From a virus (Duplodnaviria; Caudoviricetes): a stretch of 59,095 nt of DNA. The stretch spans positions 1-59,095 of IMG/VR virus record IMGVR_UViG_3300046169_000006; one strand, given 5' to 3'. Shown piece by piece: positions 1 through 59,095 of the stretch. The translations under genes were made by a program, and so were the position numbers. The notes under the pieces are model-generated. The model saw nothing but the letters and a program-made list of their open reading frames with translations, had not been told where the DNA came from and made no database searches. How positions within the stretch are numbered: position 1 is the first letter of the stretch; the number at the start of each line of letters is the position of its first letter.

Positions 1-1574
1 AAAACTTCTTTCGAGCCTTCGACTTGGACCTCCCAATCGCGAGCTCGTTTGCACGGCAACCTAAATGGGTTTCTGGATTCTACGGTTTGTGTGTGGAGTA
101 AGGTACCATCCGCGTAGAACTTTAATGTCATGGGGTAGGCTTCAGCTTCTAACTGGCCACAGGCAAAACTAATTTCTGATGGCATAGAAAACTTCTTGGA
201 CCGCCAGATGTAAGACTTAGGGAGGCCGCCCTGCCACACAACAAGCGTTCGGTTTTCCAAGCACAAGAACAACTTATCTCTCTGTAAGTCTTGGAATCCA
301 GCCGTAGCGTACATATCATGCAGGATGAACTGACGGCTAGAAATGTCAAAGATGAATCCACCTTTGGTTGTCCCGTTGTCGAAGAACGCAATGTACTGAT
401 TATCTTGTTGGTACGCGTGGATAGAGTCAGGTTTAAAGTACTGTTGCCACATCCGGAAGTTAAAATACCCATCAGTGATAATACTTGAGCCCCCCGGAGA
501 TAAAAGCATTAAGCCATCAGGTGCAGCATACATAACACCGCCGCCCGCACTCACAATACTTTCTTTAGAAACGCACGCTTGCTCCAAATCAGACTTAACG
601 ACCGCCATGTTACTAGGGTGCGAGCCTTGAACGAAGTAAGGATTACCTGTTGTAAGAACAGCCAACGTGGTGTCCATCCGGCCTAGCCCAACAATAGGGT
701 AGTCAAGGGTCTGTATGTAGTTCTCAGGCCAAGCATGAGGTCGGTACGGTTCACAGAAGTACAAATCTCTCCCGACAAACCCAGCCATCATGCCGTTGGG
801 CAAGTTGATAAGCCCTTCTAACTCCGCTGGTGGTGTAGACCAGTAGAGGGAAGGTAACTCTTCTTGTAACTCGTCAGGTGCTACAGTGTCTTCGTATTCA
901 TCGAGCGACATTGCAATCTCATCCACAAGAAGGAAAACACCTGCTGTCGCACGGTAAATACGCTTGTGCGTAGCGATGTAACCGGTAGGTGCAGTTGTTT
1001 GTAGCCCTGTAAGTTTTACACGCTGCGAGGTTCGCACGTCGACATTATTAGAGGCCGCCGCCGGTGCAGACTCAACTTCACGACCCGCTGCTTTGTTAAC
1101 AAACGTATATGTGTAAACGCGTGTTTCCTGTGTCTCAGTATCGTCTTCGTCTCCAAGGACGGCCGCAGTGGCCGCCGCTGTAGGTCCTGCTAATCCTAAC
1201 TCTCTGTAGTTAGACGGCAGGTTCGTACTGGCAAGCCCAATCTCTGAGTTTGTTGCTTTTGGAGTCCCATCGCCCGTAAAGAAGGTCCACTCCGCAGTGT
1301 CTCCGGCGATCTGACTACGACACACGTCAACTTCGTTATTCCAGTGAAACCAGTGCTCAACGTCAGATATGTTATCTTGCCCAAAACGGTATATGCTTTT
1401 TATTGTATTCGACTTCTCAAACGTCAGGAGCGTATTACCCATATCTAAGATGGGCTGAATACTGCCAGCGAACACAGGACAGTTCAGAGCGGTTTGTGCC
1501 TGTTCCTGCTTTAAGTATCTAGGCGGTACCTTCGGCGCAATGCCTCCAAAAGACTTCAAGGACACAACTGGCAT
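1..1574 (-). CDS. Tail tubular/nozzle-like virion protein, 5' part (joins 59095..59050 across the circular junction; 539 aa in total)
   Basis: Not in the ORF track because it runs off the edge. Manual translation of both ends: MPVVSLKSFGGIAPKVPPRYLKQEQAQTALNC... and ...RDWEVQVEGSKEV|FSIAMATSMSELANA*. AGGAGT RBS upstream. Product inferred from position and size. Confidence 0.7.
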   Translation of the reverse strand, partial: MPVVSLKSFGGIAPKVPPRYLKQEQAQTALNCPVFAGSIQPILDMGNTLLTFEKSNTIKSIYRFGQDNISDVEHWFHWNNEVDVCRSQIAGDTAEWTFFTGDGTPKATNSEIGLASTNLPSNYRELGLAGPTAAATAAVLGDEDDTETQETRVYTYTFVNKAAGREVESAPAAASNNVDVRTSQRVKLTGLQTTAPTGYIATHKRIYRATAGVFLLVDEIAMSLDEYEDTVAPDELQEELPSLYWSTPPAELEGLINLPNGMMAGFVGRDLYFCEPYRPHAWPENYIQTLDYPIVGLGRMDTTLAVLTTGNPYFVQGSHPSNMAVVKSDLEQACVSKESIVSAGGGVMYAAPDGLMLLSPGGSSIITDGYFNFRMWQQYFKPDSIHAYQQDNQYIAFFDNGTTKGGFIFDISSRQFILHDMYATAGFQDLQRDKLFLCLENRTLVVWQGGLPKSYIWRSKKFSMPSEISFACGQLEAEAYPMTLKFYADGTLLHTQTVESRNPFRLPCKRARDWEVQVEGSKEV

Positions 1575-1593
1575 ATACTAACTCCTAAACGTA

Positions 1594-2415
1594 TTACCCG
1601 ACCATAGCTGCGTAAGTCTTGGGACCTACGATACCGTCAGGCGTTAAATTATGGTTACGCTGCCATTCAACAACAGCAGCTTCAGTCATTTTCCCAAACA
1701 CGCCATCAGCAGATTGCGACAGTGCTTTCTGGACTTTTTTAACTTCTTCTCCGCGAGACCCTACTTTAAGTAAGACCGGTGCCGGAGCTGGAGTGTAAGT
1801 CCCGCCTAGGATTTTTAGCGCACGCTCATAGTGATGCTTGCGATCTTCAAGACCAATATAACCACCGTTTATTCGTTTGGTTGCACCGCGAATATCTTGT
1901 TGGTTTGCATACACGTTAACACTATTCTGTCGCCAAAACCAGCAGGCACTTTCAAGAGCCCCCATTTTTGTTTGGAGGTACTCAAGGGTGTCCGAGAGGT
2001 TTTTGTCTATACTTTCTGAGAACGCAACGTGGTTACTCTTACCTGTCAATTGGATTATACCAAAGCCTCTATGCTTCCACCCGTCACCAGATGCAGTGTC
2101 TCCATTGCTCATACGGTTTGCATACACGACGTTCGCAATCTTCTCTGGCTGACGATGATACTCTTCCGCGTCTCGACCTGCGCGTCTAAAGTACTTAGGG
2201 AACACCACATTAAGGGCTTTCGCACTATAGTTGAGGTTCTCTTCTAAGACTTTAAAGTTTAGACTTTCGTGACCGCACTGCGCAAAGAACATCGCGACAC
2301 GGTTTACGGAGTCTATCCCGTATTTAGGAAGCATTTTTTGCACAGGTTCAAGCCACGCAGCCCATTCAGAGTTTCCGTCTAATAACTGCTCAAGCTGTTT
2401 TTTAGTTACCTTCAT
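1594..2415 (-). CDS. Endolysin: GH19 (chitinase/lysozyme-like) domain plus C-terminal peptidoglycan-binding domain
   Basis: AMFFAQCGHES, EENLNYS, HRGFGIIQLTG and TKRINGG GH19 motifs; C-terminal DGVFGKMTEAAV...DGIVGPKT PG-binding repeats. Confidence 0.92.
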   Translation of the reverse strand: MKVTKKQLEQLLDGNSEWAAWLEPVQKMLPKYGIDSVNRVAMFFAQCGHESLNFKVLEENLNYSAKALNVVFPKYFRRAGRDAEEYHRQPEKIANVVYANRMSNGDTASGDGWKHRGFGIIQLTGKSNHVAFSESIDKNLSDTLEYLQTKMGALESACWFWRQNSVNVYANQQDIRGATKRINGGYIGLEDRKHHYERALKILGGTYTPAPAPVLLKVGSRGEEVKKVQKALSQSADGVFGKMTEAAVVEWQRNHNLTPDGIVGPKTYAAMVG

Positions 2416-2807
2416 TTAGCAATTCCTTTATTTTTCTCAAAGCTACGCAGGCCGCCTAAACCAAGCATACCCATCATAACAGTCATCAAAGAGCTCATAT
2501 CAAACTCTGGTAGATCAGGAATTTCTACACCCGCAGCCGTGACACCAAATACGATGAGTGGCTGTAAGACAAAGTGATAGGCGAACGCGACTCCGCAAAC
2601 CCACCCGATAAAGGGGCGCCAACCACCTTTAAACAGCGAGCCTGATGCAGCTTCTGCCTTGTTAATCTCTAACTGACCCTTGGCTAACTCTTGAGCATGA
2701 CGCTCAGACATCGTTGCAATCTCATGCGCCAACGCAGCTTTCTGGTCTTTGTCTTCAATAACTTTATCAAGTAGCCCTGATACAGGACCAATAAGTGCCT
2801 GTAACAT
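2412..2807 (-). CDS. Holin (3TM, GTA-holin-like family)
   Basis: EINKAEA...GWRPFIGWVCG...MLGLGGLRSFEK signature; hydrophobic segments; overlaps the endolysin start. Confidence 0.85.
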   Translation of the reverse strand: MLQALIGPVSGLLDKVIEDKDQKAALAHEIATMSERHAQELAKGQLEINKAEAASGSLFKGGWRPFIGWVCGVAFAYHFVLQPLIVFGVTAAGVEIPDLPEFDMSSLMTVMMGMLGLGGLRSFEKNKGIAK

Positions 2808-3103
2808 TACTTACCTCCTATATTAGAAAAGCCGAAGTATGCGGCCACAATGGCGGCGATACTCACGTAGTATATGTTCGACATACTAGACAGGAGCGTA
2901 CTGGCGTTGCCGAGCCCTAAGAACTCAGTAAGGACTACACCAAAAGGAAATACCAACATCCCCATCAAAGAGAACCACGCCATCTTGCGTTGGGAGTCGC
3001 GCTTAGCATCTGCGTCCTCCATCTGACGACGACGATCTTCTAGCATTATCTCGCGTTCTTCGGGGTCTATTTTACCATTACCATTCAAGTCGTATTCACT
3101 CAT
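2807..3103 (-). CDS. Two-TM membrane protein with N-terminal EF-hand loop (lysis-associated?)
   Basis: Likely start at ATG 3103 (ATGA overlap with the upstream microprotein); DLNGNGKIDPEE loop; two hydrophobic helices. Confidence 0.7.
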   Translation of the reverse strand: MSEYDLNGNGKIDPEEREIMLEDRRRQMEDADAKRDSQRKMAWFSLMGMLVFPFGVVLTEFLGLGNASTLLSSMSNIYYVSIAAIVAAYFGFSNIGGK

Positions 3104-3213
3104 TTCTTTTTCCCCAAGCAGGTCTTCCCACGCTTGCAGCGCGCAGGTGACGAACATTTACTGCATGTTTTGAACGGGGCTTTTTTTGCTTTAGTTTTCT
3201 TTGCATAAGCCAT
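3100..3213 (-). CDS. 37-aa basic 4-Cys microprotein
   Basis: Manual translation MAYAKKTKAKKAPFKTCSKCSSPARCKRGKTCLGKKK; GAGG RBS; tightly packed between its neighbours. Confidence 0.65.
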   Translation of the reverse strand: MAYAKKTKAKKAPFKTCSKCSSPARCKRGKTCLGKKK

Positions 3214-3215
3214 AA

Positions 3216-3371
3216 CTATTTCCTCTTCTTGGCAGTCTTAGCCGCATTTTTAAAATCTGATTTGGTTGGAGCTCCTTTAGAGCCTACTTTGCGCATCTTC
3301 TCTTTGGAGCCAGCTGCGATACGTTTCTTTTTCGCGTGGATGTTCGCGTACAATCCGGGTTTCTTAGCCAT
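3216..3371 (-). CDS. 51-aa Lys-rich microprotein
   Basis: Manual translation MAKKPGLYANIHAKKKRIAAGSKEKMRKVGSKGAPTKSDFKNAAKTAKKRK; TAATG overlap with the upstream gene. Confidence 0.75.
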   Translation of the reverse strand: MAKKPGLYANIHAKKKRIAAGSKEKMRKVGSKGAPTKSDFKNAAKTAKKRK

Positions 3372-3661
3372 TACCATTTCACCTTATCTGCCCAGTAAGC
3401 CGCAGACATTTTGCCCTTGGCTATGTTTTTGCCGTGGCGTGCTTTAAAGCTGGCACGTTTCTTTTTCATCGTGTCGCCTTCACCTGCCTTCGGTTTACCT
3501 GCGGTCTTGGCACCCTGCTCTCCGAAACGAATTGTCTTAACTTTGTCCCCAACTTTCGCCACAACAACGTGGGACTTCTTAGGGTGGCTCGGAGTTTTCT
3601 TTGGTTTGTTGAATCCAGAAACGCCTGCTCGAGCTAGTCTTGGGTCTTTATTATCTGCCAT
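3371..3661 (-). CDS. Basic hypothetical protein (96 aa)
   Basis: ORF with GGAGG RBS; very Lys-rich; IRFG...RASFKARH...AYWA pattern. Confidence 0.8.
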   Translation of the reverse strand: MADNKDPRLARAGVSGFNKPKKTPSHPKKSHVVVAKVGDKVKTIRFGEQGAKTAGKPKAGEGDTMKKKRASFKARHGKNIAKGKMSAAYWADKVKW

Positions 3662-3669
3662 GTAGCCTC

Positions 3670-4188
3670 CTAATCAGCTAAGGGGTTGTCCAACGCACGT
3701 TGGAGTTTTTGTGTTAATCTATCTTCAAGTGCTTTCATGTCAACACCTTGGGAGGTGCGTAATTGATCGCGTTTCGTTTCGAACCGGATCTCCGCGTCGT
3801 CGATCATAACGCGCACTTTGTCTTCTGTGTTTCGGACAGTATCTTCCACTCGGTCAACTTGCTGCTCGATGCGAAGGATATCGTCTTTCAACCCGTTCTT
3901 GATGTCGCGAGAGTACTCCACAGCTTCTTCAACTTTCTCCGCCATGCCTGTAACTTTAGCATCCATCGTAGCCATAGCCTGCTGGTATTCTCCGAGGTCA
4001 AGGTTCGCCACCGATTCCACTTTCTGATACATGAGGAATCCAGCGTAGAGAGTGCCGACCACAGAGCTAACGACGCCCAGAAGAAGACCAAGTTGAGTAA
4101 TAGAAAAGCGCAGACCAAAAAGACGCACGCGCTTATCAGGAATGCTTTCAATCGTATCAAGTGTTTCACCTAAGTCTCGTTCTGCCAT
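3670..4188 (-). CDS. Membrane-anchored coiled-coil protein
   Basis: N-terminal TM (LGLLLGVVSSVVGTLYAGFLMY) followed by a long charged helical region. Confidence 0.75.
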   Translation of the reverse strand: MAERDLGETLDTIESIPDKRVRLFGLRFSITQLGLLLGVVSSVVGTLYAGFLMYQKVESVANLDLGEYQQAMATMDAKVTGMAEKVEEAVEYSRDIKNGLKDDILRIEQQVDRVEDTVRNTEDKVRVMIDDAEIRFETKRDQLRTSQGVDMKALEDRLTQKLQRALDNPLAD

Positions 4189-4189
4189 G

Positions 4190-4606
4190 TTAGTTCTCAA
4201 AATTCGTATCTGTTTTCAACTGGCGGAGTGCTTCTAACTCCTGCTCAAGTTTTCGTATCTCTAGTCTGCGTTGCTGCAACTCAAGTTGATAAAGAGTATT
4301 ACAGTTAATACGCTGCTTGGGCTTATCCAAAGGGATAACAATCCGCGCATAGACGCCAACGTCTTTGCTTTCATTCAGCACCCTGTTCACGTCGTCGTAC
4401 TCGTTACCGACGTTATTCAGGACACCTGTTACGCCGAACTCTAGGTTTGTACCGCCACCGATCGCATTGGAGCAATCAAGGTTTCCTGCCCTAAACTTAT
4501 CAGACTGATAGCTTGTTGGGCCGCTGGGCAACTGTAAATTCAACGAGTTACTATCTGCCATTACGGGTGCAGAGACACATAGCGCGAGTACAGCCCACCG
4601 TTTCAT
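4190..4606 (-). CDS. Exported protein with Cys-bracketed beta segment and C-terminal coiled coil
   Basis: Signal peptide MKRWAVLALCVSAPVMA; DCSN...INCN; LELQQRRLEIRKLEQEL. Confidence 0.75.
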   Translation of the reverse strand: MKRWAVLALCVSAPVMADSNSLNLQLPSGPTSYQSDKFRAGNLDCSNAIGGGTNLEFGVTGVLNNVGNEYDDVNRVLNESKDVGVYARIVIPLDKPKQRINCNTLYQLELQQRRLEIRKLEQELEALRQLKTDTNFEN

Positions 4607-4992
4607 CAACGTGTCCCGTCAGTTCGAGAGCATATCTTAGACGATATTATAGCGTTGCTAGGGATATCTGATCTAAGTTTAGACAGCGTGCAAATATAAA
4701 CTGCACGTCGCAGGTCCTCATCTCGAATAAAAACGTCAAAGGTAGATCGTGTTGCATGAGGGACGTGTAACAGCTTCTCAGAAGAGGCAAAGGGTACAGG
4801 GTTCCACTCGGCGTCAAAGACACCCAACTGGTAAAACTCTACATCTTTGCGAGCATTAAACATCGTCATTTCCGTAGATGCTAAACCACCAACGTAGGAT
4901 GGTTTGAACTTAGGATAAGTCGGCGTTAGCTCGTGCGCTCCCAGAGAGTTTGCTGTTAGCAACATCCCTATTATGAAACACAAATTTCTCAT
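4606..4992 (-). CDS. Exported beta-rich protein, possibly fimbrial chaperone-like Ig domain
   Basis: Signal peptide ending ...SLGA/HELTPTY; alternating beta-strand pattern; chaperone resemblance is inference. Confidence 0.55.
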   Translation of the reverse strand: MRNLCFIIGMLLTANSLGAHELTPTYPKFKPSYVGGLASTEMTMFNARKDVEFYQLGVFDAEWNPVPFASSEKLLHVPHATRSTFDVFIRDEDLRRAVYICTLSKLRSDIPSNAIISSKICSRTDGTR

Positions 4993-5486
4993 TTTGCGAT
5001 ACACTCAGCCTGTACAATCGCACGGTAAGTTCCGCCCGGAAGTGCACGGTTATAGCCATACTCAGCCACTGAGGTAACGTTGAACCACGTAGATCCTGCA
5101 ACGGTGAGATCAAACTCGGTCGTCGCTTCGTAGGTCACTTTGTTTGTATCGTAAGCTGACATCGTCGCATCAGAAACTTCACCCACTGAGGTGGAGCCGT
5201 CCCAATATACCACGTCGTTTAGGACTGGACTGGTTGAGAACGAAGTCGGAGTAGTGACACGGGCAATGTACGAATCTGCCAGTGCAACGTCATATCGAAT
5301 AACCGATTGAACACCGCCGTCAGATGTAGCTGTACTTAGTTTGTCTGGGGATGGGTTTCCATAAACACCGTTTACGTCCGTATTAATTATACACTTAGAT
5401 AAAACATTACCTTCGATGACCGCCTCTTCCGCAGAAGCTGATACCGATAGTAATAATGCTGCTGCGTAGATACTAGGTTTCTTCAT
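4989..5486 (-). CDS. Exported pilin/fimbrial-subunit-like protein
   Basis: Signal peptide ...SASA/EEAVIEGNVLSKCII; T/S/V-rich; C-terminal GGTYRAIVQAECIAK strand; GGAG RBS. Confidence 0.6.
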   Translation of the reverse strand: MKKPSIYAAALLLSVSASAEEAVIEGNVLSKCIINTDVNGVYGNPSPDKLSTATSDGGVQSVIRYDVALADSYIARVTTPTSFSTSPVLNDVVYWDGSTSVGEVSDATMSAYDTNKVTYEATTEFDLTVAGSTWFNVTSVAEYGYNRALPGGTYRAIVQAECIAK

Positions 5487-5503
5487 TGCATTGTCTCCAA
5501 TCT

Positions 5504-6391
5504 TTAGTTGTTATACTGCTCGCCGACCATTTGTTCGTGAAGCAGTTGTTGTGCCAATCCGTTACGAAGGCCGCGAGGATTTTCAGGTAACTGAGAATCC
5601 TTTAAGGTTGTGGTCTCTTCGTATACACCTCCGTTCATAGATGTGGCGTAATATGTATACATGTTAACACTTACATTAATAGCACGTATCATCCTATCTT
5701 GCGAGAAGTTATTTGCTAACGTCAAAGCGTTCTGACTTGCAGCTAACCCTCGCTCAAATGTATCTTTAGTAGCCTGTTCTTTTTCAGACTCAATGCTTTC
5801 GTCTTCCTCCTCTTCTTCCCATAGCCCAGAGTCAGTAGCTTCTAGCGTATCTGTCACCGCAGCGTCCTTCATAGGATCGTAGGCGTCGACAACAACTTGA
5901 GCAGTTAAAAGGGAAGTAGGATCAACATATCCCGGACATATTGGGTTAGCTTGTGGAGTGTAGCACTCGTCAATTTGGTATGTATAAACGACAGAGGGGT
6001 CTGTCACTTGCCCTTCACCTTCCACCGCGATCGAGCCTTTGCCCCAACGGGAAATAGGGATATTGTTTAGAGAGACAACTTTGTTGATGGAGTTTCCGGG
6101 AAGGCCTGTCCAGTCGTCTGTCTCACGGAAGATGTAGCCTTTACCGTCAGCATTTTCGTTTTGGACATGGACAAGCATTTGGGCTGCGGGGTCTTTAACA
6201 GTAGTGTATCTGTATATAACCCCGTTTATTGACAGCCCTGAGGAGTCGGGGACAAGCGCATCCATCCCCCACGTGAACCCGTCTACAGCAGCATTGCCTG
6301 TAGTGCCGTATGTAAATGGCTCACAAAAAGAGTAAGAAGGCCAAAACACTAAGAACGCTGGCAGCGCCCAAAAGGGTCTTCGCATCATCAT
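5504..6391 (-). CDS. Exported protein with beta domain, Cys pair, acidic linker and helical C-terminus
   Basis: Likely start at MMMRRPFWALPAFLVFWPSYSFC (signal-like); ECYTPQANPICP; EEEEEDES linker. Confidence 0.7.
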   Translation of the reverse strand: MMMRRPFWALPAFLVFWPSYSFCEPFTYGTTGNAAVDGFTWGMDALVPDSSGLSINGVIYRYTTVKDPAAQMLVHVQNENADGKGYIFRETDDWTGLPGNSINKVVSLNNIPISRWGKGSIAVEGEGQVTDPSVVYTYQIDECYTPQANPICPGYVDPTSLLTAQVVVDAYDPMKDAAVTDTLEATDSGLWEEEEEDESIESEKEQATKDTFERGLAASQNALTLANNFSQDRMIRAINVSVNMYTYYATSMNGGVYEETTTLKDSQLPENPRGLRNGLAQQLLHEQMVGEQYNN

Positions 6392-6884
6392 CGAGTACCT
6401 CCGCAACTTCTTGCCCCGGCCGTCTATCAGGGTCAGCTTCCCAAGCAGCTTTTGCTTCAGAGCCAATCAACCCGTCGTACGGACAAGGCGTTCCTGCGTC
6501 CATCATGGCTGAGAACACTCGTTCATCGCCGCACATGATAGAAACAGCCGCAACTTTCATACCCATGTCATATAGGGTTTTTGCGTTTTTAAGTTTCTCA
6601 CAGTTCATATCTCGGACAGTTGAGCCCATAGATATACCCAGTATTTGAGTTTGTACTGCACCTGCCACGCCAACCGTACACAGGTCAGAGTTAACACCTC
6701 CGTTAAACTGAGGGGCTACAGCAGAAGGTGGCGGTGAGTTAACGTTTGTCGTAACTTCTCCACTGGTGGTTACAGTACTTGTCGTCGTGCTCTCGGTAAC
6801 AAGAACATCATCTGCGACGGCGGTCCCTACTAAAAAGTAGAACAGGCAACACAGGCTTATTTTATATTTTGTATATTGCATCAT
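6321..6884 (-). CDS. Exported protein with C-terminal TM anchor
   Basis: Signal peptide ...VGTAVA; SPPPSAVAP; four Cys in the mature part; C-terminal TLLGAASVLSVLAFLLFL. Confidence 0.75.
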   Translation of the reverse strand: MMQYTKYKISLCCLFYFLVGTAVADDVLVTESTTTSTVTTSGEVTTNVNSPPPSAVAPQFNGGVNSDLCTVGVAGAVQTQILGISMGSTVRDMNCEKLKNAKTLYDMGMKVAAVSIMCGDERVFSAMMDAGTPCPYDGLIGSEAKAAWEADPDRRPGQEVAEVLDDDAKTLLGAASVLSVLAFLLFL

Positions 6885-7114
6885 TTCTCCACGATCCGGT
6901 CTAGTTTTTCATCTAAACGCTCGAGGCGATCTAAGACGCGGTTTATGTCAGCATGAACTTCTTGCTTTGTGACATACTCTTTCGCCATCTCCTCGCGCGT
7001 ACGGTTGATTAAGATTTGGATACGCTGGAGCTCAGTGACGTAGTTCCTGAGAACAAAACCAATGACGCCAATTAGTACCGTTAGGCTACTGCTCCATATC
7101 ATATCCGTGCCCAT
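6881..7114 (-). CDS. Small single-TM protein with coiled-coil tail
   Basis: N-terminal hydrophobic helix; YVTKQEV...RLDEKLD. Confidence 0.7.
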   Translation of the reverse strand: MGTDMIWSSSLTVLIGVIGFVLRNYVTELQRIQILINRTREEMAKEYVTKQEVHADINRVLDRLERLDEKLDRIVEK

Positions 7115-7116
7115 CT

Positions 7117-7335
7117 TTAGTCTTCCGTCCCTACTTCTCCGGCTAGATTAGCTGCTAACATGTCAACAAATGCTTCGCGGCCAACAGACAATTGGTCTAC
7201 GTTGAAGCGTGCGTTTGCTATCTTGCGATCTAAATCTTGGATGTGGTTAACCATTGTAATCTGGTTATCGTCTAAGTCTTCAATGTTGTGTACAACATCA
7301 TTTACAGTAATGGTTTTCTTTTCATTTTTAGCCAT
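7117..7335 (-). CDS. Hypothetical protein (72 aa)
   Basis: ORF with GAGG RBS in a tightly packed operon. Confidence 0.7.
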   Translation of the reverse strand: MAKNEKKTITVNDVVHNIEDLDDNQITMVNHIQDLDRKIANARFNVDQLSVGREAFVDMLAANLAGEVGTED

Positions 7336-7361
7336 TAGTAAGCCTCTCTATTGGTGGTAAG

Positions 7362-7604
7362 TTACTCTGGTGTGCCTGCGTCTTCAGATTCGTCCGGAGC
7401 AGTGATAGCTCCTACTTTAATCTTATGGGCTACACCCATTGCTACTTCGCCCATACGGACAGCAACTGCGTCAGCGTCGCCGCAATCGTGCACATTTACG
7501 CCCCGCACATGTGTTATGTCGGTTGTGCCACAGGTAAATGTTACCTGAGCAACGCCATCGGCAGTACTATCTATTGTATAAGTTACATTGTGTTCAGCCA
7601 TCAT
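7362..7604 (-). CDS. Hypothetical protein (80 aa), possibly tail-fibre accessory
   Basis: ORF with AGGAG RBS. Confidence 0.65.
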   Translation of the reverse strand: MMAEHNVTYTIDSTADGVAQVTFTCGTTDITHVRGVNVHDCGDADAVAVRMGEVAMGVAHKIKVGAITAPDESEDAGTPE

Positions 7605-7621
7605 TGTTCTCCTATAGACGG

Positions 7622-8728
7622 TTATAAGTATACTTTTTTGTTCGGTAGGTAGCTAACTAAACCCATCGTGTCTGGCCTGTAATCTTCGGGCCACACGATA
7701 TGGAAGTCTTCGTCTGCTGCTCCTGCATATTCTGGAAGGTGGGTCTTCACTTTAAGTAAAGGAATCCGCGCTTCGTCCATAATCCCCTGCTCTTCATACT
7801 TGTCATACTCATCAGCGAGTTTTTTCAGCCACAAGTACCACCCGTAATCGGGGATTAGCGTTTCTTCGTCCTCGGGGTCGCCAAGGGCGTTACGTTCTTG
7901 GATAACAATTCCTGCAACCCGTGTATCGTACACATAAGTTGGGTATTGTTCAAAAAGTTGACGCATTACAAAGTCTCCTCTCAATGCCTTTTTCTTCAGG
8001 TCCAAGTACATGAGAGTGTCTTCACCAACGGTAAAGTCTAAGTTAAAGCGGTTATTCTCTGTAGCGTTCTTACTAAACCAGACAAGCCGCAAGTGGCTCT
8101 CCCAGTTACTAATATATTTGTAGCAGTGAATCGCCCAACGTTGGTGGACGTCTGCAAGTTTAGTCGAGAACTCATCCCCTTCAATTTTCCTAACATGGTT
8201 CCCACTCGTGGTGTCTTGCCACCATTGGTACTCTTGGTAGAAACACCTGTTGCCATACCCGTGCACCTTGTCAGCGTCGTTCGGGTCGTTAACTCCAATG
8301 GTCGGAGACCTCGCCGCGTCATTAACTAGTTCGCCAACCGACCAGTGATAACCGCTTTCTTTGTAGATACCGTACTGGTACTCTAGGGCCAACACATCCG
8401 GGGCTTTATCGCTTTTGGCTAACTCTTTGTAGGTCCAGTAGCCATGCGGAGTAATAAAATCATCCCCGTCTACTAGAACCATGTAATCGTTGTCTGACGC
8501 TTCAAACAAATCAAAGACAGAGTTTTTACCTTTAGAGGGGCCACCATCGGACTCGGTAATGTAATACTCTATGCCGGAGTTGGCGCAATACGTACTGGCG
8601 TCCGAAACGAAATCCTCGTCGAGAGAGTTAATTACAATCACGAGGTCTTCTTTGGCGATCGTCTTGACGTGCCTAGTTACCGCTTTCATATTACGGCAGA
8701 CGAGTGCGTAAAACTTAACTTTACCCAT
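7622..8728 (-). CDS. Putative GT-A fold (GT2-like) glycosyltransferase
   Basis: GPSKGKN motif, DYMVLVDGDDF (DxD) and GED catalytic-type motif. Confidence 0.7.
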   Translation of the reverse strand: MGKVKFYALVCRNMKAVTRHVKTIAKEDLVIVINSLDEDFVSDASTYCANSGIEYYITESDGGPSKGKNSVFDLFEASDNDYMVLVDGDDFITPHGYWTYKELAKSDKAPDVLALEYQYGIYKESGYHWSVGELVNDAARSPTIGVNDPNDADKVHGYGNRCFYQEYQWWQDTTSGNHVRKIEGDEFSTKLADVHQRWAIHCYKYISNWESHLRLVWFSKNATENNRFNLDFTVGEDTLMYLDLKKKALRGDFVMRQLFEQYPTYVYDTRVAGIVIQERNALGDPEDEETLIPDYGWYLWLKKLADEYDKYEEQGIMDEARIPLLKVKTHLPEYAGAADEDFHIVWPEDYRPDTMGLVSYLPNKKVYL

Positions 8729-8736
8729 AACTAACT

Positions 8737-9267
8737 CTAATCCACGGGCCTAACAGGCCATGCGATATTTTCTGGAAACCCTGATTGCTCGGGGAGTTCT
8801 CTCAAGGCCTGCCTGTAAGCAACCATCTCATCTGAAACGGGGCGGTCAGGGAACATGTAAAAATCTGTTGCCGATAAAAGGGAGTTTCGTTTTTGACGGA
8901 TCGCAGCTATTTTCTGGTTAGCGTCAAGGGCGGTAATATCGTATACGATCCTCAACTCGGTATCCGTCTCTTCTAACCGCTCAGTACAAGACTCTACGTC
9001 TGCATCAAACTCAGGTTTGTCTGTAAACACAGTAGGCTTAGCTTGACCGTTAGCAACACTCAGTGTGAAGTCTTGCGCATCTCGTACCCTTTTCCAATGG
9101 TTTTGCGCTCTGAAAGCTGAGGTTTTTGCAAGATGGTGCAGGTTTTCTTCCGTAATAGGTAGTTCAAAGGCAACGCGAGTAAAGTACGCTGGGTTATCGC
9201 CAAGGGTGTACTTTAGCTGCATATTCATGTGCAGTTTGTCTACGTGGATTATTTCATAATCAATCAT
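8737..9267 (-). CDS. Tail fibre assembly chaperone
   Basis: C-terminal IRQKRNSLLSATD...YRQALRELPEQSGFP...WP motif. Confidence 0.8.
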   Translation of the reverse strand: MIDYEIIHVDKLHMNMQLKYTLGDNPAYFTRVAFELPITEENLHHLAKTSAFRAQNHWKRVRDAQDFTLSVANGQAKPTVFTDKPEFDADVESCTERLEETDTELRIVYDITALDANQKIAAIRQKRNSLLSATDFYMFPDRPVSDEMVAYRQALRELPEQSGFPENIAWPVRPVD

Positions 9268-9278
9268 GTCGTAAAATC

Positions 9279-10013
9279 CTATAATAGGGAAAAATAAACT
9301 TGGAAGTCGTCAGCGGAGGCGGCTGCGTTTCCTTTTGATTTTATATTGTTAAAAATCGTATCAAAGTTCTGCACATCATTACCTTGGCTATTTGTAGGCG
9401 TCCACGTAATGAACTTCTCACCCGTACTTTGGTAGTGGTCTCGGTAGTAAGCATAGTCGCTGCGCAAAAGCGTGTACCAAGTACTGCCGCTAAACTTAAA
9501 GTGTATTTTTTGCCAATCAGTGGTTGTTGTGTGGGACAGATTATCAATGGTGACTGTGATGTGCTTTGATGACCCTTGCCCTGTTCTTCTCATCGACTGT
9601 GTCTCTTGATCGAAGACATAGTACATCCCATCGACTGCGTAGTCGCAGACCTGTATTCCAAAAAGATCATTCCCTCCAGCGACATCTGTATAAGTATCTA
9701 TAGTGCCAAATCCAGAGGTCGAAGAACCTGATTCAGGGTGGACAAAAGACGTTTTGCCAGTGCGACCGTAGCCATAGCGGTGAAGGGTACTACTATTAGT
9801 TCCCGTATTAACAGAATTCTTACTCGCATGGATCGTAAAAGTCTCACCCTCTGGACCATAAGTTTGGCCGTAGAAGTCCTCGATACTTATCGTCCCGGAT
9901 TGAGGAAGGCCTGCGGCGTCACCATAGTATTCAGTAAGACTGGTAGGCGGGCTACCGCCCATTTCAGCCTCTATCATCGACATAGACAGCGGACCGCTAC
10001 TAGGAAGCGTCAT
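9279..10013 (-). CDS. Tail fibre-associated adhesin-like protein
   Basis: N-terminal LPSSGPLSMS...SLTEYYG...SGTISIEDFYG; directly downstream of the tail fibre. Confidence 0.55.
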   Translation of the reverse strand: MTLPSSGPLSMSMIEAEMGGSPPTSLTEYYGDAAGLPQSGTISIEDFYGQTYGPEGETFTIHASKNSVNTGTNSSTLHRYGYGRTGKTSFVHPESGSSTSGFGTIDTYTDVAGGNDLFGIQVCDYAVDGMYYVFDQETQSMRRTGQGSSKHITVTIDNLSHTTTTDWQKIHFKFSGSTWYTLLRSDYAYYRDHYQSTGEKFITWTPTNSQGNDVQNFDTIFNNIKSKGNAAASADDFQVYFSLL

Positions 10014-13000
10014 TTTTTACTCCTTTCAATTCGTCGATCTCAGCCTTTAAGTCCTTAATAGCTTCAATCAGATAACCAATCGTATTTCCGTAAGCTACGC
10101 TGAGATATTCCCCGTCGTCGTGAACTAGTTCTGGCGCAACTTTCTGAAGTTCTTGCGCAATAACACCCGAGTTTGCTTCTCCGTCTTTTGTGAACGAAAC
10201 GCCGCGCATTTCATAAACTTTTGAGCCGTCTAGTGTTTCGACGTTATCTTTAAGACGCGCATCGGAGTACGCAGTCACGTTTCCTGTCGCAGTATAATCC
10301 CCGCCAGACGTAAATTTATGTCTGAGGTCTCCGGTAACACCATTGATAGCCATGTAGTTCGCATTCCCGGTGGCCTGCCCGTTGTACTCCAGTGACATGC
10401 CCGATGTGATGGTGTCGCTGGTGTTTTCGGAAAACTGAATATACGGTCTATTGGACGTGTCACTTTTTAACACAAGCAGGCAATGTCGTTGGTCGGCGGT
10501 ACCATTAGCTTCGGTTATTATTACCCTGCCGTTCGCGTCCGGTCGTAAGAACGCAGATGCTTGAAACCCGTCGACAGTGTCCGCGTCTAGGCCCGAACCG
10601 GACCCATCATTGCCGCTATCCCAAAACTTTTTCCAATCGCCGAAATCGCCATTACTAACATACCTATTCCAAATGTTGCTGTGAGAAGAAGCTGTAATTT
10701 GGTGCCCGTAAGGGTAGGCGCCCCCGCCGCTGCCGGCATGAGCATATATGTTTAAACCCCAGTGGGCGTTGTTACCGCTTTCAGGGTTATTAGTCGCACT
10801 ATCTTGGTAGCGAAATGGTGCTATCCCGACCGCCTTATCTGTACCAGCTATTTGCCACGCAGAATTAAGATTAGACGTAGAAAAACCATGGGAGATAAAC
10901 GACCCACTAGTTTGGTTAAAGTTGCCCGTTTTCGTATCGTCAGCATCAGAGCGTAGGAAACTGCCTGACCCTATACCATCTAAAGTATCGGCGTCTAAGC
11001 CGGAGCCAGAGCCGTCGTTACCGGAGTGATAAATCGTATTACCAAACGTGAATGACTCGTTTGTGGCTGAATTAAGTTCAAGTGGGTACGGTGTTTCCCA
11101 GCCGTTGTCATCCGCCCGATCAGCGAGAATATAAAATCTATTACTGTTGGCGTGGAGCCAGAAGTCGTCGGCTTGAGTTGAGTCTGCACCATCGCCCGTA
11201 TCTTCAAACTTGATTTGCGGCGAGGTTGCTTGAAGTGTGATTTGGCCAGTAGTTACAAGGTTTCCAGAAATAGTGTCATCTGCATCACTTCTAATAAAAC
11301 TAGCTGCTTGAACCCCGTCGACAGTGTCCGCGTCTAGCCCAGAGCCGGAACCGTCATTGCCGTCTGTCCACGATGCGAACCTATCGGGAGCATGGGTAAC
11401 ACGGTAGGCCGCACTACTGGCAAGATACCAAGCAAAGTCTTCATCGTCGCCGCCTTTACACGCTACGTGCCCACCTGAGCTGAAAGTCCCTGTATTTCCG
11501 CAATGTGACACACGCGCGTACCATTCCCACTTCCCCGTGCCTACATGATCGGTTAGCCAATAAGAAGTCTTATTAGACCCTTGCGCGTTTTCATGTAGCG
11601 TCAAATGCCGATCTTCTGGGACGAGGGCTTGGAATATCTGAACAACTGTTTGATTGTCACCACTAGCAAAAGTTTGGTGAAACCCTCCGAAATTAGGACT
11701 AGCAGACCCTACGGTGTATTGGATTCTAATCACTTTGCCGGAACTATTGGGCGCAGCTTTACCTAAAGTAGTACTGGCGTCTTCATAGTGGTGCGTGACG
11801 GCGGTGCCTCCCTCGTTATTGTAAACAGCGACACCGTTTTGACCGGAAGCAAAGTCTTCGTCTTGGTGTATTCTTGTACCGCTACCTCTTACCGCTGTGA
11901 CAATAGGGTTCCAAGGTCCACGTTCAGGCGAGGAACTAGGCATGTATAGAGCGCGTTTACTGTTTACCTCTAAAAGTCCGGCGCAATATATACTTCCATC
12001 GACGAGTAAGTGACTGTCTATGTTCGCTTTATCTGTGACGTTTAGCTGCCCGTGAATGTTAACAAGAGTATTAGTCTCACTGCCGCCTATGATAAACCCG
12101 TCATTAGACGTTGAAGGCTCATACCCAACTTGGCCATCCGCGTGCTTATATTTAATCCAACCATACTGCTCTTCACTGTTTGCAAAACCATCAAAGTTAT
12201 CTGAGAACTTTATCATGGCCCCGTTGGAAGCGGCGTTTGTTGCCGACTGGATGTATAGAGGGCCGTCATCTTTTCGAAGGGTTAGTTGGCCTGTTGCCAT
12301 GTCGTCTGCGTTCGAACGCAAGAAACTACTAGCGTGGAGCCCGTCCAACAAATCCGCGTTTAAACCGCTACCGCCACCGTCGTTCCCGGAATGCCAAATA
12401 GGGGTTCCCACACTGTTCTGGATAACATAATATCCAGCGGCGGTTTCTGTCGTGTCAAACTCAGTCCCGTACCCAGTGGGCTTAGTTGTAGTGCCTGTAC
12501 TAGGGGTAAAGATTTCTGAACTACCCTCTCGAGTAAGGTCTACAGACACTTGGCTGTACTTAGTTAACGCAATATATACGTCGTAATTATGGTAACCAGT
12601 GTCTTCAGTCGCCTTAACAACAAGGACTCCCGTGCCTGAGGTAGACACACCAACAGTCCCTTCAATACATAAGTCAGCACCAGAATTCCCCTCTCTCCCG
12701 AAAAAGTTCAGGTCAAAAAAACATGTGCCGAAAGCCTCTACGTGGTTGTTGAGACTGCCTCGCATGTGCAAGCCACCATTGCCCTTATTGACTGTAGCGA
12801 CTTTGAAATAAACGGGGAAGGTGGTAAGGTTGCCTTGGTCCGCTGGGCGCCACCGCTTCATCTTCCCGCCAACGTTAAAAAAGGACCCGGAGCCTATTCC
12901 ATCCAAAGTATCGGCGTCTAGCCCTGAGCCTGAGCCGTCATTGCCTGCGTGCCAGATTTTGAAGTTACTTGTAGTAGTTCCCGGACGCCAATAGATGTTG

Positions 13001-13317
13001 TTGTCAGCGCTTTGCGTGTATAGCATGCCGACGCGACCGGAATTATTTTGCCACTCTATCGAAGGAGAGTTACTGTCATGGGTTCTTTTTATTAACAAAC
13101 CCGAATGAAAATCACCATGATTGATAACAAGGCCATTGCCAGTATCAGCCGTAATTGTTGTTGCGCCGGTAATCGTTGTTGCGCCGCTAGTAACAGTACC
13201 GAGAGTCACATTGTTACCGCTCTCGTACTTAGCAGAGTTTAAATTCGTGAAGTTGTCATCAACCTCAGTATTAGTTAGGGGCGAACCCTTTCCTGATCGT
13301 GTTGTAATCGTAGCCAT
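10000..13317 (-). CDS. Long tail fibre with C-terminal intramolecular chaperone (peptidase S74-type)
   Basis: N-terminal KGSPLTNTEVDDNF anchor; five GNDGSGSGLDAD-type repeats; YSDARLK...GVIAQE...IEAIKDLKAEI. Confidence 0.9.
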   Translation of the reverse strand: MATITTRSGKGSPLTNTEVDDNFTNLNSAKYESGNNVTLGTVTSGATTITGATTITADTGNGLVINHGDFHSGLLIKRTHDSNSPSIEWQNNSGRVGMLYTQSADNNIYWRPGTTTSNFKIWHAGNDGSGSGLDADTLDGIGSGSFFNVGGKMKRWRPADQGNLTTFPVYFKVATVNKGNGGLHMRGSLNNHVEAFGTCFFDLNFFGREGNSGADLCIEGTVGVSTSGTGVLVVKATEDTGYHNYDVYIALTKYSQVSVDLTREGSSEIFTPSTGTTTKPTGYGTEFDTTETAAGYYVIQNSVGTPIWHSGNDGGGSGLNADLLDGLHASSFLRSNADDMATGQLTLRKDDGPLYIQSATNAASNGAMIKFSDNFDGFANSEEQYGWIKYKHADGQVGYEPSTSNDGFIIGGSETNTLVNIHGQLNVTDKANIDSHLLVDGSIYCAGLLEVNSKRALYMPSSSPERGPWNPIVTAVRGSGTRIHQDEDFASGQNGVAVYNNEGGTAVTHHYEDASTTLGKAAPNSSGKVIRIQYTVGSASPNFGGFHQTFASGDNQTVVQIFQALVPEDRHLTLHENAQGSNKTSYWLTDHVGTGKWEWYARVSHCGNTGTFSSGGHVACKGGDDEDFAWYLASSAAYRVTHAPDRFASWTDGNDGSGSGLDADTVDGVQAASFIRSDADDTISGNLVTTGQITLQATSPQIKFEDTGDGADSTQADDFWLHANSNRFYILADRADDNGWETPYPLELNSATNESFTFGNTIYHSGNDGSGSGLDADTLDGIGSGSFLRSDADDTKTGNFNQTSGSFISHGFSTSNLNSAWQIAGTDKAVGIAPFRYQDSATNNPESGNNAHWGLNIYAHAGSGGGAYPYGHQITASSHSNIWNRYVSNGDFGDWKKFWDSGNDGSGSGLDADTVDGFQASAFLRPDANGRVIITEANGTADQRHCLLVLKSDTSNRPYIQFSENTSDTITSGMSLEYNGQATGNANYMAINGVTGDLRHKFTSGGDYTATGNVTAYSDARLKDNVETLDGSKVYEMRGVSFTKDGEANSGVIAQELQKVAPELVHDDGEYLSVAYGNTIGYLIEAIKDLKAEIDELKGVKNDAS
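10566..12954 (-). repeat. Five dispersed copies of a linker repeat (W/Y-x-x-GNDGSGSGLDADT-L/V-DG) in the tail fibre
   Basis: Copies at about 12899-12954, 12340-12396, 11313-11370, 10976-11030 and 10566-10623; CCCGTCGACAGTGTCCGCGTCTAG is identical in two copies. Confidence 0.9.
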
Positions 13318-13336
13318 GAATCACACCCCTAACTTT

Positions 13337-13795
13337 TTAAGATGCAGAAAGAGTGATGGTCCAAGTCACGGACATCGTATCTTCTGCTGCTTTGTTAACA
13401 ACGCTGAACTTAGTACGACAAAGCATGTCGCCAGAAGTAGCAGCATTAAAGATACCTGCTTCAGTAACAGCACCTGTTGCATCACCAGCTTCAAACGAGC
13501 AAACGTATTTAACTTTCTCGTCATTAGTACCTTCGATAGCGGTTGAATCTAGCGGTTCACGGCTGCCCAACATGGAAATCAGATCGGCCTGACCCGCTGC
13601 CGGAGCAGTTGTACTAGAACCCAGTGCCATGTGAGACATCACGCCTTTAGTAGTACCTGTCATGCGCGAGGCAATGTATGCTAAGCCATCATTTACGATT
13701 AAGTTTTTAACTGTTCGTTGGTCTTTTATTTTTCCGGCCTTGTCCTTGAGGACTATGTTAAGCTGGCCGGAGAGCTTCAAGTTTTCGTTAATCAT
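13337..13795 (-). CDS. Virion/tail structural protein
   Basis: KNLIVNDGL...MALGS...TEAGIFNA...MSVTWTITL pattern typical of phage tail-associated proteins. Confidence 0.65.
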   Translation of the reverse strand: MINENLKLSGQLNIVLKDKAGKIKDQRTVKNLIVNDGLAYIASRMTGTTKGVMSHMALGSSTTAPAAGQADLISMLGSREPLDSTAIEGTNDEKVKYVCSFEAGDATGAVTEAGIFNAATSGDMLCRTKFSVVNKAAEDTMSVTWTITLSAS

Positions 13796-13806
13796 AACGA
13801 TCTCCT

Positions 13807-15369
13807 TCAGAACGTAGTGGAAGCGCCGACAAAGTCTTCCTCAAAGTAAGTAAAGTCAGAATACCCCTGACTCCGCAAAAACCCCGTGTCGGTACTCGAG
13901 GCTGAACTTAGTAGCACCTTGTGGGGCGATACACTTATTGCGTCTCCTAAAAGGGCGCTGTCCACAGAGACCGTTTTTACAAACGATCTTTTCATGGTCT
14001 CTTGGGCTACAGGTATATCATAAAACTGTTTACCTGTAACCATATTTATACTATCAGACGGGGTAACACCATCTATAAATCCTTTGGCAACACCTATGTT
14101 GTGCAGGTCTGTTACCGTGGCAGTATGAGCAAAGGCTCGAATAAACCCTATCTGCACAAGAATTTCATCCGTGAATGATGCCACATCGGTCCGGCTTTTA
14201 CCAAACTGCATAGCTTGTTCGTCGACAACAGTTGCTTCGCCATCAACATCATCTGTAAAGAATGCCGTTTCAGCGAAATGTTTAGCCACTGCTTTAGCGA
14301 ACACCTCATCAGACACCGTAGAATCCTCTGAGAGGGCTTTTCCTAATGCTAGTGTATCAATGGCATCAGAAACGTCTCCCGTGTCTAAGAAAGCCTTGGC
14401 GACGGCTAATACTTCCTCATCAACGATTGCTGTTACCTCAAACACTCCTTTTCCTGCGCTAGTAGTCGCAACGTCAGTGACACTAATCGGTTGCTCACTA
14501 AACGGTTTATGAGGGCCAAGAGAGGGAAGGTCAGCTACTATACCGCCATCTGAAAAACCTGTACCGAACGACTTATTAACAAGTTCTTGGGGGGTCATCG
14601 TTTCCGATAAGCCTTTGCCTACAGCAAACAAGGGGTCGCTGTCAGCTACACTTGCTGAGTCCGTTCGTGGTTTTGAAACTGTAAGTTCGGGCGCATCTAC
14701 TACGCCTAAAGTATCTTGTAGGCGTTTTATCGTCCCAGTGACGACGGCGTCGGTAAGGGCCACAGGGTCAAACTTATTTAGCCCCGAAAGTAAGCTGTGT
14801 ACGTCCGCGACGCTTGCATCATCAGTGTGCGGTTTAGTCAACGCGAGCGTCATTTCCCCGTAGTCTGTGATAGAAACTTCATGCGCCAAGGTCTTAGCAA
14901 AAGAGGAAACGTAAGAATCCGTAGTACTAAGAACCTCAGATGCCTCTTTTCCGAAGGTCTTTTCGTGTATATCAAAAAAGTAAGAGTACTCGGTGAACGG
15001 CTTACTGAGTAGTTTAGCTTGAGCGTCCGCTAAGGTAGCATCGTCAGTGAATGGTTTAAGGAAGTCGACAACGATTTGTTCCGAGGGGCGGATACCATCG
15101 TCAATGTATAACGTTTCCAAGAACGCAGCGAATAACAAGAAGTCGCCTTGTTCCGCCGTTACTATATTTCTCGGGACAGAAATCTTCGAGTTCGCCCAAA
15201 TCCCGAGCTGTTCAAACGTAGCGGATAGTGATGAGACAGCCTGCTGTAGTTTTAGCGGGCTGCTTGAAACCGCACTGGTAGTAGCCTGTATGTCCGCCTG
15301 CGTAGATGTCGTAAGTGGTTCAAAAGTCGCAGAGATCGCATTTACGAATTCAGCGGACTTGATCCTCAC
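13807..15369 (-). CDS. Repetitive virion protein (fibre/appendage-like)
   Basis: Recurrent ~20-aa K-x-x-x-D/E...V-x-D units along 520 aa, within the structural operon. Confidence 0.6.
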   Translation of the reverse strand: MRIKSAEFVNAISATFEPLTTSTQADIQATTSAVSSSPLKLQQAVSSLSATFEQLGIWANSKISVPRNIVTAEQGDFLLFAAFLETLYIDDGIRPSEQIVVDFLKPFTDDATLADAQAKLLSKPFTEYSYFFDIHEKTFGKEASEVLSTTDSYVSSFAKTLAHEVSITDYGEMTLALTKPHTDDASVADVHSLLSGLNKFDPVALTDAVVTGTIKRLQDTLGVVDAPELTVSKPRTDSASVADSDPLFAVGKGLSETMTPQELVNKSFGTGFSDGGIVADLPSLGPHKPFSEQPISVTDVATTSAGKGVFEVTAIVDEEVLAVAKAFLDTGDVSDAIDTLALGKALSEDSTVSDEVFAKAVAKHFAETAFFTDDVDGEATVVDEQAMQFGKSRTDVASFTDEILVQIGFIRAFAHTATVTDLHNIGVAKGFIDGVTPSDSINMVTGKQFYDIPVAQETMKRSFVKTVSVDSALLGDAISVSPHKVLLSSASSTDTGFLRSQGYSDFTYFEEDFVGASTTF

Positions 15370-15701
15370 GCAAAATCCTCCCGGACTTTAAACTTTAACT
15401 TGTCGTACAGCGTCTCACGTAGACCACTGTCTCTAACCACTTCGATTTCGCCTTCGTATGTTCCAGCAGCAACATCAAGGTCGCCTATAGCCCACTGGAG
15501 AACGGCTACGCCTGTGGAAGCTGTATCTGGGTTAATAAAGAAATTACGAGAAAACAGAACACTTTCAGCGCCTGCTTCACGGAAATGTAAAGTAACGGTA
15601 GCGTCTGTTAAGTTTACAGCGGCCCCATCATCGTCGTTAGTTAGGGTTACTCGGATTTGCGGGCCCGTGTCACCCTGTACGTATTTAAATACCTGAGCCA
15701 T
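15366..15701 (-). CDS. BppU-N-like adaptor protein
   Basis: QGDTGP...AVNLTDATV...GTYEGEIEV pattern. Confidence 0.65.
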   Translation of the reverse strand: MAQVFKYVQGDTGPQIRVTLTNDDDGAAVNLTDATVTLHFREAGAESVLFSRNFFINPDTASTGVAVLQWAIGDLDVAAGTYEGEIEVVRDSGLRETLYDKLKFKVREDFA

Positions 15702-16336
15702 TATATACCCCTACTCGCGGTGGATTTATCAAACCCAACAAACTTCGCGCGCAGTCCAACACTGCGTGTATCGCGGCGTTTTGCGTCTGTAGTGTGTTTG
15801 TAAAATTCTGATTTGTAGTAAGCAGCAAGATCAGGGTTCGTCCATTCTTTGCCCGGAATAATTGCCAATCTAGCAATTGCTCCACAAGCAATAGAACGAC
15901 CGTGCGTCTCGAACAAAAAGTCCTCAACCCCGTCAGCGCTCAAAGACGGTTTAATTGCTCCAATCCCCTCAAAGGTATACTTGTTATCAGGCGTTGGATA
16001 AAACCTTATCTGTGTATCCTGATAAATCGTATAACAAGAAGGACGCCCTTTGGACGTTTTAGGAAGATCAAAGTGACGGTCTGACACCCGTTTTATCGGC
16101 TGCCCGTCGACGTAAAGAACCAAAATGTCCTCTAGTACCGACTTTGCAGGGACTTCGATCTCATACTCAGCAGTGTTCTTGCTGGTGAAATCTTTGTCTA
16201 TGTCATACCGCCATATTTGACTGAGTGCGCAAAACTCTGCTGCTGCTTCTTGCAGATGCGACTCGATGATGATTTCCGGACAGCCCGGCAAAATGGGCTG
16301 TATGTAAGGAAGAAAACTAGCCCACTTTACAGCCAT
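15701..16336 (-). CDS. Head-tail adaptor / tail tubular protein A-like
   Basis: LPGCP...AAAEFC...FYPTP...IPGKEWTNP; position after the capsid gene. Confidence 0.65.
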   Translation of the reverse strand: MAVKWASFLPYIQPILPGCPEIIIESHLQEAAAEFCALSQIWRYDIDKDFTSKNTAEYEIEVPAKSVLEDILVLYVDGQPIKRVSDRHFDLPKTSKGRPSCYTIYQDTQIRFYPTPDNKYTFEGIGAIKPSLSADGVEDFLFETHGRSIACGAIARLAIIPGKEWTNPDLAAYYKSEFYKHTTDAKRRDTRSVGLRAKFVGFDKSTASRGI

Positions 16337-16337
16337 A

Positions 16338-17027
16338 TTAAGTCACCTTGCTCATATTGGACGGAGAAACCGCAGCATCCACTTGGTTTTTCATGTTCAG
16401 GGCAGAATTAAACGCGTTGTAAGCTGCTTGAGCACGTTGCTCGTTAGCACCATACTCGGCATCTTTCGAATACGCTCTGTACAGAATCCAATCAATCATT
16501 GGAGACATATAAATATCATCCAGTAGGATTGTTGTGGCGTCAGTGCCTGTTGGATCAAGTTGACTTTCAGTCTGAGCATGCGCTCCGGGAGAATCTGTAT
16601 ACACAACTTCAACTTCAGCAGAAGTCGTAGCCGGTGGGTAAACAAAAAACTCTTTCGGTTGGCGTGGATCAAACGTGTAGTGCTGTATAGCGGTCGTACC
16701 AGTTTCAGCGTGCCATGCGGGGCGTTGGTCGTCCAGCACACTACGTGCCACAAGGCGGATAACCTTGTAACCTGAGTCTGAAGCAAGGTTTCTTGTTACA
16801 TCAAGCAAGCGTAACCCCGAAGGGAAATCTGCTGTCAGAACCTGCCTTGTACCTGCTACACAAGTAAATGACCCTGTTTTTGCGTTTGCGTCAGGACGTG
16901 CAAGAGTAATCGCGAGATAAGACTCGTTCATCCAGTTTTGCAATTCCGTGCGCGGCCAGCGAATGTTGGTGTCTTGTAAGACATCCTCTACTCGTCGGAT
17001 AATGTCAGTAACTTTTACTGTAGACAT
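16338..17027 (-). CDS. Head-tail adaptor protein
   Basis: LQD...RWPRTEL...RPDA...FFVYPP...YRAYSKD pattern; position. Confidence 0.7.
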   Translation of the reverse strand: MSTVKVTDIIRRVEDVLQDTNIRWPRTELQNWMNESYLAITLARPDANAKTGSFTCVAGTRQVLTADFPSGLRLLDVTRNLASDSGYKVIRLVARSVLDDQRPAWHAETGTTAIQHYTFDPRQPKEFFVYPPATTSAEVEVVYTDSPGAHAQTESQLDPTGTDATTILLDDIYMSPMIDWILYRAYSKDAEYGANEQRAQAAYNAFNSALNMKNQVDAAVSPSNMSKVT

Positions 17028-17037
17028 CCGTTACCCC

Positions 17038-17271
17038 CTACGTACTAGATTTGGGTGCAGCGGCAGCTTTAGCTGTCTTTGACTTAGTAGCTTTAGCTTG
17101 AGGCTTTGGAGCTGGCTTTAAAGATTTAGCCATTTCCTCACCTTCAGCAGTAAGAACCAATTCGTCGCCGATTACTCTGGCTACAACCACGCGTGATCCG
17201 TCAACAATAGCAACTGCTTTATTAGTCAGTAGCTCGGCGTTAACGGCATTGATTACGTCATAAACGTTCAT
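17038..17271 (-). CDS. Small protein with K/A-rich tail
   Basis: ORF with AGGAGG RBS just after the capsid terminator. Confidence 0.7.
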   Translation of the reverse strand: MNVYDVINAVNAELLTNKAVAIVDGSRVVVARVIGDELVLTAEGEEMAKSLKPAPKPQAKATKSKTAKAAAAPKSST

Positions 17272-17282
17272 AATAACCTCCT

Positions 17283-17310
17283 AAAAAGAAAGGGGGGCAG
17301 AACCCCCCTC
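17283..17310 (-). terminator. Rho-independent terminator after the major capsid gene
   Basis: GAGGGGGG-TTCTG-CCCCCCTT followed by TCTTTTT on the minus strand. Confidence 0.85.
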
Positions 17311-17318
17311 ACCGGCTA

Positions 17319-18329
17319 CTAGCTCGGGTTACCAACAATTGCGGTAACAAGAGCGTCGTTCTTAACAACTTTGCGGCCATAAACGGCTAAACCACGAACG
17401 ATGTCTCCGAAGTCAGTCTGGTTGCGTAGAGGCTCAGTCTTGCTGATTTGCGAAGCAAATGCACACGCAGACTTAGTACCAGCTACCATCAGACGACCCG
17501 GTTTTGCACCAGCTACAGTTGCACCCGAAGAAGTCGCAGACAGACCCGATACGAAGCCTTTACCAGCTTCATTCTTAGGTAGAAGGTTAGATACATAAAC
17601 CGTGAAACGGTCTAGCATGCCAATCTTACCAGTACGGATAGTAGATGACGCATCACCAGTGAAGTACGCTTGAGCAATATCAGTTTGCATTAACAACTGA
17701 CGCTCGAATGGCGATAGGATCAACCAACGGCCTTCTTCAGGAACGTTTTGCTCATCAAGAGCAGCAGACATACGAAGGATAGTGTCTAAGATATTCTTAG
17801 GAGTAGCTTGGTCGATAGGCGCTAAAGAAGTACCTAAGTTGTACTCAGAAGACAATGCACCGGCAGTAGCTCCAACGTTTGCGGAAGCAGCACCTTCAGT
17901 TACAAACCAGTTGTAGAAACATTCGTTTTCAATGTTGATCTTCAACTGCTTAGCAGCATCGTCAGTGAACATGTTCATTAAGTCCATGTCAGCTTGGTGA
18001 GCAAGTACATCGTTTACTTGAACACTGAAATACTTACCTTTGTTGATCTGCATATCTAAGTAGATTGGTGCAGGAACTTCAGAAGCAAGTGTAGTACCAG
18101 CGCCAGCATAATCATTAATAGTGATTGATGGTGCAGTACGGATGCGAATTGTATCGCCTTGATTTTTGATTTCGCCTTCCCAATCGGTATTGGCAATCTC
18201 AGTCATCATAGTGTTAGCGTAGAATTTCGCGTTTAATTTGTTGCTCCACAATTGTGGAATGAAACCGCCTGAGTAAGACGGGGTAGTGTCAAAGTCGCCA
18301 GAGCCGACGACGGGAAAAACAGCAGCCAT
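17319..18329 (-). CDS. Major capsid protein
   Basis: FIPQLWS...NTDWEGEIK..GDTIRI...LDEQNVPEEGR...FGDIVRGLAVYG; AGGAGG RBS; follows the scaffold gene. Confidence 0.9.
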   Translation of the reverse strand: MAAVFPVVGSGDFDTTPSYSGGFIPQLWSNKLNAKFYANTMMTEIANTDWEGEIKNQGDTIRIRTAPSITINDYAGAGTTLASEVPAPIYLDMQINKGKYFSVQVNDVLAHQADMDLMNMFTDDAAKQLKINIENECFYNWFVTEGAASANVGATAGALSSEYNLGTSLAPIDQATPKNILDTILRMSAALDEQNVPEEGRWLILSPFERQLLMQTDIAQAYFTGDASSTIRTGKIGMLDRFTVYVSNLLPKNEAGKGFVSGLSATSSGATVAGAKPGRLMVAGTKSACAFASQISKTEPLRNQTDFGDIVRGLAVYGRKVVKNDALVTAIVGNPS

Positions 18330-18392
18330 GATAGGCCTCCTAAAAATTAATAGTTAAGTTGGTCAACAACAGCTGCTTCCATGTTAGCACGT

Positions 18393-19394
18393 TTACGCTC
18401 GTACACGGCCTTCAAGGTAGGCAGTTGTTATATCAGCTTCAAGTTTGTTTGCCTCTTCGTACTTTCCACGCGTATTATAGTTGCGGATACGGTTCCAAGC
18501 TGCTTCGACTTGTTTCTCAGTGAAAATCTTAGCATCCTTACCCCCGCTTTTAGTACTCGCGGAACTACCTGAACGATTTGGCGTAACCTGTTTCTCGAGT
18601 TCGCTTTGGCGAGTTTGCCTCTCTTGAGGCGCCTCTGCGTTTAAGGTTTGCTTATACAGGTCAATATAATGTTTCACTGCTTCGGCATCCCCTTCACTAA
18701 ACGCTTTCGCTGCTTGCTCTCGGCGAGGACCACGAAGTATGGGATCATACTCGTTTAGCCACCCGACCCATCGTTCATCATTGTCGATTGTAGCAAAGTC
18801 AGGCACTAACTGTGTTAGTCTCTGAGCAAAGCTCATCTCTCCAACTTGATTACCAGTATCATTTAACTTCTTCTGAAGTGTATTGATAATCTCGTTTTGC
18901 TGCTCAAAGCGCTCTTCGTAATCCTGAGCTACCTCTTTAGCAACGCGACGTTGAACGTCAATCAGCTCTTCACCAAATTCGGCTCGATCTGCATCAGTTA
19001 CGTAACTGACTTTCTCCTTCGGCTTTGTCGGTTCTTTGGACTTAGCTTCCAGACTCGATGTGAGTGCTTGAAGTTTCGTCGATAAGTCCTTTACTTGGCT
19101 ATGCAAGCGTGGGACCTCAGCGTCGTACTTGCCCCGTAGGGTTTTGTACTTTTGCTCAAATTCATCCGCTACGTCCGTCGGCGACGTGTCAGCTGGCTTT
19201 ACTTCTTCAGGCGTAACTGCTGCTTCCGCTTCAACTGGTACTTCTGCTTCGGTATCCTTGGGGGCTTCCTCTGAAACTTCAGGCTCTTGCTTCTTTGCCT
19301 TCTTTTTCTTCGGCTCTTCCTTTTGGGCTGTTAGCGTTTTCTCTAGTTCTTCCACTTCTGCAAGCTGAGCTTGCACCTGTTTTGGCAATGCCAT
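18393..19394 (-). CDS. Capsid scaffolding protein
   Basis: Acidic/coiled-coil, YKTLRGKYDAEVPRL, C-terminal EGRV; between portal and capsid. Confidence 0.8.
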   Translation of the reverse strand: MALPKQVQAQLAEVEELEKTLTAQKEEPKKKKAKKQEPEVSEEAPKDTEAEVPVEAEAAVTPEEVKPADTSPTDVADEFEQKYKTLRGKYDAEVPRLHSQVKDLSTKLQALTSSLEAKSKEPTKPKEKVSYVTDADRAEFGEELIDVQRRVAKEVAQDYEERFEQQNEIINTLQKKLNDTGNQVGEMSFAQRLTQLVPDFATIDNDERWVGWLNEYDPILRGPRREQAAKAFSEGDAEAVKHYIDLYKQTLNAEAPQERQTRQSELEKQVTPNRSGSSASTKSGGKDAKIFTEKQVEAAWNRIRNYNTRGKYEEANKLEADITTAYLEGRVRA

Positions 19395-19452
19395 ATTTTT
19401 CTCCTTAAAGCACCAACTCTGTTCCTAGCGTCCCGAGGGTATGCTGTTCCCG

Positions 19453-19713
19453 TTATGGTGTGCTTCTCGTATTTTGCGCGTATGCGCGTTGTTCTACTTT
19501 CGGCGCATCATTGATCGCTTCCAGTAAATCGGTAAATGCTTCCGCTCTTCCTTGCAGCCGGTGGACAGTAGCCATGTCGGTCGCGTGGATGAGTTTCTGC
19601 TTTGCGGACTCTAGTTCCGCTTCAAACAACCTTAATAATGCCGCATTAGCGGGTTCTCTGGTTCTAACCAGAGCGTTAACCACTTGAATGTCAGTACTAT
19701 TAAGATCAATCAT
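19453..19713 (-). CDS. Small helical head-module protein, probably leaderless
   Basis: VHRLQGRA motif; ATG begins after a 6-nt gap from a predicted -10. Confidence 0.7.
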   Translation of the reverse strand: MIDLNSTDIQVVNALVRTREPANAALLRLFEAELESAKQKLIHATDMATVHRLQGRAEAFTDLLEAINDAPKVEQRAYAQNTRSTP

Positions 19714-19719
19714 AATTCA

Positions 19720-19750
19720 AAAGTATCGTATATGTGTTAACGTGTCAACA
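19720..19750 (-). promoter_or_regulatory. Sigma70-type promoter overlapped by a palindromic operator
   Basis: TTGACA-N17-TACTTT; TGTTAAC-GT-GTCAACA at 19735-19750. Confidence 0.8.
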
Positions 19751-19760
19751 GATATACTCT

Positions 19761-21800
19761 TTACTGTCCGTTCGGGCGCGGGCTCATAGTATTAGATTGT
19801 CTTCCGCCCATCTGAGAACCGTCTTCTTGCATATTAGCAGCTTGTTCAGCTTGCATCTGTTGCTGCATCATCATTTGCTGTTGGGCTGCTTGCTGCGCTT
19901 GTTTTTTCTCAAGCTCTTCTCGAGACGGTACAAGGCGATCAACATTAGTGTTGAGATTGGACGCCAGATCCCGCATGAGTTCAGCCGTGCCCTCAGGTCC
20001 GACAATTTGTTGAGCAACTGGGCTCTCAAGGATAAGACGTAAGAAGTCGTTCTTTCTAACAGCTTCCGCTTCTTTAACAACAAGCGACATCGCGCCTCGT
20101 GCAATAATTTGTACATCACCAATTAAGTCCGGATCATCCGAGTACCGTAGGTTACGTTGGTACTGGCGCTCGAGCATTGGGGTTAGTACATCATGGTCAA
20201 CGTTACCGATAACCTGTTTAATGCTCTTGCCTGCGTTTGAAATAAGCATGGATAGGCCGGAAGACGTACGTCCTGCGCCCGGAACATGCTGCCCTGTCAT
20301 ATAACGTGGTATACCTGACACTTCGTCTGCTAATTCCATAAACTTCTCAAACACGGCCATAAGCTCACCGGCGTTAGAGTTAGGTTGGAAAAACTGCATA
20401 GGAGCTGAAGCATCACCGTATTCTGATGATTTGAACTGCCATATCTTCCAAGGGTGCATCTGCGTTATGTCTTCGCCTGCCGGTAAACGGCTTATATTCA
20501 CGCCTACCTGCGGTCCAGAAGAAATACCCATGTTATTAGCCAGTGCACGAGCAGCGGCGTTACACATGTTCTGTGCATCCATACAAAGATCGGCTACCCC
20601 ATTTCCGTCGATACGTCCGGGGACTTTCTCGAAAGAAGTGAGGTAGTAAGGTTTACGCCCAATCGGGTCGTAATTAAGAACAGCTTTAATAACTGTGTTG
20701 TTAACCATCCACACTTCACAAGGGTATGATTTATGCGGATCATCTACTTCAGACTCATCCATACCCCATTCCATGAGGATTTTTCCAGGGATTGAGTCCC
20801 AAAGCTGCAACGCTGCGATAACATCGCCGTCTGCATCATCGAAATCTTTATCAGTAACATCTTCCATGTCACTACCGTCTTGCTCTACCCAGTCCATGCC
20901 TACAGCACCGAAGTCAGCAAGGAGCGATCTAACGGCGTCCTCGTCGTAACCTTCTACGCCTAGCATAGCTTCAACGTCATCACGGGTTAGGTGGTGTAGC
21001 TCCATGACGGGCATATTCTGTATATCATCGCCCCAAGGTGCATAATAGAACTTATAAGGGTCTACTCTCTCCCACTCGTCACGTAGTACGTCTACAGCGG
21101 CGAGACCGCCCTGCACATACTTCATGGCCTTACGTTTGCGGGGGATAGGACCTTTCAAGACAGCGAACGGGAATGTCGCTAGATCGTTCGTAAATTCGTA
21201 GAGGGCTTTTACCCAGCCGCCCTCTGCAAGCTGGTCTTCCATCTTCAGTTCCATACGCTCAACACGTTTCTCCGCTTCGAACTTCATAGCTCGTGTAGCG
21301 GTATCTTTCATGCCTGAGGCAAGGTTCTTTAGTTCAGACTGGTCGAGAGGTGCACCGCCCGAAGAGTAATACTGCTGTAGGTTCACCTGCATTATTCTCT
21401 GCAAGTTACTAGCAACTTCCGGTGGGACTTCAGGGATGGGTGTAGCACTAATGCCCCAAGGCTTGTCAGCCCCAGTGCCTAGAAGTGTATCGCGCAACCA
21501 TGCAGTAGCAGTCCTGCACTTAGTACTGACAATACCCATAAAGATTTCAGAGCCGCCTTGTTCACGTATCTCTGCCATCTTCGCTGGGTCATATTCCATG
21601 TTCCTTGCACGTACGCACGCAGACAACCGATCTTCGATCGTATTGCGCTTATGGTCTCGCATAACTTCCCAGCGCTTTCGTACATGCGCTGCTAGACCTT
21701 GTACCATTGGTGTCATCTGCTTTTCAGCAGAGTCGCGAAGCGCCGCAGCCTCTAAATCAGAGGCACGGGCAACAGGAATAAGTTGCGGACCTAGTGCCAT
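19761..21800 (-). CDS. Portal protein
   Basis: 679 aa after TerL; ADEVSGIP..MTG..GAGRTSSGLSML; Q-rich C-terminus. Confidence 0.9.
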   Translation of the reverse strand: MALGPQLIPVARASDLEAAALRDSAEKQMTPMVQGLAAHVRKRWEVMRDHKRNTIEDRLSACVRARNMEYDPAKMAEIREQGGSEIFMGIVSTKCRTATAWLRDTLLGTGADKPWGISATPIPEVPPEVASNLQRIMQVNLQQYYSSGGAPLDQSELKNLASGMKDTATRAMKFEAEKRVERMELKMEDQLAEGGWVKALYEFTNDLATFPFAVLKGPIPRKRKAMKYVQGGLAAVDVLRDEWERVDPYKFYYAPWGDDIQNMPVMELHHLTRDDVEAMLGVEGYDEDAVRSLLADFGAVGMDWVEQDGSDMEDVTDKDFDDADGDVIAALQLWDSIPGKILMEWGMDESEVDDPHKSYPCEVWMVNNTVIKAVLNYDPIGRKPYYLTSFEKVPGRIDGNGVADLCMDAQNMCNAAARALANNMGISSGPQVGVNISRLPAGEDITQMHPWKIWQFKSSEYGDASAPMQFFQPNSNAGELMAVFEKFMELADEVSGIPRYMTGQHVPGAGRTSSGLSMLISNAGKSIKQVIGNVDHDVLTPMLERQYQRNLRYSDDPDLIGDVQIIARGAMSLVVKEAEAVRKNDFLRLILESPVAQQIVGPEGTAELMRDLASNLNTNVDRLVPSREELEKKQAQQAAQQQMMMQQQMQAEQAANMQEDGSQMGGRQSNTMSPRPNGQ

Positions 21801-21831
21801 TTTTTTGATCTCATATATGTGATACTACCCT

Positions 21832-21862
21832 ACAATAGCGTTAATCTGCTAACAGGTCAACA
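21832..21862 (-). promoter_or_regulatory. Portal promoter with operator
   Basis: TTGACC-N17-TATTGT; TGCTAAC-AG-GTCAACA at 21847-21862. Confidence 0.75.
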
Positions 21863-21864
21863 CA

Positions 21865-23280
21865 TTAAGTCCATCCTCTTGATGAGATTTTCACAACTTC
21901 CCTGCGCTCATCCCCCGATGTCATGCTACCAAACACTTCACCGCCATCTGCATGGAGGCACATGTACTGGAACGCATCCGCGACATCGGACCACGGATGA
22001 GACTTTTCTGGACTCTCGTCCCTTACACCCTTTGTATTTATTTTGTATCGGTACTTACCCGCTAGGGCCTGTACTAACGGCAGTGCGTCTTCAGGGTCTA
22101 TAACTACTCCGTGCTTCCCATCGACGATACGCGTCATAAATTTGTCTACTGCGGCTATACGAGCAGCAACGGAGTTCGTACGTGCGCTCTTAACCATGAA
22201 CCCTTCGTTACGCCAGATGTCAGCCACCGTACGCTCGTCCGTCTGGACACGCTGAAATGCTGCCGGATCTATTATGATTATCGAACGACGGCCCGGAAAC
22301 TTGTTAACGAGTAGAGGTTTTATCACCTCACGCACGAAGCGTAACGCTCCCATACCATCTGATATCTTCGCATCGTACACGACTAGTCGCCCGTCGTACG
22401 CTACTTGTCCTATCACAGCCGCCGGTGTCAGGCCCGCATCAACGCCGATAATTAACGGATCATCCGAAAACATTGGCTTCATAGGCGCGTCGGCAACGTG
22501 AACTGACCGGTCAAATGAACGAAAGACCGGTAAGCCTGAGAGGGATTTGCCGAACTGCGCGTTGATATAGACGTCGATCCAGTCTTCTGTCTTACCCTGA
22601 GCTAGGTTGTCATAGTAATCATCAGGTAGAAACTGCGTCCAATCGGCTTCAGGACTTAGTCCCGACGGCTGGATAGTAACATGGACGTTCTCTGGGGGTT
22701 CGGTGAGGAGAGTTTCCCAGAACGTGTCCATATCTGGTGGGTTTGTCATGCCCCAAATGTGCATGTTTGCATCCCCGTCGTCATTAACGCACCCGACCCC
22801 GTTCATCATTTTATCGGGGTACCGGCCTACACGACCTTGCGCGGCGTTATAGATATCGGGGTGAATTTCTCTAAATTCGTCAAATATGATGAAACTAGCC
22901 TGTAAAGACAGCAGTCTACGCACGTCGTTAGCATCATCTAGGCCCCTAAACAGCACTTCGCACTCAATATCGCCTATTTTTATGACGAATTTGTACTCAG
23001 TTTTGAGGAATGAGCCCATAATACCGTCAGGTATCCACTTTAAGAAGTCTGGAATAGACGTATCTCGCAGCTGCTCTCGCGTATTACGTACCCAAATGCA
23101 CCTAGAACGTCGAATACCGTCCGTACACGGGGCCATTTGCGCCGCATGGTGCACGATTTTCATAATACCGGCGGTAGTTTTGGTGGAACCTACGGGTCCT
23201 ACGGCCAAAGAAATGAACTTTTCCGAGTAGAAAAAGTTGTCTAGGCTGCGAATAACCTCAAAATTAACTTCATGTTGCAT
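21865..23280 (-). CDS. terL: Terminase large subunit
   Basis: Walker A-like GPVGSTKT, Walker B IIFDE, TNPP, nuclease GVDAG and SDVADAFQY. Confidence 0.92.
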   Translation of the reverse strand: MQHEVNFEVIRSLDNFFYSEKFISLAVGPVGSTKTTAGIMKIVHHAAQMAPCTDGIRRSRCIWVRNTREQLRDTSIPDFLKWIPDGIMGSFLKTEYKFVIKIGDIECEVLFRGLDDANDVRRLLSLQASFIIFDEFREIHPDIYNAAQGRVGRYPDKMMNGVGCVNDDGDANMHIWGMTNPPDMDTFWETLLTEPPENVHVTIQPSGLSPEADWTQFLPDDYYDNLAQGKTEDWIDVYINAQFGKSLSGLPVFRSFDRSVHVADAPMKPMFSDDPLIIGVDAGLTPAAVIGQVAYDGRLVVYDAKISDGMGALRFVREVIKPLLVNKFPGRRSIIIIDPAAFQRVQTDERTVADIWRNEGFMVKSARTNSVAARIAAVDKFMTRIVDGKHGVVIDPEDALPLVQALAGKYRYKINTKGVRDESPEKSHPWSDVADAFQYMCLHADGGEVFGSMTSGDERREVVKISSRGWT

Positions 23281-23620
23281 CGTCGAGCGCCTGACCTTCA
23301 ATAGTTATGGCGTCGTCTCGGTCCTTAGCGCGTGTGATGTTGATGACCACTTGTGGTCCACCACCTGTGTTGTCCGCTTTGGTATCCGGTTCCAGTTTGC
23401 CGAGCTTATTCAGCATTTTTTGGAACTCTATCCGGGCCATTGGGTTAATTTGTGGGTTCTGCATGTGGCGAAACAAGTTGTCTAGGTTAACAGCGCCGAG
23501 CATTCGGGCTACTGTTTCCATTTTCGTGGGATCTTCCTCAATCGCTATCATATCTGCGGGCGATAGAATGGGTTTATCTATCAGTTTGGGGTCGATTGCT
23601 TTGTACAGTTGTTTGCTCAT
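23270..23620 (-). CDS. terS: Terminase small subunit (putative)
   Basis: Small gene overlapping the TerL start; C-terminal VVINI strand. Confidence 0.7.
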   Translation of the reverse strand: MSKQLYKAIDPKLIDKPILSPADMIAIEEDPTKMETVARMLGAVNLDNLFRHMQNPQINPMARIEFQKMLNKLGKLEPDTKADNTGGGPQVVINITRAKDRDDAITIEGQALDDAT

Positions 23621-23628
23621 AGTGCTAG

Positions 23629-23657
23629 ATGCTAACTCGTGAACACATTTAAGTCAA
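23629..23657 (-). promoter_or_regulatory. terS promoter with operator
   Basis: TTGACT-N17-TAGCAT; TGCTAAC-TC-GTGAACA at 23630-23645; ATG follows after an 8-nt gap. Confidence 0.75.
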
Positions 23658-23789
23658 TATATACGGAAACCGTCGCCGTCGGTATTAACCCGGGTAGCCC
23701 CTGCCGACGAAAATAACTGAAAAACATGTTATCAACTTAAAAGGGTCAATTTTTGGGTTGCGGTATACGTGATACCTAAGGGCTGGGTG

Positions 23790-23820
23790 CCCCCCGTGCC
23801 CCCGTCGGTCCCTCCCCCCC
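23790..23820. other. C-rich tract; candidate packaging site / genome end
   Basis: CCCCCCGTGCCCCCGTCGGTCCCTCCCCCCC in the gap between the divergent late and early arms, just upstream of terS. Confidence 0.4.
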
Positions 23821-24279
23821 TCAATGTCTGCGCCGCGCCTATAGTGTAAGGTCGAATCGCTGAATCATTTAATCGATTGTCATGCTTTAGAACCTTGCCG
23901 CCACGCGGTGATAGTGCTCGCCCTTGTGCGCCTTGAGGTTCAATCGCTTTATGCTTTGAATCAATCGGTCACGCTAATAGTTACAGGGAATCACGCTATC
24001 ACGCACCACGCGCAGAAATTCGTGTCGGTGTGTCTATCGAGTAACGTCGGTAAACCTTGTACAGTTAATAACTGTTAATGACTTGTTCCGCTCGGTGTAG
24101 ATCCTATGAGGTCAGTCCCTCTCACAATGTGTGATGATAAAACGCGATTAGCACGCGGTACTGAACAATTATCGGATAAGTTGCTAAGGGTTAAACCCTT
24201 TAGGGTTTTTCGCAATGGGTATGCAATCCCGCGTATCTATTGTGTAACACCTTAACCAATCAATTGGAGTAATACTATT

Positions 24280-24777
24280 ATGCGTAAAATTAACGCTATC
24301 AAAAAATCTATCGACACGCTTGCACGTAATACCAAATCATTGCGCGACAAGTACCACGTAATCCTATGCGAAGTTGCAGGTCATGCCTATGAACACGGCG
24401 ACCCGCGTTTATTCGATAATATACTCAATGCCGCCTCAGGTATGGCACGCAAAGAGATGGTTAAATGGATAACCGCCAATGGCTTTGCACGCATCACAAA
24501 AGATGGCGTAGCTGTTAACAAGTCTGCACGTAAAGAAGCTGATTTCGAGAATGGTGACGCGGTCGTGGCGTATCTAATGGACCAACCTAAATGGTACGAG
24601 ACTGAGCAGACTGTCGCTCAAATCGTTAAGGACTTAGACGTTCAACAACTGATCGCAATGGTCCACAAAAAGATGGACGACGCTGAAGAAAAAGGTGCTC
24701 AGGTACTCAACAAGGACCCAGAAGCTACTGCTAAGCTGATCGATCTAATGGCTGAGCGTGCTAAACGTGCGGCATAA
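24280..24777 (+). CDS. First early protein, hypothetical
   Basis: 165-aa ORF with GGAGTAA RBS. Confidence 0.8.
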   Translation: MRKINAIKKSIDTLARNTKSLRDKYHVILCEVAGHAYEHGDPRLFDNILNAASGMARKEMVKWITANGFARITKDGVAVNKSARKEADFENGDAVVAYLMDQPKWYETEQTVAQIVKDLDVQQLIAMVHKKMDDAEEKGAQVLNKDPEATAKLIDLMAERAKRAA

Positions 24778-24788
24778 TCCACTGTATA

Positions 24789-25082
24789 GGGTATTTAGAC
24801 AGGATATGGCTTGTCTAGTCACTTGTCTAAATACCCCAATACGCTAAGTGTATGTTTTTATTATATATATATACTCTATTTAGACAATAAGACAATAAGA
24901 CAAGTATAAATAATAACATCAGGGTTTTATAACTCTGATGTGTTGGCGTGCATTTTGCGCTCTCAATGGCATCACCCCCAACATTACTTAATATCTTTGT
25001 CTTATTGTCTAAATACTGTGTATTCAATGACTTACGTACAAGACACTGTCTAAATACCTTTGTCTATATGTTGCTTTGTCTA
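24789..25082. repeat. Cluster of direct and inverted AGACA/TGTCT repeats; candidate replication origin
   Basis: 13-bp IR 24789-24801/24824-24836; 19-bp IR 24877-24895/24997-25015; tandem AGACAATA; AT-rich tract; IHF-like ATTCAA-TGAC-TTA near 25022. Confidence 0.65.
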
Positions 25083-25089
25083 CTCAACC

Positions 25090-25105
25090 TGTTTACATGT
25101 ATACA
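25090..25105. promoter_or_regulatory. Palindromic operator
   Basis: TGTTTAC-AT-GTATACA just upstream of the RBS of gene 25123. Confidence 0.65.
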
Positions 25106-25122
25106 CTTTATAGGAGTAAAGT

Positions 25123-25386
25123 ATGTCTTATGTATCCAAGCGACAACGTCGTATAAACCAAGAAATCCGCAACAGTATCGTCCGCCGCCTCATTGATGTG
25201 GTAGGTCAGGTCCTCGTTGTTTGTCTAATTGCAGGGTGTATTGCACTCATCTCACTCAACTGGATGCTAGGTTGTGGCGAACGCTTTCCAACCGATAGTA
25301 ACGGCAACTACGTACAGGGTGAGTGTGTAACGCCTGCTGATTTGCTTGATGACTACCGCCAAACCCAGACCACAGGGAGCGACTAA
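25123..25386 (+). CDS. Early single-TM membrane protein
   Basis: Basic N-terminus, hydrophobic helix, AGGAGTAAA RBS. Confidence 0.75.
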   Translation: MSYVSKRQRRINQEIRNSIVRRLIDVVGQVLVVCLIAGCIALISLNWMLGCGERFPTDSNGNYVQGECVTPADLLDDYRQTQTTGSD

Positions 25387-25529
25387 TGTTTGATGCTCTC
25401 TATGAAGTTCGTCCCCGAGGCGACAAGTTTGTGATTGTCCATATCCGCTCAGGTCAGACTGTCGAACGTAACATCAGGTATCGTAGTTACGCTATCGAGT
25501 TATGCCGTCGATACAATGACTGTGTTTAA
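25386..25529 (+). CDS. 47-aa early protein
   Basis: Manual translation MFDALYEVRPRGDKFVIVHIRSGQTVERNIRYRSYAIELCRRYNDCV; TAATG coupling; GGGAG RBS. Confidence 0.6.
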   Translation: MFDALYEVRPRGDKFVIVHIRSGQTVERNIRYRSYAIELCRRYNDCV

Positions 25530-25554
25530 CTGAATAACTTATTAAGGAGTAATC

Positions 25555-25899
25555 ATGCCACGTTTATCTAATAACGAGGTCAGCGACTACGTCAACGACC
25601 GCAAGCTGTTTAAAACCAACGCAGGGACTATATGGTCCGACTATATTGCATCAGATACCGACAAGCGTGCACTGTATGTTGTCTACTCGTATGACATTCA
25701 CTTTCCGATGTATGTGTATGACGCTGAGTCCAGTATGTGGATAGGTAACAGTAGTAGGTACAGTGCGACTACTTCCAAGCACCAGTCATGTGCACGTCCA
25801 GATGGTGAGATAGTATGGCTCGACCACGACGACATGCAACGTCTAGTCACCGAGCGCTCATACACTAACTACGTCGCATGGCGTATGGAGGTAGCATGA
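25555..25899 (+). CDS. Early hypothetical protein
   Basis: YVVYSY...YSATTSKHQ; AAGGAGTAA RBS. Confidence 0.8.
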   Translation: MPRLSNNEVSDYVNDRKLFKTNAGTIWSDYIASDTDKRALYVVYSYDIHFPMYVYDAESSMWIGNSSRYSATTSKHQSCARPDGEIVWLDHDDMQRLVTERSYTNYVAWRMEVA

Positions 25900-26069
25900 A
25901 TATCACAGTTCGTATCGCTAACAACTACGGCAGTCGCGTAGTCTATCCCGTGTGTCAACGTGCTCACGCATTTGCAGATATTGCAGGCACCAAAACTTTA
26001 ACCGACACTGTCCTCGCCACGATACAAACGCTTGGGTTCGGTGTTGTTGTAGAACAGGAGACCCTATGA
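25896..26069 (+). CDS. Small early protein
   Basis: MNITVRIANNYG...YPVC...AGTKTLT; ATGA coupling; GGAGG RBS. Confidence 0.75.
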   Translation: MNITVRIANNYGSRVVYPVCQRAHAFADIAGTKTLTDTVLATIQTLGFGVVVEQETL

Positions 26070-26539
26070 ATATCTTTGTACTCGACACGTGCCCAACTGT
26101 TGCGGCTCAGATGCAGTGTGACAAGCACGTAGTTAAGATGCCATTAGAATGTGCGCAGATGTTGTCGACCGTTCATCGCGCCTACGGTAGCGACGACGTG
26201 GCACTGTATAAAGCCACGCATAAACACCACCCTTGTACGTTATGGGCGGCACAGTCTACTGCCAACTACTATTGGCTATATGACCACTTCAAGGCACTCA
26301 ATGATGAGTACTTCCATAGGTATTACAAGACCCACTTGTCTTGGTCCAAACTTCGTGACGTTGTTGCATATCCACCAGCTCTGATGCGCGACGACGAACC
26401 GACACCTTTCGCTCAGGCTATGCCCGACGAATACAAGCACGACGATGCCGTCACTGCTTACCGCGCCTACTATATAAATGAGAAGGCAAAAATCCTCACG
26501 TACTCGCGACGTGACAAACCATCATGGTTATCTAGTTGA
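26066..26539 (+). CDS. Pyrimidine-dimer DNA glycosylase (DenV/endonuclease V-like) family protein
   Basis: MNIFVLD...CDKHVVKMPLECAQMLS...HPCTLW...QAMPDEYK...AYRAYY family pattern. Confidence 0.7.
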   Translation: MNIFVLDTCPTVAAQMQCDKHVVKMPLECAQMLSTVHRAYGSDDVALYKATHKHHPCTLWAAQSTANYYWLYDHFKALNDEYFHRYYKTHLSWSKLRDVVAYPPALMRDDEPTPFAQAMPDEYKHDDAVTAYRAYYINEKAKILTYSRRDKPSWLSS

Positions 26540-26564
26540 CACGTTATGTGTTTACATGTAATCA
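26536..26564 (+). promoter_or_regulatory. Promoter of the AAA+ operon with degenerate operator
   Basis: TTGACA-N17-TAATCA; TGTTTAC-AT-GTAATCA at 26549-26564. Confidence 0.6.
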
Positions 26565-26609
26565 TGTGTAATCAACTGTGTACGTATACGTGCACTTAGG
26601 AGTAATTCT

Positions 26610-27623
26610 ATGCCAAGTATTAATGAATGTAAGAAAGTAGCTACGCATATCTATCGTAGTTCACCGCGTGCTGTATGTATGTTTCATGGCAAGCCGGGAA
26701 CAGGTAAGAGTGACGCCGCGCTACAAATAGCCGACGACTTAGGTGTACCAGAAGATCGTACCCTTGTTGTCCATATCAATAACCACGATGTTGTCGACTT
26801 CACTGGTGTGCCTAGTGTCACTGACGGCATGACTGTATTCAACCCGACCAAGATGTTCTATGACTATCGAGAGGGTTCAGGTGCAGGTCTTATCGTACTC
26901 GAGGAACTTGCTCAGTCTAGTCAACAGTTACAGACATGGGCGGCAGGTTTTGTACTCGAACGTCAAACCCCTATGTTCAAGCTAGACCCCGAGGTCCGCA
27001 TCATTGCGACAGGCAACCGCGCAGAAGATCGTGCAGGTGCTAAGCCGCTACTAGGTCATCTTAACGATCGTATGTATCACTTCGATGTAGAGACATCACT
27101 CGACGACTGGTGTGAGTGGGCTATGGAGAATGGTGTTGATGCAATGGGTATTGCGTTCTTACGCTTACGTCCCAACCTGCTCAACGACTACGACCCCAAC
27201 CGACGTAGCAATCCAACGCAACGCTCATGGACCAAGCTGTTCACAGAAGTGCCTAACGACTTACCCACTAACCTGTATATGACAGCGGCTGAGGGTAAAG
27301 TTGGTGAGGGTGCCGCCGCCGAATGGGTAGCCGCACGTGACATGATGCACAAAATGCCCAGTATAGATGCCATACGTCTACACCCTGCTGATGCTGAGGT
27401 CCCGACTGAGCCTGCTGTTAAGTATGCAGTAGCCACGTCACTATCTATGTCCGCCACACCTGAGAGTTTCACACGTGACATGACCTATGTGTCTCGTCTG
27501 CCTAAGGACTTTCAGATGGTGTACGTCACTGACGCCCTTCGCTTAAAGCCTGAGTTGCAACAGACACAGGACTTTATCCAGTGGGCTATCGCTAACAAAG
27601 ACATATTCATGGGAGGTGAATAA
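26610..27623 (+). CDS. MoxR-like AAA+ ATPase
   Basis: Walker A GKPGTGKS, Walker B IVLEE, IIATGNR, LNDR, PTQRSW. Confidence 0.85.
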   Translation: MPSINECKKVATHIYRSSPRAVCMFHGKPGTGKSDAALQIADDLGVPEDRTLVVHINNHDVVDFTGVPSVTDGMTVFNPTKMFYDYREGSGAGLIVLEELAQSSQQLQTWAAGFVLERQTPMFKLDPEVRIIATGNRAEDRAGAKPLLGHLNDRMYHFDVETSLDDWCEWAMENGVDAMGIAFLRLRPNLLNDYDPNRRSNPTQRSWTKLFTEVPNDLPTNLYMTAAEGKVGEGAAAEWVAARDMMHKMPSIDAIRLHPADAEVPTEPAVKYAVATSLSMSATPESFTRDMTYVSRLPKDFQMVYVTDALRLKPELQQTQDFIQWAIANKDIFMGGE

Positions 27624-28654
27624 TGAGTATCCAAGAACAACTTCAAGCCGCGATACTTGCGGCTCAATCAACGCCTGTGCCGACGCACGACTCATCGTGC
27701 CCTGTGCCTGCTAACGTAACGACGGCGCCGTCGACTGTACCCGTAGAAATACCTACTGCCGACGACGTACCTGCCGCTCCTAAGTTTGCTATCAAGAACT
27801 TAGATGAGAAAGCTGTACTCGTTCAAGTCAAACGTCGTATGTATTCTCCTTATAAACATGATGCTGAGGAGAGTGAGAAGTATGGTGCAGGCAACGTCAA
27901 CAAGCACCTGTTCGAGGGACGTGACAACCGCGTTAAAGAAGCAATCAGTAAGTACACTACAGTGTATAACTTCGTTAAAGATAACACTGTGCCGTGGACC
28001 ACTGGTGTGGAACTGCTCAACATCGTCAACTACATGGAGTTTACCGCAGGTCTACGCCCACTGATTAACGAGGCTGACCAAGCTGTTGAGGACTTATACA
28101 ACAACTGGGACTATGAGGTTACTGCTGACTTGCATCGCTTGTCACAGATTGCCACCAGTAAAGGTAAGCCTAACCTAGTCAACCCATCGGACTATCCAGA
28201 TGCTGACACTATGCGTGCTCGGTTTAGTATCGAGGTACGTTATATGCCAGTGCCTACCGCCGACGGCTTCGACCCCCGGCTCGGTATCAGCGACGACGAC
28301 AAGGCTACAGTTCAGAAGCAACTCGACGATGCTAGTGCTAACGCAAGTACACACGTCCTTACTCAGATGCTCAAACCAATGCGTGCCGCTATCGCTAAGC
28401 TGAGTGTACCTATCGGTAACGACGGCAGTGTGTTTCGTGACAGCATGATCGACAACATGGTCGACGTGGCATCACGCATGGCTAAGGTCAACATATCTGA
28501 CGACCCAGTTATCGCTGAGCAAATCAAGGACCTACAGTCCTTAGTCGGTACGTACGCCAACAACAAAGACATGTTGCGCAACTCGCCATCTGTGCGAGCC
28601 AAAGCCGCAACGCAAATCGACGACCTTATGAGTACGATGCAAGGTCTAGTATAG
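27623..28654 (+). CDS. Helical protein (DUF3150-like) of the AAA+/vWA module
   Basis: DYPDADTMRARF and VFRDSMIDN motifs; between the AAA+ and vWA genes. Confidence 0.6.
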   Translation: MSIQEQLQAAILAAQSTPVPTHDSSCPVPANVTTAPSTVPVEIPTADDVPAAPKFAIKNLDEKAVLVQVKRRMYSPYKHDAEESEKYGAGNVNKHLFEGRDNRVKEAISKYTTVYNFVKDNTVPWTTGVELLNIVNYMEFTAGLRPLINEADQAVEDLYNNWDYEVTADLHRLSQIATSKGKPNLVNPSDYPDADTMRARFSIEVRYMPVPTADGFDPRLGISDDDKATVQKQLDDASANASTHVLTQMLKPMRAAIAKLSVPIGNDGSVFRDSMIDNMVDVASRMAKVNISDDPVIAEQIKDLQSLVGTYANNKDMLRNSPSVRAKAATQIDDLMSTMQGLV

Positions 28655-28664
28655 GAGTAATGAT

Positions 28665-29813
28665 ATGACTGCCACTATTGAGCACACTGCACTCGAAGAA
28701 GTGCAACGCAAGGTTAGCAAGGCAAAGTCACTTTTGTTTTTAGATCACCCATTCTTTGGTACTGCATGCTGTAAGCGCCCTATCATTTACACTGATACTG
28801 TGCCTACTGCCGCTATGTCTGGTACAGGACAGATGTACCTTAACCCTGACTTCATCGCACCACTTACCAATAGTCAGATACAGTTCCTACTAGCGCATGA
28901 GGCGATGCACTACATGTTGTCTCATGCTACACGACGTAAGAACCGCAACGCTCAAGCATGGAACGTAGCCGCTGACAAAGTTATCAACGACACGCTTATC
29001 GAGGCAGGTGTTGGTACGTTTATTGATGGCGGTGTTACACTCGACGGCGCACGTGATATGGCGACTGAAGAACTGTACGATGAGAATGACGACGGCGGTG
29101 GTAATGGTCCGGGAGGTATCGGCGACGACATCGGCGACCCAACTGACGAGGACGGCAACCCACTCGACGAGGCTACTATCAATCAGTTAGAGGCACAGGC
29201 TAAGGTCGACACTATCCAGTCTGCCAAAGCCGCTAAAGCTGTCGGTAAGTTACCTGCATGTATCGAGCGCATCGTCGACGAGATAGTTAACGTGACAACT
29301 CCTTGGTACGATATACTCGAGCGTCACATGTCGGGTAAGATCAAGGACGGCTACTCATGGAGCAGACCCAATCGTAGGTTCGTCGGTCGAGGCATATACA
29401 TTCCCGGAACCGACTACGTACCCAAGATGGGACCGCTAGTACTAGGTGTCGACACATCATGTTCTGTAGGTGAGGACGAGATTGCCCAGTACAACGCTCA
29501 CATCAACCGCATCATTGACACGTGTAACCCTGAGGTTGTGCATGTCGTGTACTGTGACGCCCACGTTCAAGGTGTTGAGGAGTTTACACCTGACGACTTC
29601 CCTGTTCGCATCAATGCTCAAGGTGGCGGCGGCACTTCATTCCAACCAGTCTTTGACTGGATAACCAACAACGCTATCGAACCTGAGTGCGTTGTATACC
29701 TGACTGATGGTTACGGCGATCAGTCTTCTTTCACTAGTGACATCGACACAGTCTGGCTCACAACAGGTACCACCGCCTTTGACTGGGGACATGTTATTAA
29801 ATTTGAGGAGTAA
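28665..29813 (+). CDS. Metallopeptidase-vWA fusion (DUF2201-like)
   Basis: HEAMH (HExxH), WNVAAD, MIDAS DTSCS, GGGTSF, YLTDG. Confidence 0.85.
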   Translation: MTATIEHTALEEVQRKVSKAKSLLFLDHPFFGTACCKRPIIYTDTVPTAAMSGTGQMYLNPDFIAPLTNSQIQFLLAHEAMHYMLSHATRRKNRNAQAWNVAADKVINDTLIEAGVGTFIDGGVTLDGARDMATEELYDENDDGGGNGPGGIGDDIGDPTDEDGNPLDEATINQLEAQAKVDTIQSAKAAKAVGKLPACIERIVDEIVNVTTPWYDILERHMSGKIKDGYSWSRPNRRFVGRGIYIPGTDYVPKMGPLVLGVDTSCSVGEDEIAQYNAHINRIIDTCNPEVVHVVYCDAHVQGVEEFTPDDFPVRINAQGGGGTSFQPVFDWITNNAIEPECVVYLTDGYGDQSSFTSDIDTVWLTTGTTAFDWGHVIKFEE

Positions 29814-29816
29814 TGT

Positions 29817-30377
29817 ATGACAGCAAGAAATAACGCGTCGCTCATTGCGGCAGAACTTTCCAAAGATACAGGCTTTCAACGTGTAACGATCGACATCGAC
29901 CCAACGCAATGGTCAACTCGTCGTCGCAACATCATTTTACGGGCTCTCAGACACGGCATAACACAGTGTGGGTATGAGACAGGTTACTTTATTAAATGCC
30001 TGACCGAAGCATACGGCTCGTCCGTTGTTACTATGAACAACTGGACTCGAGACATTCCTGCTGATGCTGTGGACCCAGATAAGTTTGACGAACTCGTAGC
30101 CTATACCTGTGCTTGGGTTAAACTCAAAGCCGCAGGCATGAAGGCGGAAGACCTAGACTACTATAGTAGGTACACGCTCAACAACTGGGCGCATAATATT
30201 AACAACGGTCAACGCCCTTCGACGTTCCCAACTCCTGATATTAAAAGCGCGACCGAGAAAGCGCTGTTTATCAAGCAATACCTAAAGAAAGACGAAACTG
30301 AATTAGAGTTTCGTGAAGCCCTTGCCGCAAAGATAGAACGTGGTGAGATGTTATCCATTAGTATGAATGCCCGATAG
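29817..30377 (+). CDS. Hypothetical protein
   Basis: 186-aa ORF with GAGGAGTAA RBS. Confidence 0.75.
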   Translation: MTARNNASLIAAELSKDTGFQRVTIDIDPTQWSTRRRNIILRALRHGITQCGYETGYFIKCLTEAYGSSVVTMNNWTRDIPADAVDPDKFDELVAYTCAWVKLKAAGMKAEDLDYYSRYTLNNWAHNINNGQRPSTFPTPDIKSATEKALFIKQYLKKDETELEFREALAAKIERGEMLSISMNAR

Positions 30378-30387
30378 GAGGTGCATC

Positions 30388-31077
30388 ATGGCTTATGTAA
30401 GAAAAACTGACACCCTTTGTTATGACATCCGAGAGAATGTTCGCCACATGAAATCCAAAGCATTACAGGCTCACCCAGTCCCAGACATTCAAACTGGTAC
30501 TGCCGATTACAAACACGCAGTCGAGTCTATTATTACAGCATCGTACGCTGATGCTCCCGAGTTAAAAGGTAAACTGCCTGACTCATGGCTAAAACGTTTT
30601 GATAAAGTAGAGGTCGAGTTCGTCAATGAGGACGAGGACAGTAAGCGAACCCATAACTTCACAGTGTCAATCCACACTCCAACTGGTGAGGATTTATTGT
30701 TACCGCCTACTGCTAACCAGACATACTACGGTGCTCGCGTTGAGATGAGCCGTAAAGATATGACTGAGGGCTTATGTGCTTGGCTTGATGGCGCTAATGC
30801 TGTGAACGACAGACGTCGCACGATTGCTGAGCAGTTTGACAACGTCGAGCAACAACTCACTGCATACATGAGGCAACATGCTTCACTCAATGCGGCAGTC
30901 AAAGAGATGCCTGAGATGGAGATGTATGTACCTCCGCAGTACATGGATAAGATGCGCGAAGCTACGGTCCCTCGCAAGAAGAAGAGCGGTAGTAATGAGC
31001 CAACAGCATCTGAGGAGTTAGGTATTGATCGCGATGCACTTGCGACAATGGCTATCGCCCATCGGTTAACGCAGTAG
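30388..31077 (+). CDS. Hypothetical protein (weak Nmad5-like resemblance)
   Basis: AGGAGG RBS before ATG 30388; SLNAAVKEMPEMEMYVP. Confidence 0.6.
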   Translation: MAYVRKTDTLCYDIRENVRHMKSKALQAHPVPDIQTGTADYKHAVESIITASYADAPELKGKLPDSWLKRFDKVEVEFVNEDEDSKRTHNFTVSIHTPTGEDLLLPPTANQTYYGARVEMSRKDMTEGLCAWLDGANAVNDRRRTIAEQFDNVEQQLTAYMRQHASLNAAVKEMPEMEMYVPPQYMDKMREATVPRKKKSGSNEPTASEELGIDRDALATMAIAHRLTQ

Positions 31078-31078
31078 T

Positions 31079-31206
31079 ATCTGGATGTGGTGTCATCATT
31101 CCTCAAGCAGGCGACCCGACGCGTCTGTATATGCCAGATCAGTAAGTATGACAAATAGAAGCCACCCAGACCGGAAATCTGGCAGTCGTCGGGACTAATT
31201 TATTTT
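31079..31206 (+). ncRNA. Candidate structured cis-regulatory RNA
   Basis: Four complementary segment pairs in ~115 nt, followed by a U-rich tract. Confidence 0.45.
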
Positions 31207-31216
31207 TAAGGAGATT

Positions 31217-31513
31217 GTGATGAAGACAAGTAAAAGAAGAAACCTATCCGCCAAAGCACGTGCGGCAGGTCTACCAGTTAACTGTGTTCTACAGCGTGTA
31301 CAACGCTTAGGTTGGAGCGAACATAAAGCCCTGACTACACCTGTAGGTAAGTATAATAAAAGTAATCGCGTCGTTCCGCCCGTGGAACATACGCCTGTAA
31401 CGACGGAACAACCGTCGTCGGCTATTTTTGACGCGCCTGTTCGGGCTAAGTTCGTCAAGTTAGCCGCTATAACTATCATCGTAGCCGTCATCGTATGGGC
31501 GGTCAACGCTTAG
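31217..31513 (+). CDS. Small HTH-like protein with C-terminal TM helix
   Basis: NLSAKARAAGL...RVQRLGWSEHKALTTPV; C-terminal LAAITIIVAVIVWAV. Confidence 0.65.
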   Translation: MMKTSKRRNLSAKARAAGLPVNCVLQRVQRLGWSEHKALTTPVGKYNKSNRVVPPVEHTPVTTEQPSSAIFDAPVRAKFVKLAAITIIVAVIVWAVNA

Positions 31514-31524
31514 GAGCGTATCTT

Positions 31525-33441
31525 ATGAAAATTTGTACTGTCGATCTCGAGACATATTGGAGTGTAACGCATTCCCTGACTAAGATGTCACCCATTGCAT
31601 ACTGCATGCACCCTGAGACAGAGATCATCTCTTGTTCGTTTAAGTTCAACGACGACTCATCATTTGTCGTTGTCGGCGAGGACGCAGTGCAGGCTTATGT
31701 AGATAGCGTTGATTGGTCTGAGTACTGGGTTGTTGGACATAACTTGTCTGGCTTTGATGCAATGATCTTATCGTGGAGGCTAGGTATTAAACCTAAACTA
31801 TGGGGTTGCACGCTTGCAATGGCACGCCCCATTCACGCCAAAGATGTAGGCTTGTCTCTCGCCAAGTTGGTTGAGCACTACAATCTCGGCTACAAGAACC
31901 AGTCTATCCTGTTCAATACTAAAGGTAAGCACCTTATTGATTTTACTGAGCAAGAGGTTGCTGACATGTGTAGGTACAATGCTGATGATACAGATCAGTG
32001 TTATGGTCTACTACGCAAGTTGATGCCGCAGACTAAGCGCGACGAAGTTAAGTTGATCGACCAGACTATTCGTATGTTGGTTGAGCCACAGTTTACAGCG
32101 GACCTTGATCTACTACGCCGCACACTGGTGGAAGAGACCGAGCGCCGTAAACTCGCAATGATTGATGCCGCACATGCAATGGACGTGTATGACCCACTCG
32201 CATCTGAGGAAGAAAACGTAGAGGCTACACTCAAGGTACTGTCATCAGCACCTAAGTTTGCCAAGTTCCTACTTACGTTAGGTGTAGAGGTTCCATTAAA
32301 AGTATCTAACACCACAGGGAAAGAAATCCCTGCCCTTGCTAAGACTGACCAAGAGTTCCTAGACTTACAGGAACATGACAATCCCGTCGTCGCCGCAGCC
32401 GCAGCCGCGCGTTTAGATGCGAAGTCTACTATCCTACAGACACGGATACAGGCATTCATTGACGCCGCCGAAGCACACCCTGACAACATGGTGCCTATCC
32501 CGCTCAAGTATTACGGAGCCGACACAACAGGACGTTGGAGTGGTTGGGGCTATAACCCACAGAATCTACCACGTGTTAACCCTTACAACCCAAGATTGTC
32601 TGATGCGTTACGCAAATCGCTTCGCGCACCAGAGGGATATAAAGTAGTAGTTGCTGACTTGTCGGGTATCGAGTTGAGAGTAAACCACTTCTTATGGAAA
32701 GAGCCATCAAGTTCGGAAATGTTCACCAAAGACCCTGAGAATGCTGACCTGTATAAGGACTTCGCCAGTAGATTATACGACGTGCCTTACGAAGAGGTAT
32801 CCAAGCAACAACGACAAGTAGGTAAAGTTGCTCACCTTGGGCTAGGGTTCGGTGCAGGGTGGAAAACATTTATGACTGTTGCAAAGATCATGGGTGGTGT
32901 TGAACTAGGTGAACACGAGAGCCAAGAGATTGTAGATAAATGGCGCAGTGAGTACTATAACATCACTAAAGGATGGCGCACGTGTCACAGTGTACTGCCA
33001 ACGATTATGCGTGGTGCTACTAGTGAAGCTGTTGACCCTTGGGGCATGGTTATCCCAACTCCACAAGGGCTACAAACCCCTAAAGGTATAATACGTTACC
33101 CTGACTTGCGCACTGAGCGTAACGACGACGGACGTATGGAATTTGTTTATGGTCATGGTCGCAACAAGGCTAGGATATACGCAGGGAAGATCGACGAGAA
33201 TATCGTCCAACATCTTGCCCGTTGCGTTATCGCAGACAACTCCTTAGAGGTTCACCAACGACTCGGTTTGACCCCTGCCCTGATGGTGCACGATGAACTT
33301 GTTTACGTCGTCCCCGAATCGGAGGCACAGGAGGTACTAGATGTAGTACAAGATATCATGCGTACTCCACCCACGTGGTGGCCCGAACTAATTACATGGT
33401 CGGAAGGTGACATCGCAGACACGTATGGTGACGCTAAATAG
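31525..33441 (+). CDS. polA: DNA polymerase family A with 3'-5' exonuclease
   Basis: DLETY, HNLSGFD, YNADD; TGRWSG; motif A ADLSGIELR, motif B RQVGKVAHLGLGFG, motif C VHDE. Confidence 0.95.
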   Translation: MKICTVDLETYWSVTHSLTKMSPIAYCMHPETEIISCSFKFNDDSSFVVVGEDAVQAYVDSVDWSEYWVVGHNLSGFDAMILSWRLGIKPKLWGCTLAMARPIHAKDVGLSLAKLVEHYNLGYKNQSILFNTKGKHLIDFTEQEVADMCRYNADDTDQCYGLLRKLMPQTKRDEVKLIDQTIRMLVEPQFTADLDLLRRTLVEETERRKLAMIDAAHAMDVYDPLASEEENVEATLKVLSSAPKFAKFLLTLGVEVPLKVSNTTGKEIPALAKTDQEFLDLQEHDNPVVAAAAAARLDAKSTILQTRIQAFIDAAEAHPDNMVPIPLKYYGADTTGRWSGWGYNPQNLPRVNPYNPRLSDALRKSLRAPEGYKVVVADLSGIELRVNHFLWKEPSSSEMFTKDPENADLYKDFASRLYDVPYEEVSKQQRQVGKVAHLGLGFGAGWKTFMTVAKIMGGVELGEHESQEIVDKWRSEYYNITKGWRTCHSVLPTIMRGATSEAVDPWGMVIPTPQGLQTPKGIIRYPDLRTERNDDGRMEFVYGHGRNKARIYAGKIDENIVQHLARCVIADNSLEVHQRLGLTPALMVHDELVYVVPESEAQEVLDVVQDIMRTPPTWWPELITWSEGDIADTYGDAK

Positions 33442-33631
33442 TATCAAACGGATAATAGATTTTTAAAAATATATGATATTTATTATTACTAAACTGCCTA
33501 AATTGTTAGCGATAACGGTTAAATTTTAGGCAACAACCTACTTTCATGTTGAAAATAAGTGTTCATTATCAGTACAGATAGTGGCATACTAATACATATA
33601 CATGTAAGCTCATACCAAGGAAGGAAAGAGC

Positions 33632-34201
33632 ATGCCTAGCAATAAGAAGGGCATCAGCCCCCTAGCGGCTACAACAGAGCGTTTTTTACGGAACCCTGAT
33701 AAGGTTAACGACTGGTTAGTTATAACCGACAAACACATGCAGAGTTACGCAAACGATAAAGATTTGTTTGTGCTACCGAAACAACATGAGTTTATGGAGC
33801 CAGTGATAAAAGCCTACGCGCATGACCTTGCAGGGTTTGCGCAGTATTTGCTCGAACTGAGGGACAACTTCGACAAGAAGTCTCGACAGTTTGTGGACGT
33901 ACAAGCGGTATATCGCCGAGTTAACGGACGGCATGTACAGCAATCACGTCGTCAGCGGATAGCTAAGGCAGTAAAGAAAGCGGAGGAACTGTTTGGTGAA
34001 ATTGCATACACAAAACGTATGCAATGGATGGCTGAGTTAGAACATGAATGGGCACGACGACGACTAGCGTTTCTCGAAACACAACGCGAGCGACTGAAGC
34101 AAGAACGTCTATCGACGGAACTGCGAACAGAAATGCTCCTCGAGTTTTGGGAAATAATTGATACTGAGATTTTTATGGGAGAATTACCACCGTGGAACTA
34201 A
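33632..34201 (+). CDS. Hypothetical helical protein
   Basis: 189-aa ORF after an AT-rich intergenic region. Confidence 0.75.
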   Translation: MPSNKKGISPLAATTERFLRNPDKVNDWLVITDKHMQSYANDKDLFVLPKQHEFMEPVIKAYAHDLAGFAQYLLELRDNFDKKSRQFVDVQAVYRRVNGRHVQQSRRQRIAKAVKKAEELFGEIAYTKRMQWMAELEHEWARRRLAFLETQRERLKQERLSTELRTEMLLEFWEIIDTEIFMGELPPWN

Positions 34202-34857
34202 TAAAGGCTTGGAGTTATTCAGCCCTAACCGCGTTTGAAACTTGTCCGCGCCGCTTTGAGTTAACACGAGTTACTCGAGAGGTTAAGGAGCCGCAGACAG
34301 AAGCTACTATCTGGGGTAACGAGGTACACAAAGCATTGGAACTGTTTGCTAAAGACGGTAAGCCATTGCCCACTCACCTCAAAAAGTACGAGCGTTACGT
34401 AAAAAAGATTCTGTCCTATGAGGGAAAGCGTGTGATCGAACAACAGATCGCGCTCGACCGCAATTTCCGTCCTACTACATGGATGGCAAAGGACGTATGG
34501 GTTCGCGGCATCATCGACATCGGTGTTGTGGGTTCCGACAGAGCATACTTACTAGACTGGAAAACTGGTAAGCGTCGACCAGATACAGACCAACTCAAAC
34601 TATTCGCCGCACTAGCGTTCGCTGTGTATCCGTGGATAGATAAAGTTACGACTGGATTTATCTGGCTAAAGTCTGGAGAGTTTGATAAGCAGGTGTTTAC
34701 ACGTGAACAGTTACCAGAGATATGGAACGAATTTATGCCACGCCTAAAACGCCTAGCCATTGCCCACAACGAAGACAAGTGGACGCCCAAGCCTAGCGGA
34801 CTGTGTAAAAACTGGTGCCCTGTTGGTAAACACAACTGTGAATTCTGCGGAGTATAA
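34192..34857 (+). CDS. PD-(D/E)XK Cas4/RecB-like exonuclease
   Basis: WSYSAL..FETCPR, GNEVH, GIID, LDWKTGK, QLKLFA, C-terminal Cys cluster. Confidence 0.88.
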   Translation: MELIKAWSYSALTAFETCPRRFELTRVTREVKEPQTEATIWGNEVHKALELFAKDGKPLPTHLKKYERYVKKILSYEGKRVIEQQIALDRNFRPTTWMAKDVWVRGIIDIGVVGSDRAYLLDWKTGKRRPDTDQLKLFAALAFAVYPWIDKVTTGFIWLKSGEFDKQVFTREQLPEIWNEFMPRLKRLAIAHNEDKWTPKPSGLCKNWCPVGKHNCEFCGV

Positions 34858-34858
34858 A

Positions 34859-35032
34859 GTGGACAACATAAGAGACTTATCCATCGACAGACTGATGAAA
34901 CTAAACACCGAAGACCTGCTCATCCTAGCGTTGAGCCAGAGCAAACTCACTGGATTAGAGATAGAACTCCTTAATCGCTTAGAGCAATTCTTGTCTATGC
35001 ACGGAGACTACCTCGAGGAGACTCACCACTAA
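34859..35032 (+). CDS. Small hypothetical protein
   Basis: Fills the gap between the exonuclease and VRR-NUC genes; TAATG coupling; start uncertain. Confidence 0.5.
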   Translation: MDNIRDLSIDRLMKLNTEDLLILALSQSKLTGLEIELLNRLEQFLSMHGDYLEETHH

Positions 35033-35346
35033 TGGGTATGACACCTGAAGGTAAAGTCAAAAAGAAGTGTAAAGAGTATCTTCAACAGATCGGTGCTTGG
35101 TACTATATGCCTGTAAGTAATGGTATGGGGCGCGTTGGTTGTCCTGACATTCTGGTATGCCACAAGGGTTTATTCATGGCCTTTGAGACTAAGGCGCCGG
35201 GAAAGATAAAGAATGTTACGGCTAATCAAGAGCGTGAAATAACTGATATACAACGTGCTCACGGGTTAGCACTTGTTGTCGACGACGTCGAGCAAATGAA
35301 AGAGGCTATACATGACAAAATCAACGAAGCAGGAATTAAAGACTAA
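35032..35346 (+). CDS. VRR-NUC domain nuclease (resolvase-like)
   Basis: TPEGKVK, GCPDIL, AFETKAPG, TANQ. Confidence 0.88.
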   Translation: MGMTPEGKVKKKCKEYLQQIGAWYYMPVSNGMGRVGCPDILVCHKGLFMAFETKAPGKIKNVTANQEREITDIQRAHGLALVVDDVEQMKEAIHDKINEAGIKD

Positions 35347-35584
35347 AGCGGCTTACAACAAGAAGCCGAGCGTCCAGAAGAAACGCGTAGCTAATAACAA
35401 AGCACGCCGTGAAGCTATTAAGGATGGGCGCGTTAAGAAAGGTGACGGTAAAGATGTTCACCACAAGGTGCCATTAGATAAAGGTGGCAGTGATAAGAAA
35501 TCAAACACCAAAGTGGTTAGTAAGAAAACTAATCGCGGCTGGCGTAAGAAGAACCCTGAAATGTATACCAAGAGAGGTAACTAA
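35312..35584 (+). CDS. HNH endonuclease-like protein
   Basis: GDGKDVHHKVPL..GG....N.......NR. Confidence 0.8.
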   Translation: MTKSTKQELKTKAAYNKKPSVQKKRVANNKARREAIKDGRVKKGDGKDVHHKVPLDKGGSDKKSNTKVVSKKTNRGWRKKNPEMYTKRGN

Positions 35585-35997
35585 TGGACAACTCTGAAGA
35601 ACGAGTATGGGCATACCTACGGAAACATGGAGATTCCGTTGACGCTTTTGACGTGTCTATCAACTGTGACGTGCGGCAGAAAGATGCCGAAGATATTATC
35701 GCTAAGCGCAATGAGTTATTGAACAATGTGCCAACGCGATCACACAACATAGGTAAGTCAGACTACTCTAAATATAACATCCAACCGTGGGACATCTGGT
35801 TGGAGTATGACCTCAATCCGTGGGACGCAGACATTGTGAAGCGCGTCTTACGTGAGAAACCCGGAGAGCGTCGTCTCGACTACGAGAAGATCAAACATAT
35901 ATGCGACGAGCGCATACGACAAATCGACACCGGAGTAGCTGAGGATAAATGTTATGTTAATTTGGAAGAAGAAGAAAGCACTACTCTTAAAAAGTAG
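35584..35997 (+). CDS. DUF3310-like protein
   Basis: IGKSDY...IQPWDIW...ADIVKRVLR...DYEKIKH. Confidence 0.6.
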   Translation: MDNSEERVWAYLRKHGDSVDAFDVSINCDVRQKDAEDIIAKRNELLNNVPTRSHNIGKSDYSKYNIQPWDIWLEYDLNPWDADIVKRVLREKPGERRLDYEKIKHICDERIRQIDTGVAEDKCYVNLEEEESTTLKK

Positions 35998-37525
35998 AGA
36001 GCCTGATAGAATAACCAATGTGATACCCACCGCGAAGCAGTTCACGGTTAAAGGTACCCCATACGTGGCAGTCCCACATAAACTGACTGAGACTAAAGTT
36101 CTACGTAACTTAGGCTATGAGCCACCTGCTCCCATACGTGAGTACTACGAGTGGCCGGGGCGTTATAAGCCGTTCGACGCACAACGTGAAGCCGCCGCTT
36201 TCTTGTCTATGTATGATAGAGCGTTCAACCTGAGTGAGTTAGGGACAGGTAAGTCGTTGGCGTCGTTATGGGCGTACGATTACCTACGTAGCATCGGTCA
36301 TCTGAATAAGGTCTTAATAGTTTCACCACTATCAACGCTTGAGCGCACGTGGGCAGACGAAGTGTTCCAACACTTCCCACACCTTGAGTATGCTGTGTTG
36401 CACGGTTCCAAACAGAAGCGCATCAAACTTCTTAACACCGACGTGGATGTCTACATTATTAACCACGATGGACTACAGATCATCGAGCCGTTGTTAGCTG
36501 ACCGTCCAGATATCGACTTAGTTATTATCGACGAGATAGCACAGGCCGCACGTAACGCAGGCACTGATCGTTGGAAAGCTATTAACAAAGTAGTTAACCG
36601 CCACAAGACAAAGCGTGCTTGTTGGGGAATGACTGGTACACCTACGCCGAACGCACCTACTGATGCTTGGGCACAGACTAGGCTAATATCACCTAGCAAT
36701 GTACCGCCATACTTTAACCGCTTTAAAGGACAAGTGATGAAGCAGTTATCACAGTTCTCGTGGGTACCGAAGGAAGGAGCAACGGAGATTGTTAAAGATG
36801 TTATGCAACCCTCTGTTCGTTTCACCCGAGATGAGTGTGTTGATCTACCACCGCTAATGTATGAGACTCGTCAGGTTTCTCTGACTAAGGAACAGGACAA
36901 GGCTTATAAGGAGATGGTCGCAAGGATGCGCACCCAAGCAGAAGAGGGTGAGATCACCGCAGTAAACGAAGCCGTTAAGATGGGTAAGCTAGTACAGATT
37001 GCCTGTGGTGTTGTTTACTCTAATGATAAGGAGGAAGTGACAATACCCTCGACGCCTCGTGTAGAAGAAACACGCGAGATAGTACGCGCAGCGGAGGGCA
37101 AAGTTATTGTGTTCGTACCATACGTAAGTTCGGTCAACATGGTAGCAGAAGAACTGAGTAAAGACTTTACTGTTGAAGTCATTCACGGTGGAGTTAAGAA
37201 AGATGAGCGTGACCGTATATTTGGTGCGTTCCAAAAGAGTAAAGACCCTAAGGTTATCGTGGCTCAACCTGCCGCTATGTCCCACGGTCTTACATTGACG
37301 TCAGCATCTACCATCATCTGGTACTCATGTGTGACGTCAAACGAAGTATTCGAGCAGGCTAACGGTCGGATTAACAGGCCCGGCCAGAAGATGAATAACT
37401 TCATCATTATGTTAGAAGGTACACCAGTGGAGAAGCGTATCTACAGTCGACTGCGTAACAAGCAGAAGATGCAGGGTGCCCTACTCGACGAAGTGAAAGC
37501 ACATCGCGACGCTGTCATGTCTTGA
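35954..37525 (+). CDS. SNF2-family helicase
   Basis: ELGTGKS, IIDE, MTGTP, HGLTLT, QANGRINRPGQ. Confidence 0.92.
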   Translation: MLIWKKKKALLLKSREPDRITNVIPTAKQFTVKGTPYVAVPHKLTETKVLRNLGYEPPAPIREYYEWPGRYKPFDAQREAAAFLSMYDRAFNLSELGTGKSLASLWAYDYLRSIGHLNKVLIVSPLSTLERTWADEVFQHFPHLEYAVLHGSKQKRIKLLNTDVDVYIINHDGLQIIEPLLADRPDIDLVIIDEIAQAARNAGTDRWKAINKVVNRHKTKRACWGMTGTPTPNAPTDAWAQTRLISPSNVPPYFNRFKGQVMKQLSQFSWVPKEGATEIVKDVMQPSVRFTRDECVDLPPLMYETRQVSLTKEQDKAYKEMVARMRTQAEEGEITAVNEAVKMGKLVQIACGVVYSNDKEEVTIPSTPRVEETREIVRAAEGKVIVFVPYVSSVNMVAEELSKDFTVEVIHGGVKKDERDRIFGAFQKSKDPKVIVAQPAAMSHGLTLTSASTIIWYSCVTSNEVFEQANGRINRPGQKMNNFIIMLEGTPVEKRIYSRLRNKQKMQGALLDEVKAHRDAVMS

Positions 37526-37565
37526 CAGATGAACGCATATAAACTAATCTGTTTACAAGTGAACA
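37522..37565 (+). promoter_or_regulatory. Promoter of the alpA-like operon with operator
   Basis: TTGACA-N17-TAATCT; TGTTTAC-AA-GTGAACA at 37550-37565. Confidence 0.8.
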
Positions 37566-37581
37566 CATATAGAGGTAAAAA

Positions 37582-37785
37582 ATGAACTTGCTTAAACCTG
37601 AAGAGGTAAGTGAAAAACTTGGTATCACCAAGGCGGCGCTACCTGCGTTGCGAAGAAGAGAGACGACCTTCCCCCAACCCATAAAGGTATCACAGAAAGT
37701 ACTCAGGTGGGACGAGGAAGATATTGATAACTGGCTGAACTCAAAAAAGGAGAGTAACAATGGCGAAAGTCGGAGAACTGGATGA
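37582..37785 (+). CDS. AlpA/excisionase-like winged-HTH protein
   Basis: LLKPEEVSEKLGI...FPQPIKV....RWDEEDIDNWL. Confidence 0.85.
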   Translation: MNLLKPEEVSEKLGITKAALPALRRRETTFPQPIKVSQKVLRWDEEDIDNWLNSKKESNNGESRRTG

Positions 37786-38161
37786 TGAATCCTTAACAAA
37801 AATCTATATTGCCGCGCGCGATCGTCGTGCGCAACGGAAGGCGGCGTTCAACGACGACGACTCCGGAGATAAGCTGAAGCAAGAGAAGATCGAGATCGAG
37901 TTCTTGCGTAGGTTCCAAGACCGAGGAATAGACAGTGTGTCTATCCGTGGTGTAGGTACTGCTTACAGGTCAACACGTTCATCTGCTACAGTAGCGGATT
38001 GGGACGCGTTCTTAGACTATGTACGCGACAAAAACGCATGGGAACTCCTTGAGCGCCGTGTAAACAAAACTGCGCTTGAGCAGATCAAAGAAGTAGAAGG
38101 CGACTTAGCCCCCGGCACCAACTGGTCCGAGACTGTTGTCATCAACTTCCGCCGTAAATAA
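37760..38161 (+). CDS. Replication-module hypothetical protein
   Basis: GTAYRS...VADWDAF...LLERRV; lies before the SSB-like gene. Confidence 0.75.
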   Translation: MAKVGELDDESLTKIYIAARDRRAQRKAAFNDDDSGDKLKQEKIEIEFLRRFQDRGIDSVSIRGVGTAYRSTRSSATVADWDAFLDYVRDKNAWELLERRVNKTALEQIKEVEGDLAPGTNWSETVVINFRRK

Positions 38162-38177
38162 CTGAGAGGTAATAGAA

Positions 38178-39125
38178 ATGTCTAATGATATGGTTGCTAT
38201 AACAGCATCAAAACTTCCTGCCCACTTGGCAGGTAAAGTTAAAACTAACAACGTGTTTGCATCTGCGGTTTCCGTAGGCGGCTTTCCCGTTATTTCTATC
38301 AAGGGTAAAGTGTTCCACATCCAACGTGGTGACGAACGTACTCTTGTAACTAAAGACGACAGTGGCGACCCATCTGCCTCACTGGAAGCAGTGATTGTAG
38401 CGGTTAACCCTAACAAGTCTAAGGTATTCTACGACAGTGGTTATGAGGAAGGCAGTGTAGCTAAGCCAACTTGTTACTCTAACGATGGTATCCAACCTGC
38501 GTCAGACGCTGAAAACCCACAGGCAAACAAATGTGCGGCATGTCCAAACAACATGTGGGGTTCACGCATCACTGACAACGGCGGTAAAGGTAAGGCTTGT
38601 GGCGACTCTATGCGTCTAGCTATTGCGGCTCCAGATCAACTGAATGACCCTATGTTACTTCGTGTACCTGCGGCGTCACTCAAAACTCTTGGGCAGTACG
38701 GACAGCAACTCGCCAAGCGCGGTGTAGAACCTCACCACGTTATCACTAAGATCGGGTTTGACTACAACGTTGCCCACCCCGCGTTGACGTTCAAGGCGGT
38801 TCGGTTCGTCGAAGAAGCTGAGTTAATAGAAGTAGAAGCAACGCTGTTGGATGAAGAAGAAACCATCACACAGATCACTGGTATTGCTAACCCCAACACA
38901 CCAGAGATTGAGCACAAAGCGGCGGAGCCTGCACCTGCACCTAAACCTAAGCCTAAGCCTGCTCCTAAACCTGCACCTGCTCCTAAGCCTGCTCCTGAAC
39001 CAGTGGTCGAAGCTACGCCTGAACCTGTAGTGGAAGCCGCACCTGAGCCTAAGCCTGCACCTGCAAAAGTTGACGATTACGACAGTATAGACGAAGCATT
39101 AGATAACTTGGACTTTGACGACTAG
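38178..39125 (+). CDS. ssDNA-binding/annealing-like protein with Pro-rich linker and acidic tail
   Basis: CAACP.N.WGS, GKAC, LRVPAASLK; PAPK repeats; C-terminal LDNLDFDD. Confidence 0.7.
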   Translation: MSNDMVAITASKLPAHLAGKVKTNNVFASAVSVGGFPVISIKGKVFHIQRGDERTLVTKDDSGDPSASLEAVIVAVNPNKSKVFYDSGYEEGSVAKPTCYSNDGIQPASDAENPQANKCAACPNNMWGSRITDNGGKGKACGDSMRLAIAAPDQLNDPMLLRVPAASLKTLGQYGQQLAKRGVEPHHVITKIGFDYNVAHPALTFKAVRFVEEAELIEVEATLLDEEETITQITGIANPNTPEIEHKAAEPAPAPKPKPKPAPKPAPAPKPAPEPVVEATPEPVVEAAPEPKPAPAKVDDYDSIDEALDNLDFDD

Positions 39126-39142
39126 TCATCGCCGTTCGTTGG

Positions 39143-39169
39143 TAAAGGGGGCTTGCCCCCTTTATTTTT
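39143..39169 (+). terminator. Rho-independent terminator
   Basis: TAAAGGGGGC-TT-GCCCCCTTTA followed by TTTTT. Confidence 0.8.
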
Positions 39170-39199
39170 CTGTTAACACGTAACTTTAAAGGTAACGGC

Positions 39200-42148
39200 A
39201 TGGGTACACAAGAGTTCCTAAAATTAGTCCTGCCGTCAACAGGACAGGCCGTACTTGGTTTGGTCCAAGTAAATGACGATGGTAGGTCATGGTTTAAGTG
39301 GAAGAATTATCCCAGTGCTGATGAGGCCGCGAGAGCAGCTTTGTTCTTCGACAGTAAAGGAGAGACTGTCTATTTCGGAGTAAACTCATTTGGTGACTGG
39401 TACGATGACGAGAAGACAGGCAAACGCCGCATTCGTACGCAAGATAATGTGGTGGCGTGTCGCTCGCTGTTCGACGACTTTGACGTCGATGTAGATAAGA
39501 GAGACGCGTACGATACAAAACAAGAAGCACTTCAAGGTGCCATAGAACTTGCTAAGGCTATACGATTGACCCCATCAATCGTGAACTCCGGTGGAGGCTA
39601 CCACAGCTACATCCACCTTGATGAAGATATTACTCCTGAGGCATGGGAAGAGTTGTCCGCGATGAAGCGTGACATCACAATGCACCTTGGGATACTTGCA
39701 GACCGCGCGGTAGACAGTGATACAGCACGTATCTTACGTCCCATCGGTGTGCACAATAGAAAGTATACTCCACCTCGCCTAGTTGAACTAGTTAAAGAGG
39801 GAAAGGTTTACTCAGTTGATACTGTACGGACCAAACTCCAAGAGTATATAAGAGATAACAATGTACAACCTGCTCCTACTACACGTAAGGCAGGGGCTGT
39901 TAACCCATTCGCCGCCGCACTAGGCGATCACCCTGATAGCGACGCCGAAGCCGTAGCACGTAACTGTGCGGCAGTTCGTGAGTTTAAAGAGTCCGGTGGC
40001 AACATAGCGGAACCTCATTGGCATCGTGCGATTGGGGTGGTTAAATTTTGTACAGACGGCGAGGCGAAAATCCACGAGTGGAGTGAAGGCTACGAAGGTT
40101 ACTCACAGGCTGAGACGCAAGAGAAGATTGATGAATGGACAGTAGGTCCCACGTCATGCGTTGAGATGGATAGACACGTCGGGTGTATGAAAGACTGTCC
40201 GTTCGCTGATAAGTGTAAGTTCCCTCTACAGCTAGGCTTTACAGAGGATGCAGAGTCCGTCGCCGAGCCTACCGTCGCCGTTGACGACGCGCAAGAAGAG
40301 GAAACGACGAAGCCGAATACAGTTATCGAAGGGCAAACAATCCCTTGGTGGCCGCAGTCTGGCTATCGTTGGAATGGTTCTGCTCTGTCACGTTCGTATG
40401 TAGACGAGGACGGCGTTGTTCATTGGACACCGTTCTGTAGGTCATTCATCTACCCCATCAACCGCATCCAAGACAGTGAAGGTACTTGGGTAATCCACTG
40501 GAGAGCACTTGAGAAGAACGGTAAGTGGCGTGAGTTCTTCATGCCTATGCACGAGTTAGCATCAACCGACCTTATGGCTAAGACACTTGCATCGTACGAG
40601 GTGTTCCTAACGCGCTCCAAAAGTTCGAGGAATTATATGGCTGAATTTGCAGAAGGTTTGATTGAGACACTACAGGCTTGGCGTATCGAGACCAAGACGT
40701 TCACTCAGTTTGGTTGGCTTAAAGACCGCACAGGATTTGTTCTAGGCACCAAGCTACTTACACTAGATGATGAGCATGAGGTTCTGTGTGACCCTGCTAT
40801 CCCCACGGATATCGCCGTCGACTTTGGACGTAGCGGTACACTCGAGGAATGGATCGCTAACATAGATACGCTGTATAACCGCAAAGGCGCTGAGCCATTT
40901 CAGTTTGCACTGTGTCACTCAATGGGTTCAGCACTTGTAGAGTTAATGGGTAGTAGTAACTGGCACGGTTTACCCTTAGCGTTCACTGGACATGGTGGTA
41001 CTGGTAAATCTACTGCCGCTAAGATTGCTTGTGGATTCTATGGCAACCCAGAGTTCATGGAACGCCAGACAGGTGAGCAAGGCTCCACGCTGAATGCGGC
41101 TATCAAACGTATCGCTATCATGGGTTCTATCCCTGTACTCCTTGACGAGTTCTCAGGTAGATCACCAGACGAACTTACACGAACAGGTTATGCGTTAGCT
41201 AACGGACGTGATAAAGAGCGACTAGGTACAAATGGTAAGTTCAGTACTGTTGGTGGCCAGTGGTTTAAGAACAGCTTCATCACATCCAATGACTCCATCA
41301 TGGAAAGTATCAGTAAGCTACCGGCAGGTTATAGAGTTGAAGCCACGCAGTTACGTTTCTTTGAGGTGTCACTGCCTGCTGATTACAGGAACAAAACGTT
41401 CCCAGATATTTCACAGTCCTTTGTAGAGAACCACATGGACAATGTGTACGGCGAGGCTTGTGTTCCATACTTGCGATTCATCATTAAGAACCAAGACTGG
41501 GTACGTCGCCAGATGGTATCAGCACGTAGCAAGTTTAACCCTGAGTCTGAGGATGATAACAAAGAGCGCTTCTACCGAGACACGATCGTAACCGCCATCG
41601 TGGCAGGTAAGATTGCTGAGAAGTTAGGACTGATAAACTTTGACCTCAAAGGTATGAAGCAGTGGGCAATGAACCAAGTGCTGACAATGCGGGAGAACCG
41701 GAAAGAGAACAACACGGATATTAGTGAACAAGTCGCGGCGTTTATCGCAACACTTCCCGGCCGTCTTATCATCACGAAGCACTTCGGTGATAGTCGGGCT
41801 AAGGTTAAAGAAGCCCCTATGGAGTTCTTACGTGGTCCTGCTGTCGGTCGTGTTTGTACAGATGATAAGAAAGTGTACGTCACTGTCAAAGCAATCGCTG
41901 ACTGGTGTAAGGAGCATGGAGTAGCACCTGCCGCTATCCGAGAGGAACTAGACAAAGCAGGCTACCTAATCCACCAAGCCGATGGTTCATACAATCCACG
42001 GATAACTCTTGGCTCGGGTACTACAGTCCCCAGTGGTCAGGCTAGATGTTATGAACTCAAGTACTCCAAGTTCTTCGACGGCAAAGCATTAGCACTTGTC
42101 GAGACAGAAGACGGCGTAGTGACAGAGACACAACTAGACCATGAATGA
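39200..42148 (+). CDS. Primase-helicase (AEP/RepB-like N-terminus, DUF927-type helicase)
   Basis: DDFD, NSGGGYHSY, RILRP; Cys cluster; FGW, GTLEEW; Walker A GHGGTGKS; LLDE. Confidence 0.88.
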   Translation: MGTQEFLKLVLPSTGQAVLGLVQVNDDGRSWFKWKNYPSADEAARAALFFDSKGETVYFGVNSFGDWYDDEKTGKRRIRTQDNVVACRSLFDDFDVDVDKRDAYDTKQEALQGAIELAKAIRLTPSIVNSGGGYHSYIHLDEDITPEAWEELSAMKRDITMHLGILADRAVDSDTARILRPIGVHNRKYTPPRLVELVKEGKVYSVDTVRTKLQEYIRDNNVQPAPTTRKAGAVNPFAAALGDHPDSDAEAVARNCAAVREFKESGGNIAEPHWHRAIGVVKFCTDGEAKIHEWSEGYEGYSQAETQEKIDEWTVGPTSCVEMDRHVGCMKDCPFADKCKFPLQLGFTEDAESVAEPTVAVDDAQEEETTKPNTVIEGQTIPWWPQSGYRWNGSALSRSYVDEDGVVHWTPFCRSFIYPINRIQDSEGTWVIHWRALEKNGKWREFFMPMHELASTDLMAKTLASYEVFLTRSKSSRNYMAEFAEGLIETLQAWRIETKTFTQFGWLKDRTGFVLGTKLLTLDDEHEVLCDPAIPTDIAVDFGRSGTLEEWIANIDTLYNRKGAEPFQFALCHSMGSALVELMGSSNWHGLPLAFTGHGGTGKSTAAKIACGFYGNPEFMERQTGEQGSTLNAAIKRIAIMGSIPVLLDEFSGRSPDELTRTGYALANGRDKERLGTNGKFSTVGGQWFKNSFITSNDSIMESISKLPAGYRVEATQLRFFEVSLPADYRNKTFPDISQSFVENHMDNVYGEACVPYLRFIIKNQDWVRRQMVSARSKFNPESEDDNKERFYRDTIVTAIVAGKIAEKLGLINFDLKGMKQWAMNQVLTMRENRKENNTDISEQVAAFIATLPGRLIITKHFGDSRAKVKEAPMEFLRGPAVGRVCTDDKKVYVTVKAIADWCKEHGVAPAAIREELDKAGYLIHQADGSYNPRITLGSGTTVPSGQARCYELKYSKFFDGKALALVETEDGVVTETQLDHE

Positions 42149-42323
42149 TATTGATCTATCCATTCCGCCAGAGCGGATCGTCGATGCGTTGGTAAAGATA
42201 CAGCGTACGGCGACGCCTGCTATGAAAGCGTTCTTGATATACCACATCAGAGCGCGAGGCGGGATAGTGCCTCCAGCTTGTGAACAAGAGTTGCACCAGA
42301 ACCGTAGCGTTCACGCGATGTAG
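42141..42323 (+). CDS. Small hypothetical protein overlapping the integrase 3' end
   Basis: Start overlaps the primase stop; 77-bp convergent overlap with int. Confidence 0.45.
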   Translation: MNDIDLSIPPERIVDALVKIQRTATPAMKAFLIYHIRARGGIVPPACEQELHQNRSVHAM

Positions 42324-43530
42324 CATGTCCCATCAAATCAGCACATAGCCTATCAGGTTCTTTTAATGCCAGTAGGCGATCTTCGAAACTATGACGGAGG
42401 CTATATACAGTATGGCCTTTCGTTTCTAACAAACCCTTCCTCCTCAAATACCTATTCATATCATCAGAGAACCTATCTTTACCTGCGTATCGTGGGAAAC
42501 CATTTGGATGCCTGCGCATAGCGGTAAGCGATACCCCAACAAGAGGTATCTCACGCGCTGAGACTCTGTTCTTCAAAGCCCTCGTGGCGTTTGGTCTAAC
42601 TTTTATATGGGGTATGTTACCAGATAGGTCTATGTCCTCAGGCTCTAAGCCTGCCACTTCCGCAGGTCGGCACCCTGTATTCACCAACACAAGGAAGATG
42701 TCTCTCGCCTCTTCGTTAGGCCCTGTAAGTATCTCTTCAGTAAAGTTATCTTTCATCCACGCCACAGAGAATGGCGGCCTATGGTTCTCGCTCTGTACAA
42801 ACCGAAGACCTTTGAAGTGGTTAACTAGCGGCAACCGCTTACGGTCTATGATTGTCTGGAACGCAGTTGAGATGTAGCTGATATCTTTGTTGGCGTTGTT
42901 AGGCGTCGCCCCATCGTCGACGATACGGTCCTGCCACCAGTCGCGGAACTCAAGCGCATCATCTCTCTCGACATTCGCAATGTCCACATCCCCCAACAAA
43001 CCTACCAAGTTCTTAAAGGCTTTCAGTCGTGGGTTTCTCCACCGGCGCATCTGGTCCGCACTCTTACCAACTAGCTTTGTCTTCTCGAAGTCGAAGTACA
43101 AGTCATTCATGTCAGAGAGTTTTATCGTCGGTCGTTTGACTGAGCCCAGTACAGCACCACTGACGACAGGGTCGTCGGCCTCGCTTGGGTTTAGCGCTTC
43201 TATGCGACGTAGAACTTCTTCTAACCCTCTACCCAGTAACTCCTTCTCAGGACGATACCGTACCCCTCGTGCCGCCGCCACTTTAACCATAGCTTCAAAC
43301 TTCTCAGAGTCACTGGAGCCTTCCGATAGAGCAGTCCAGTAGTTAAGGAGGTTGTCCTCCACCTCTGGAACCTTACGCCGTGCCTCACTTTCGCTGTCAG
43401 TCTTTAGAGATATTTGACAAGGCCACGGGTATCGTAAGGCTGTGAACCGCTTAGGAACTCTCTTTACAAAGTAGTACGTTTTCCTCGTTGTATCAGGGCC
43501 ATCCGTCGTAGATAGCCCTAAATCCTCCAC
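42247..43530 (-). CDS. int: Tyrosine integrase with DUF6538-like N-terminal domain
   Basis: YYFVKRVP...SLKTDS; TGCRPAE (R), LKN (K), YSLRH, LMGH, RY; adjacent to attP. Confidence 0.93.
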   Translation of the reverse strand: MEDLGLSTTDGPDTTRKTYYFVKRVPKRFTALRYPWPCQISLKTDSESEARRKVPEVEDNLLNYWTALSEGSSDSEKFEAMVKVAAARGVRYRPEKELLGRGLEEVLRRIEALNPSEADDPVVSGAVLGSVKRPTIKLSDMNDLYFDFEKTKLVGKSADQMRRWRNPRLKAFKNLVGLLGDVDIANVERDDALEFRDWWQDRIVDDGATPNNANKDISYISTAFQTIIDRKRLPLVNHFKGLRFVQSENHRPPFSVAWMKDNFTEEILTGPNEEARDIFLVLVNTGCRPAEVAGLEPEDIDLSGNIPHIKVRPNATRALKNRVSAREIPLVGVSLTAMRRHPNGFPRYAGKDRFSDDMNRYLRRKGLLETKGHTVYSLRHSFEDRLLALKEPDRLCADLMGHATSRERYGSGATLVHKLEALSRLAL

Positions 43531-43543
43531 GCCGCAAGCACAA

Positions 43544-43734
43544 AATGTTACCTAGAATGTTACCTAAAAAATGAGAGTGATGAGTCGTGCAGGGTGCTAA
43601 GTGCCTGTAATCATTGAATAATGTATGAGGAATGTGGCGGACAGACAGGGATTCGTGCTATCTGTTTACGTGTTTGTTTTCAATAGGTTAACAGATACAA
43701 AAACAAGAATGTTACCTAGAATGTTACCTAAAAA
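43544..43734. mobile_element. attP: tRNA-3'-end core flanked by arm-type repeats
   Basis: 27-bp AATGTTACCTAGAATGTTACCTAAAAA at 43544-43570 and 43708-43734; core 43635-43655 reads CGAATCCCTGTCTGTCCGCCA on the minus strand; IHF-like TTTCAA-TAGG-TTA at 43678-43690. Confidence 0.88.
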
Positions 43735-43800
43735 GAGGCCCGACCTGAAGGAGTAAAACAAGTCGGGCCTTAGGTGTCACAAGGGGGAAACGTCCGTGAC
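43730..43800 (-). terminator. Two tandem hairpins ending in an intrinsic terminator; candidate sRNA
   Basis: GUCACGG/UUGUGAC stem with loop ACGUUUCCCCC; AGGCCCGACUUG/CAGGUCGGGCCU stem with loop UUUUACUCCUU; then CUUUUU. Confidence 0.8.
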
Positions 43801-43814
43801 TACTTCAAGGTAAA

Positions 43815-46800
43815 CTATTCAAATCTTTTCTTCGCTTTACTTTCCCGCTTCCATTGCTGCATTGGAGCTTTGTACAAATCACCGATATTCTGGCGTCTCA
43901 AGGCTGATGGGTCCTTACCAAAGAACGGTCGCACTCTATCTTTTTGTTTCTGCAAGTCACGGAACTCATCGCGCAACTCAGACATGGTGCTTTTATCTTT
44001 GGCTCGTGAAGCGTCAATGTACTCTCTACGAATACGACTTGTCTGCTCGCTAAAGTATGCGCTCAACTCGTACTGCTGACTTCTTGTCCACTTAATCTTG
44101 TTGATCTCACTGGCTGGTAGCCCAAGGGCATTGACTAACAAACTGCCAATGTTCACGTCTCTAGGGTCTACTACCACGTCGCCGTTCTTAAACGAAACGC
44201 CTTCTGTCCCTATTCTATACGACTCGATAGCGGTTCGTATACCTTTTGGTACCATATATTCTATGGCTTTTAGTGGATCGCCCTGCCCAAAGTACTCGAC
44301 AGAACGCGTGAAGTTAATAGCAGTAGTACCAGATGGACCGGCTGCAAGGTTAAACACAAGGTCTTTTACGCCATCCTCAGACACATCGTAATCAAGGTAT
44401 GGGAATGGGTCGAATATCTTACCTTGGCTTAACTTAGTCGACATGTCGATACCAACGAAGTTGAATACCCCTTTGGATAACACCTCGCCCATCTTGCCGG
44501 GAACTTGTGTTTGAATCCAGCGATCTAGGTCTTCTGGCTCATCTTCCCCAGAGAACAAGAATACTAGGCCAGCTAAGGTTCCTACCAGTGGGATACCTGT
44601 AACACCGGCAAAGATACCTGCGTGAGCAGTCATGTAAGCTAGGGTACGCATACCCATCGCTCGCATCTCTTTACTCTCACCTTTAAACGATTGCTTAGCG
44701 GCGTTAACGTAAGCCCACACCATCATAAACTGGTACTTTCGATACTGGGTGGTTAGTTTAGGTAGTTTCTTAATAATTAACGGAGCATCCATACGAGAGA
44801 AGTTACCCTGCGTATCTTCCACCACACTGATTGCGTACTCAGCAGGTGTCATCCCCTGTCGTCTAGCCACTTGAGGTTTTGCTGTTGCCAAGTCAAACGC
44901 GGCTACCGCCGATGAAATACGGTTATGGGCTTCGACCAATCGCGCCGCTTGGTACAGTTTGTGTGTAATCATACCTAGCTTGTCGGACGCTACGTTCAGT
45001 GCCTCGTACCCTGTATTGAAACGATCGAAGGATGACAAATCTTCTTCCATACCAACGTCTAGTAAGTTCCGTAACTGAAGTTCTTCGAGGAGTGCTTTGT
45101 ACTTCGATGGTACTTTATCTAAGTCAATCTCAGTCTCAAATTTCTTAGTCATCCTAGCTGAACCAATGGCGACTTTGTACCCACGTGTTAGCTTATTCCA
45201 TGCCCCCGCGTAATCTCCGAAGTCACCTGCTAATCGTGGAACTGTAACCATCGCAGGCTGAGTGGCGTTCGTGACGTGATAACCGATACTAGATGTCAGC
45301 ATGTACACAGAGTTAAGAGCGGCGACACGGTCTTGGATACGTTGGAATAATGTATCTTGGTAGATAAGGGTATCTTTGTAGTGAGCCACCAACATGTTAT
45401 ACACAGGGCTAAGGGCTTCACGGTCTTGCTCAGTCTGTTTCTGCGCCTCTGCCAGTGCCATGTTAATTTCTGCACCATGCTCCATCGTAGAGATCATAGC
45501 TGCTTCTGCTCTTGCGTGAGACAAGAACGAGCGGACCATGTTCGTTTCATAACCTGCACGGTTCTTACGTTTAGCACCTGACACTCTTGCATCTCTCTCA
45601 TCCAGAGAGTCGAAGTACATATCGCGTACCATCTCAGCAAAGGCTTGTTTAGACGCCGCATCTATCTGGTTTGCATCCGCCGCCTTTAGTGCACCGAGTA
45701 CTCTCTGGAACACTTCTGGGTTACTCACTCTATCAGACATCAAGTCTTCTGTTCGTTCTGACGGTACTGCGTATGCGAACTTTCCTTTACTCGCCTCAGT
45801 AAACTTCTTAGCCGCACCCATAGTGTCGAAGAAACTTACCACATAGTCGCTTGGACTAGACTTTAGGTCTTCCACGGCTTTACGTGTTGCTTCGGTAGAA
45901 TCCTTCGCGTCTTGTGCTTCTGCATCAAGGAGTGCTTGTGATTTTAAGACCCCAGCGTAACCACCAAAACGTTTCAGTGGAGCATAAGGCCCCTCTAGTT
46001 CTGCGGCACTAAAGAAACTTCTAGGAACATCTAGCAACTTAGCAACTGCTTGTTTGCGCAAGCGCATGTTTTCGCCGTGTTGGAAGATATCCCGAACAAG
46101 GGCTTGCTCTACAGGGCTAAGGCGGTTGAACTTCTGTTGCATCACAGGGTCAACTTTTATAGCACGTACATTCCCATCAACATCAGTGAACTGTGGGTCG
46201 TAGCCCCACTTCTGGAAGAACGTAGACTTACTGATAAAGTCGTTAACAGCAGCTAATCGCTCAGGCTTTATCTCTCTGGCCCGTACTGCAATAGCTTCCA
46301 CCTGACGTCGTATATCTTGGCGCGTCTTATCAGCTTCTTTAATTGCCTGATACATTCTACCTGCCGCAGGCATACGACCTTTAACTTCACGAACAAATTG
46401 ATGGAGGAACTTGAGAGACTGCGTCGCACCTCTCGATACTTCAGCCAAATCATCAAGGGCTTGTTTAGCTGTTGGCCCCATGTTCTTACGGACCCACTCA
46501 CCTTTACGGTTATGCTCTTCTTGCGACGCGGGTGTAGGGTTTACAGAACCCGCCATAGTATCTGACTGGTAGTCTGTGTTGTCGTTGATAGGGTCACGAA
46601 GGTTTGCGTTCTTAACTTTACCTAAGTACTCCACAAAGGTGGTGCTCGGGAGATAGTCTTTATTGGCAAGTTTATCGTAGAAACTCTTCATTGCTTTACC
46701 TAGGCGAGAGAAGAACTTCTCTACCGCACTTACAGGCGCTTCTTGCGTTGTTGCCCATCGTGATACTTGGTCAGCATACCACTCGTTAAATGACTTCCAG

Positions 46801-49800
46801 TAGGGAGCCACTTGGTTGAACGGAATGTCTGGAGTGCTTGTCGTCTTGCCTGTCTTTCTAGCACGTAGTGCTTCCACAAGACCTTTAGCTGACTTCGTTG
46901 TTTGTTCACGTAACCACTTGCCATGCTCTTCAACAAGCTGCTTCTGCATCTCTGGAGGTGCTTGGTCAAACACTTCCTTCTGGTGCACGTGGCCCATTTC
47001 GTGAGCAATAGTTTCTAGGACTGCGATCTTAGATGCTTGTTCGTCGTAGATGATGTAGTGGCTGCCGTCAGGTAAACGACGCGTCGAACCACGCTCACTG
47101 GCATCTAGTGTTCCAGAACCAACGGCTCTGAGTGGCCCTGTGAAGTTTAGTTTGTCAGCCCGCGCATCGTCTAGTGTTGTAACATATACATCCGCACCCA
47201 GACCTAGTTGGGCTTTCCACTCGCGAATAACACCTTGTGTCTCAGGGCTTACATTGTCAGAGAACGCGAGGCCCTCTTCGTAAGTTACGTAAGGCTGTTC
47301 GTCGTGTATGCGTTGCGCTTCGGCCTCTGCGTCTTTCTTAGCTTGAACCAGACTCGCTACTTGCTCTGGAGTAAACTCGTTCCCCACATAACTTTCAACG
47401 TCGACGTTTGTAAACATGGTACCCTTAGCCGCGACGTATACAGGAGCACCAGTAATGGCACTGTACCCACGTACAAGAGCGATATCACCTTCTTGGTAGA
47501 CAACTTCACCACCGATCTTTTCGGCGACGGCATCTACAGCGTTTAACTCAGATTCTTTCGCTTTACGCTTAGCTTCGGGGGCTTCTTCAGGATTCTTTGG
47601 AGGCTTGACTACGCGACGTTTCTTCTTGGTAACAACTGGCACCTTCGCCGCGCGGGCATTTTGTTCCTCAGCACTTAGCTGTTGAGCTTCTGGCTCGGCG
47701 ACTTCAGGTTCAGTCCGAGTTTGTTGTACTTCTCCGCCATCTTGGCTAGACGCTTCTTGGTTTCCTTGGCTTTCAGCTTGTCCGACGCTGTCGGTTGTTT
47801 CAGTATTGTTTTGGGCATCTTTAGTATCCTGTATATGTTCACTGCGCAGTTGGTCAAAATAAGCGGCTAACCCGTCTTCATCCAAGTCCCCCATTTGGAA
47901 CTCTGTATGGTAACTAAGCCACTCGAAGCGATACCCTGCGTCCATGTCATCAAACTTTACGTTACCATCTTTCTGTGTAGATTCAAACTTACCCCATGCA
48001 CGCGCCGCAGGTTTGTAAGCACTGTCCGCTTTCATCTCTGCATCATGCTGGGCGCGAACTGCCGAAAGCTCGTCCGTCGTCTGTTGCTGTATTGGCGTTT
48101 CTTCCTGCGATTGGGTGTAGGCGCGGTCTTCTGCACTTACGTCAGTGTAAGCACCTTGATTAGGAGAAGCCAGTGTCTCCATACTGTTCCCGACTTCTTG
48201 AACTTCTAGGGCCGCTTCGTTGGCGTTGAGATCAAGGGCTTCAACATTTTTAACCCGCGTGGCTCTTAGCCCCGCCTGAATCGCGGCAACGTCTCCTTTT
48301 CCATCAGCACCGATAACACCATTCTCTTTGGCGATCTTCTCCAGTACACGGCCTACTTGTTTAGCAACTGTTCCTTTACCTACACCTGCTAGGTCTGCAA
48401 TTACCGCATCGTTCCACTTGCCGTTAACTTGCAGAACTTTGTCTATTTCATCGTTGTTAATAGCGTCACGGATGACATCAAAAATTCTCTTCTGGGCTTT
48501 AGGTAACGCTAGGTCTTCAGGGATAGAGACTGCTTCTGCATCTAGTGCAGGTTCTTCCTGAGTACTTTCGTCGGTCGTTTGCGCTGCGGGCGCCTCTGCA
48601 ACGACGGGTTCTACCGGAGCAGGTACATCTTCTGCTACAGTTTCAGTCGGAGCTGGTTGCTGTTTGTATAAGTCGTCGACGGTATTCTGGAACGCGTTGT
48701 ACTTTCTAGCGGCTAAGGTTTCGACCAACTCAGGGTTCGTTTCGCGCCAGTTATTACCTAACTTCTCTGTGGCGTAACTTATAGCCTGACCTTCTATACC
48801 TGCCACAGGCTCAGGTGCAGTCTCAGCCGCAGGCTCTGCTACAGTTTCTTCAAGGGGCGATGTAACTTCTGGGAGGGCCGCCGCTTTCTCTGCAACTATC
48901 TTGTCTAGCATAGTCTCGAAGCGTGACTTCCTGCCGCCACCTTTGGAATACATGCCACGGCCATCAGCCGCTAACTGGGATAATGACGGCTCGTCTTGCT
49001 CCCAAGTCTCTCCAAGCAGTTCACGAGCCTTCTCAATAAGTTGTTCTTTCTTTGTAGCAGGTTTCTTTGACTTAGATTCTTTCTCTGACTGAGCAGGTTC
49101 CGCCACGGGGGCAAGGTCTGGTAGATCAAGGCCCATAGCCGCCTGACGCATCTGACCTATTACAGCAGCTACTTGGGGGTCTAGGGCTGCACTTGCTTCG
49201 TTGAAGGCGTCATCATCTAACTGTAAAACCTCAGGTGTCGCATCGACCACACTCTTGGCCTGTGCAACAGTTTCTACGTGCGCGTCTAACCCAGATACGT
49301 ACTCTGCTTCAAACTGCGCTGAAGCATCATTTTCTTTCTGGTAGCTTTTGACATAAGTCTTTGCTGCTTTCTGTATATCTACAGGGTCAAAGATTTCTTG
49401 CTCATCCAGAAAGGTTTCAAAGTTCTGCCCAATCTCAGTCTCTGGGTTGAGAACGTCTACTTCAAGCGCCTCTGTGGCTTCAGCTTGACGTGCTTTGATA
49501 AACTCATCGCGGGGTGTGTACGTAGAAGCTGCTTCACGGCGTGTTCGTCCACGAGCGGTTCTCTCTGCTTTCTCTTCTAGGGCCTGCTTTTCGGCTTGCG
49601 CTTTCGCCACCTTGGCGTCTTCTTGCGCTTGCGCCTCTAGGGCAGCATCTTCTTCTAACTCGCGTACATAGTCGGCTTCTTCCTTGGCAGCCACAGCTTT
49701 ATTAACAGCACGGTTAGACCTAAACTGCGTGGCGGCACTCATCGAACCACCCATTCCCATACCAGTAAAGCCGCCAATAACAGCAGAACTACCGACGTCT

Positions 49801-50759
49801 TCGTAAAACGGCTTGTCATTGCCTAGGTTCGTGAAGCCTTGCTCTTGGCCACTCTGTAAAAATTCTTCCGCGCCTTCTACAGCTAGGCCTCTACCTGTAG
49901 ATTTTATAATACTGCCCTTACCCACTTCATCGATAAGGTCTTTGACTCCGCCAGCTGCGGCAGTATCTATGTCCATTTTATTAAACTTCGCACCGCCACG
50001 GGAGATTAGACTGGTTCCTATCCCTGCTGCGGCGCCGTACAAACGGTCATTGCTGTAGTCTGTCCCGATACCATCGTAGTCTTGGCGGACAATGTTAGCT
50101 ACAGCATCACCCCCAGCGACAGCACCCTCACCAATGGCACCGGCAGTCATACCACTGATAGGTTTTAACCCTGCGCCTTTAGCGGTTAACTTAACACCTT
50201 TACCTATAACACCACCCGCAAAGATATGAGGTACTGTCTGGCCTATAAGGTTAAATATCTGGGATGGGTTCTCTCCAATGTACTCTGCGGCTTCCCCACC
50301 TTGCGACACCATAGTGTCATAGATGTGGTACATCTTGTCACCCATACTCGCGTCATCAGGCAACGTATCAACTGTCGCAGCGGCTTCTTTAATACGTTGG
50401 CCTAACTCTGCGTTCTTATTTTGTTGAAAGTCAGATAGAAGTTTCTCATCACCATACTCCCCCAAGTCATACAGACCTTGAGCGATAGGGTCAGCAACAT
50501 AGTGAAGCCCGTCGACAAGACTACCTAGAGAGGTAACGGCGCCAAGGGCTTTGGGTATACCTGTGAGAACACTTGCCCCAACGTCAGCCGTTCTGCGTAA
50601 AAATCCGGGGTCCTCAACTTCCACTTTAGACTGCTGGGATTCATACTTTTCGAGCAGCTTCTTTTGCTGATCGCTTAGACCCGTGTTGCTATCATCCTGC
50701 ACTGGCTGCTGATTTTGGTACTTCTCGATAAGGGCCTTCTGCTGTTCCGTAAGTGCCAT
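43815..50759 (-). CDS. Large polyvalent internal virion/ejection protein (zincin-like HExxH and PLxRFG domains)
   Basis: 2314 aa; IAHEMGH..E; YAPLKRFG; last gene of the late arm. Confidence 0.8.
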   Translation of the reverse strand: MALTEQQKALIEKYQNQQPVQDDSNTGLSDQQKKLLEKYESQQSKVEVEDPGFLRRTADVGASVLTGIPKALGAVTSLGSLVDGLHYVADPIAQGLYDLGEYGDEKLLSDFQQNKNAELGQRIKEAAATVDTLPDDASMGDKMYHIYDTMVSQGGEAAEYIGENPSQIFNLIGQTVPHIFAGGVIGKGVKLTAKGAGLKPISGMTAGAIGEGAVAGGDAVANIVRQDYDGIGTDYSNDRLYGAAAGIGTSLISRGGAKFNKMDIDTAAAGGVKDLIDEVGKGSIIKSTGRGLAVEGAEEFLQSGQEQGFTNLGNDKPFYEDVGSSAVIGGFTGMGMGGSMSAATQFRSNRAVNKAVAAKEEADYVRELEEDAALEAQAQEDAKVAKAQAEKQALEEKAERTARGRTRREAASTYTPRDEFIKARQAEATEALEVDVLNPETEIGQNFETFLDEQEIFDPVDIQKAAKTYVKSYQKENDASAQFEAEYVSGLDAHVETVAQAKSVVDATPEVLQLDDDAFNEASAALDPQVAAVIGQMRQAAMGLDLPDLAPVAEPAQSEKESKSKKPATKKEQLIEKARELLGETWEQDEPSLSQLAADGRGMYSKGGGRKSRFETMLDKIVAEKAAALPEVTSPLEETVAEPAAETAPEPVAGIEGQAISYATEKLGNNWRETNPELVETLAARKYNAFQNTVDDLYKQQPAPTETVAEDVPAPVEPVVAEAPAAQTTDESTQEEPALDAEAVSIPEDLALPKAQKRIFDVIRDAINNDEIDKVLQVNGKWNDAVIADLAGVGKGTVAKQVGRVLEKIAKENGVIGADGKGDVAAIQAGLRATRVKNVEALDLNANEAALEVQEVGNSMETLASPNQGAYTDVSAEDRAYTQSQEETPIQQQTTDELSAVRAQHDAEMKADSAYKPAARAWGKFESTQKDGNVKFDDMDAGYRFEWLSYHTEFQMGDLDEDGLAAYFDQLRSEHIQDTKDAQNNTETTDSVGQAESQGNQEASSQDGGEVQQTRTEPEVAEPEAQQLSAEEQNARAAKVPVVTKKKRRVVKPPKNPEEAPEAKRKAKESELNAVDAVAEKIGGEVVYQEGDIALVRGYSAITGAPVYVAAKGTMFTNVDVESYVGNEFTPEQVASLVQAKKDAEAEAQRIHDEQPYVTYEEGLAFSDNVSPETQGVIREWKAQLGLGADVYVTTLDDARADKLNFTGPLRAVGSGTLDASERGSTRRLPDGSHYIIYDEQASKIAVLETIAHEMGHVHQKEVFDQAPPEMQKQLVEEHGKWLREQTTKSAKGLVEALRARKTGKTTSTPDIPFNQVAPYWKSFNEWYADQVSRWATTQEAPVSAVEKFFSRLGKAMKSFYDKLANKDYLPSTTFVEYLGKVKNANLRDPINDNTDYQSDTMAGSVNPTPASQEEHNRKGEWVRKNMGPTAKQALDDLAEVSRGATQSLKFLHQFVREVKGRMPAAGRMYQAIKEADKTRQDIRRQVEAIAVRAREIKPERLAAVNDFISKSTFFQKWGYDPQFTDVDGNVRAIKVDPVMQQKFNRLSPVEQALVRDIFQHGENMRLRKQAVAKLLDVPRSFFSAAELEGPYAPLKRFGGYAGVLKSQALLDAEAQDAKDSTEATRKAVEDLKSSPSDYVVSFFDTMGAAKKFTEASKGKFAYAVPSERTEDLMSDRVSNPEVFQRVLGALKAADANQIDAASKQAFAEMVRDMYFDSLDERDARVSGAKRKNRAGYETNMVRSFLSHARAEAAMISTMEHGAEINMALAEAQKQTEQDREALSPVYNMLVAHYKDTLIYQDTLFQRIQDRVAALNSVYMLTSSIGYHVTNATQPAMVTVPRLAGDFGDYAGAWNKLTRGYKVAIGSARMTKKFETEIDLDKVPSKYKALLEELQLRNLLDVGMEEDLSSFDRFNTGYEALNVASDKLGMITHKLYQAARLVEAHNRISSAVAAFDLATAKPQVARRQGMTPAEYAISVVEDTQGNFSRMDAPLIIKKLPKLTTQYRKYQFMMVWAYVNAAKQSFKGESKEMRAMGMRTLAYMTAHAGIFAGVTGIPLVGTLAGLVFLFSGEDEPEDLDRWIQTQVPGKMGEVLSKGVFNFVGIDMSTKLSQGKIFDPFPYLDYDVSEDGVKDLVFNLAAGPSGTTAINFTRSVEYFGQGDPLKAIEYMVPKGIRTAIESYRIGTEGVSFKNGDVVVDPRDVNIGSLLVNALGLPASEINKIKWTRSQQYELSAYFSEQTSRIRREYIDASRAKDKSTMSELRDEFRDLQKQKDRVRPFFGKDPSALRRQNIGDLYKAPMQQWKRESKAKKRFE

Positions 50760-50769
50760 TCGGGACTCC

Positions 50770-52293
50770 CTATTGACCTATAAATGCGGCTTTGTCTTCG
50801 TCGCTAAACCTACTCCACACGGCAGGGTCTACTCCGTCGGGTGCCGGAATACTTGGAGCGGCTCCCATATTTCCAAAGTAGTGCTCCTTGAACTTCGCAA
50901 CTGCGGCGTCCTGTAAACCCTCACCACTTTGTCCAAGGTAGGCGAAGGCTTCTGTTGACATGAAGCGAGTAAGAGCTGCCTTGAAGTCTTTTTCACTTTG
51001 CCCTAACCCACTTTTCAGGTTATCGGTTTCAGCTTTAAGTTTTTGAATTTCCTGTTCTGCCAGTCGCTGTACAGTACCTTCTGGATCTGTTTTCAACTTC
51101 TCTGTTATGTTCTGGGAAGTGATTAACTGCGTCTGAGCCTTTGACTTTTGCAGAGCCGCTTCTTGTGCCACGACTTCGAACGCAGTTCCCGGCTGGCTGA
51201 TCTGGCTAAACAACCTGTTTGTTACCATCTCTTCTGCGTTGTCACCCGTTTCAGAGAACAGGGTTCTCTCCACATCACCTCGTGTTTCCACGATGGATAC
51301 GGTACCGTCGTCGAGGCGATCAATACGAAGAGTGTTTCCGTCGTCTACTGTGTCGTACTCGGCTACCAAGCCATCAAGGCCGCCTTCGGCTAATGCGTTT
51401 TTATGACTGAGCGTTAGTTCTGTCCCTCTGGTTTGTAGGACGTCCAACCCAATACTATTGATTGCACTTATCATCTGCTTTTTACGCTCTGGAGAAATAT
51501 CTTCAGAATTGCGTATCATCTCTACAGTAGCCGCCTCGGCTTCCTCAACAGTCCCAAAATCAGAATTGTTAATAGTCTGGAAGATGTTTGCCTCAGCATT
51601 TGCGCCATCAATTTTCGAGTTAGCGTCCATCTCTCCAAGGCTTTGCGTAGCGTCCGTGTTCATATTCGTGCTGATGCCCGCATCAATTGCGGAGGGTAGC
51701 ACTGCTTCTTTCAACTCCACATCGGCAGCAGTCCCGCGATTGTTTAACTCCAGACCTGTGTTCGTTAAGTCCTGTTGGTCCAGCTTCTTGGGGTTCATCG
51801 CAGCTGACTGATCGTTAGCAAGGCCTTTCGCGGTGTTATCTAGGTTCCCGCCTTCGTTCGCTATCACCTGCGCATCTATTTTCAGTGGGTTCAGTCCCGC
51901 ATTTAAGTCGTTATCAAGCTTCTGGCCATCGGTTGATGTCGTCGTCGCGTCTACATCCGCCTCTAGCTTCTTATTTTTGAGGCCTGCATTTAACACCAAC
52001 TGGTTAAAGATTTTTTCTTGGAGTTCATTGCCTCTCAGCTTGGCTTCCAGTTCGGCGTTAGATTGCCTTAGTTTGAGGCCTCCTTCGGCGTCACCAAATT
52101 TAGTGTAAACCTTAGAGAGCTCCTCATTGCGCTTTTGGTCGAGCGCTGTGCCCTCCAGTAGCTTACCATCCATGTCCTTATATTCTTCGCTCATTACCTT
52201 TTTAGAGCCGATGGTTTTGCCTAGGTTATTGAATGTCCCATAGACTGAGTTAAAGTTATCAGCAAATTGTTGCCAACTGGATTTGCGTCCCAT
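50770..52293 (-). CDS. Internal virion/ejection protein (putative)
   Basis: 507 aa helical, between the pilot-like and giant ejection proteins. Confidence 0.6.
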   Translation of the reverse strand: MGRKSSWQQFADNFNSVYGTFNNLGKTIGSKKVMSEEYKDMDGKLLEGTALDQKRNEELSKVYTKFGDAEGGLKLRQSNAELEAKLRGNELQEKIFNQLVLNAGLKNKKLEADVDATTTSTDGQKLDNDLNAGLNPLKIDAQVIANEGGNLDNTAKGLANDQSAAMNPKKLDQQDLTNTGLELNNRGTAADVELKEAVLPSAIDAGISTNMNTDATQSLGEMDANSKIDGANAEANIFQTINNSDFGTVEEAEAATVEMIRNSEDISPERKKQMISAINSIGLDVLQTRGTELTLSHKNALAEGGLDGLVAEYDTVDDGNTLRIDRLDDGTVSIVETRGDVERTLFSETGDNAEEMVTNRLFSQISQPGTAFEVVAQEAALQKSKAQTQLITSQNITEKLKTDPEGTVQRLAEQEIQKLKAETDNLKSGLGQSEKDFKAALTRFMSTEAFAYLGQSGEGLQDAAVAKFKEHYFGNMGAAPSIPAPDGVDPAVWSRFSDEDKAAFIGQ

Positions 52294-53309
52294 CAGTGGA
52301 CCTCCTTAAAATCAATGTTCAGTAGATCGTATTTGACCGCCTTGTATCCATTATCCATCATCACAACCGCGTCTGGATAGCTCAACTCGACTTCATCGGC
52401 CATTACACCTTGGAAGCGACGGTCATCACCGATGTAGTTAAACTGGTAAAGGGTTAGTGCTGTACGCTGATCGACGCCGACTTCTTCAATGTTTTCTTTG
52501 ATACGACGGTCCGAGAAGGCTGTGTATGCAGCTGCCGCACCACCTAGTAAGCCACCGATATCACCAAGCATACTCTCTTGGCTGTTCATGTAAGATTGTG
52601 TTTGGTTGTTAAGGACTGTGCTCAAACCCTGTATCTGCATGTTCTGACCTGCTGCAATAGTTCCTGCGGCTTGGCCCATACCAGCAACCATGTTTTGACC
52701 GGCTGACTGTGCGTTCATACCTGCTTGAGAACCTGCGCTCGTAGCCCCGCCGTACGCGGCAGTAGATGCGCCTGCTAATCCACGGCCAAGACCTGTGGCA
52801 TCTAGCTTTCTTGCGTAGCCCATTTGCTCCGCTCTGTTTCTAGCACCTGTCATAGCATTGGCTCGTGACGCGGCTTGTTGTAAACCTGAGGCAGCGTTCA
52901 TACCAGCGAACCGGCCTGAGTTAGGGTTAACACCCATTGAGGCACTCGCACGTTCGTTTTGTGCTCTCGCTATACCAAAAGCACGACCTGAGTCAGCTGC
53001 TGCTTGGGCGGACACTTGATCCTTGTAGGATTCTGTATTGAAGTTCTCAGCGTCAGCTACCAGTCCTTTTTCTAGGGGTCTAAACGTCTCGACCTGATAG
53101 TCGTAGTAGTCTTTAGCCTGATCCATCTGCTGTTGTTGGGCTGCCATCTGGGTGTCAGCAATCTCTTGGAGCATAGGAGCGTTCTGCTCATACATCTCTT
53201 TGGAGAACTCAAGTTGGTCACGACCTAATTGCTCTTGCAGCTCCGCCGCATACGCACTGGCTTCTGCTACAGCAGTGTAATCGGGAGCTTCTACGTCTGG
53301 TTTACTCAT
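52293..53309 (-). CDS. Pilot/ejection protein with C-terminal S74-type autocleavage domain
   Basis: A/G/Q-rich, GVNPNSGRF; FSDRRIKENI...GVMADEV...GYKAVKY. Confidence 0.75.
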   Translation of the reverse strand: MSKPDVEAPDYTAVAEASAYAAELQEQLGRDQLEFSKEMYEQNAPMLQEIADTQMAAQQQQMDQAKDYYDYQVETFRPLEKGLVADAENFNTESYKDQVSAQAAADSGRAFGIARAQNERASASMGVNPNSGRFAGMNAASGLQQAASRANAMTGARNRAEQMGYARKLDATGLGRGLAGASTAAYGGATSAGSQAGMNAQSAGQNMVAGMGQAAGTIAAGQNMQIQGLSTVLNNQTQSYMNSQESMLGDIGGLLGGAAAAYTAFSDRRIKENIEEVGVDQRTALTLYQFNYIGDDRRFQGVMADEVELSYPDAVVMMDNGYKAVKYDLLNIDFKEVH

Positions 53310-53730
53310 CGTCTAATCCTCTAAAATAGTTCTCAGGCCACAGAACCAAAACAATTACGTCTTGGCCGTCTGCGCCTGCCTGTGCCATAACGCCCTCTTC
53401 TACGAAGCCGATACGCTTATCAATTTTCAGTGCTTTGGAATTAGTTTCTGCAACAAATCCCGTCAGCCGTCTTAGCTTACAGAACCGAAACGCGTAGTTA
53501 GCCGCGTGGTCTAGTAGCTTTAAGAACAGTTTACTGGGTTTGCTGGCAGCGATATGAGCAGTGGCATTACTCTCGTTAAAGTTGTTGAACACAACACCAC
53601 ATACTATTTGACCGTTGACTTCAGCGCCCATCGCGTAAAACGAACCCCAAGGAACTTTATGGCCCGTTTGCTGTTGAACCCACTCTCCGACTCGATCTTT
53701 GTCGTCGAATACTAAACGAGAGGTGGTCAT
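53302..53730 (-). CDS. GNAT acetyltransferase-like virion assembly protein
   Basis: LRRLTGFVAETNSKALKIDKRIGFVEEG; precedes the ejection genes. Confidence 0.8.
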   Translation of the reverse strand: MTTSRLVFDDKDRVGEWVQQQTGHKVPWGSFYAMGAEVNGQIVCGVVFNNFNESNATAHIAASKPSKLFLKLLDHAANYAFRFCKLRRLTGFVAETNSKALKIDKRIGFVEEGVMAQAGADGQDVIVLVLWPENYFRGLDDE

Positions 53731-53739
53731 GGGTACTCC

Positions 53740-53798
53740 TGTTTACACGTTAACACATAAGTACTTAGTAGCATACCGTTTCGTTTTAATAAAGTCAC
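53740..53798 (-). promoter_or_regulatory. Promoter of the ejection operon with operator
   Basis: GTGACT-N17-TATGCT; TGTTTAC-AC-GTTAACA at 53740-53755 abutting the RBS. Confidence 0.7.
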
Positions 53799-54673
53799 TA
53801 TTCTTCATAACTTTCTCGGGTGTATCTTCTTGTTCTAACCTGCACTCCGTTCTCCCATGTCGTACCCATATAAGGAACTTCCACAATCGCAACGTCTCTG
53901 ACAACGTTCTCTTCCCCTTCGTACGCGTGGTAAAGGGTAACTCGATCTTGGTCTAGCCAGTGTCCAGTCGCTAATACGGCGGAGCGATCGGGGGCCCCGT
54001 CTAATACAGATAAGGCTTCGTCCGAAATGGTCAGGCCATAATCATACCCTTTGCGCCGCACCTCGCCCGTGTCTTTGTGCACTCTAACAGAGTACAACTT
54101 ATAAACCTTATCAAAGAACTGCACTGGTGGAACTGGACCACTACGGGTGTAGCGTAGGTGTATCCAGTCATCTTTTAAGGCAATACCTGTGGGGCGTTCG
54201 TCCACGTCGATCGGAACCTGCGCATACAACTCTTCGAACTCAACAGGGTTTTCAACCGCACTATACTCGAGGACATCCCCTAACCCTTCCGTCTTAGTTA
54301 GGAGCGGCTCAGAAGTTATTTGTACGACACCATCTTGGAGGGTAATGTTTCCTGTCAACGCGTAAGCTGTATTAGCGGCTATAAAACTTGGGCGGTAAGG
54401 GTTAAACCCTGTAGCATCAATTGCTTCTTGGACTTCTTGCGTTGTTGGTTCGTGTTCAAAATCAAAACAATCTCGCGTCAGCTCTTGTCGGTGTTGGTGG
54501 GTAGCCATATTGTAGTGAATCTTATCGTGTACTTCTTCACTGTACTCTATGGGGTCTACAGCAACCATCCGGACGTTAACAAACCACGTATCGCCGCATT
54601 TATATCTCGATTCTTCTTCCCAGCCTCCCGTGAGGCATAAAGGATCATCATCTGGATTGTACGTATTAGTCAT
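53798..54673 (-). CDS. Hypothetical acidic protein in the tail module
   Basis: ORF; probable ATG at 54673. Confidence 0.7.
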   Translation of the reverse strand: MTNTYNPDDDPLCLTGGWEEESRYKCGDTWFVNVRMVAVDPIEYSEEVHDKIHYNMATHQHRQELTRDCFDFEHEPTTQEVQEAIDATGFNPYRPSFIAANTAYALTGNITLQDGVVQITSEPLLTKTEGLGDVLEYSAVENPVEFEELYAQVPIDVDERPTGIALKDDWIHLRYTRSGPVPPVQFFDKVYKLYSVRVHKDTGEVRRKGYDYGLTISDEALSVLDGAPDRSAVLATGHWLDQDRVTLYHAYEGEENVVRDVAIVEVPYMGTTWENGVQVRTRRYTRESYEE

Positions 54674-55745
54674 AGTAAGACGCCTTAGATACAGCAAAGC
54701 CTACAGAATGAGTGTTCCTTGACCCGTTTGAGTACGGAAGATATCCACCCTCAGCGACATCGTTACTTGTAAAGCCGCCCATGAGAGCAATAGTCCCTAT
54801 AAACGCCGCCAACCCAGCGCCACCCGTCACTATGCCAACGACGATAGCGGTAAGGACACTACTGGAGTCAGATTCATGTGCCCAAACATGCCCTCTGGCG
54901 TAAACCCCATGCTGGGATTCAAAGTACAAAGTGCCCCCTGAAGTTCTTCGGAGGCGGTAGCCTACGCGAGTAAAAATCCACCAAAGGTCAGAGCGTGCCC
55001 AAGCGTAACTCTCCCAGTCATAGGTACCACTGTCGGACGCGGAATACTGGTACTCGTTACACCCGTGGGCGATTGAAGGGCAGTAGTAGATTAAGTCACT
55101 GTCAGTGGCAGTCTCCGCCGCCGCTATACGCTTTTTCTTTGTCGTCGCGTTAATATCTAGCTTTACCGTCCAACCTGAACCGCGAGAGCCTGTATGTGGT
55201 GTCGAAGGCGAGGTTATAGTTCCCCCATCAATAATGCGCAGTGGTTTAAAACGAGAGTCGAAGGTTACTTCTCCATTTGCGTTGAAGTTCTTCCACCCAT
55301 ACTCGTCGCCCATAGCTTCTTTGTATACGGTATTGGTCGTCTTGAAGGACGGGATTGTCTGGAAACAATACAGTGTGGGTTTGTAGCTTACACCTTTACT
55401 ACTAAAAACCCAGATTTCCCAGTTGCTAGTGATCCTTTTAGTTAAGATAATCGCTTGGTATGCTGCGCTACTGCCTGTCGATGTAGGCTTTATAAAACAC
55501 ATGGGGGGCTTAGTGTCCGAAGTGCTTCTGGGAACCTTAAACTTATAGATATACCCGCGATCAGGCATGTTATTCATGTTCTTGTTTTCGTTGGGGCCAA
55601 AGGATTTATTGCCGGGGCCGTCCATTAATTCTGGTACTCGTGAACTCTGAAACGAGGTGAATTTCCCACAGAAGTGCATTGAGTGCAGCTCTGAGTTAAT
55701 GAGTAAGTTGTTGTCATCATTATGGCAAGAAAAACCAACAGCCAT
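54666..55745 (-). CDS. Tail-tip accessory protein with hydrophobic C-terminal segment
   Basis: YGWKNFNANGEVTFDSR..PLRI pattern; VLTAIVVGIVTGGAGLAAFIGTIALMGG. Confidence 0.6.
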   Translation of the reverse strand: MAVGFSCHNDDNNLLINSELHSMHFCGKFTSFQSSRVPELMDGPGNKSFGPNENKNMNNMPDRGYIYKFKVPRSTSDTKPPMCFIKPTSTGSSAAYQAIILTKRITSNWEIWVFSSKGVSYKPTLYCFQTIPSFKTTNTVYKEAMGDEYGWKNFNANGEVTFDSRFKPLRIIDGGTITSPSTPHTGSRGSGWTVKLDINATTKKKRIAAAETATDSDLIYYCPSIAHGCNEYQYSASDSGTYDWESYAWARSDLWWIFTRVGYRLRRTSGGTLYFESQHGVYARGHVWAHESDSSSVLTAIVVGIVTGGAGLAAFIGTIALMGGFTSNDVAEGGYLPYSNGSRNTHSVGFAVSKASYYD

Positions 55746-55746
55746 A

Positions 55747-56049
55747 CTACCTCCCAAACACTGTAAACATAGTTGAAGTTGTATTCCCCGCAGAGGCGCC
55801 CGTTTGGCGTTTGATCGTGAGCTTCTTAGAAGCTACTGAAGCCGTGTGAATATACGCCTCATCATCTCCGCTCACTTGGTCTATCATTTGCGGGATTACG
55901 AGGAACTCACTGCATAAAGGAGATAGGTTGTGCACCACGTTGGTATCAGACCCCTCAACGGTGTAAGTCGCCAAGTAGTTCCACGTGATATCTTCAGTGG
56001 AAAAGGTGACCTTTCCGTCTTTATCCCATACCTTAATACCCTGCGCCAC
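55747..56049 (-). CDS. Small tail-tip accessory protein
   Basis: MAQGIKVWDKDGKVTF pattern, directly after the tail-tip-like gene. Confidence 0.65.
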   Translation of the reverse strand: MAQGIKVWDKDGKVTFSTEDITWNYLATYTVEGSDTNVVHNLSPLCSEFLVIPQMIDQVSGDDEAYIHTASVASKKLTIKRQTGASAGNTTSTMFTVFGR

Positions 56050-59000
56050 TAGGTTATCTTTCCTATGCGGACCCGAACTTGGTTATCGGAGTCAATCACT
56101 TCTATCTTTTCGTGTGTCATATTAAGGCGGTTAGTGTTGCTACCCCCGACGATATCTAAAGAACCTCTGAACGTGGCATTGTTCATTGTCATTTGGCCTG
56201 ATTTATCTATTTTCCACCCCGTTTTATTTGCCGCGCTCCAAGAGGCGGATTGAATAGTATTCCCAATATACGCGTTTGTAATCGCACCGTTGGCAATATA
56301 CGTTGAGATGTTAGCTGCGGTGATCTCGTCCAAGGTCGCGAAGTCGCCCTGATTAGCGATACTAGCAGCCGCGTTTTCACTAGTAGTATCAGCCACCTTT
56401 TGCCAATGGCTGGCAGCGTAACTCCCAGTGCCTTTACCTGTTTTACACCTATACAACCCTACGGCCGCCCCCCTATCCCAGAGGTCCCCTACGTCGTACG
56501 GAGTTGTAGGCTGCGAAACAAACACGCGCCTTTTCCCGTCTGCGGTGTCTTGCGCGTCAACTGCCTTACTGTACGCATCTACCGCCTGCTGGTCTGTAAG
56601 TTCTACCCATTTGTACCCGCTCTGGTACACATAGCGAAATAGTTTTGCGTCCTGTGTCTTCCACCAGAAATCCCCTAAATGAAGACTTTTCTCGTCGTTA
56701 TTAGCCCAACCCAGTTGAGGGTCTGAACTCTGGAAAAAGGACTCAACTTTACCATCTAAAGTTCCAGCGAGCTCTGAACTCAGATCAGCATGGTTAACCG
56801 CGTCTTTACTGGCCAGATCCCCAGCGTCAGAAACTTTGGCAAGTGTTATTGTGTTATAGGACGCTAACTCGCCTAGGTCTTCAACCATGTTTTGTTTAAG
56901 TGGTGTACCGGCTTGAAGAACAATGTTCCCGTTGTTGTCTTTAATCGACAACCCTCTAGTGTCTATTTTAGTAGAGTCTATAGAACCAGCTTCGATACGT
57001 GCAGCGTCAATAAACCCAGCGGTAATCTTGGCAGCGTCCATAGAAGCAATCTTTGCATCATCGACAGCTAACTGACCTATCTTGGCGTTGTTAATCGTAC
57101 CGTCAGCAATGAACGCATCTGTTATGTAAACTCCCGCAGGTGCTAACACTCCATTGATCGTCGTGGGAGAAGACCGAACAATAAATGGAAGGTTCTGAGG
57201 GTCCGTACTCCACGAGGAGCCGGTGTAGTATTTGGTAACATTTGCCCCGTCACTCGTGTCTACCCAGACTTTGCCTTTGTAAAGGTTCGCCGTTGGCGCA
57301 GAAGCACTGTGAGAGGCTGGGGGCGCTATAAAAAACGAGTCAGCTTTGATACCAAACTCAGACGTTGGGTTTGACGTGTTGCCGGTAGAGATCAAACCGT
57401 ACCCTGACACATGCCCAGCGGCATCTATCTTCACCGTATTTTTTGCCTTAATCGCGCCATCAGCAGCTACCCGAGCAGACGTCTCAGTACTTACTGCCGC
57501 AGTAATATCACCCCCTAAAGATGCTTGTGCCGTGGTGATTTGACTAGACAAGGCAGAGTCCTGCGTCGATCTAGTTTGCCTCTCTACCTCCAACGCGGCT
57601 TCTAGGGCTGATTTGTTACTGCCCACGGTAGACGTCAAAGAAGTTACGTCAGAAGCAGTCGACGAAATATCAGTCGTATGTGTATTCAACGTACTGTTGA
57701 TAGTCGCTAGGCTGTTGTTTGTGCTTGTTACTAACGTCTGAATACTGGTGGCTAATGCTTCGTCTTCAGTAACACGAGATGTCTTTTCCGAGCGAATGGC
57801 AGAGAACCAGTCAGCAAACCCAAAGTCCATTGCGTCAACCCACGCAGTGCCGTCGTAACGGTACATTCGCATTGAGCTGATCGAATAGTCACCTTCGATA
57901 TAGTCATCTGCAAGTGTTACATCAGTGTCGATCCACAAGTCGCCGGGGCTAAGAGGTGCATCTTCAGTCGGAGTCGGAGCTCCTGCTTGGTAAAACACAC
58001 GAGACTTTGTATTCGCAAACGCTGTAAACGTTTCAATCTCAGAGGCTAGTGCAGTATCAGCCGCGCTTCTCGCTTCTCGCTCTGAGTGGATTAAACCTTG
58101 CGCAAGCAGGGAAACGTCATCACCAACGTAGTCTCCGCGAAGCTGAGATGCTAAAGTACTTATCTCACTGATACGAGAAGTGTCAGCGTCTTGTAATATA
58201 TCAATCTGACTAGTATGCGCAGCAACAGCATCACCTAGGGTAGCGTACTCGCCAATCTGTTCCCACTTGGTAGTGTCTGTTCCCGGAGTAACATTCGTAG
58301 ATGTAGCAAGGGCCACATACAAAAAGCCCTCGTAAACAACTTGGTCGTCTACCGCGTAAGCTGTAGAACTATCCCACGTGGGGAGGTTAAGAAGTTCGTT
58401 GACTTGGCCTTGTACAGTGGCAATACGAGCGGCGACAGAACCAGCAACATTCTCGCCACCATCAATTAAATCAATTCTATCACTTAGCGTAGCATTAAGT
58501 TCTGACTCAGATATCTGACTACTTAGTAATCCAATTAGATAGGCAGGGTCTTGACCCGTATCGCCACGTAAACCAGCAACAGCATTAAACGGACCCGCTA
58601 CACCTTCTACGTTTACAAAGCGTATCCAGTACCAACGAGAACCCCCTGCTCCAATGTTATGCACCCAAACTGAACCGGGGGCCATACCCACAAGAACCGC
58701 CTCACCTAAGGTAGGGTAGGTTTCAGGGTCTGCGTCTGCTTGTTCTTGCGTTTGCTGCGCTGCCCAAATCTCCGTATACGCGTGGCCTTGGTATGGAGCC
58801 TTATCCCATGTAACAATGATGTTTGCTATCGCCCCGTCAGCATCCAGATTCAATGGCGGTGGAGGTGTAGCGTAAATCATGTTTCCTGTTGAAGAGCCTA
58901 GGTTCCCGCCAGAGTACTGGGCCAAGCCAGCGGCAACGAGTTTACGCGCCGTTATGATTTCATCTAGCCCACGACCGTCGATGTTTTCTCGCAACCGGTC

Positions 59001-59057
59001 GATGAACTGACGTAAGTCTCTTGGGATATCACTGGAAACTGTAGGTAAACTAGGCAT
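56049..59057 (-). CDS. Tail fibre/central spike with CBM5/12-like module and J-like C-terminus
   Basis: FN3-like YWIRFVN..G..GPF; WDSSTAYAVDDQVVYEGFLYVAL...W; coiled coil; FIADGTINNAKIG; GWKIDKSG; C-terminal VRVRIG; ATG 59057 overlaps the upstream stop. Confidence 0.8.
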   Translation of the reverse strand: MPSLPTVSSDIPRDLRQFIDRLRENIDGRGLDEIITARKLVAAGLAQYSGGNLGSSTGNMIYATPPPPLNLDADGAIANIIVTWDKAPYQGHAYTEIWAAQQTQEQADADPETYPTLGEAVLVGMAPGSVWVHNIGAGGSRWYWIRFVNVEGVAGPFNAVAGLRGDTGQDPAYLIGLLSSQISESELNATLSDRIDLIDGGENVAGSVAARIATVQGQVNELLNLPTWDSSTAYAVDDQVVYEGFLYVALATSTNVTPGTDTTKWEQIGEYATLGDAVAAHTSQIDILQDADTSRISEISTLASQLRGDYVGDDVSLLAQGLIHSEREARSAADTALASEIETFTAFANTKSRVFYQAGAPTPTEDAPLSPGDLWIDTDVTLADDYIEGDYSISSMRMYRYDGTAWVDAMDFGFADWFSAIRSEKTSRVTEDEALATSIQTLVTSTNNSLATINSTLNTHTTDISSTASDVTSLTSTVGSNKSALEAALEVERQTRSTQDSALSSQITTAQASLGGDITAAVSTETSARVAADGAIKAKNTVKIDAAGHVSGYGLISTGNTSNPTSEFGIKADSFFIAPPASHSASAPTANLYKGKVWVDTSDGANVTKYYTGSSWSTDPQNLPFIVRSSPTTINGVLAPAGVYITDAFIADGTINNAKIGQLAVDDAKIASMDAAKITAGFIDAARIEAGSIDSTKIDTRGLSIKDNNGNIVLQAGTPLKQNMVEDLGELASYNTITLAKVSDAGDLASKDAVNHADLSSELAGTLDGKVESFFQSSDPQLGWANNDEKSLHLGDFWWKTQDAKLFRYVYQSGYKWVELTDQQAVDAYSKAVDAQDTADGKRRVFVSQPTTPYDVGDLWDRGAAVGLYRCKTGKGTGSYAASHWQKVADTTSENAAASIANQGDFATLDEITAANISTYIANGAITNAYIGNTIQSASWSAANKTGWKIDKSGQMTMNNATFRGSLDIVGGSNTNRLNMTHEKIEVIDSDNQVRVRIGKIT

Positions 59058-59095
59058 TTGCAAGCTCCGACATTGATGTTGCCATTGCTATAGAA
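59050..59095 (-). CDS. 3' end of the tail gene that starts at 1574
   Basis: In-frame continuation FSIAMATSMSELANA*; total length 1620 nt. Confidence 0.8.
   Translation of the reverse strand, partial: SIAMATSMSELANA

Follow-up and report, generated by a model that had tools for sequence, protein, structure and literature searches.

A conserved cassette of exported proteins in a marine phage, with a predicted chaperone-subunit-like pair and a possible envelope role at lysis

The window analysed here, a stretch of 59,095 nucleotides, is the complete 59-kb genome of an uncultured marine phage and carries a cassette of six tightly packed genes, in the order F-E-D-C-B-A, that abut or overlap on the minus strand (Table 1). 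According to our in silico analysis, these genes and a seventh, G, constitute a conserved module of two units. We tentatively propose, with a little less than an even chance of being right, that the module specifies a periplasmic, membrane-anchored assembly which is made late and most likely works on the envelope of the cell when it lyses. The export signals, the folds, the docking geometry of C on D and the co-inheritance of the genes are direct results of the in silico work.

Table 1. Coordinates of the cassette genes, of G and of neighbouring genes in the window
Gene	Position	Strand	Product length	Remarks
A	3670-4200	(-)	172-176 aa	
B	4190-4609	(-)	139 aa	
C	4606-5004	(-)	132 aa	
D	4989-5486	(-)	165 aa	
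E	5504-6391	(-)	about 295 aa	
F	6321-6884	(-)	187 aa	
G	6881-7114	(-)	77 aa	seventh gene, frequent companion of the F-E-D-C-B-A block
h116	2807-3157	(-)		two membrane segments (hydropathy); neighbour, outside the cassette
holin	2412-2807	(-)		phrog_3427 at 7.8e-33; neighbour, outside the cassette
endolysin	1594-2415	(-)		phrog_181 at 1.3e-73; neighbour, outside the cassette

The reading frames of the cassette interlock. C and B overlap by 4 nt, D and C by 16 nt, the stop of G and the start of F by 4 nt, and B and A by 11 nt, provided that A starts at TTG. E begins inside F in a different frame, with an overlap of 71 nt; its longest ORF runs from 6466, and relatives place the true start at the methionine of MMMRRPFW. 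The late timing of the cassette was assigned from gene position alone. Promoter or terminator signals at the cassette were not found above chance. RNA evidence for the cassette is negligible.

Signal peptides were assigned by sequence inspection and hydropathy. The sequence-only reading of this DNA had described consecutive exported proteins with cysteines, followed by a sixth gene with a transmembrane segment and a coiled coil, and the coordinates, hydropathy and cysteine positions confirm it. The five adjacent genes F, E, D, C and B encode signal-peptide proteins: F, D, C and B each have a hydrophobic stretch at the N-terminus, and E has an aromatic-rich segment. A has an N-terminal membrane anchor and a coiled coil. 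The mature F protein has four cysteines (69, 95, 118 and 134) and the others two each (145 and 154 in E, 32 and 162 in D, 105 and 125 in C, 46 and 103 in B); relatives at 40-60% identity keep the signal-peptide regions and every paired cysteine. A crude signal-peptide rule matched 5 of the 66 approximate genes of the genome, namely the four neighbours B, C, D and E and, as the fifth, an antisense ORF. F has a hydrophobic segment, yet was missed by this rule.

After its signal peptide, the mature C protein begins with an invariant histidine and forms a single PapD-like (MSP) Ig domain with a Cys105-Cys125 pair. A Foldseek search of the PDB with the AlphaFold2 model (pLDDT 89.2, pTM 0.81) returned 15 matches at E<=1e-3, mostly chaperone-usher chaperones, with a TM by query of 0.58-0.74. 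The chaperone matches are to the N-domains of DraB, FaeE, PapD, SafB, FimC and Caf1M, and the top 10 are all pilus chaperones; non-chaperone MSP domains are also found among the matches. C consists of one domain of 109 mature residues, lacks the second chaperone domain (PapD_C) and covers half of the ~200-residue chaperone targets (TM by target 0.34-0.45). By sequence, membership of C in the chaperone family was rejected: Pfam gave nothing at E<=1, a scan of the whole genome with PapD_N (PF00345) gave 0 matches at E<=10, and an hhalign comparison with the N-domains of 11 E. coli K-12 chaperones gave a probability of 0.2%. In chaperone-usher chaperones, an Arg/Lys pair anchors the C-terminal carboxylate of the subunit. 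This pair is not identifiable in C by alignment; at the predicted interface, mature C has the invariant residues His1 and Arg29 instead. As judged from the modeled fold, C is a one-domain relative of pilus chaperones. Its earlier description as a single-Ig chaperone thus holds for the N-domain fold but not for any sequence signature, and for one of the two chaperone domains.

D carries a signal peptide, an invariant N-terminal I-x-G-x-V strand and an Ig-like beta-sandwich in which Cys32-Cys162 ties the first strand to the last. The motifs from which it had been read as a pilin, IEGNV..KC at the start and GTY.A.V..EC at the end, are both present and largely invariant among relatives. I24, G26 and V28, invariant directly after the cleavage site, have the sequence pattern of an alternating-hydrophobic N-terminal extension of the kind able to act as donor strand. 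This N-terminal stretch is unstructured in the monomer model, with lower confidence (pLDDT 71); the AlphaFold2 model of D (pLDDT 94.3, pTM 0.84) is already confident and complete-looking as a monomer, which counts against the reading favoured below, and an open groove in it is hypothetical. Pilins (CfaB, the PapG pilin domain, FimG/F) head the PDB fold matches weakly, at E 3e-3 to 3e-2 and TM 0.38-0.46, with 0 matches at E<=1e-3, and unrelated beta-sandwiches (AP2 mu2, SdrE, CBMs) score like pilins. Pfam gave no match for D, and for 8 diverse members the best was SCPU, in 1/8 at E=1.5; hhalign against the FimA/I/F/G pilins gave a probability of 10.6%, spanning only the signal peptide and first strand. 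D was therefore rejected as a pilin-family member by sequence on the Pfam and hhalign results. What stands of the pilin proposal is that pilins are the top fold matches (TM about 0.45), but with none at E<=1e-3 and no membership at the sequence level.

We then turn to the pairing of these two proteins, which the same reading had envisaged and which complex prediction supports. The C-D complex scored 0.66, the best of 3 controls 0.01, although by the prediction tool's own warning the C-D score may mirror likeness to solved chaperone-subunit complexes. The mark used for such scores is reached by 58/80 solved complexes and by 2/110 mismatched pairs. The runs share at least 88% of contacts, with a partner pLDDT of at least 83. 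D residues 10-17 and 136-146 contact C residues 1-7, 28-31 and 94-104, in a parallel register (D138-145 with C97-103), so that the last strand of C is predicted to sit between the first and last strands of D, as in donor-strand complementation. Invariant columns are concentrated at the interface in C (9/23 vs 8/86 elsewhere, p=0.0015) and in D (17/32 vs 38/114 elsewhere, p=0.034). These predictions support a binding of C to D that resembles donor-strand complementation.

The likeness to chaperone-usher systems extends to several features. C shares the N-domain fold of the chaperones in the chaperone:subunit pairs DraB, FaeE-FaeG, PapD-PapG/K, SafB-SafA, FimC-FimA/H and Caf1M-Caf1. D resembles chaperone-usher pilins in its signal peptide, its Ig-like character and its size, with CFA/I CfaB as the nearest pilin, and shares with them an N-terminal alternating-hydrophobic strand around a glycine and a C-terminal G..Y.A.V strand. 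As in chaperone-subunit complexes, the predicted last strand of C runs parallel to the last strand of D and also touches its first strand. In contrast to those systems, the cassette is phage-borne, has no usher and places four or five unrelated envelope proteins alongside; C has a disulfide, the disulfide of D joins the first and last strands, and both are without Pfam or profile similarity to chaperone-usher pairs.

From these likenesses one could picture a fimbria- or capsule-like fibre, in which D polymerises by donor-strand exchange and leaves the periplasm by way of an usher or other pore supplied by the host. Such a fibre, on or beneath the cell surface, would mask receptors, so as to exclude superinfection or shield progeny phages from debris, or would glue cells together. 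We consider this unlikely. The C/D resemblance to chaperone-subunit pairs, the docking geometry and the invariant I-x-G-x-V strand of D argue for a fibre; so do the tail-fibre and fibre-assembly genes that precede the cassette in this phage and its D-C-B counterpart in Vibrio phage pVp-1, and lysogenic conversion is conceivable since this phage encodes an integrase. The genome, however, encodes no usher: the PF00577 scan gave 0 matches at E<=10 while the same search was positive in an E. coli control, in agreement with the earlier claim that no large usher is encoded, and we noticed no exported protein of usher size in those flank gene clusters that were inspected. Moreover, the cassette is embedded in a late block whose genes run in one direction and overlap stop to start, rather than occupying a moron-like slot, and D is 57-100% conserved among phages with differing tail fibres, which is unexpected for a receptor-specific mask.

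The remaining proteins give few family leads, and sequence searches yielded no family for B, C, D, E or F. F has a signal peptide and a 4-Cys domain (about residues 60-140); an invariant stretch rich in Thr and Ser runs ahead of SPPPSA, and the C-terminal tail (168-187) is hydrophobic. It matches phrog_20531 (function unknown) at 1.1e-13, with no Pfam match and no PDB sequence match, and 13 phage records contain its core domain (from Pelagibacter, Roseobacter and Ralstonia phages, two entries named Caudoviricetes sp. and one uncultured phage fosmid). E comprises a signal peptide, a beta-rich N-terminal domain with a Cys145-Cys154 loop, an acidic linker and a C-terminal region with an invariant end (...LAQQLLHE.M...QY); Pfam, NCBIfam, PDB-sequence and Atlas searches gave no lead for it. 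In B, a signal peptide is followed by the invariant mature N-terminus SLNLQLP, amphipathic beta strands, Cys46-Cys103 and a C-terminal coiled-coil-like helix. B matches phrog_37374 (function unknown) at 2.5e-7; its Atlas model is poor (pTM 0.35), and likenesses to OEP/TolC and CsgG clusters are sub-threshold. A has a cytoplasmic N-terminus, one membrane segment (33-57), a periplasmic coiled coil, no cysteine and an invariant C-terminus, LQRALDNPLA(D/N), with weak coiled-coil matches only in Pfam. G has an N-terminal membrane segment (5-27) and a coiled coil, and matches PHROG families whose function is not known (phrog_12220 at 2.4e-9).

The cassette genes co-occur in other genomes, as the sequence-only reading would have it, with their order kept. 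All six are in order in 12 of the first 14 loci, the other two contigs stopping after E; the MAG contigs (10/10) keep the order of whichever cassette genes are present, and 62 non-redundant loci match F, D and A. In related viral contigs, the tail-fibre, glycosyltransferase and lysin neighbours vary while the cassette block stays constant. Relatives of D number at least 533 viral contigs and 1440 metagenome relatives, with 117 cluster representatives; no isolate genome with the cassette was found. Close relatives have a G homologue upstream of F, and so does Roseobacter phage CRP-810 (own HMM 6.5e-34). An ORF with a hydrophobic segment is directly upstream of F in 30/60 non-redundant loci, some of these ORFs not being G-like.

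The units F-E-A and D-C-B also occur apart, the first in pelagiphages and the second in Vibrio phages. The triads of HTVC115P (gp54-gp49), Baldr and Mosig have homologous F and A in the same order, with an NPL tail on A, and between them an exported protein with an acidic linker; in CRP-810 (gp54-gp51), F and A are likewise homologous and in the same order. With its own HMM, F finds HTVC115P gp54 (6.6e-51), Baldr (3.7e-49) and Mosig (3.4e-44), and A finds HTVC115P gp49 (3.4e-30), CRP-810 gp51 (2.4e-9), a Manatee Spring podovirus ORF (4.9e-9) and Mosig (2e-4), all four ending in the NPL motif. Proteins with the layout of E follow F in HTVC115P, Baldr and Mosig, but are longer (458-611 aa) and barely alignable (own HMM of E against HTVC115P gp53, only 0.0042); the E-like C-terminal ending is found in HTVC115P gp53 only, the Baldr and Mosig proteins ending coiled-coil-like. 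CRP-810 and the Manatee Spring podovirus have F and A with an uncharacterised gene between. Unlike the cassette, HTVC115P, Baldr, Mosig and CRP-810 are without D, C and B, and the Baldr and Mosig triads stand beside terminase or primase genes, not recognised lysis genes. The triad genes of HTVC115P, Baldr, Mosig and CRP-810 are annotated as hypothetical or mis-annotated. An A-like gene stands directly before a distant D-like gene in L121.

Distant relatives of B are found in 174 Vibrio phage records. The T5-like pVp-1 (gp77-gp79) and 51E28.4 (p0059-p0057) have D-C-B homologues in the same order, all with an export signal (own HMMs of D, C and B: 2.5e-8, 4.7e-9 and 2.1e-14 in pVp-1; 8e-6, 0.0098 and 1.3e-12 in 51E28.4). 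These trios differ from the cassette in having no F, E or A and about 30% identity to the window proteins. They also add a small lipobox lipoprotein, whose Thr-rich stretch weakly resembles the N-terminus of F (HMM E 0.018-0.036) and which is a point of likeness to spanins. In pVp-1, the trio and this lipoprotein lie directly upstream of a holin and an M15 endolysin.

In the phage studied here, holin and endolysin genes lie 0.5-1.3 kb downstream of the cassette. Of 39 loci whose downstream flank spans at least 2.5 kb, 22 have a GH19-type or GH24-type endolysin within 4 kb, and 17 have no recognised endolysin in that distance. As both endolysin types adjoin cassette loci, the link to lysis spans two lysin types. 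Here and in many relatives, though not in those 17 loci or for the Baldr and Mosig triads, the setting resembles that of spanins (lambda Rz/Rz1, T1 gp11), which adjoin holin and endolysin genes. In topology only, A and G are built like i-spanins, with a membrane anchor at the N-terminus and a periplasmic coiled coil, and relatives keep this arrangement in A; F, end to end, is arranged like a u-spanin, its export signal being N-terminal and its membrane tail C-terminal. The cassette differs in that its proteins resemble no spanin family in PHROG or Pfam, in showing no embedded or overlapping Rz1-type gene, and in lacking a lipobox in F or elsewhere in the genome. A lipobox scan of all frames matched only an antisense ORF inside the 2314-aa gene, which leaves the genome without a candidate o- or u-spanin. 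Conserved cysteines are absent from the cleavage regions of F and B, and no outer-membrane anchor was identified in this phage. Spanins need just one or two small proteins; the six or seven of the cassette would be more than a spanin role explains.

Alternatively, the proteins could form a periplasmic complex for another envelope task, neither pili nor lysis, such as keeping the wall or envelope together or reshaping it during infection, or binding a periplasmic target of the host. In that case C and D would have generic Ig-like folds, and their docking would be an edge-strand pairing without a chaperone cycle. The lack of sequence families for B to F, the many unrelated sandwiches matching D, the non-chaperone MSP domains matching C and the pelagiphage F/E/A triads, which lack D-C-B and lie away from lysis genes, are consistent with this. 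We nevertheless judge it improbable: pilus chaperones take all top 10 fold matches of C, the predicted parallel insertion between first and last strands coincides with invariant residues, and lysis genes adjoin the cassette in 22/39 loci and in pVp-1. That the products are disulfide-bonded accessory proteins, folded in the periplasm and added to virions only once the cell has lysed, for instance as additional fibres, agrees with an Ig-like subunit and a position between tail-fibre and lysis genes, but is very improbable given the membrane segments in A, G and F, the spread of the module over unrelated morphotypes (a T5-like phage, a myovirus) and, to our knowledge, the lack of any precedent.

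In the lysis-stage envelope assembly that we favour, one unit would consist of F (the exported 4-Cys protein), E (exported, two-part, with its acidic linker) and A (inner-membrane anchor, periplasmic coiled coil, NPL tail), and the other of D, C and B. C would cap D in the periplasm, its last strand laid parallel between the first and last strands of D, and D would then probably be passed to another strand, either its own, giving a short polymer, or a partner's. A and G may tie the periplasmic assembly to the inner membrane, with the B coiled coil and the F hydrophobic tail as putative extra tethers. This polymerisation, any contacts among A, B, E and F, and the part played in lysis are inferred.

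Three functions had been offered for the cassette, namely a fimbria-like adhesin, superinfection exclusion or outer-membrane breaching; of these, its context mainly favours a lysis-stage role at the envelope or outer membrane rather than an adhesin. We favour the lysis stage because holin and endolysin genes lie downstream in 22/39 loci, A is i-spanin-like and the genome has no lipoprotein spanin. Made with the late genes, the assembly would have its effect on the envelope during lysis, most likely in the outer-membrane step for which other phages use spanins. The role of the cassette, as we infer it, is an envelope function probably tied to the bursting of the cell.

The genes G-F-E-D-C-B-A, that is, the six-gene cassette (F to A) and its frequent seventh member G, run end to end or overlap. 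For F and E the overlap is 71 nt (window 6321-6391) and out of frame, so that the same DNA encodes the hydrophobic C-terminal tail of F and the signal peptide of E; a similar overlap of about 62 nt is found in a relative (L012). According to sequence and hydropathy, the N-termini of F, E, D, C and B each combine a basic residue with a hydrophobic stretch and a small-x-small site, which we read as putative signal peptides. A crude signal-peptide rule of our own picked out 5 of 66 approximate genes (B, C, D, E and one antisense ORF) and missed F, although F has a hydrophobic segment. The mature parts carry four cysteines in F and two each in E, D, C and B, all kept in relatives at 40-60% identity. 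Protein A has a cytoplasmic start and a single membrane segment; its periplasmic part resembles a coiled coil, and its C-terminal LQRALDNPLA(D/N) is invariant. Coordinates, hydropathy and conserved cysteines thus confirm the observation, made in the sequence-only reading, of five adjacent genes for exported proteins with cysteines and a sixth for a membrane-anchored one. At window 4935 lies the first codon of mature C; in each of the 72 aligned sequences this residue is His, with Ala just before it.

Genes of the cassette and of its frequent companion G, in order of transcription (window coordinates)
Gene	Coordinates	Strand	Place in transcription order	Product
G	6881-7114	-	first	
F	6321-6884	-	second	4-Cys protein, hydrophobic C-terminal tail
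E	5504-6391	-	third	two-part, predicted exported protein, acidic linker
D	4989-5486	-	fourth	165-aa pilin-like subunit
C	4606-5004	-	fifth	132-aa half-chaperone-like protein
B	4190-4609	-	sixth	predicted exported protein, coiled-coil-like C-terminus
A	3670-4200	-	last	i-spanin-like membrane anchor, coiled coil

The model of mature C (pLDDT 89.2, pTM 0.81, 72 sequences) returned 15 PDB matches at E<=1e-3, mostly pilus chaperones: DraB (TM 0.73-0.74), FaeE, PapD, SafB and FimC, then Caf1M and SfaE, with MSP domains next. Only the N-terminal domain of these chaperones is matched (TM by target 0.34-0.45), so C is modeled as a one-domain PapD-like protein, or "half chaperone". Against viral models, the fold search gave one unnamed match (4.6e-5) and no annotated one. 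A CopC/YcnI-type copper protein, considered for the invariant N-terminal His, is unsupported, the fold matches being chaperones and MSP domains; a Cu-only SOD-like chain appears only at rank 40. Mature D was modeled as a beta-sandwich with one helix (pLDDT 94.3, pTM 0.84, alignment of 73 sequences), its first 12 residues being unstructured (pLDDT 71). Its top PDB matches are chaperone-usher pilins (CfaB, the PapG pilin domain, FimG, FimF and CS17), all of them weak (E from 3e-3, none at E<=1e-3; TM 0.38-0.46), with AP2 mu2, SdrE and CBM domains close behind.

At the sequence level, C reached an hhalign probability of 0.2% against a profile built from the N-domains of 11 E. coli K-12 chaperones, and D reached 10.6% against FimA/I/F/G, over the signal peptide and N-terminal strand only. 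Eight diverse D-like proteins matched no pilin Pfam family, the best hit being SCPU (1 of 8, E=1.5). Since these tests fail, the likeness of C and D to chaperones and pilins is structural. Of what had been proposed from the sequence, a chaperone-like C stands strongly by fold and a pilin-like D weakly so, and membership of either family by sequence falls. The claim that no large usher is encoded holds: neither usher (PF00577) nor PapD_N (PF00345) was detected in the window genome at E<=10, and the controls were detected in E. coli. B to F gave nothing usable in Pfam, NCBIfam or PDB sequences; in PHROG, B and F match only families of unknown function and C, D and E none. In the protein Atlas, E has no match and B falls in a viral family of its own, with sub-threshold likenesses to OEP/TolC (TM 0.34-0.42) and CsgG (0.30) that come from a poor model and are leads only. 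Paralogy among the seven families (A-G) was rejected, as only signal peptides align by hhalign.

Complex prediction for D with C gave a score of 0.66 (runs 0.61, 0.66 and 0.67) versus 0.01 for the best of three controls. This passes the tool's mark, which 58 of 80 solved complexes attained in calibration, as did 2 of 110 mismatched pairs. Between runs, contact agreement is at least 88%, and partner pLDDT is at least 83. In the predicted interface, the first (10-17) and last (136-146) strands of D face residues 1-7 (N-terminal strand), 28-31 and 94-104 (last strand) of C. The best-defined pairs join D138-145 to C97-103 in parallel register, and C2 and C99/101 are touched by D14-15, so that the predicted interface has the geometry of donor-strand complementation. 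Conserved residues occupy 9 of 23 positions at the predicted interface of C versus 8 of 86 elsewhere (p=0.0015), among them the invariant N-terminal His and Arg29, and 17 of 32 versus 38 of 114 in D (p=0.034). As the tool warns that a pass may stem from likeness to solved complexes, the score shows likeness and supports binding without proving it. Binding of D to C, suggested from the sequence, is supported by the prediction.

We then looked at how far the block is inherited as a unit. A viral-contig scan with E recovered 14 loci, 12 of which carry all six genes in the same order; the two other contigs end after E. Relatives of D are encoded in at least 533 viral contigs (D-alignment scan, at least 600 stretches matched), 80 of these stretches being fetched, and among the matches listed, F, D and A match in 62 non-redundant loci. 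Identity across loci ranges over 57-100% for D, 52-99% for F and 46-100% for B, and goes down to about 30% for A, C and E. The neighbors vary between loci (tail-fibre, glycosyltransferase, holin and lysin genes); the block thus co-occurs in viromes with its order kept and its flanks changing, which bears out the sequence-only reading on this point. The module is common. Near-identical cassette DNA was found in seawater and viral metagenomes, with 14 runs holding at least half of the sampled words (17 studies altogether), three of the runs being a possible source of the record. The genome collection yielded only 10 small MAG contigs, with gene order kept in all, and no isolate genome in it carries the block. 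The taxa assigned to these contigs (Pseudomonadales, Melainabacteria, Rhodobacteraceae, Bathyarchaeia, Polaribacter, Methanobacteriota) are incompatible, and we read them as binning noise.

D has 1440 relatives in the protein collection (protein clusters), none with a Pfam domain. Its profile, run against 1.84 billion cluster representatives, matched 117 at E<=1e-3, 72 at <=1e-10 and 21 at <=1e-30. Most of the 117 are fragments of D's own family; a few, distant but of full length (159-166 aa), retain the signal peptide, the early Cys and the late G.Y.A...C. Ten of the 117, picked as distant full-length or multi-stretch ones, were scanned and matched no pilin Pfam family. Two viral scans and one metagenome scan for the genomic context of the distant D-like proteins gave no match, and one 1.1-kb contig was recovered (L121). 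On it, an A-like gene whose product ends ...RALDNPLAN is directly followed by the gene of a distant D-like protein that matches the D profile at E 4e-6 (2-556 and 579-1067), the reverse of the order in the window.

In cultured phages, tblastn of D, C and A found no match. Our own HMMs, built from the loci, indicate two units, F/E/A and D/C/B. F and A were detected in the Pelagibacter phage HTVC115P (6.6e-51 and 3.4e-30), the myovirus Mosig (3.4e-44 and 2e-4) and a freshwater-spring podovirus (1.8e-46 and 4.9e-9), F in Baldr (3.7e-49), and G, F and A in Roseobacter phage CRP-810 (6.5e-34, 1.5e-23 and 2.4e-9). In HTVC115P, Baldr and Mosig, F and A recur with the order and NPL tail of the window, and an exported, acidic-linker "E-like" protein stands between them; in CRP-810 and the freshwater-spring podovirus this place is taken by an uncharacterized gene. 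Some public annotations at these loci are doubtful (CRP-810 4824-5579 and 6210-6632; L018 4272-5378). Pfam supports neither the "OmpA family" label of CRP-810 gp53 nor the "tonB" label of a MW202481 protein, and the "lysozyme" gp51 of CRP-810 appears, from its sequence and our HMM, to be an A-like coiled-coil protein with a membrane anchor and an NPL end.

Distant relatives of B were found in 174 Vibrio phage records. D-, C- and B-like proteins were found in the T5-like phage pVp-1 (E = 2.5e-8, 4.7e-9 and 2.1e-14) and in 51E28.4 (8e-6, 0.0098 and 1.3e-12), each with an export signal once starts are corrected. The trio is followed by a small lipobox lipoprotein, which comes next in pVp-1 and past one 224-aa gene in 51E28.4 (L123 5127-5303 and L122 4308-4511; mature part about 40-45 aa); the annotated start in pVp-1 is probably too short. 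Its Thr-rich stretch weakly resembles the N-terminus of F (E 0.018-0.036), a lead only. In pVp-1, trio and lipoprotein are set directly upstream of an annotated holin and M15 endolysin. With the C-like protein of pVp-1 as query, a word-index search recovered only 10 relatives, of Vibrio-phage type, and no bacterial ones.

The window, a full 59,095-bp viral record, has podovirus-like and HMO-2011-like traits and encodes a major capsid protein, portal/adaptor, terminase, internal virion proteins, a family-A-type DNA polymerase, primase/helicase and an integrase. The closest cultured relatives of its capsid are Rhizobium phages (45% identity), then roseophages, pelagiphages and Puniceispirillum phages. 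The tyrosine-integrase-like gene (42247-43530, minus strand; phrog_1, 7.5e-30), located between the replication block and the gene of a 2314-aa virion protein, suggests that the phage may be temperate. The cassette, on the minus strand, is flanked upstream by a tail-fibre module (the fibre itself, of 1105 aa, a protein for fibre assembly and one with weak likeness to GT2) and downstream by a lysis module (a two-TM protein, holin phrog_3427 and an endolysin of GH19 type that carries a peptidoglycan-binding domain). A 368-aa protein (7622-8728, minus strand), encoded past the tail-fibre genes and ahead of the cassette, has only weak GT2 glycosyltransferase matches (E ~0.01); in the two closest relatives its identity is 79-91%, and the other loci lack it, apart from one 33% match. 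Directly past the cassette (3216-3661, minus strand) lie two strongly basic small proteins of 53 and 96 aa (phrog_16028 and phrog_7595), whose DNA is conserved in Roseobacter, Synechococcus, Celeribacter and Pelagibacter phages and shows a depth spike in metagenome contigs at 3257-3507; part of the 96-aa protein resembles the "minor head protein and DNA pilot" family. A 116-aa protein (2807-3157, minus strand), encoded immediately upstream of the holin, has a DLNGNGKIDPEE stretch, judged by eye a putative calcium-binding loop, followed by two membrane segments. It accompanies the cassette in many loci at 41-93% identity and could be a holin partner or regulator. In a scan for promoter and terminator signals, counts did not exceed chance. 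Two small RNA contigs (242 and 187 nt) at 5274-5681, from a single metatranscriptome library, are too little to claim transcription of the cassette, and the parts they leave uncovered are uninformative.

Thirty-nine non-redundant loci include 2.5 kb or more of sequence downstream of A. Of these, 22 encode within 4 kb an endolysin of GH19 type or of Phage_lysozyme type, and holin-like membrane proteins often lie between A and the endolysin; 17 are without a recognized lysin nearby. In some loci, A is followed not by a recognized endolysin but by a class-3 lipase (PF01764, 2e-21) or by a nuclease of staphylococcal type with a signal peptide (PF00565, 3e-12); these loci are L102 (12180-12890), L103, L072, L075 and L050 (8444-8869). 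A and G share the topology of an i-spanin, and the window genome has no lipobox ORF, hence no canonical o- or u-spanin. The cassette lacks defining parts of both spanins and the chaperone-usher pathway. Counting against a role in lysis are the 17 loci without a nearby lysin, the F/E-like/A triads of pelagiphages, which are located elsewhere, away from known lysis genes, the lack of an identified outer-membrane anchor in the window phage, and the far simpler make-up of spanins. The rival readings are a role in a surface fibre or in exclusion and, as a second alternative, a different periplasmic task. Weighing these points against endolysin proximity, the lack of a lipobox ORF and the i-spanin topology, we favor lysis over both, and propose with low to moderate confidence that the cassette is a periplasmic, inner-membrane-tethered assembly with a chaperone-primed Ig subunit, acting on the envelope at lysis.

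The cassette is best filed as a new phage-borne variant borrowing the donor-strand principle. A wider proposal, which we put forward tentatively and consider rather unlikely, is that phages have adopted this principle of pilus assembly and dispensed with the usher. In it, the half chaperone C would prime the Ig-like subunit D, which would then be strand-exchanged onto membrane-tethered partners. The result would be a disulfide-braced rod that spans the periplasm and breaks or fuses the outer membrane at lysis. Such a rod would add a third type to the spanin-like devices, built of modules (F/E/A plus D/C/B) and distributed among marine phages of podo-, sipho- and myovirus type.

In the literature covered, we found no phage-borne pilus-type chaperone-subunit pair and no account of this module. 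To our knowledge, the pair would be the first that is phage-borne, usher-less and of pilus type. Cultured pelagiphages, roseophages and Vibrio phages carry parts of the cassette, each gene being labeled hypothetical or mis-annotated there, and the Vibrio phages with the D-C-B trio make the module open to bench testing. Should the cassette act at lysis, it would make up for the missing spanins of abundant marine phages and would bear on how the cells of the ocean's dominant bacteria are opened; should it make a fibre instead, donor-strand assembly would have gained a new route.

Follow-up and report, generated by a model that had tools for sequence, protein, structure and literature searches.

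Does the RNA that closes the late operon of a temperate phage serve only to end transcription, or does it also act on translation? The question is raised by two adjacent hairpins in a viral record of 59,095 bp, which CheckV rates as 100% complete and which is analysed here over its whole length (the window). The minus strand of the window holds the late and structural genes (23620 to 1 and 59063 to 42247), and the plus strand the early and replication genes (24280 to 42148). Since a giant late gene lies upstream of the hairpins, and direct repeats, an identity to a tRNA gene and an integrase gene lie downstream, the hairpins are placed after the late operon and before the attP-int region (Table 1). 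A Pfam search with the giant ORF gave 0 matches; the C-terminal third of its product matches phrog_30335 (4.7e-41) and phrog_10089, 'DarB-like antirestriction' (1.4e-24), and resembles DarB-like antirestriction or PLxRFG giant virion proteins. Remote DarB-like matches to the gene (tblastn, 21-26% identity) are found in phages of about 60 kb. An earlier reading of the sequence, the original prediction, had proposed that the hairpins form a small RNA (sRNA), derived from the 3' end of the last late gene, which silences early genes by pairing to their ribosome-binding sites (RBSs).

Table 1. Coordinates of the hairpin element, its surroundings and its candidate pairing sites in the window (hp1, hairpin 1; hp2, hairpin 2).
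Feature	Position	Strand	Remarks
2314-aa late ORF	43815..50759	-	3' end bears the hairpin element; stop codon TAG, 43815-43817
Single-stranded leader UUUACCUUGAAGUA	43801..43814	-	from stop codon to hp1; mean unpaired probability 0.53
hp1, GUCACGG-loop-UUGUGAC	43776..43800	-	7-bp stem, two G-U pairs
hp1 loop, ACGUUUCCCCC	43783-43793	-	degenerate version of the family's (C)CCUCCC loop
hp2, AGGCCCGACUUG stem arm, loop, CAGGUCGGGCCU stem arm	43736..43770	-	12-bp intrinsic-terminator stem
hp2 loop, UUUUACUCCUU	43748-43758	-	11 nt; 16S tail ACCUCCUU minus one base
U tract CUUUUU	43730..43735	-	completes the terminator; partly within the end of the attP arm repeat
attP direct repeats (n=2)	43708-43734 and 43544-43570		perfect, 27 nt
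Identity to tRNA-Ser(GGA) 3' end	43634-43655		22 nt, between the repeats
Tyrosine integrase	42247-43530	-	downstream of attP
Candidate early RBSs, (A)GGAGTAA(T)	24266, 25113, 25546, 26599, 28654, 29807 (span 24266..29813)	+	7-9 nt complementary to hp2 loop; putative
Candidate pairing site, RBS of 244-aa late gene 9279-10013	10015..10025	-	11/11 to hp2 loop, -13.0 kcal/mol; putative

The host is probably, short of proof, a marine roseobacter. The grounds are the match of attP to the tRNA-Ser(GGA) 3' end, the taxa in which the attP core recurs, and the occurrence of the phage DNA in seawater and viral metagenomes (18 studies). The 20-mer of the attP core has exact matches in at least 120 genome stretches, and among the matches listed 54 of 80 titles name Rhodobacterales taxa, an order to which we take the genera in those titles to belong. 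Candidate host genomes contain the host-type 16S tail GAUCACCUCCUU. A blastn search (word size 11) of a phage collection returned no match to the window DNA, and a profile search of genome contigs built on a protein alignment returned 57 pattern matches with 0 relatives among them, and hence no prophage copy in an identified host. With the integrase as query, the sole locus found sits on the same contig as one of the relatives described below (L009).

The anatomy of the element is that of a weak hairpin followed by a strong one. Folded alone, hp2 reaches -21.7 kcal/mol, with 8 G-C pairs among its 12 bp and a loop that is unpaired with probability 1.00. Hp1 is worth -5.2 kcal/mol, the minimum-energy fold pairs part of its 'loop', and in the window this loop has no CUCC core. 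The original prediction had held that both hairpins lie on the minus strand and need G-U pairs, which is borne out (two such pairs in hp1, one in hp2), and that these pairs fix the orientation, which is true in part. On the minus strand the 96-nt stretch has a better fold than its shuffles (z = -4.7; 0 of 200 better), but the plus strand is nearly as good (z = -3.8), so that the fold alone is insufficient; the minus-strand orientation follows from the U tail and the upstream gene together with G-U pairs kept in relatives, one hp2 pair being GU in 7 of 11 alignment rows. Candidate features on the plus strand were rejected. Its AAGGAG has no start codon within 5-12 nt and is not a genuine RBS; the only ORF, at 43774-44079 (GTG, 20 nt from AAGGAG), is antisense to the giant gene; and CsrA-type GGA loops are ruled out because it is the other strand that G-U pairs and a U tail fix.

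Hp2 has what defines an intrinsic terminator, a GC-rich stem that runs straight into a U tract and lies behind a same-strand gene, and it begins 44 nt beyond the stop codon of the giant gene. Its loop is longer than the 3-8 nt expected of terminators; the consensus terminator scan accepts loops of that range, and hp2 is therefore missing from its list, although a custom hairpin finder lists it. An anti-Shine-Dalgarno (anti-SD) loop motif is present in one of the six terminator-like hairpins in the window. Immediately upstream, on the minus strand, no sigma-70-like site is listed, in keeping with the predicted lack of a visible promoter of its own. These observations support a strand-specific feature that exists at the level of RNA, at the late operon's 3' end.

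The query for relatives was first the last 400 residues of the giant protein and afterwards an alignment of six such C-terminal sequences; these searches yielded 6 and then 25 loci on viral contigs and 49 loci on metagenome contigs, at 42-80% identity. All are uncultured contigs. The 72 usable loci represent 44 distinct 3' flanks; left out of the counts were L190, whose flank is too short, and L210, L211, L213, L214 and L216, in which the match stops short of the C-terminus. By a simple, home-made hairpin finder, 40 of the 44 flanks end in a perfect hairpin of 7 bp or more, with a loop of 6-17 nt. CCUC, CUCC or UCCU occurs in 32 of these 40 loops, mean pyrimidine content is 0.92, and 36 of the 40 are at least 80% pyrimidine. 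As background, the same finder was run on 120 Rhodobacterales-type loci (852 kb), where the motif occurs in 3 of 186 terminator-like hairpins and mean pyrimidine content is 0.52; of the background loops of at least 6 nt, 5 of 116 are at least 80% pyrimidine. Counted by hairpin cluster, the motif is kept in 12 of 15 (Fisher p = 3e-14 against the 3 of 186). The exact loop sequence varies by lineage and the CU-rich core stays. With the core retained in these clusters while the stems covary, the loop is not drifting freely, a point on which the original prediction had staked itself. The comparison shows selection on an exposed, pyrimidine-rich loop motif that resembles the 16S tail.

The motif is not confined to the terminator. 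It is found in 13 of 40 hp1 loops by the automatic caller, a lower bound because the caller is wrong in a few rows (e.g. L023 and L030), and in most relatives the leader after the stop codon has a third CU-rich motif, such as UUUUCUCCCC or GUUCCCUCCC, so that it occurs up to three times per element. The exceptions count against an sRNA reading: the strict 4-mer core is missing from 8 of the 40 terminal loops, and four distinct relatives have no motif-bearing terminator. L188 and L192 are devoid of the element. In L011 (with L012 and L178) and L215 the terminator loop is without the motif, yet the hp1 loop has UCCUCCC. L015 and L016 have UAUCCAUU only, and part of one subclade has CUCUC in place of the motif; hp1 of this subclade, UGGUACU[GGCUUAA]AGUACCA, is also without it. 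In three cultured distant relatives (PBC5, Atu_ph08 and POI1126, from 30 records; 22-26% identity), no element was found after the DarB-like gene. Hairpins with anti-SD loops are not a general habit of these phages, since a genome-wide count in six phage genomes gave no enrichment over shuffles.

Conservation of the stems was examined with 11 sequences aligned by MAFFT, onto which a structure of 16 pairs had been written by hand. In this alignment 97.1% of the cells are paired (equalled by 0 of 500 shuffles) and the covariation score is 0.519 against 0.248 (0 of 500 shuffles), although the shuffle tests overstate independence because the rows are kin. Both sides have changed at 7 of the 16 pairs, a count reached by 38 of 500 shuffles. 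When the partner columns are slid by 1-3 positions, pairing falls to 23-54%. The hp2 helix is 100% paired, with both-side changes at 4 of 10 pairs, and an earlier alignment of 9 sequences had compensatory change at 7 of 11 hp2 pairs. The hp1 helix is 92% paired, with both-side changes at 3 of 6 pairs; hp1 counts come from alignments A4 and A5 only, as hp1 is out of register in A2 and A3, and in A4 it remains so for L009 and L172.

A covariance model (R1) made from the 11 sequences was searched against 52 sources and gave 34 matches; no phage genome has more than one, save for a weak second match on L010 (15.1 bits, E = 0.58). With that exception every match lies at the end of the giant gene. 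The sole match in the window covers 43730-43812 (61 bits, E 1.5e-12); L189 is matched weakly, and L188 and L192 have no match to the model. When the 34 sequences are fitted to the model, which biases the alignment towards it, 95.2% of the cells are paired and both partners have changed at 14 of 16 pairs; the hp1 helix is 94% paired, with both sides changed at 6 of 6 pairs. G-U pairs are frequent and so settle the strand. Searched against four Rhodobacterales genomes, R1 found no convincing host homologue (best 29 bits, E 0.002 per genome), and six of the host matches, when folded, are ordinary terminators from which the loop motif is absent.

What follows the element differs among relatives. 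An integrase gene lies downstream on the same strand in the window, L009, L010, L023 and L030, and in convergent orientation in L011, L013 and L014; in L016 a phosphoesterase gene precedes the integrase gene; and L020, L027 and L028 have a small ORF or a convergent primase and no integrase (L028 by ORF layout). Because both the next gene and the type of attP vary, the element belongs to the transcript of the giant gene and not to attP.

Is this a known RNA? No match to an Rfam family attains that family's gathering score. The best match of the window is mmgR/suhB (RF00519; 25.7 bits, gathering 41), followed by the Betaproteobacteria toxic sRNA (RF02278; 16.7 bits, gathering 50) and RsaA (16.6 bits, gathering 50). 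L003 and L002 score 32.2 and 29.1 bits with ar14 (RF02344; gathering 58.8), which has no match in the window at E up to 10, and L007 scores 29.2 bits with Burkholderia anti-hemB (RF02837; gathering 49.5). It is telling that these sub-threshold neighbours are all sRNAs with anti-SD or C-rich loops. RF02278 and RF02837 are, like the element, short RNAs with a CU-rich single strand before a GC-rich terminator, both of them matched below gathering; the toxicity of the Betaproteobacteria RNAs comes about through SD pairing. The match to MmgR (alpha-r8) extends over the full model, and the two share a UUUCCUCCC-type stretch ahead of a GGCCCG-type terminator; the sub-gathering match, however, comes from the terminator and a short C/U run, and the genomic context is different. 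Staphylococcus RNAIII, RsaA and other Rsa RNAs (UCCC loops) also use a C-rich loop to seed pairing to the SD, but their lineage is unrelated, each is transcribed from its own promoter and none forms the 3' end of an mRNA. Passages of PMC4615179 discuss such Staphylococcus RNAs as convergent with the cuckoo RNAs.

The cuckoo RNAs are the closest parallel. As described in passages of PMC4615179, they consist of 2-4 adjacent hairpins with CCUCCUCCC in each loop, their stems are rich in compensatory changes and the loop is conserved, RF02344 overlaps the family, two-hairpin forms predominate in Rhodobacteraceae, and the CIN1 neighbourhood places them beside a DUF1127 (ccaF1-type) gene. CcsR1-4 have two such hairpins each and are cut by RNase E, beside U residues, from the 3' UTR of ccaF1, according to PMC8034643. 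Release by RNase E and binding of Hfq and/or CcaF1 also characterize the group. The phage element shares with cuckoo RNAs and CcsR1-4 (RSs0680) two adjacent hairpins with anti-SD loops and covarying stems, and Rhodobacteraceae are both common bearers of cuckoo RNAs and the likely host group of the phage. Like CcsR, which is processed from a 3' UTR (PMC8034643), the element may need no promoter of its own. Unlike cuckoo RNAs, it is phage-borne and single-copy, it follows a giant virion-protein gene, and hp2 is itself the terminator. The number of hairpins is that of a cuckoo RNA; the loop motif, the RF02344 score and the neighbourhood are not. The window loops ACGUUUCCCCC and UUUUACUCCUU differ from CCUCCUCCC, and among 40 distinct relatives the full 9-mer occurs in the hp2 loop of L206 only, with the 7-mer UCCUCCC in several. 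A search of the phage for DUF1127 (PF06568) gave no match at E up to 1. Because of the loop motif, the lack of a DUF1127 gene and the lack of a convincing counterpart in the four Rhodobacterales genomes, we do not file the element as a member of the cuckoo family, although it would work like a cuckoo RNA.

If the loops pair with SD sequences, which genes would they silence? The target tests rest on crude, home-made gene calls in six genomes. The starts at 24280, 25123, 25555, 26610, 28665, 29817 and 10013 are each preceded by GGAGTAA at a distance of 3-8 nt, and the predicted match of 11 of 11 nt at the RBS of a gene called fibre-associated is real, AAGGAGTAAAA being complete at 10015-10025; a PHROG search with this 244-aa late gene gave no match. 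The match that had been claimed for the hp1 loop, to G-rich RBSs near 17030 and 3110, dissolves: 17030 fits at 9 of 11 positions, no site near 3110 is listed, and complements of the hp1 loop with at most 2 mismatches number 11 against 11.8 expected, the chance level. GGAGTAA itself occurs 14 times in the window against 7.5 expected (14 reached by 4 of 100 shuffles), and complements of the 11-nt hp2 loop with at most 1 mismatch 3 times against 1.2 (reached by 10 of 100). A perfect complement of at least 7 nt to the hp2 loop is present in 8 of 61 RBS windows of this phage, in 6 of 59 in its closest relative G001 and in 0-2 in each of the four other genomes; the generic 16S tail passes the same test at 7 of the 61. 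The binding energy of the hp2 loop follows generic SD strength (rho = 0.63).

These data bear on the proposal that the 3'-end RNA outcompetes the 16S tail at the phage's own GGAGUAA RBSs and so replaces an early-to-late translational repressor, which we consider quite unlikely. In its favour, the RBSs of 9 of 61 genes bind the hp2 loop with an advantage of 2 kcal/mol or more over the 16S tail, and 5 of the 9 belong to the early block 24280-31077 (Fisher p = 0.002), late sites of GGAGG type favour the ribosome (27623, -14.5 vs -8.0; 50770, -12.3 vs -8.0), and UUACUCCUU or UUAACUCCUU is kept in the loop of the closest lineages. Control loops in which the flanks were shuffled around an unchanged CUCC core, however, score 9 or more genes 55 times in 500. 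In G001, which is 79% identical and has nearly the same loop, its own loop beats the 16S tail at 4 of 59 genes, and in the five relatives as a whole no preference of a loop for the RBSs of its own genome was found, so that the expected recurrence of the loop-RBS match did not materialize. The genes with the best matches in the window are not orthologous to those in G001, a search for a conserved extended pairing target in the six genomes found none, and at least one TAA of the matches (29807-29813) is simply the stop codon of the upstream gene. Of the original prediction, then, the matches to early RBSs and a conserved RNA element at the late 3' end stand, whereas a silencing specific to early genes is unsupported against the controls. 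The early-gene model is possible in the lineage of the window, with support no greater than any CUCC loop gives, and a role as stand-in for a protein repressor is pure conjecture.

We consider the element probably a small regulatory RNA, with putative targets only. The reading that we prefer, with somewhat less than even confidence, is that the 3' end of the late transcript combines a terminator with a display of anti-SD sequence and persists as a stable fragment of about 85 nt that damps translation in trans. Hp2 and the U tract would end late transcription ahead of attP and the integrase gene; the leader and the two loops would expose pyrimidine-rich copies of the anti-SD tail; the fragment would build up either as the untrimmed end of the mRNA or as an RNase E product, as in CcsR; and by pairing with SD regions of host and/or phage mRNAs it may lower translation late in infection. 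Two marks of 3'-UTR-derived sRNAs, a terminator shared with the mRNA and a conserved single-stranded seed, are present. A look for RNA sequencing runs that cover 43300-45300 returned none. A rather unlikely alternative is a plain terminator that also protects the 3' end of the mRNA, its pyrimidine loops being kept for a reason other than RBSs, such as binding of an RNA chaperone or other protein, or avoidance of purine-rich, SD-like loops. Hp2 has all the features of a terminator, the 44 nt provided by hp1 and the leader suit the distance from the terminating ribosome that is reported to be needed (PMC4824070), there is no conserved specific target, and hp1 of one large subclade has no anti-SD motif. 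Against it stand the rarity of the motif and of pyrimidine-rich loops in terminators of the likely host group, the retention of loops of 6-16 nt despite their cost to a terminator, and the repetition of the motif within one element.

Retroregulation offers another comparison. If transcription read through the terminator, the anti-SD loops might pair in cis with the RBS of the next gene, here the integrase, as a safeguard that would keep late transcription from expressing it and would depend on whether the phage is integrated. The terminator lies directly ahead of attP and a same-strand integrase gene, in the integrated phage the element would stand about 59 kb away from int, and one subclade has a strong SD and a start codon right after the U tract; but the element is retained where the integrase gene is convergent or absent (L020, L027), and the int start region of the window, some 200 nt away, has only a weak SD, which leaves this reading very unlikely. 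Hardly any probability attaches to the disfavoured proposal of a DNA site in attP, for example for an accessory protein: the element adjoins a 27-nt arm-type repeat, yet pairs maintained by G-U work on one strand only, a U tail follows the stem, and the element follows the giant gene in four downstream contexts and with several attP types. Phage factors that block RBSs of their own genes are known, among them the c4 antisense RNAs of P1 and P7, the CI antisense RNA of P4 and RegA of T4. They are functional analogues of the early-gene-silencing idea. The two antisense RNAs match their targets over long, specific stretches and arise in the lysogen; RegA acts as a protein; neither type is a terminator loop. 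A bolder and distinctly improbable conjecture is that unrelated marine phage groups independently made terminators of highly expressed operons into mimics of the 16S tail, and that the one described here is an RNA-only early-to-late switch tuned by UUACUCCUU, beating the ribosome at GGAGUAA and sparing late GGAGG sites, in the role that the protein RegA fills in T4.

No description of a phage-borne cuckoo-like RNA or anti-SD terminator RNA was found in the literature; the main text of PMC4615179 does not contain the word 'phage', a statement that does not extend to its supplementary lists of loci, which may include prophage loci. Should the preferred reading of a trans-acting 3'-end fragment be correct, phages would carry anti-SD riboregulators of host type, free of cost inside the terminator of the late operon, and control of translation in phages would gain an additional RNA layer, in host shut-off or in early/late switching. 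It would also bear on the question, raised for cuckoo RNAs in passages of PMC4615179, of whether they are global or specific repressors. With a family of 15 hairpin clusters, covarying stems and a covariance model, the matter is open to assay and to mapping in metatranscriptomes.

A separate observation concerns a contig (X16) that is 98% identical to the window: among the differences listed between the two, 0 fall in 43708-43839, with 23 more standing outside that list.

The two-hairpin element at the 3' end of the giant late gene is followed directly by what looks like a complete attP-int module, comprising positions 43544-43734 and the integrase gene (see table). Each of its two 27-nt repeats is a tandem of AATGTTACCTAG-like 12-mers, and the repeats have the appearance of arm-type integrase sites; one of them is overlapped by the U tract of the terminator.

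Features of the attP-int region and of the left end of the record
Feature	Position	Remarks
Direct repeats (n = 2)	43544-43570 and 43708-43734	perfect, 27 nt
Identity to tRNA-Ser(GGA) 3' end	43634-43655	22 nt; between the two 27-nt repeats
Tyrosine integrase	42247-43530	427 aa; DUF6538-type N-terminus; adjoins the repeats
ORF running off the left end	3-1574	minus strand

The integration module is exchanged among related phages (L013, L014, L032; L020, L027, L028). Some relatives carry a convergent integrase and an attP with a tRNA-like or tmRNA-like 3' end, the site of interest lying ~200-300 nt past the element in L013, L014 and L032; a weak Rfam match to tmRNA was obtained in the relative L004. 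Other relatives are without any integrase, and a primase gene is convergent on the giant gene. Since integration modules are swapped or missing among its members, the lineage seems to alternate between temperate and possibly lytic forms. As the ORF at the left end of the record is open, the record is cut within a late gene and presumably comes from a circular or circularly permuted genome.

A Pfam search of the 2314-aa giant gene product (43815-50759) found no domain. Its C-terminal third resembles DarB-like antirestriction and PLxRFG giant proteins (21-26% identity) of ~60 kb phages of Sinorhizobium, Agrobacterium, Ochrobactrum, Erwinia, Klebsiella, Pseudomonas and Vibrio; the N-terminal ~1500 residues are uncharacterised.

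The first nine early genes include six that share the ribosome-binding site (T)AGGAGTAAT (24266-29813); in the closest relative, only some of the orthologues have it. Most late genes use GGAGG.

In a large subclade (L020-L027, L033, L193-L208), the anti-SD first hairpin is replaced by a sequence-conserved one, UGGUACU[GGCUUAA]AGUACCA, within the first ~30 nt past the stop codon and preceded by UCGCUCGCC. The CU motif is absent from this hairpin. Weak matches to the covariance model of the element were also seen in two Rhodobacterales genomes (L217, ~1500-1570; L218, ~1500-1560), where CACUCCCUG or CCACCUCCCUG lies in small hairpins or single strands immediately 5' of ordinary terminators; these may be host 3'-UTR anti-SD stretches.
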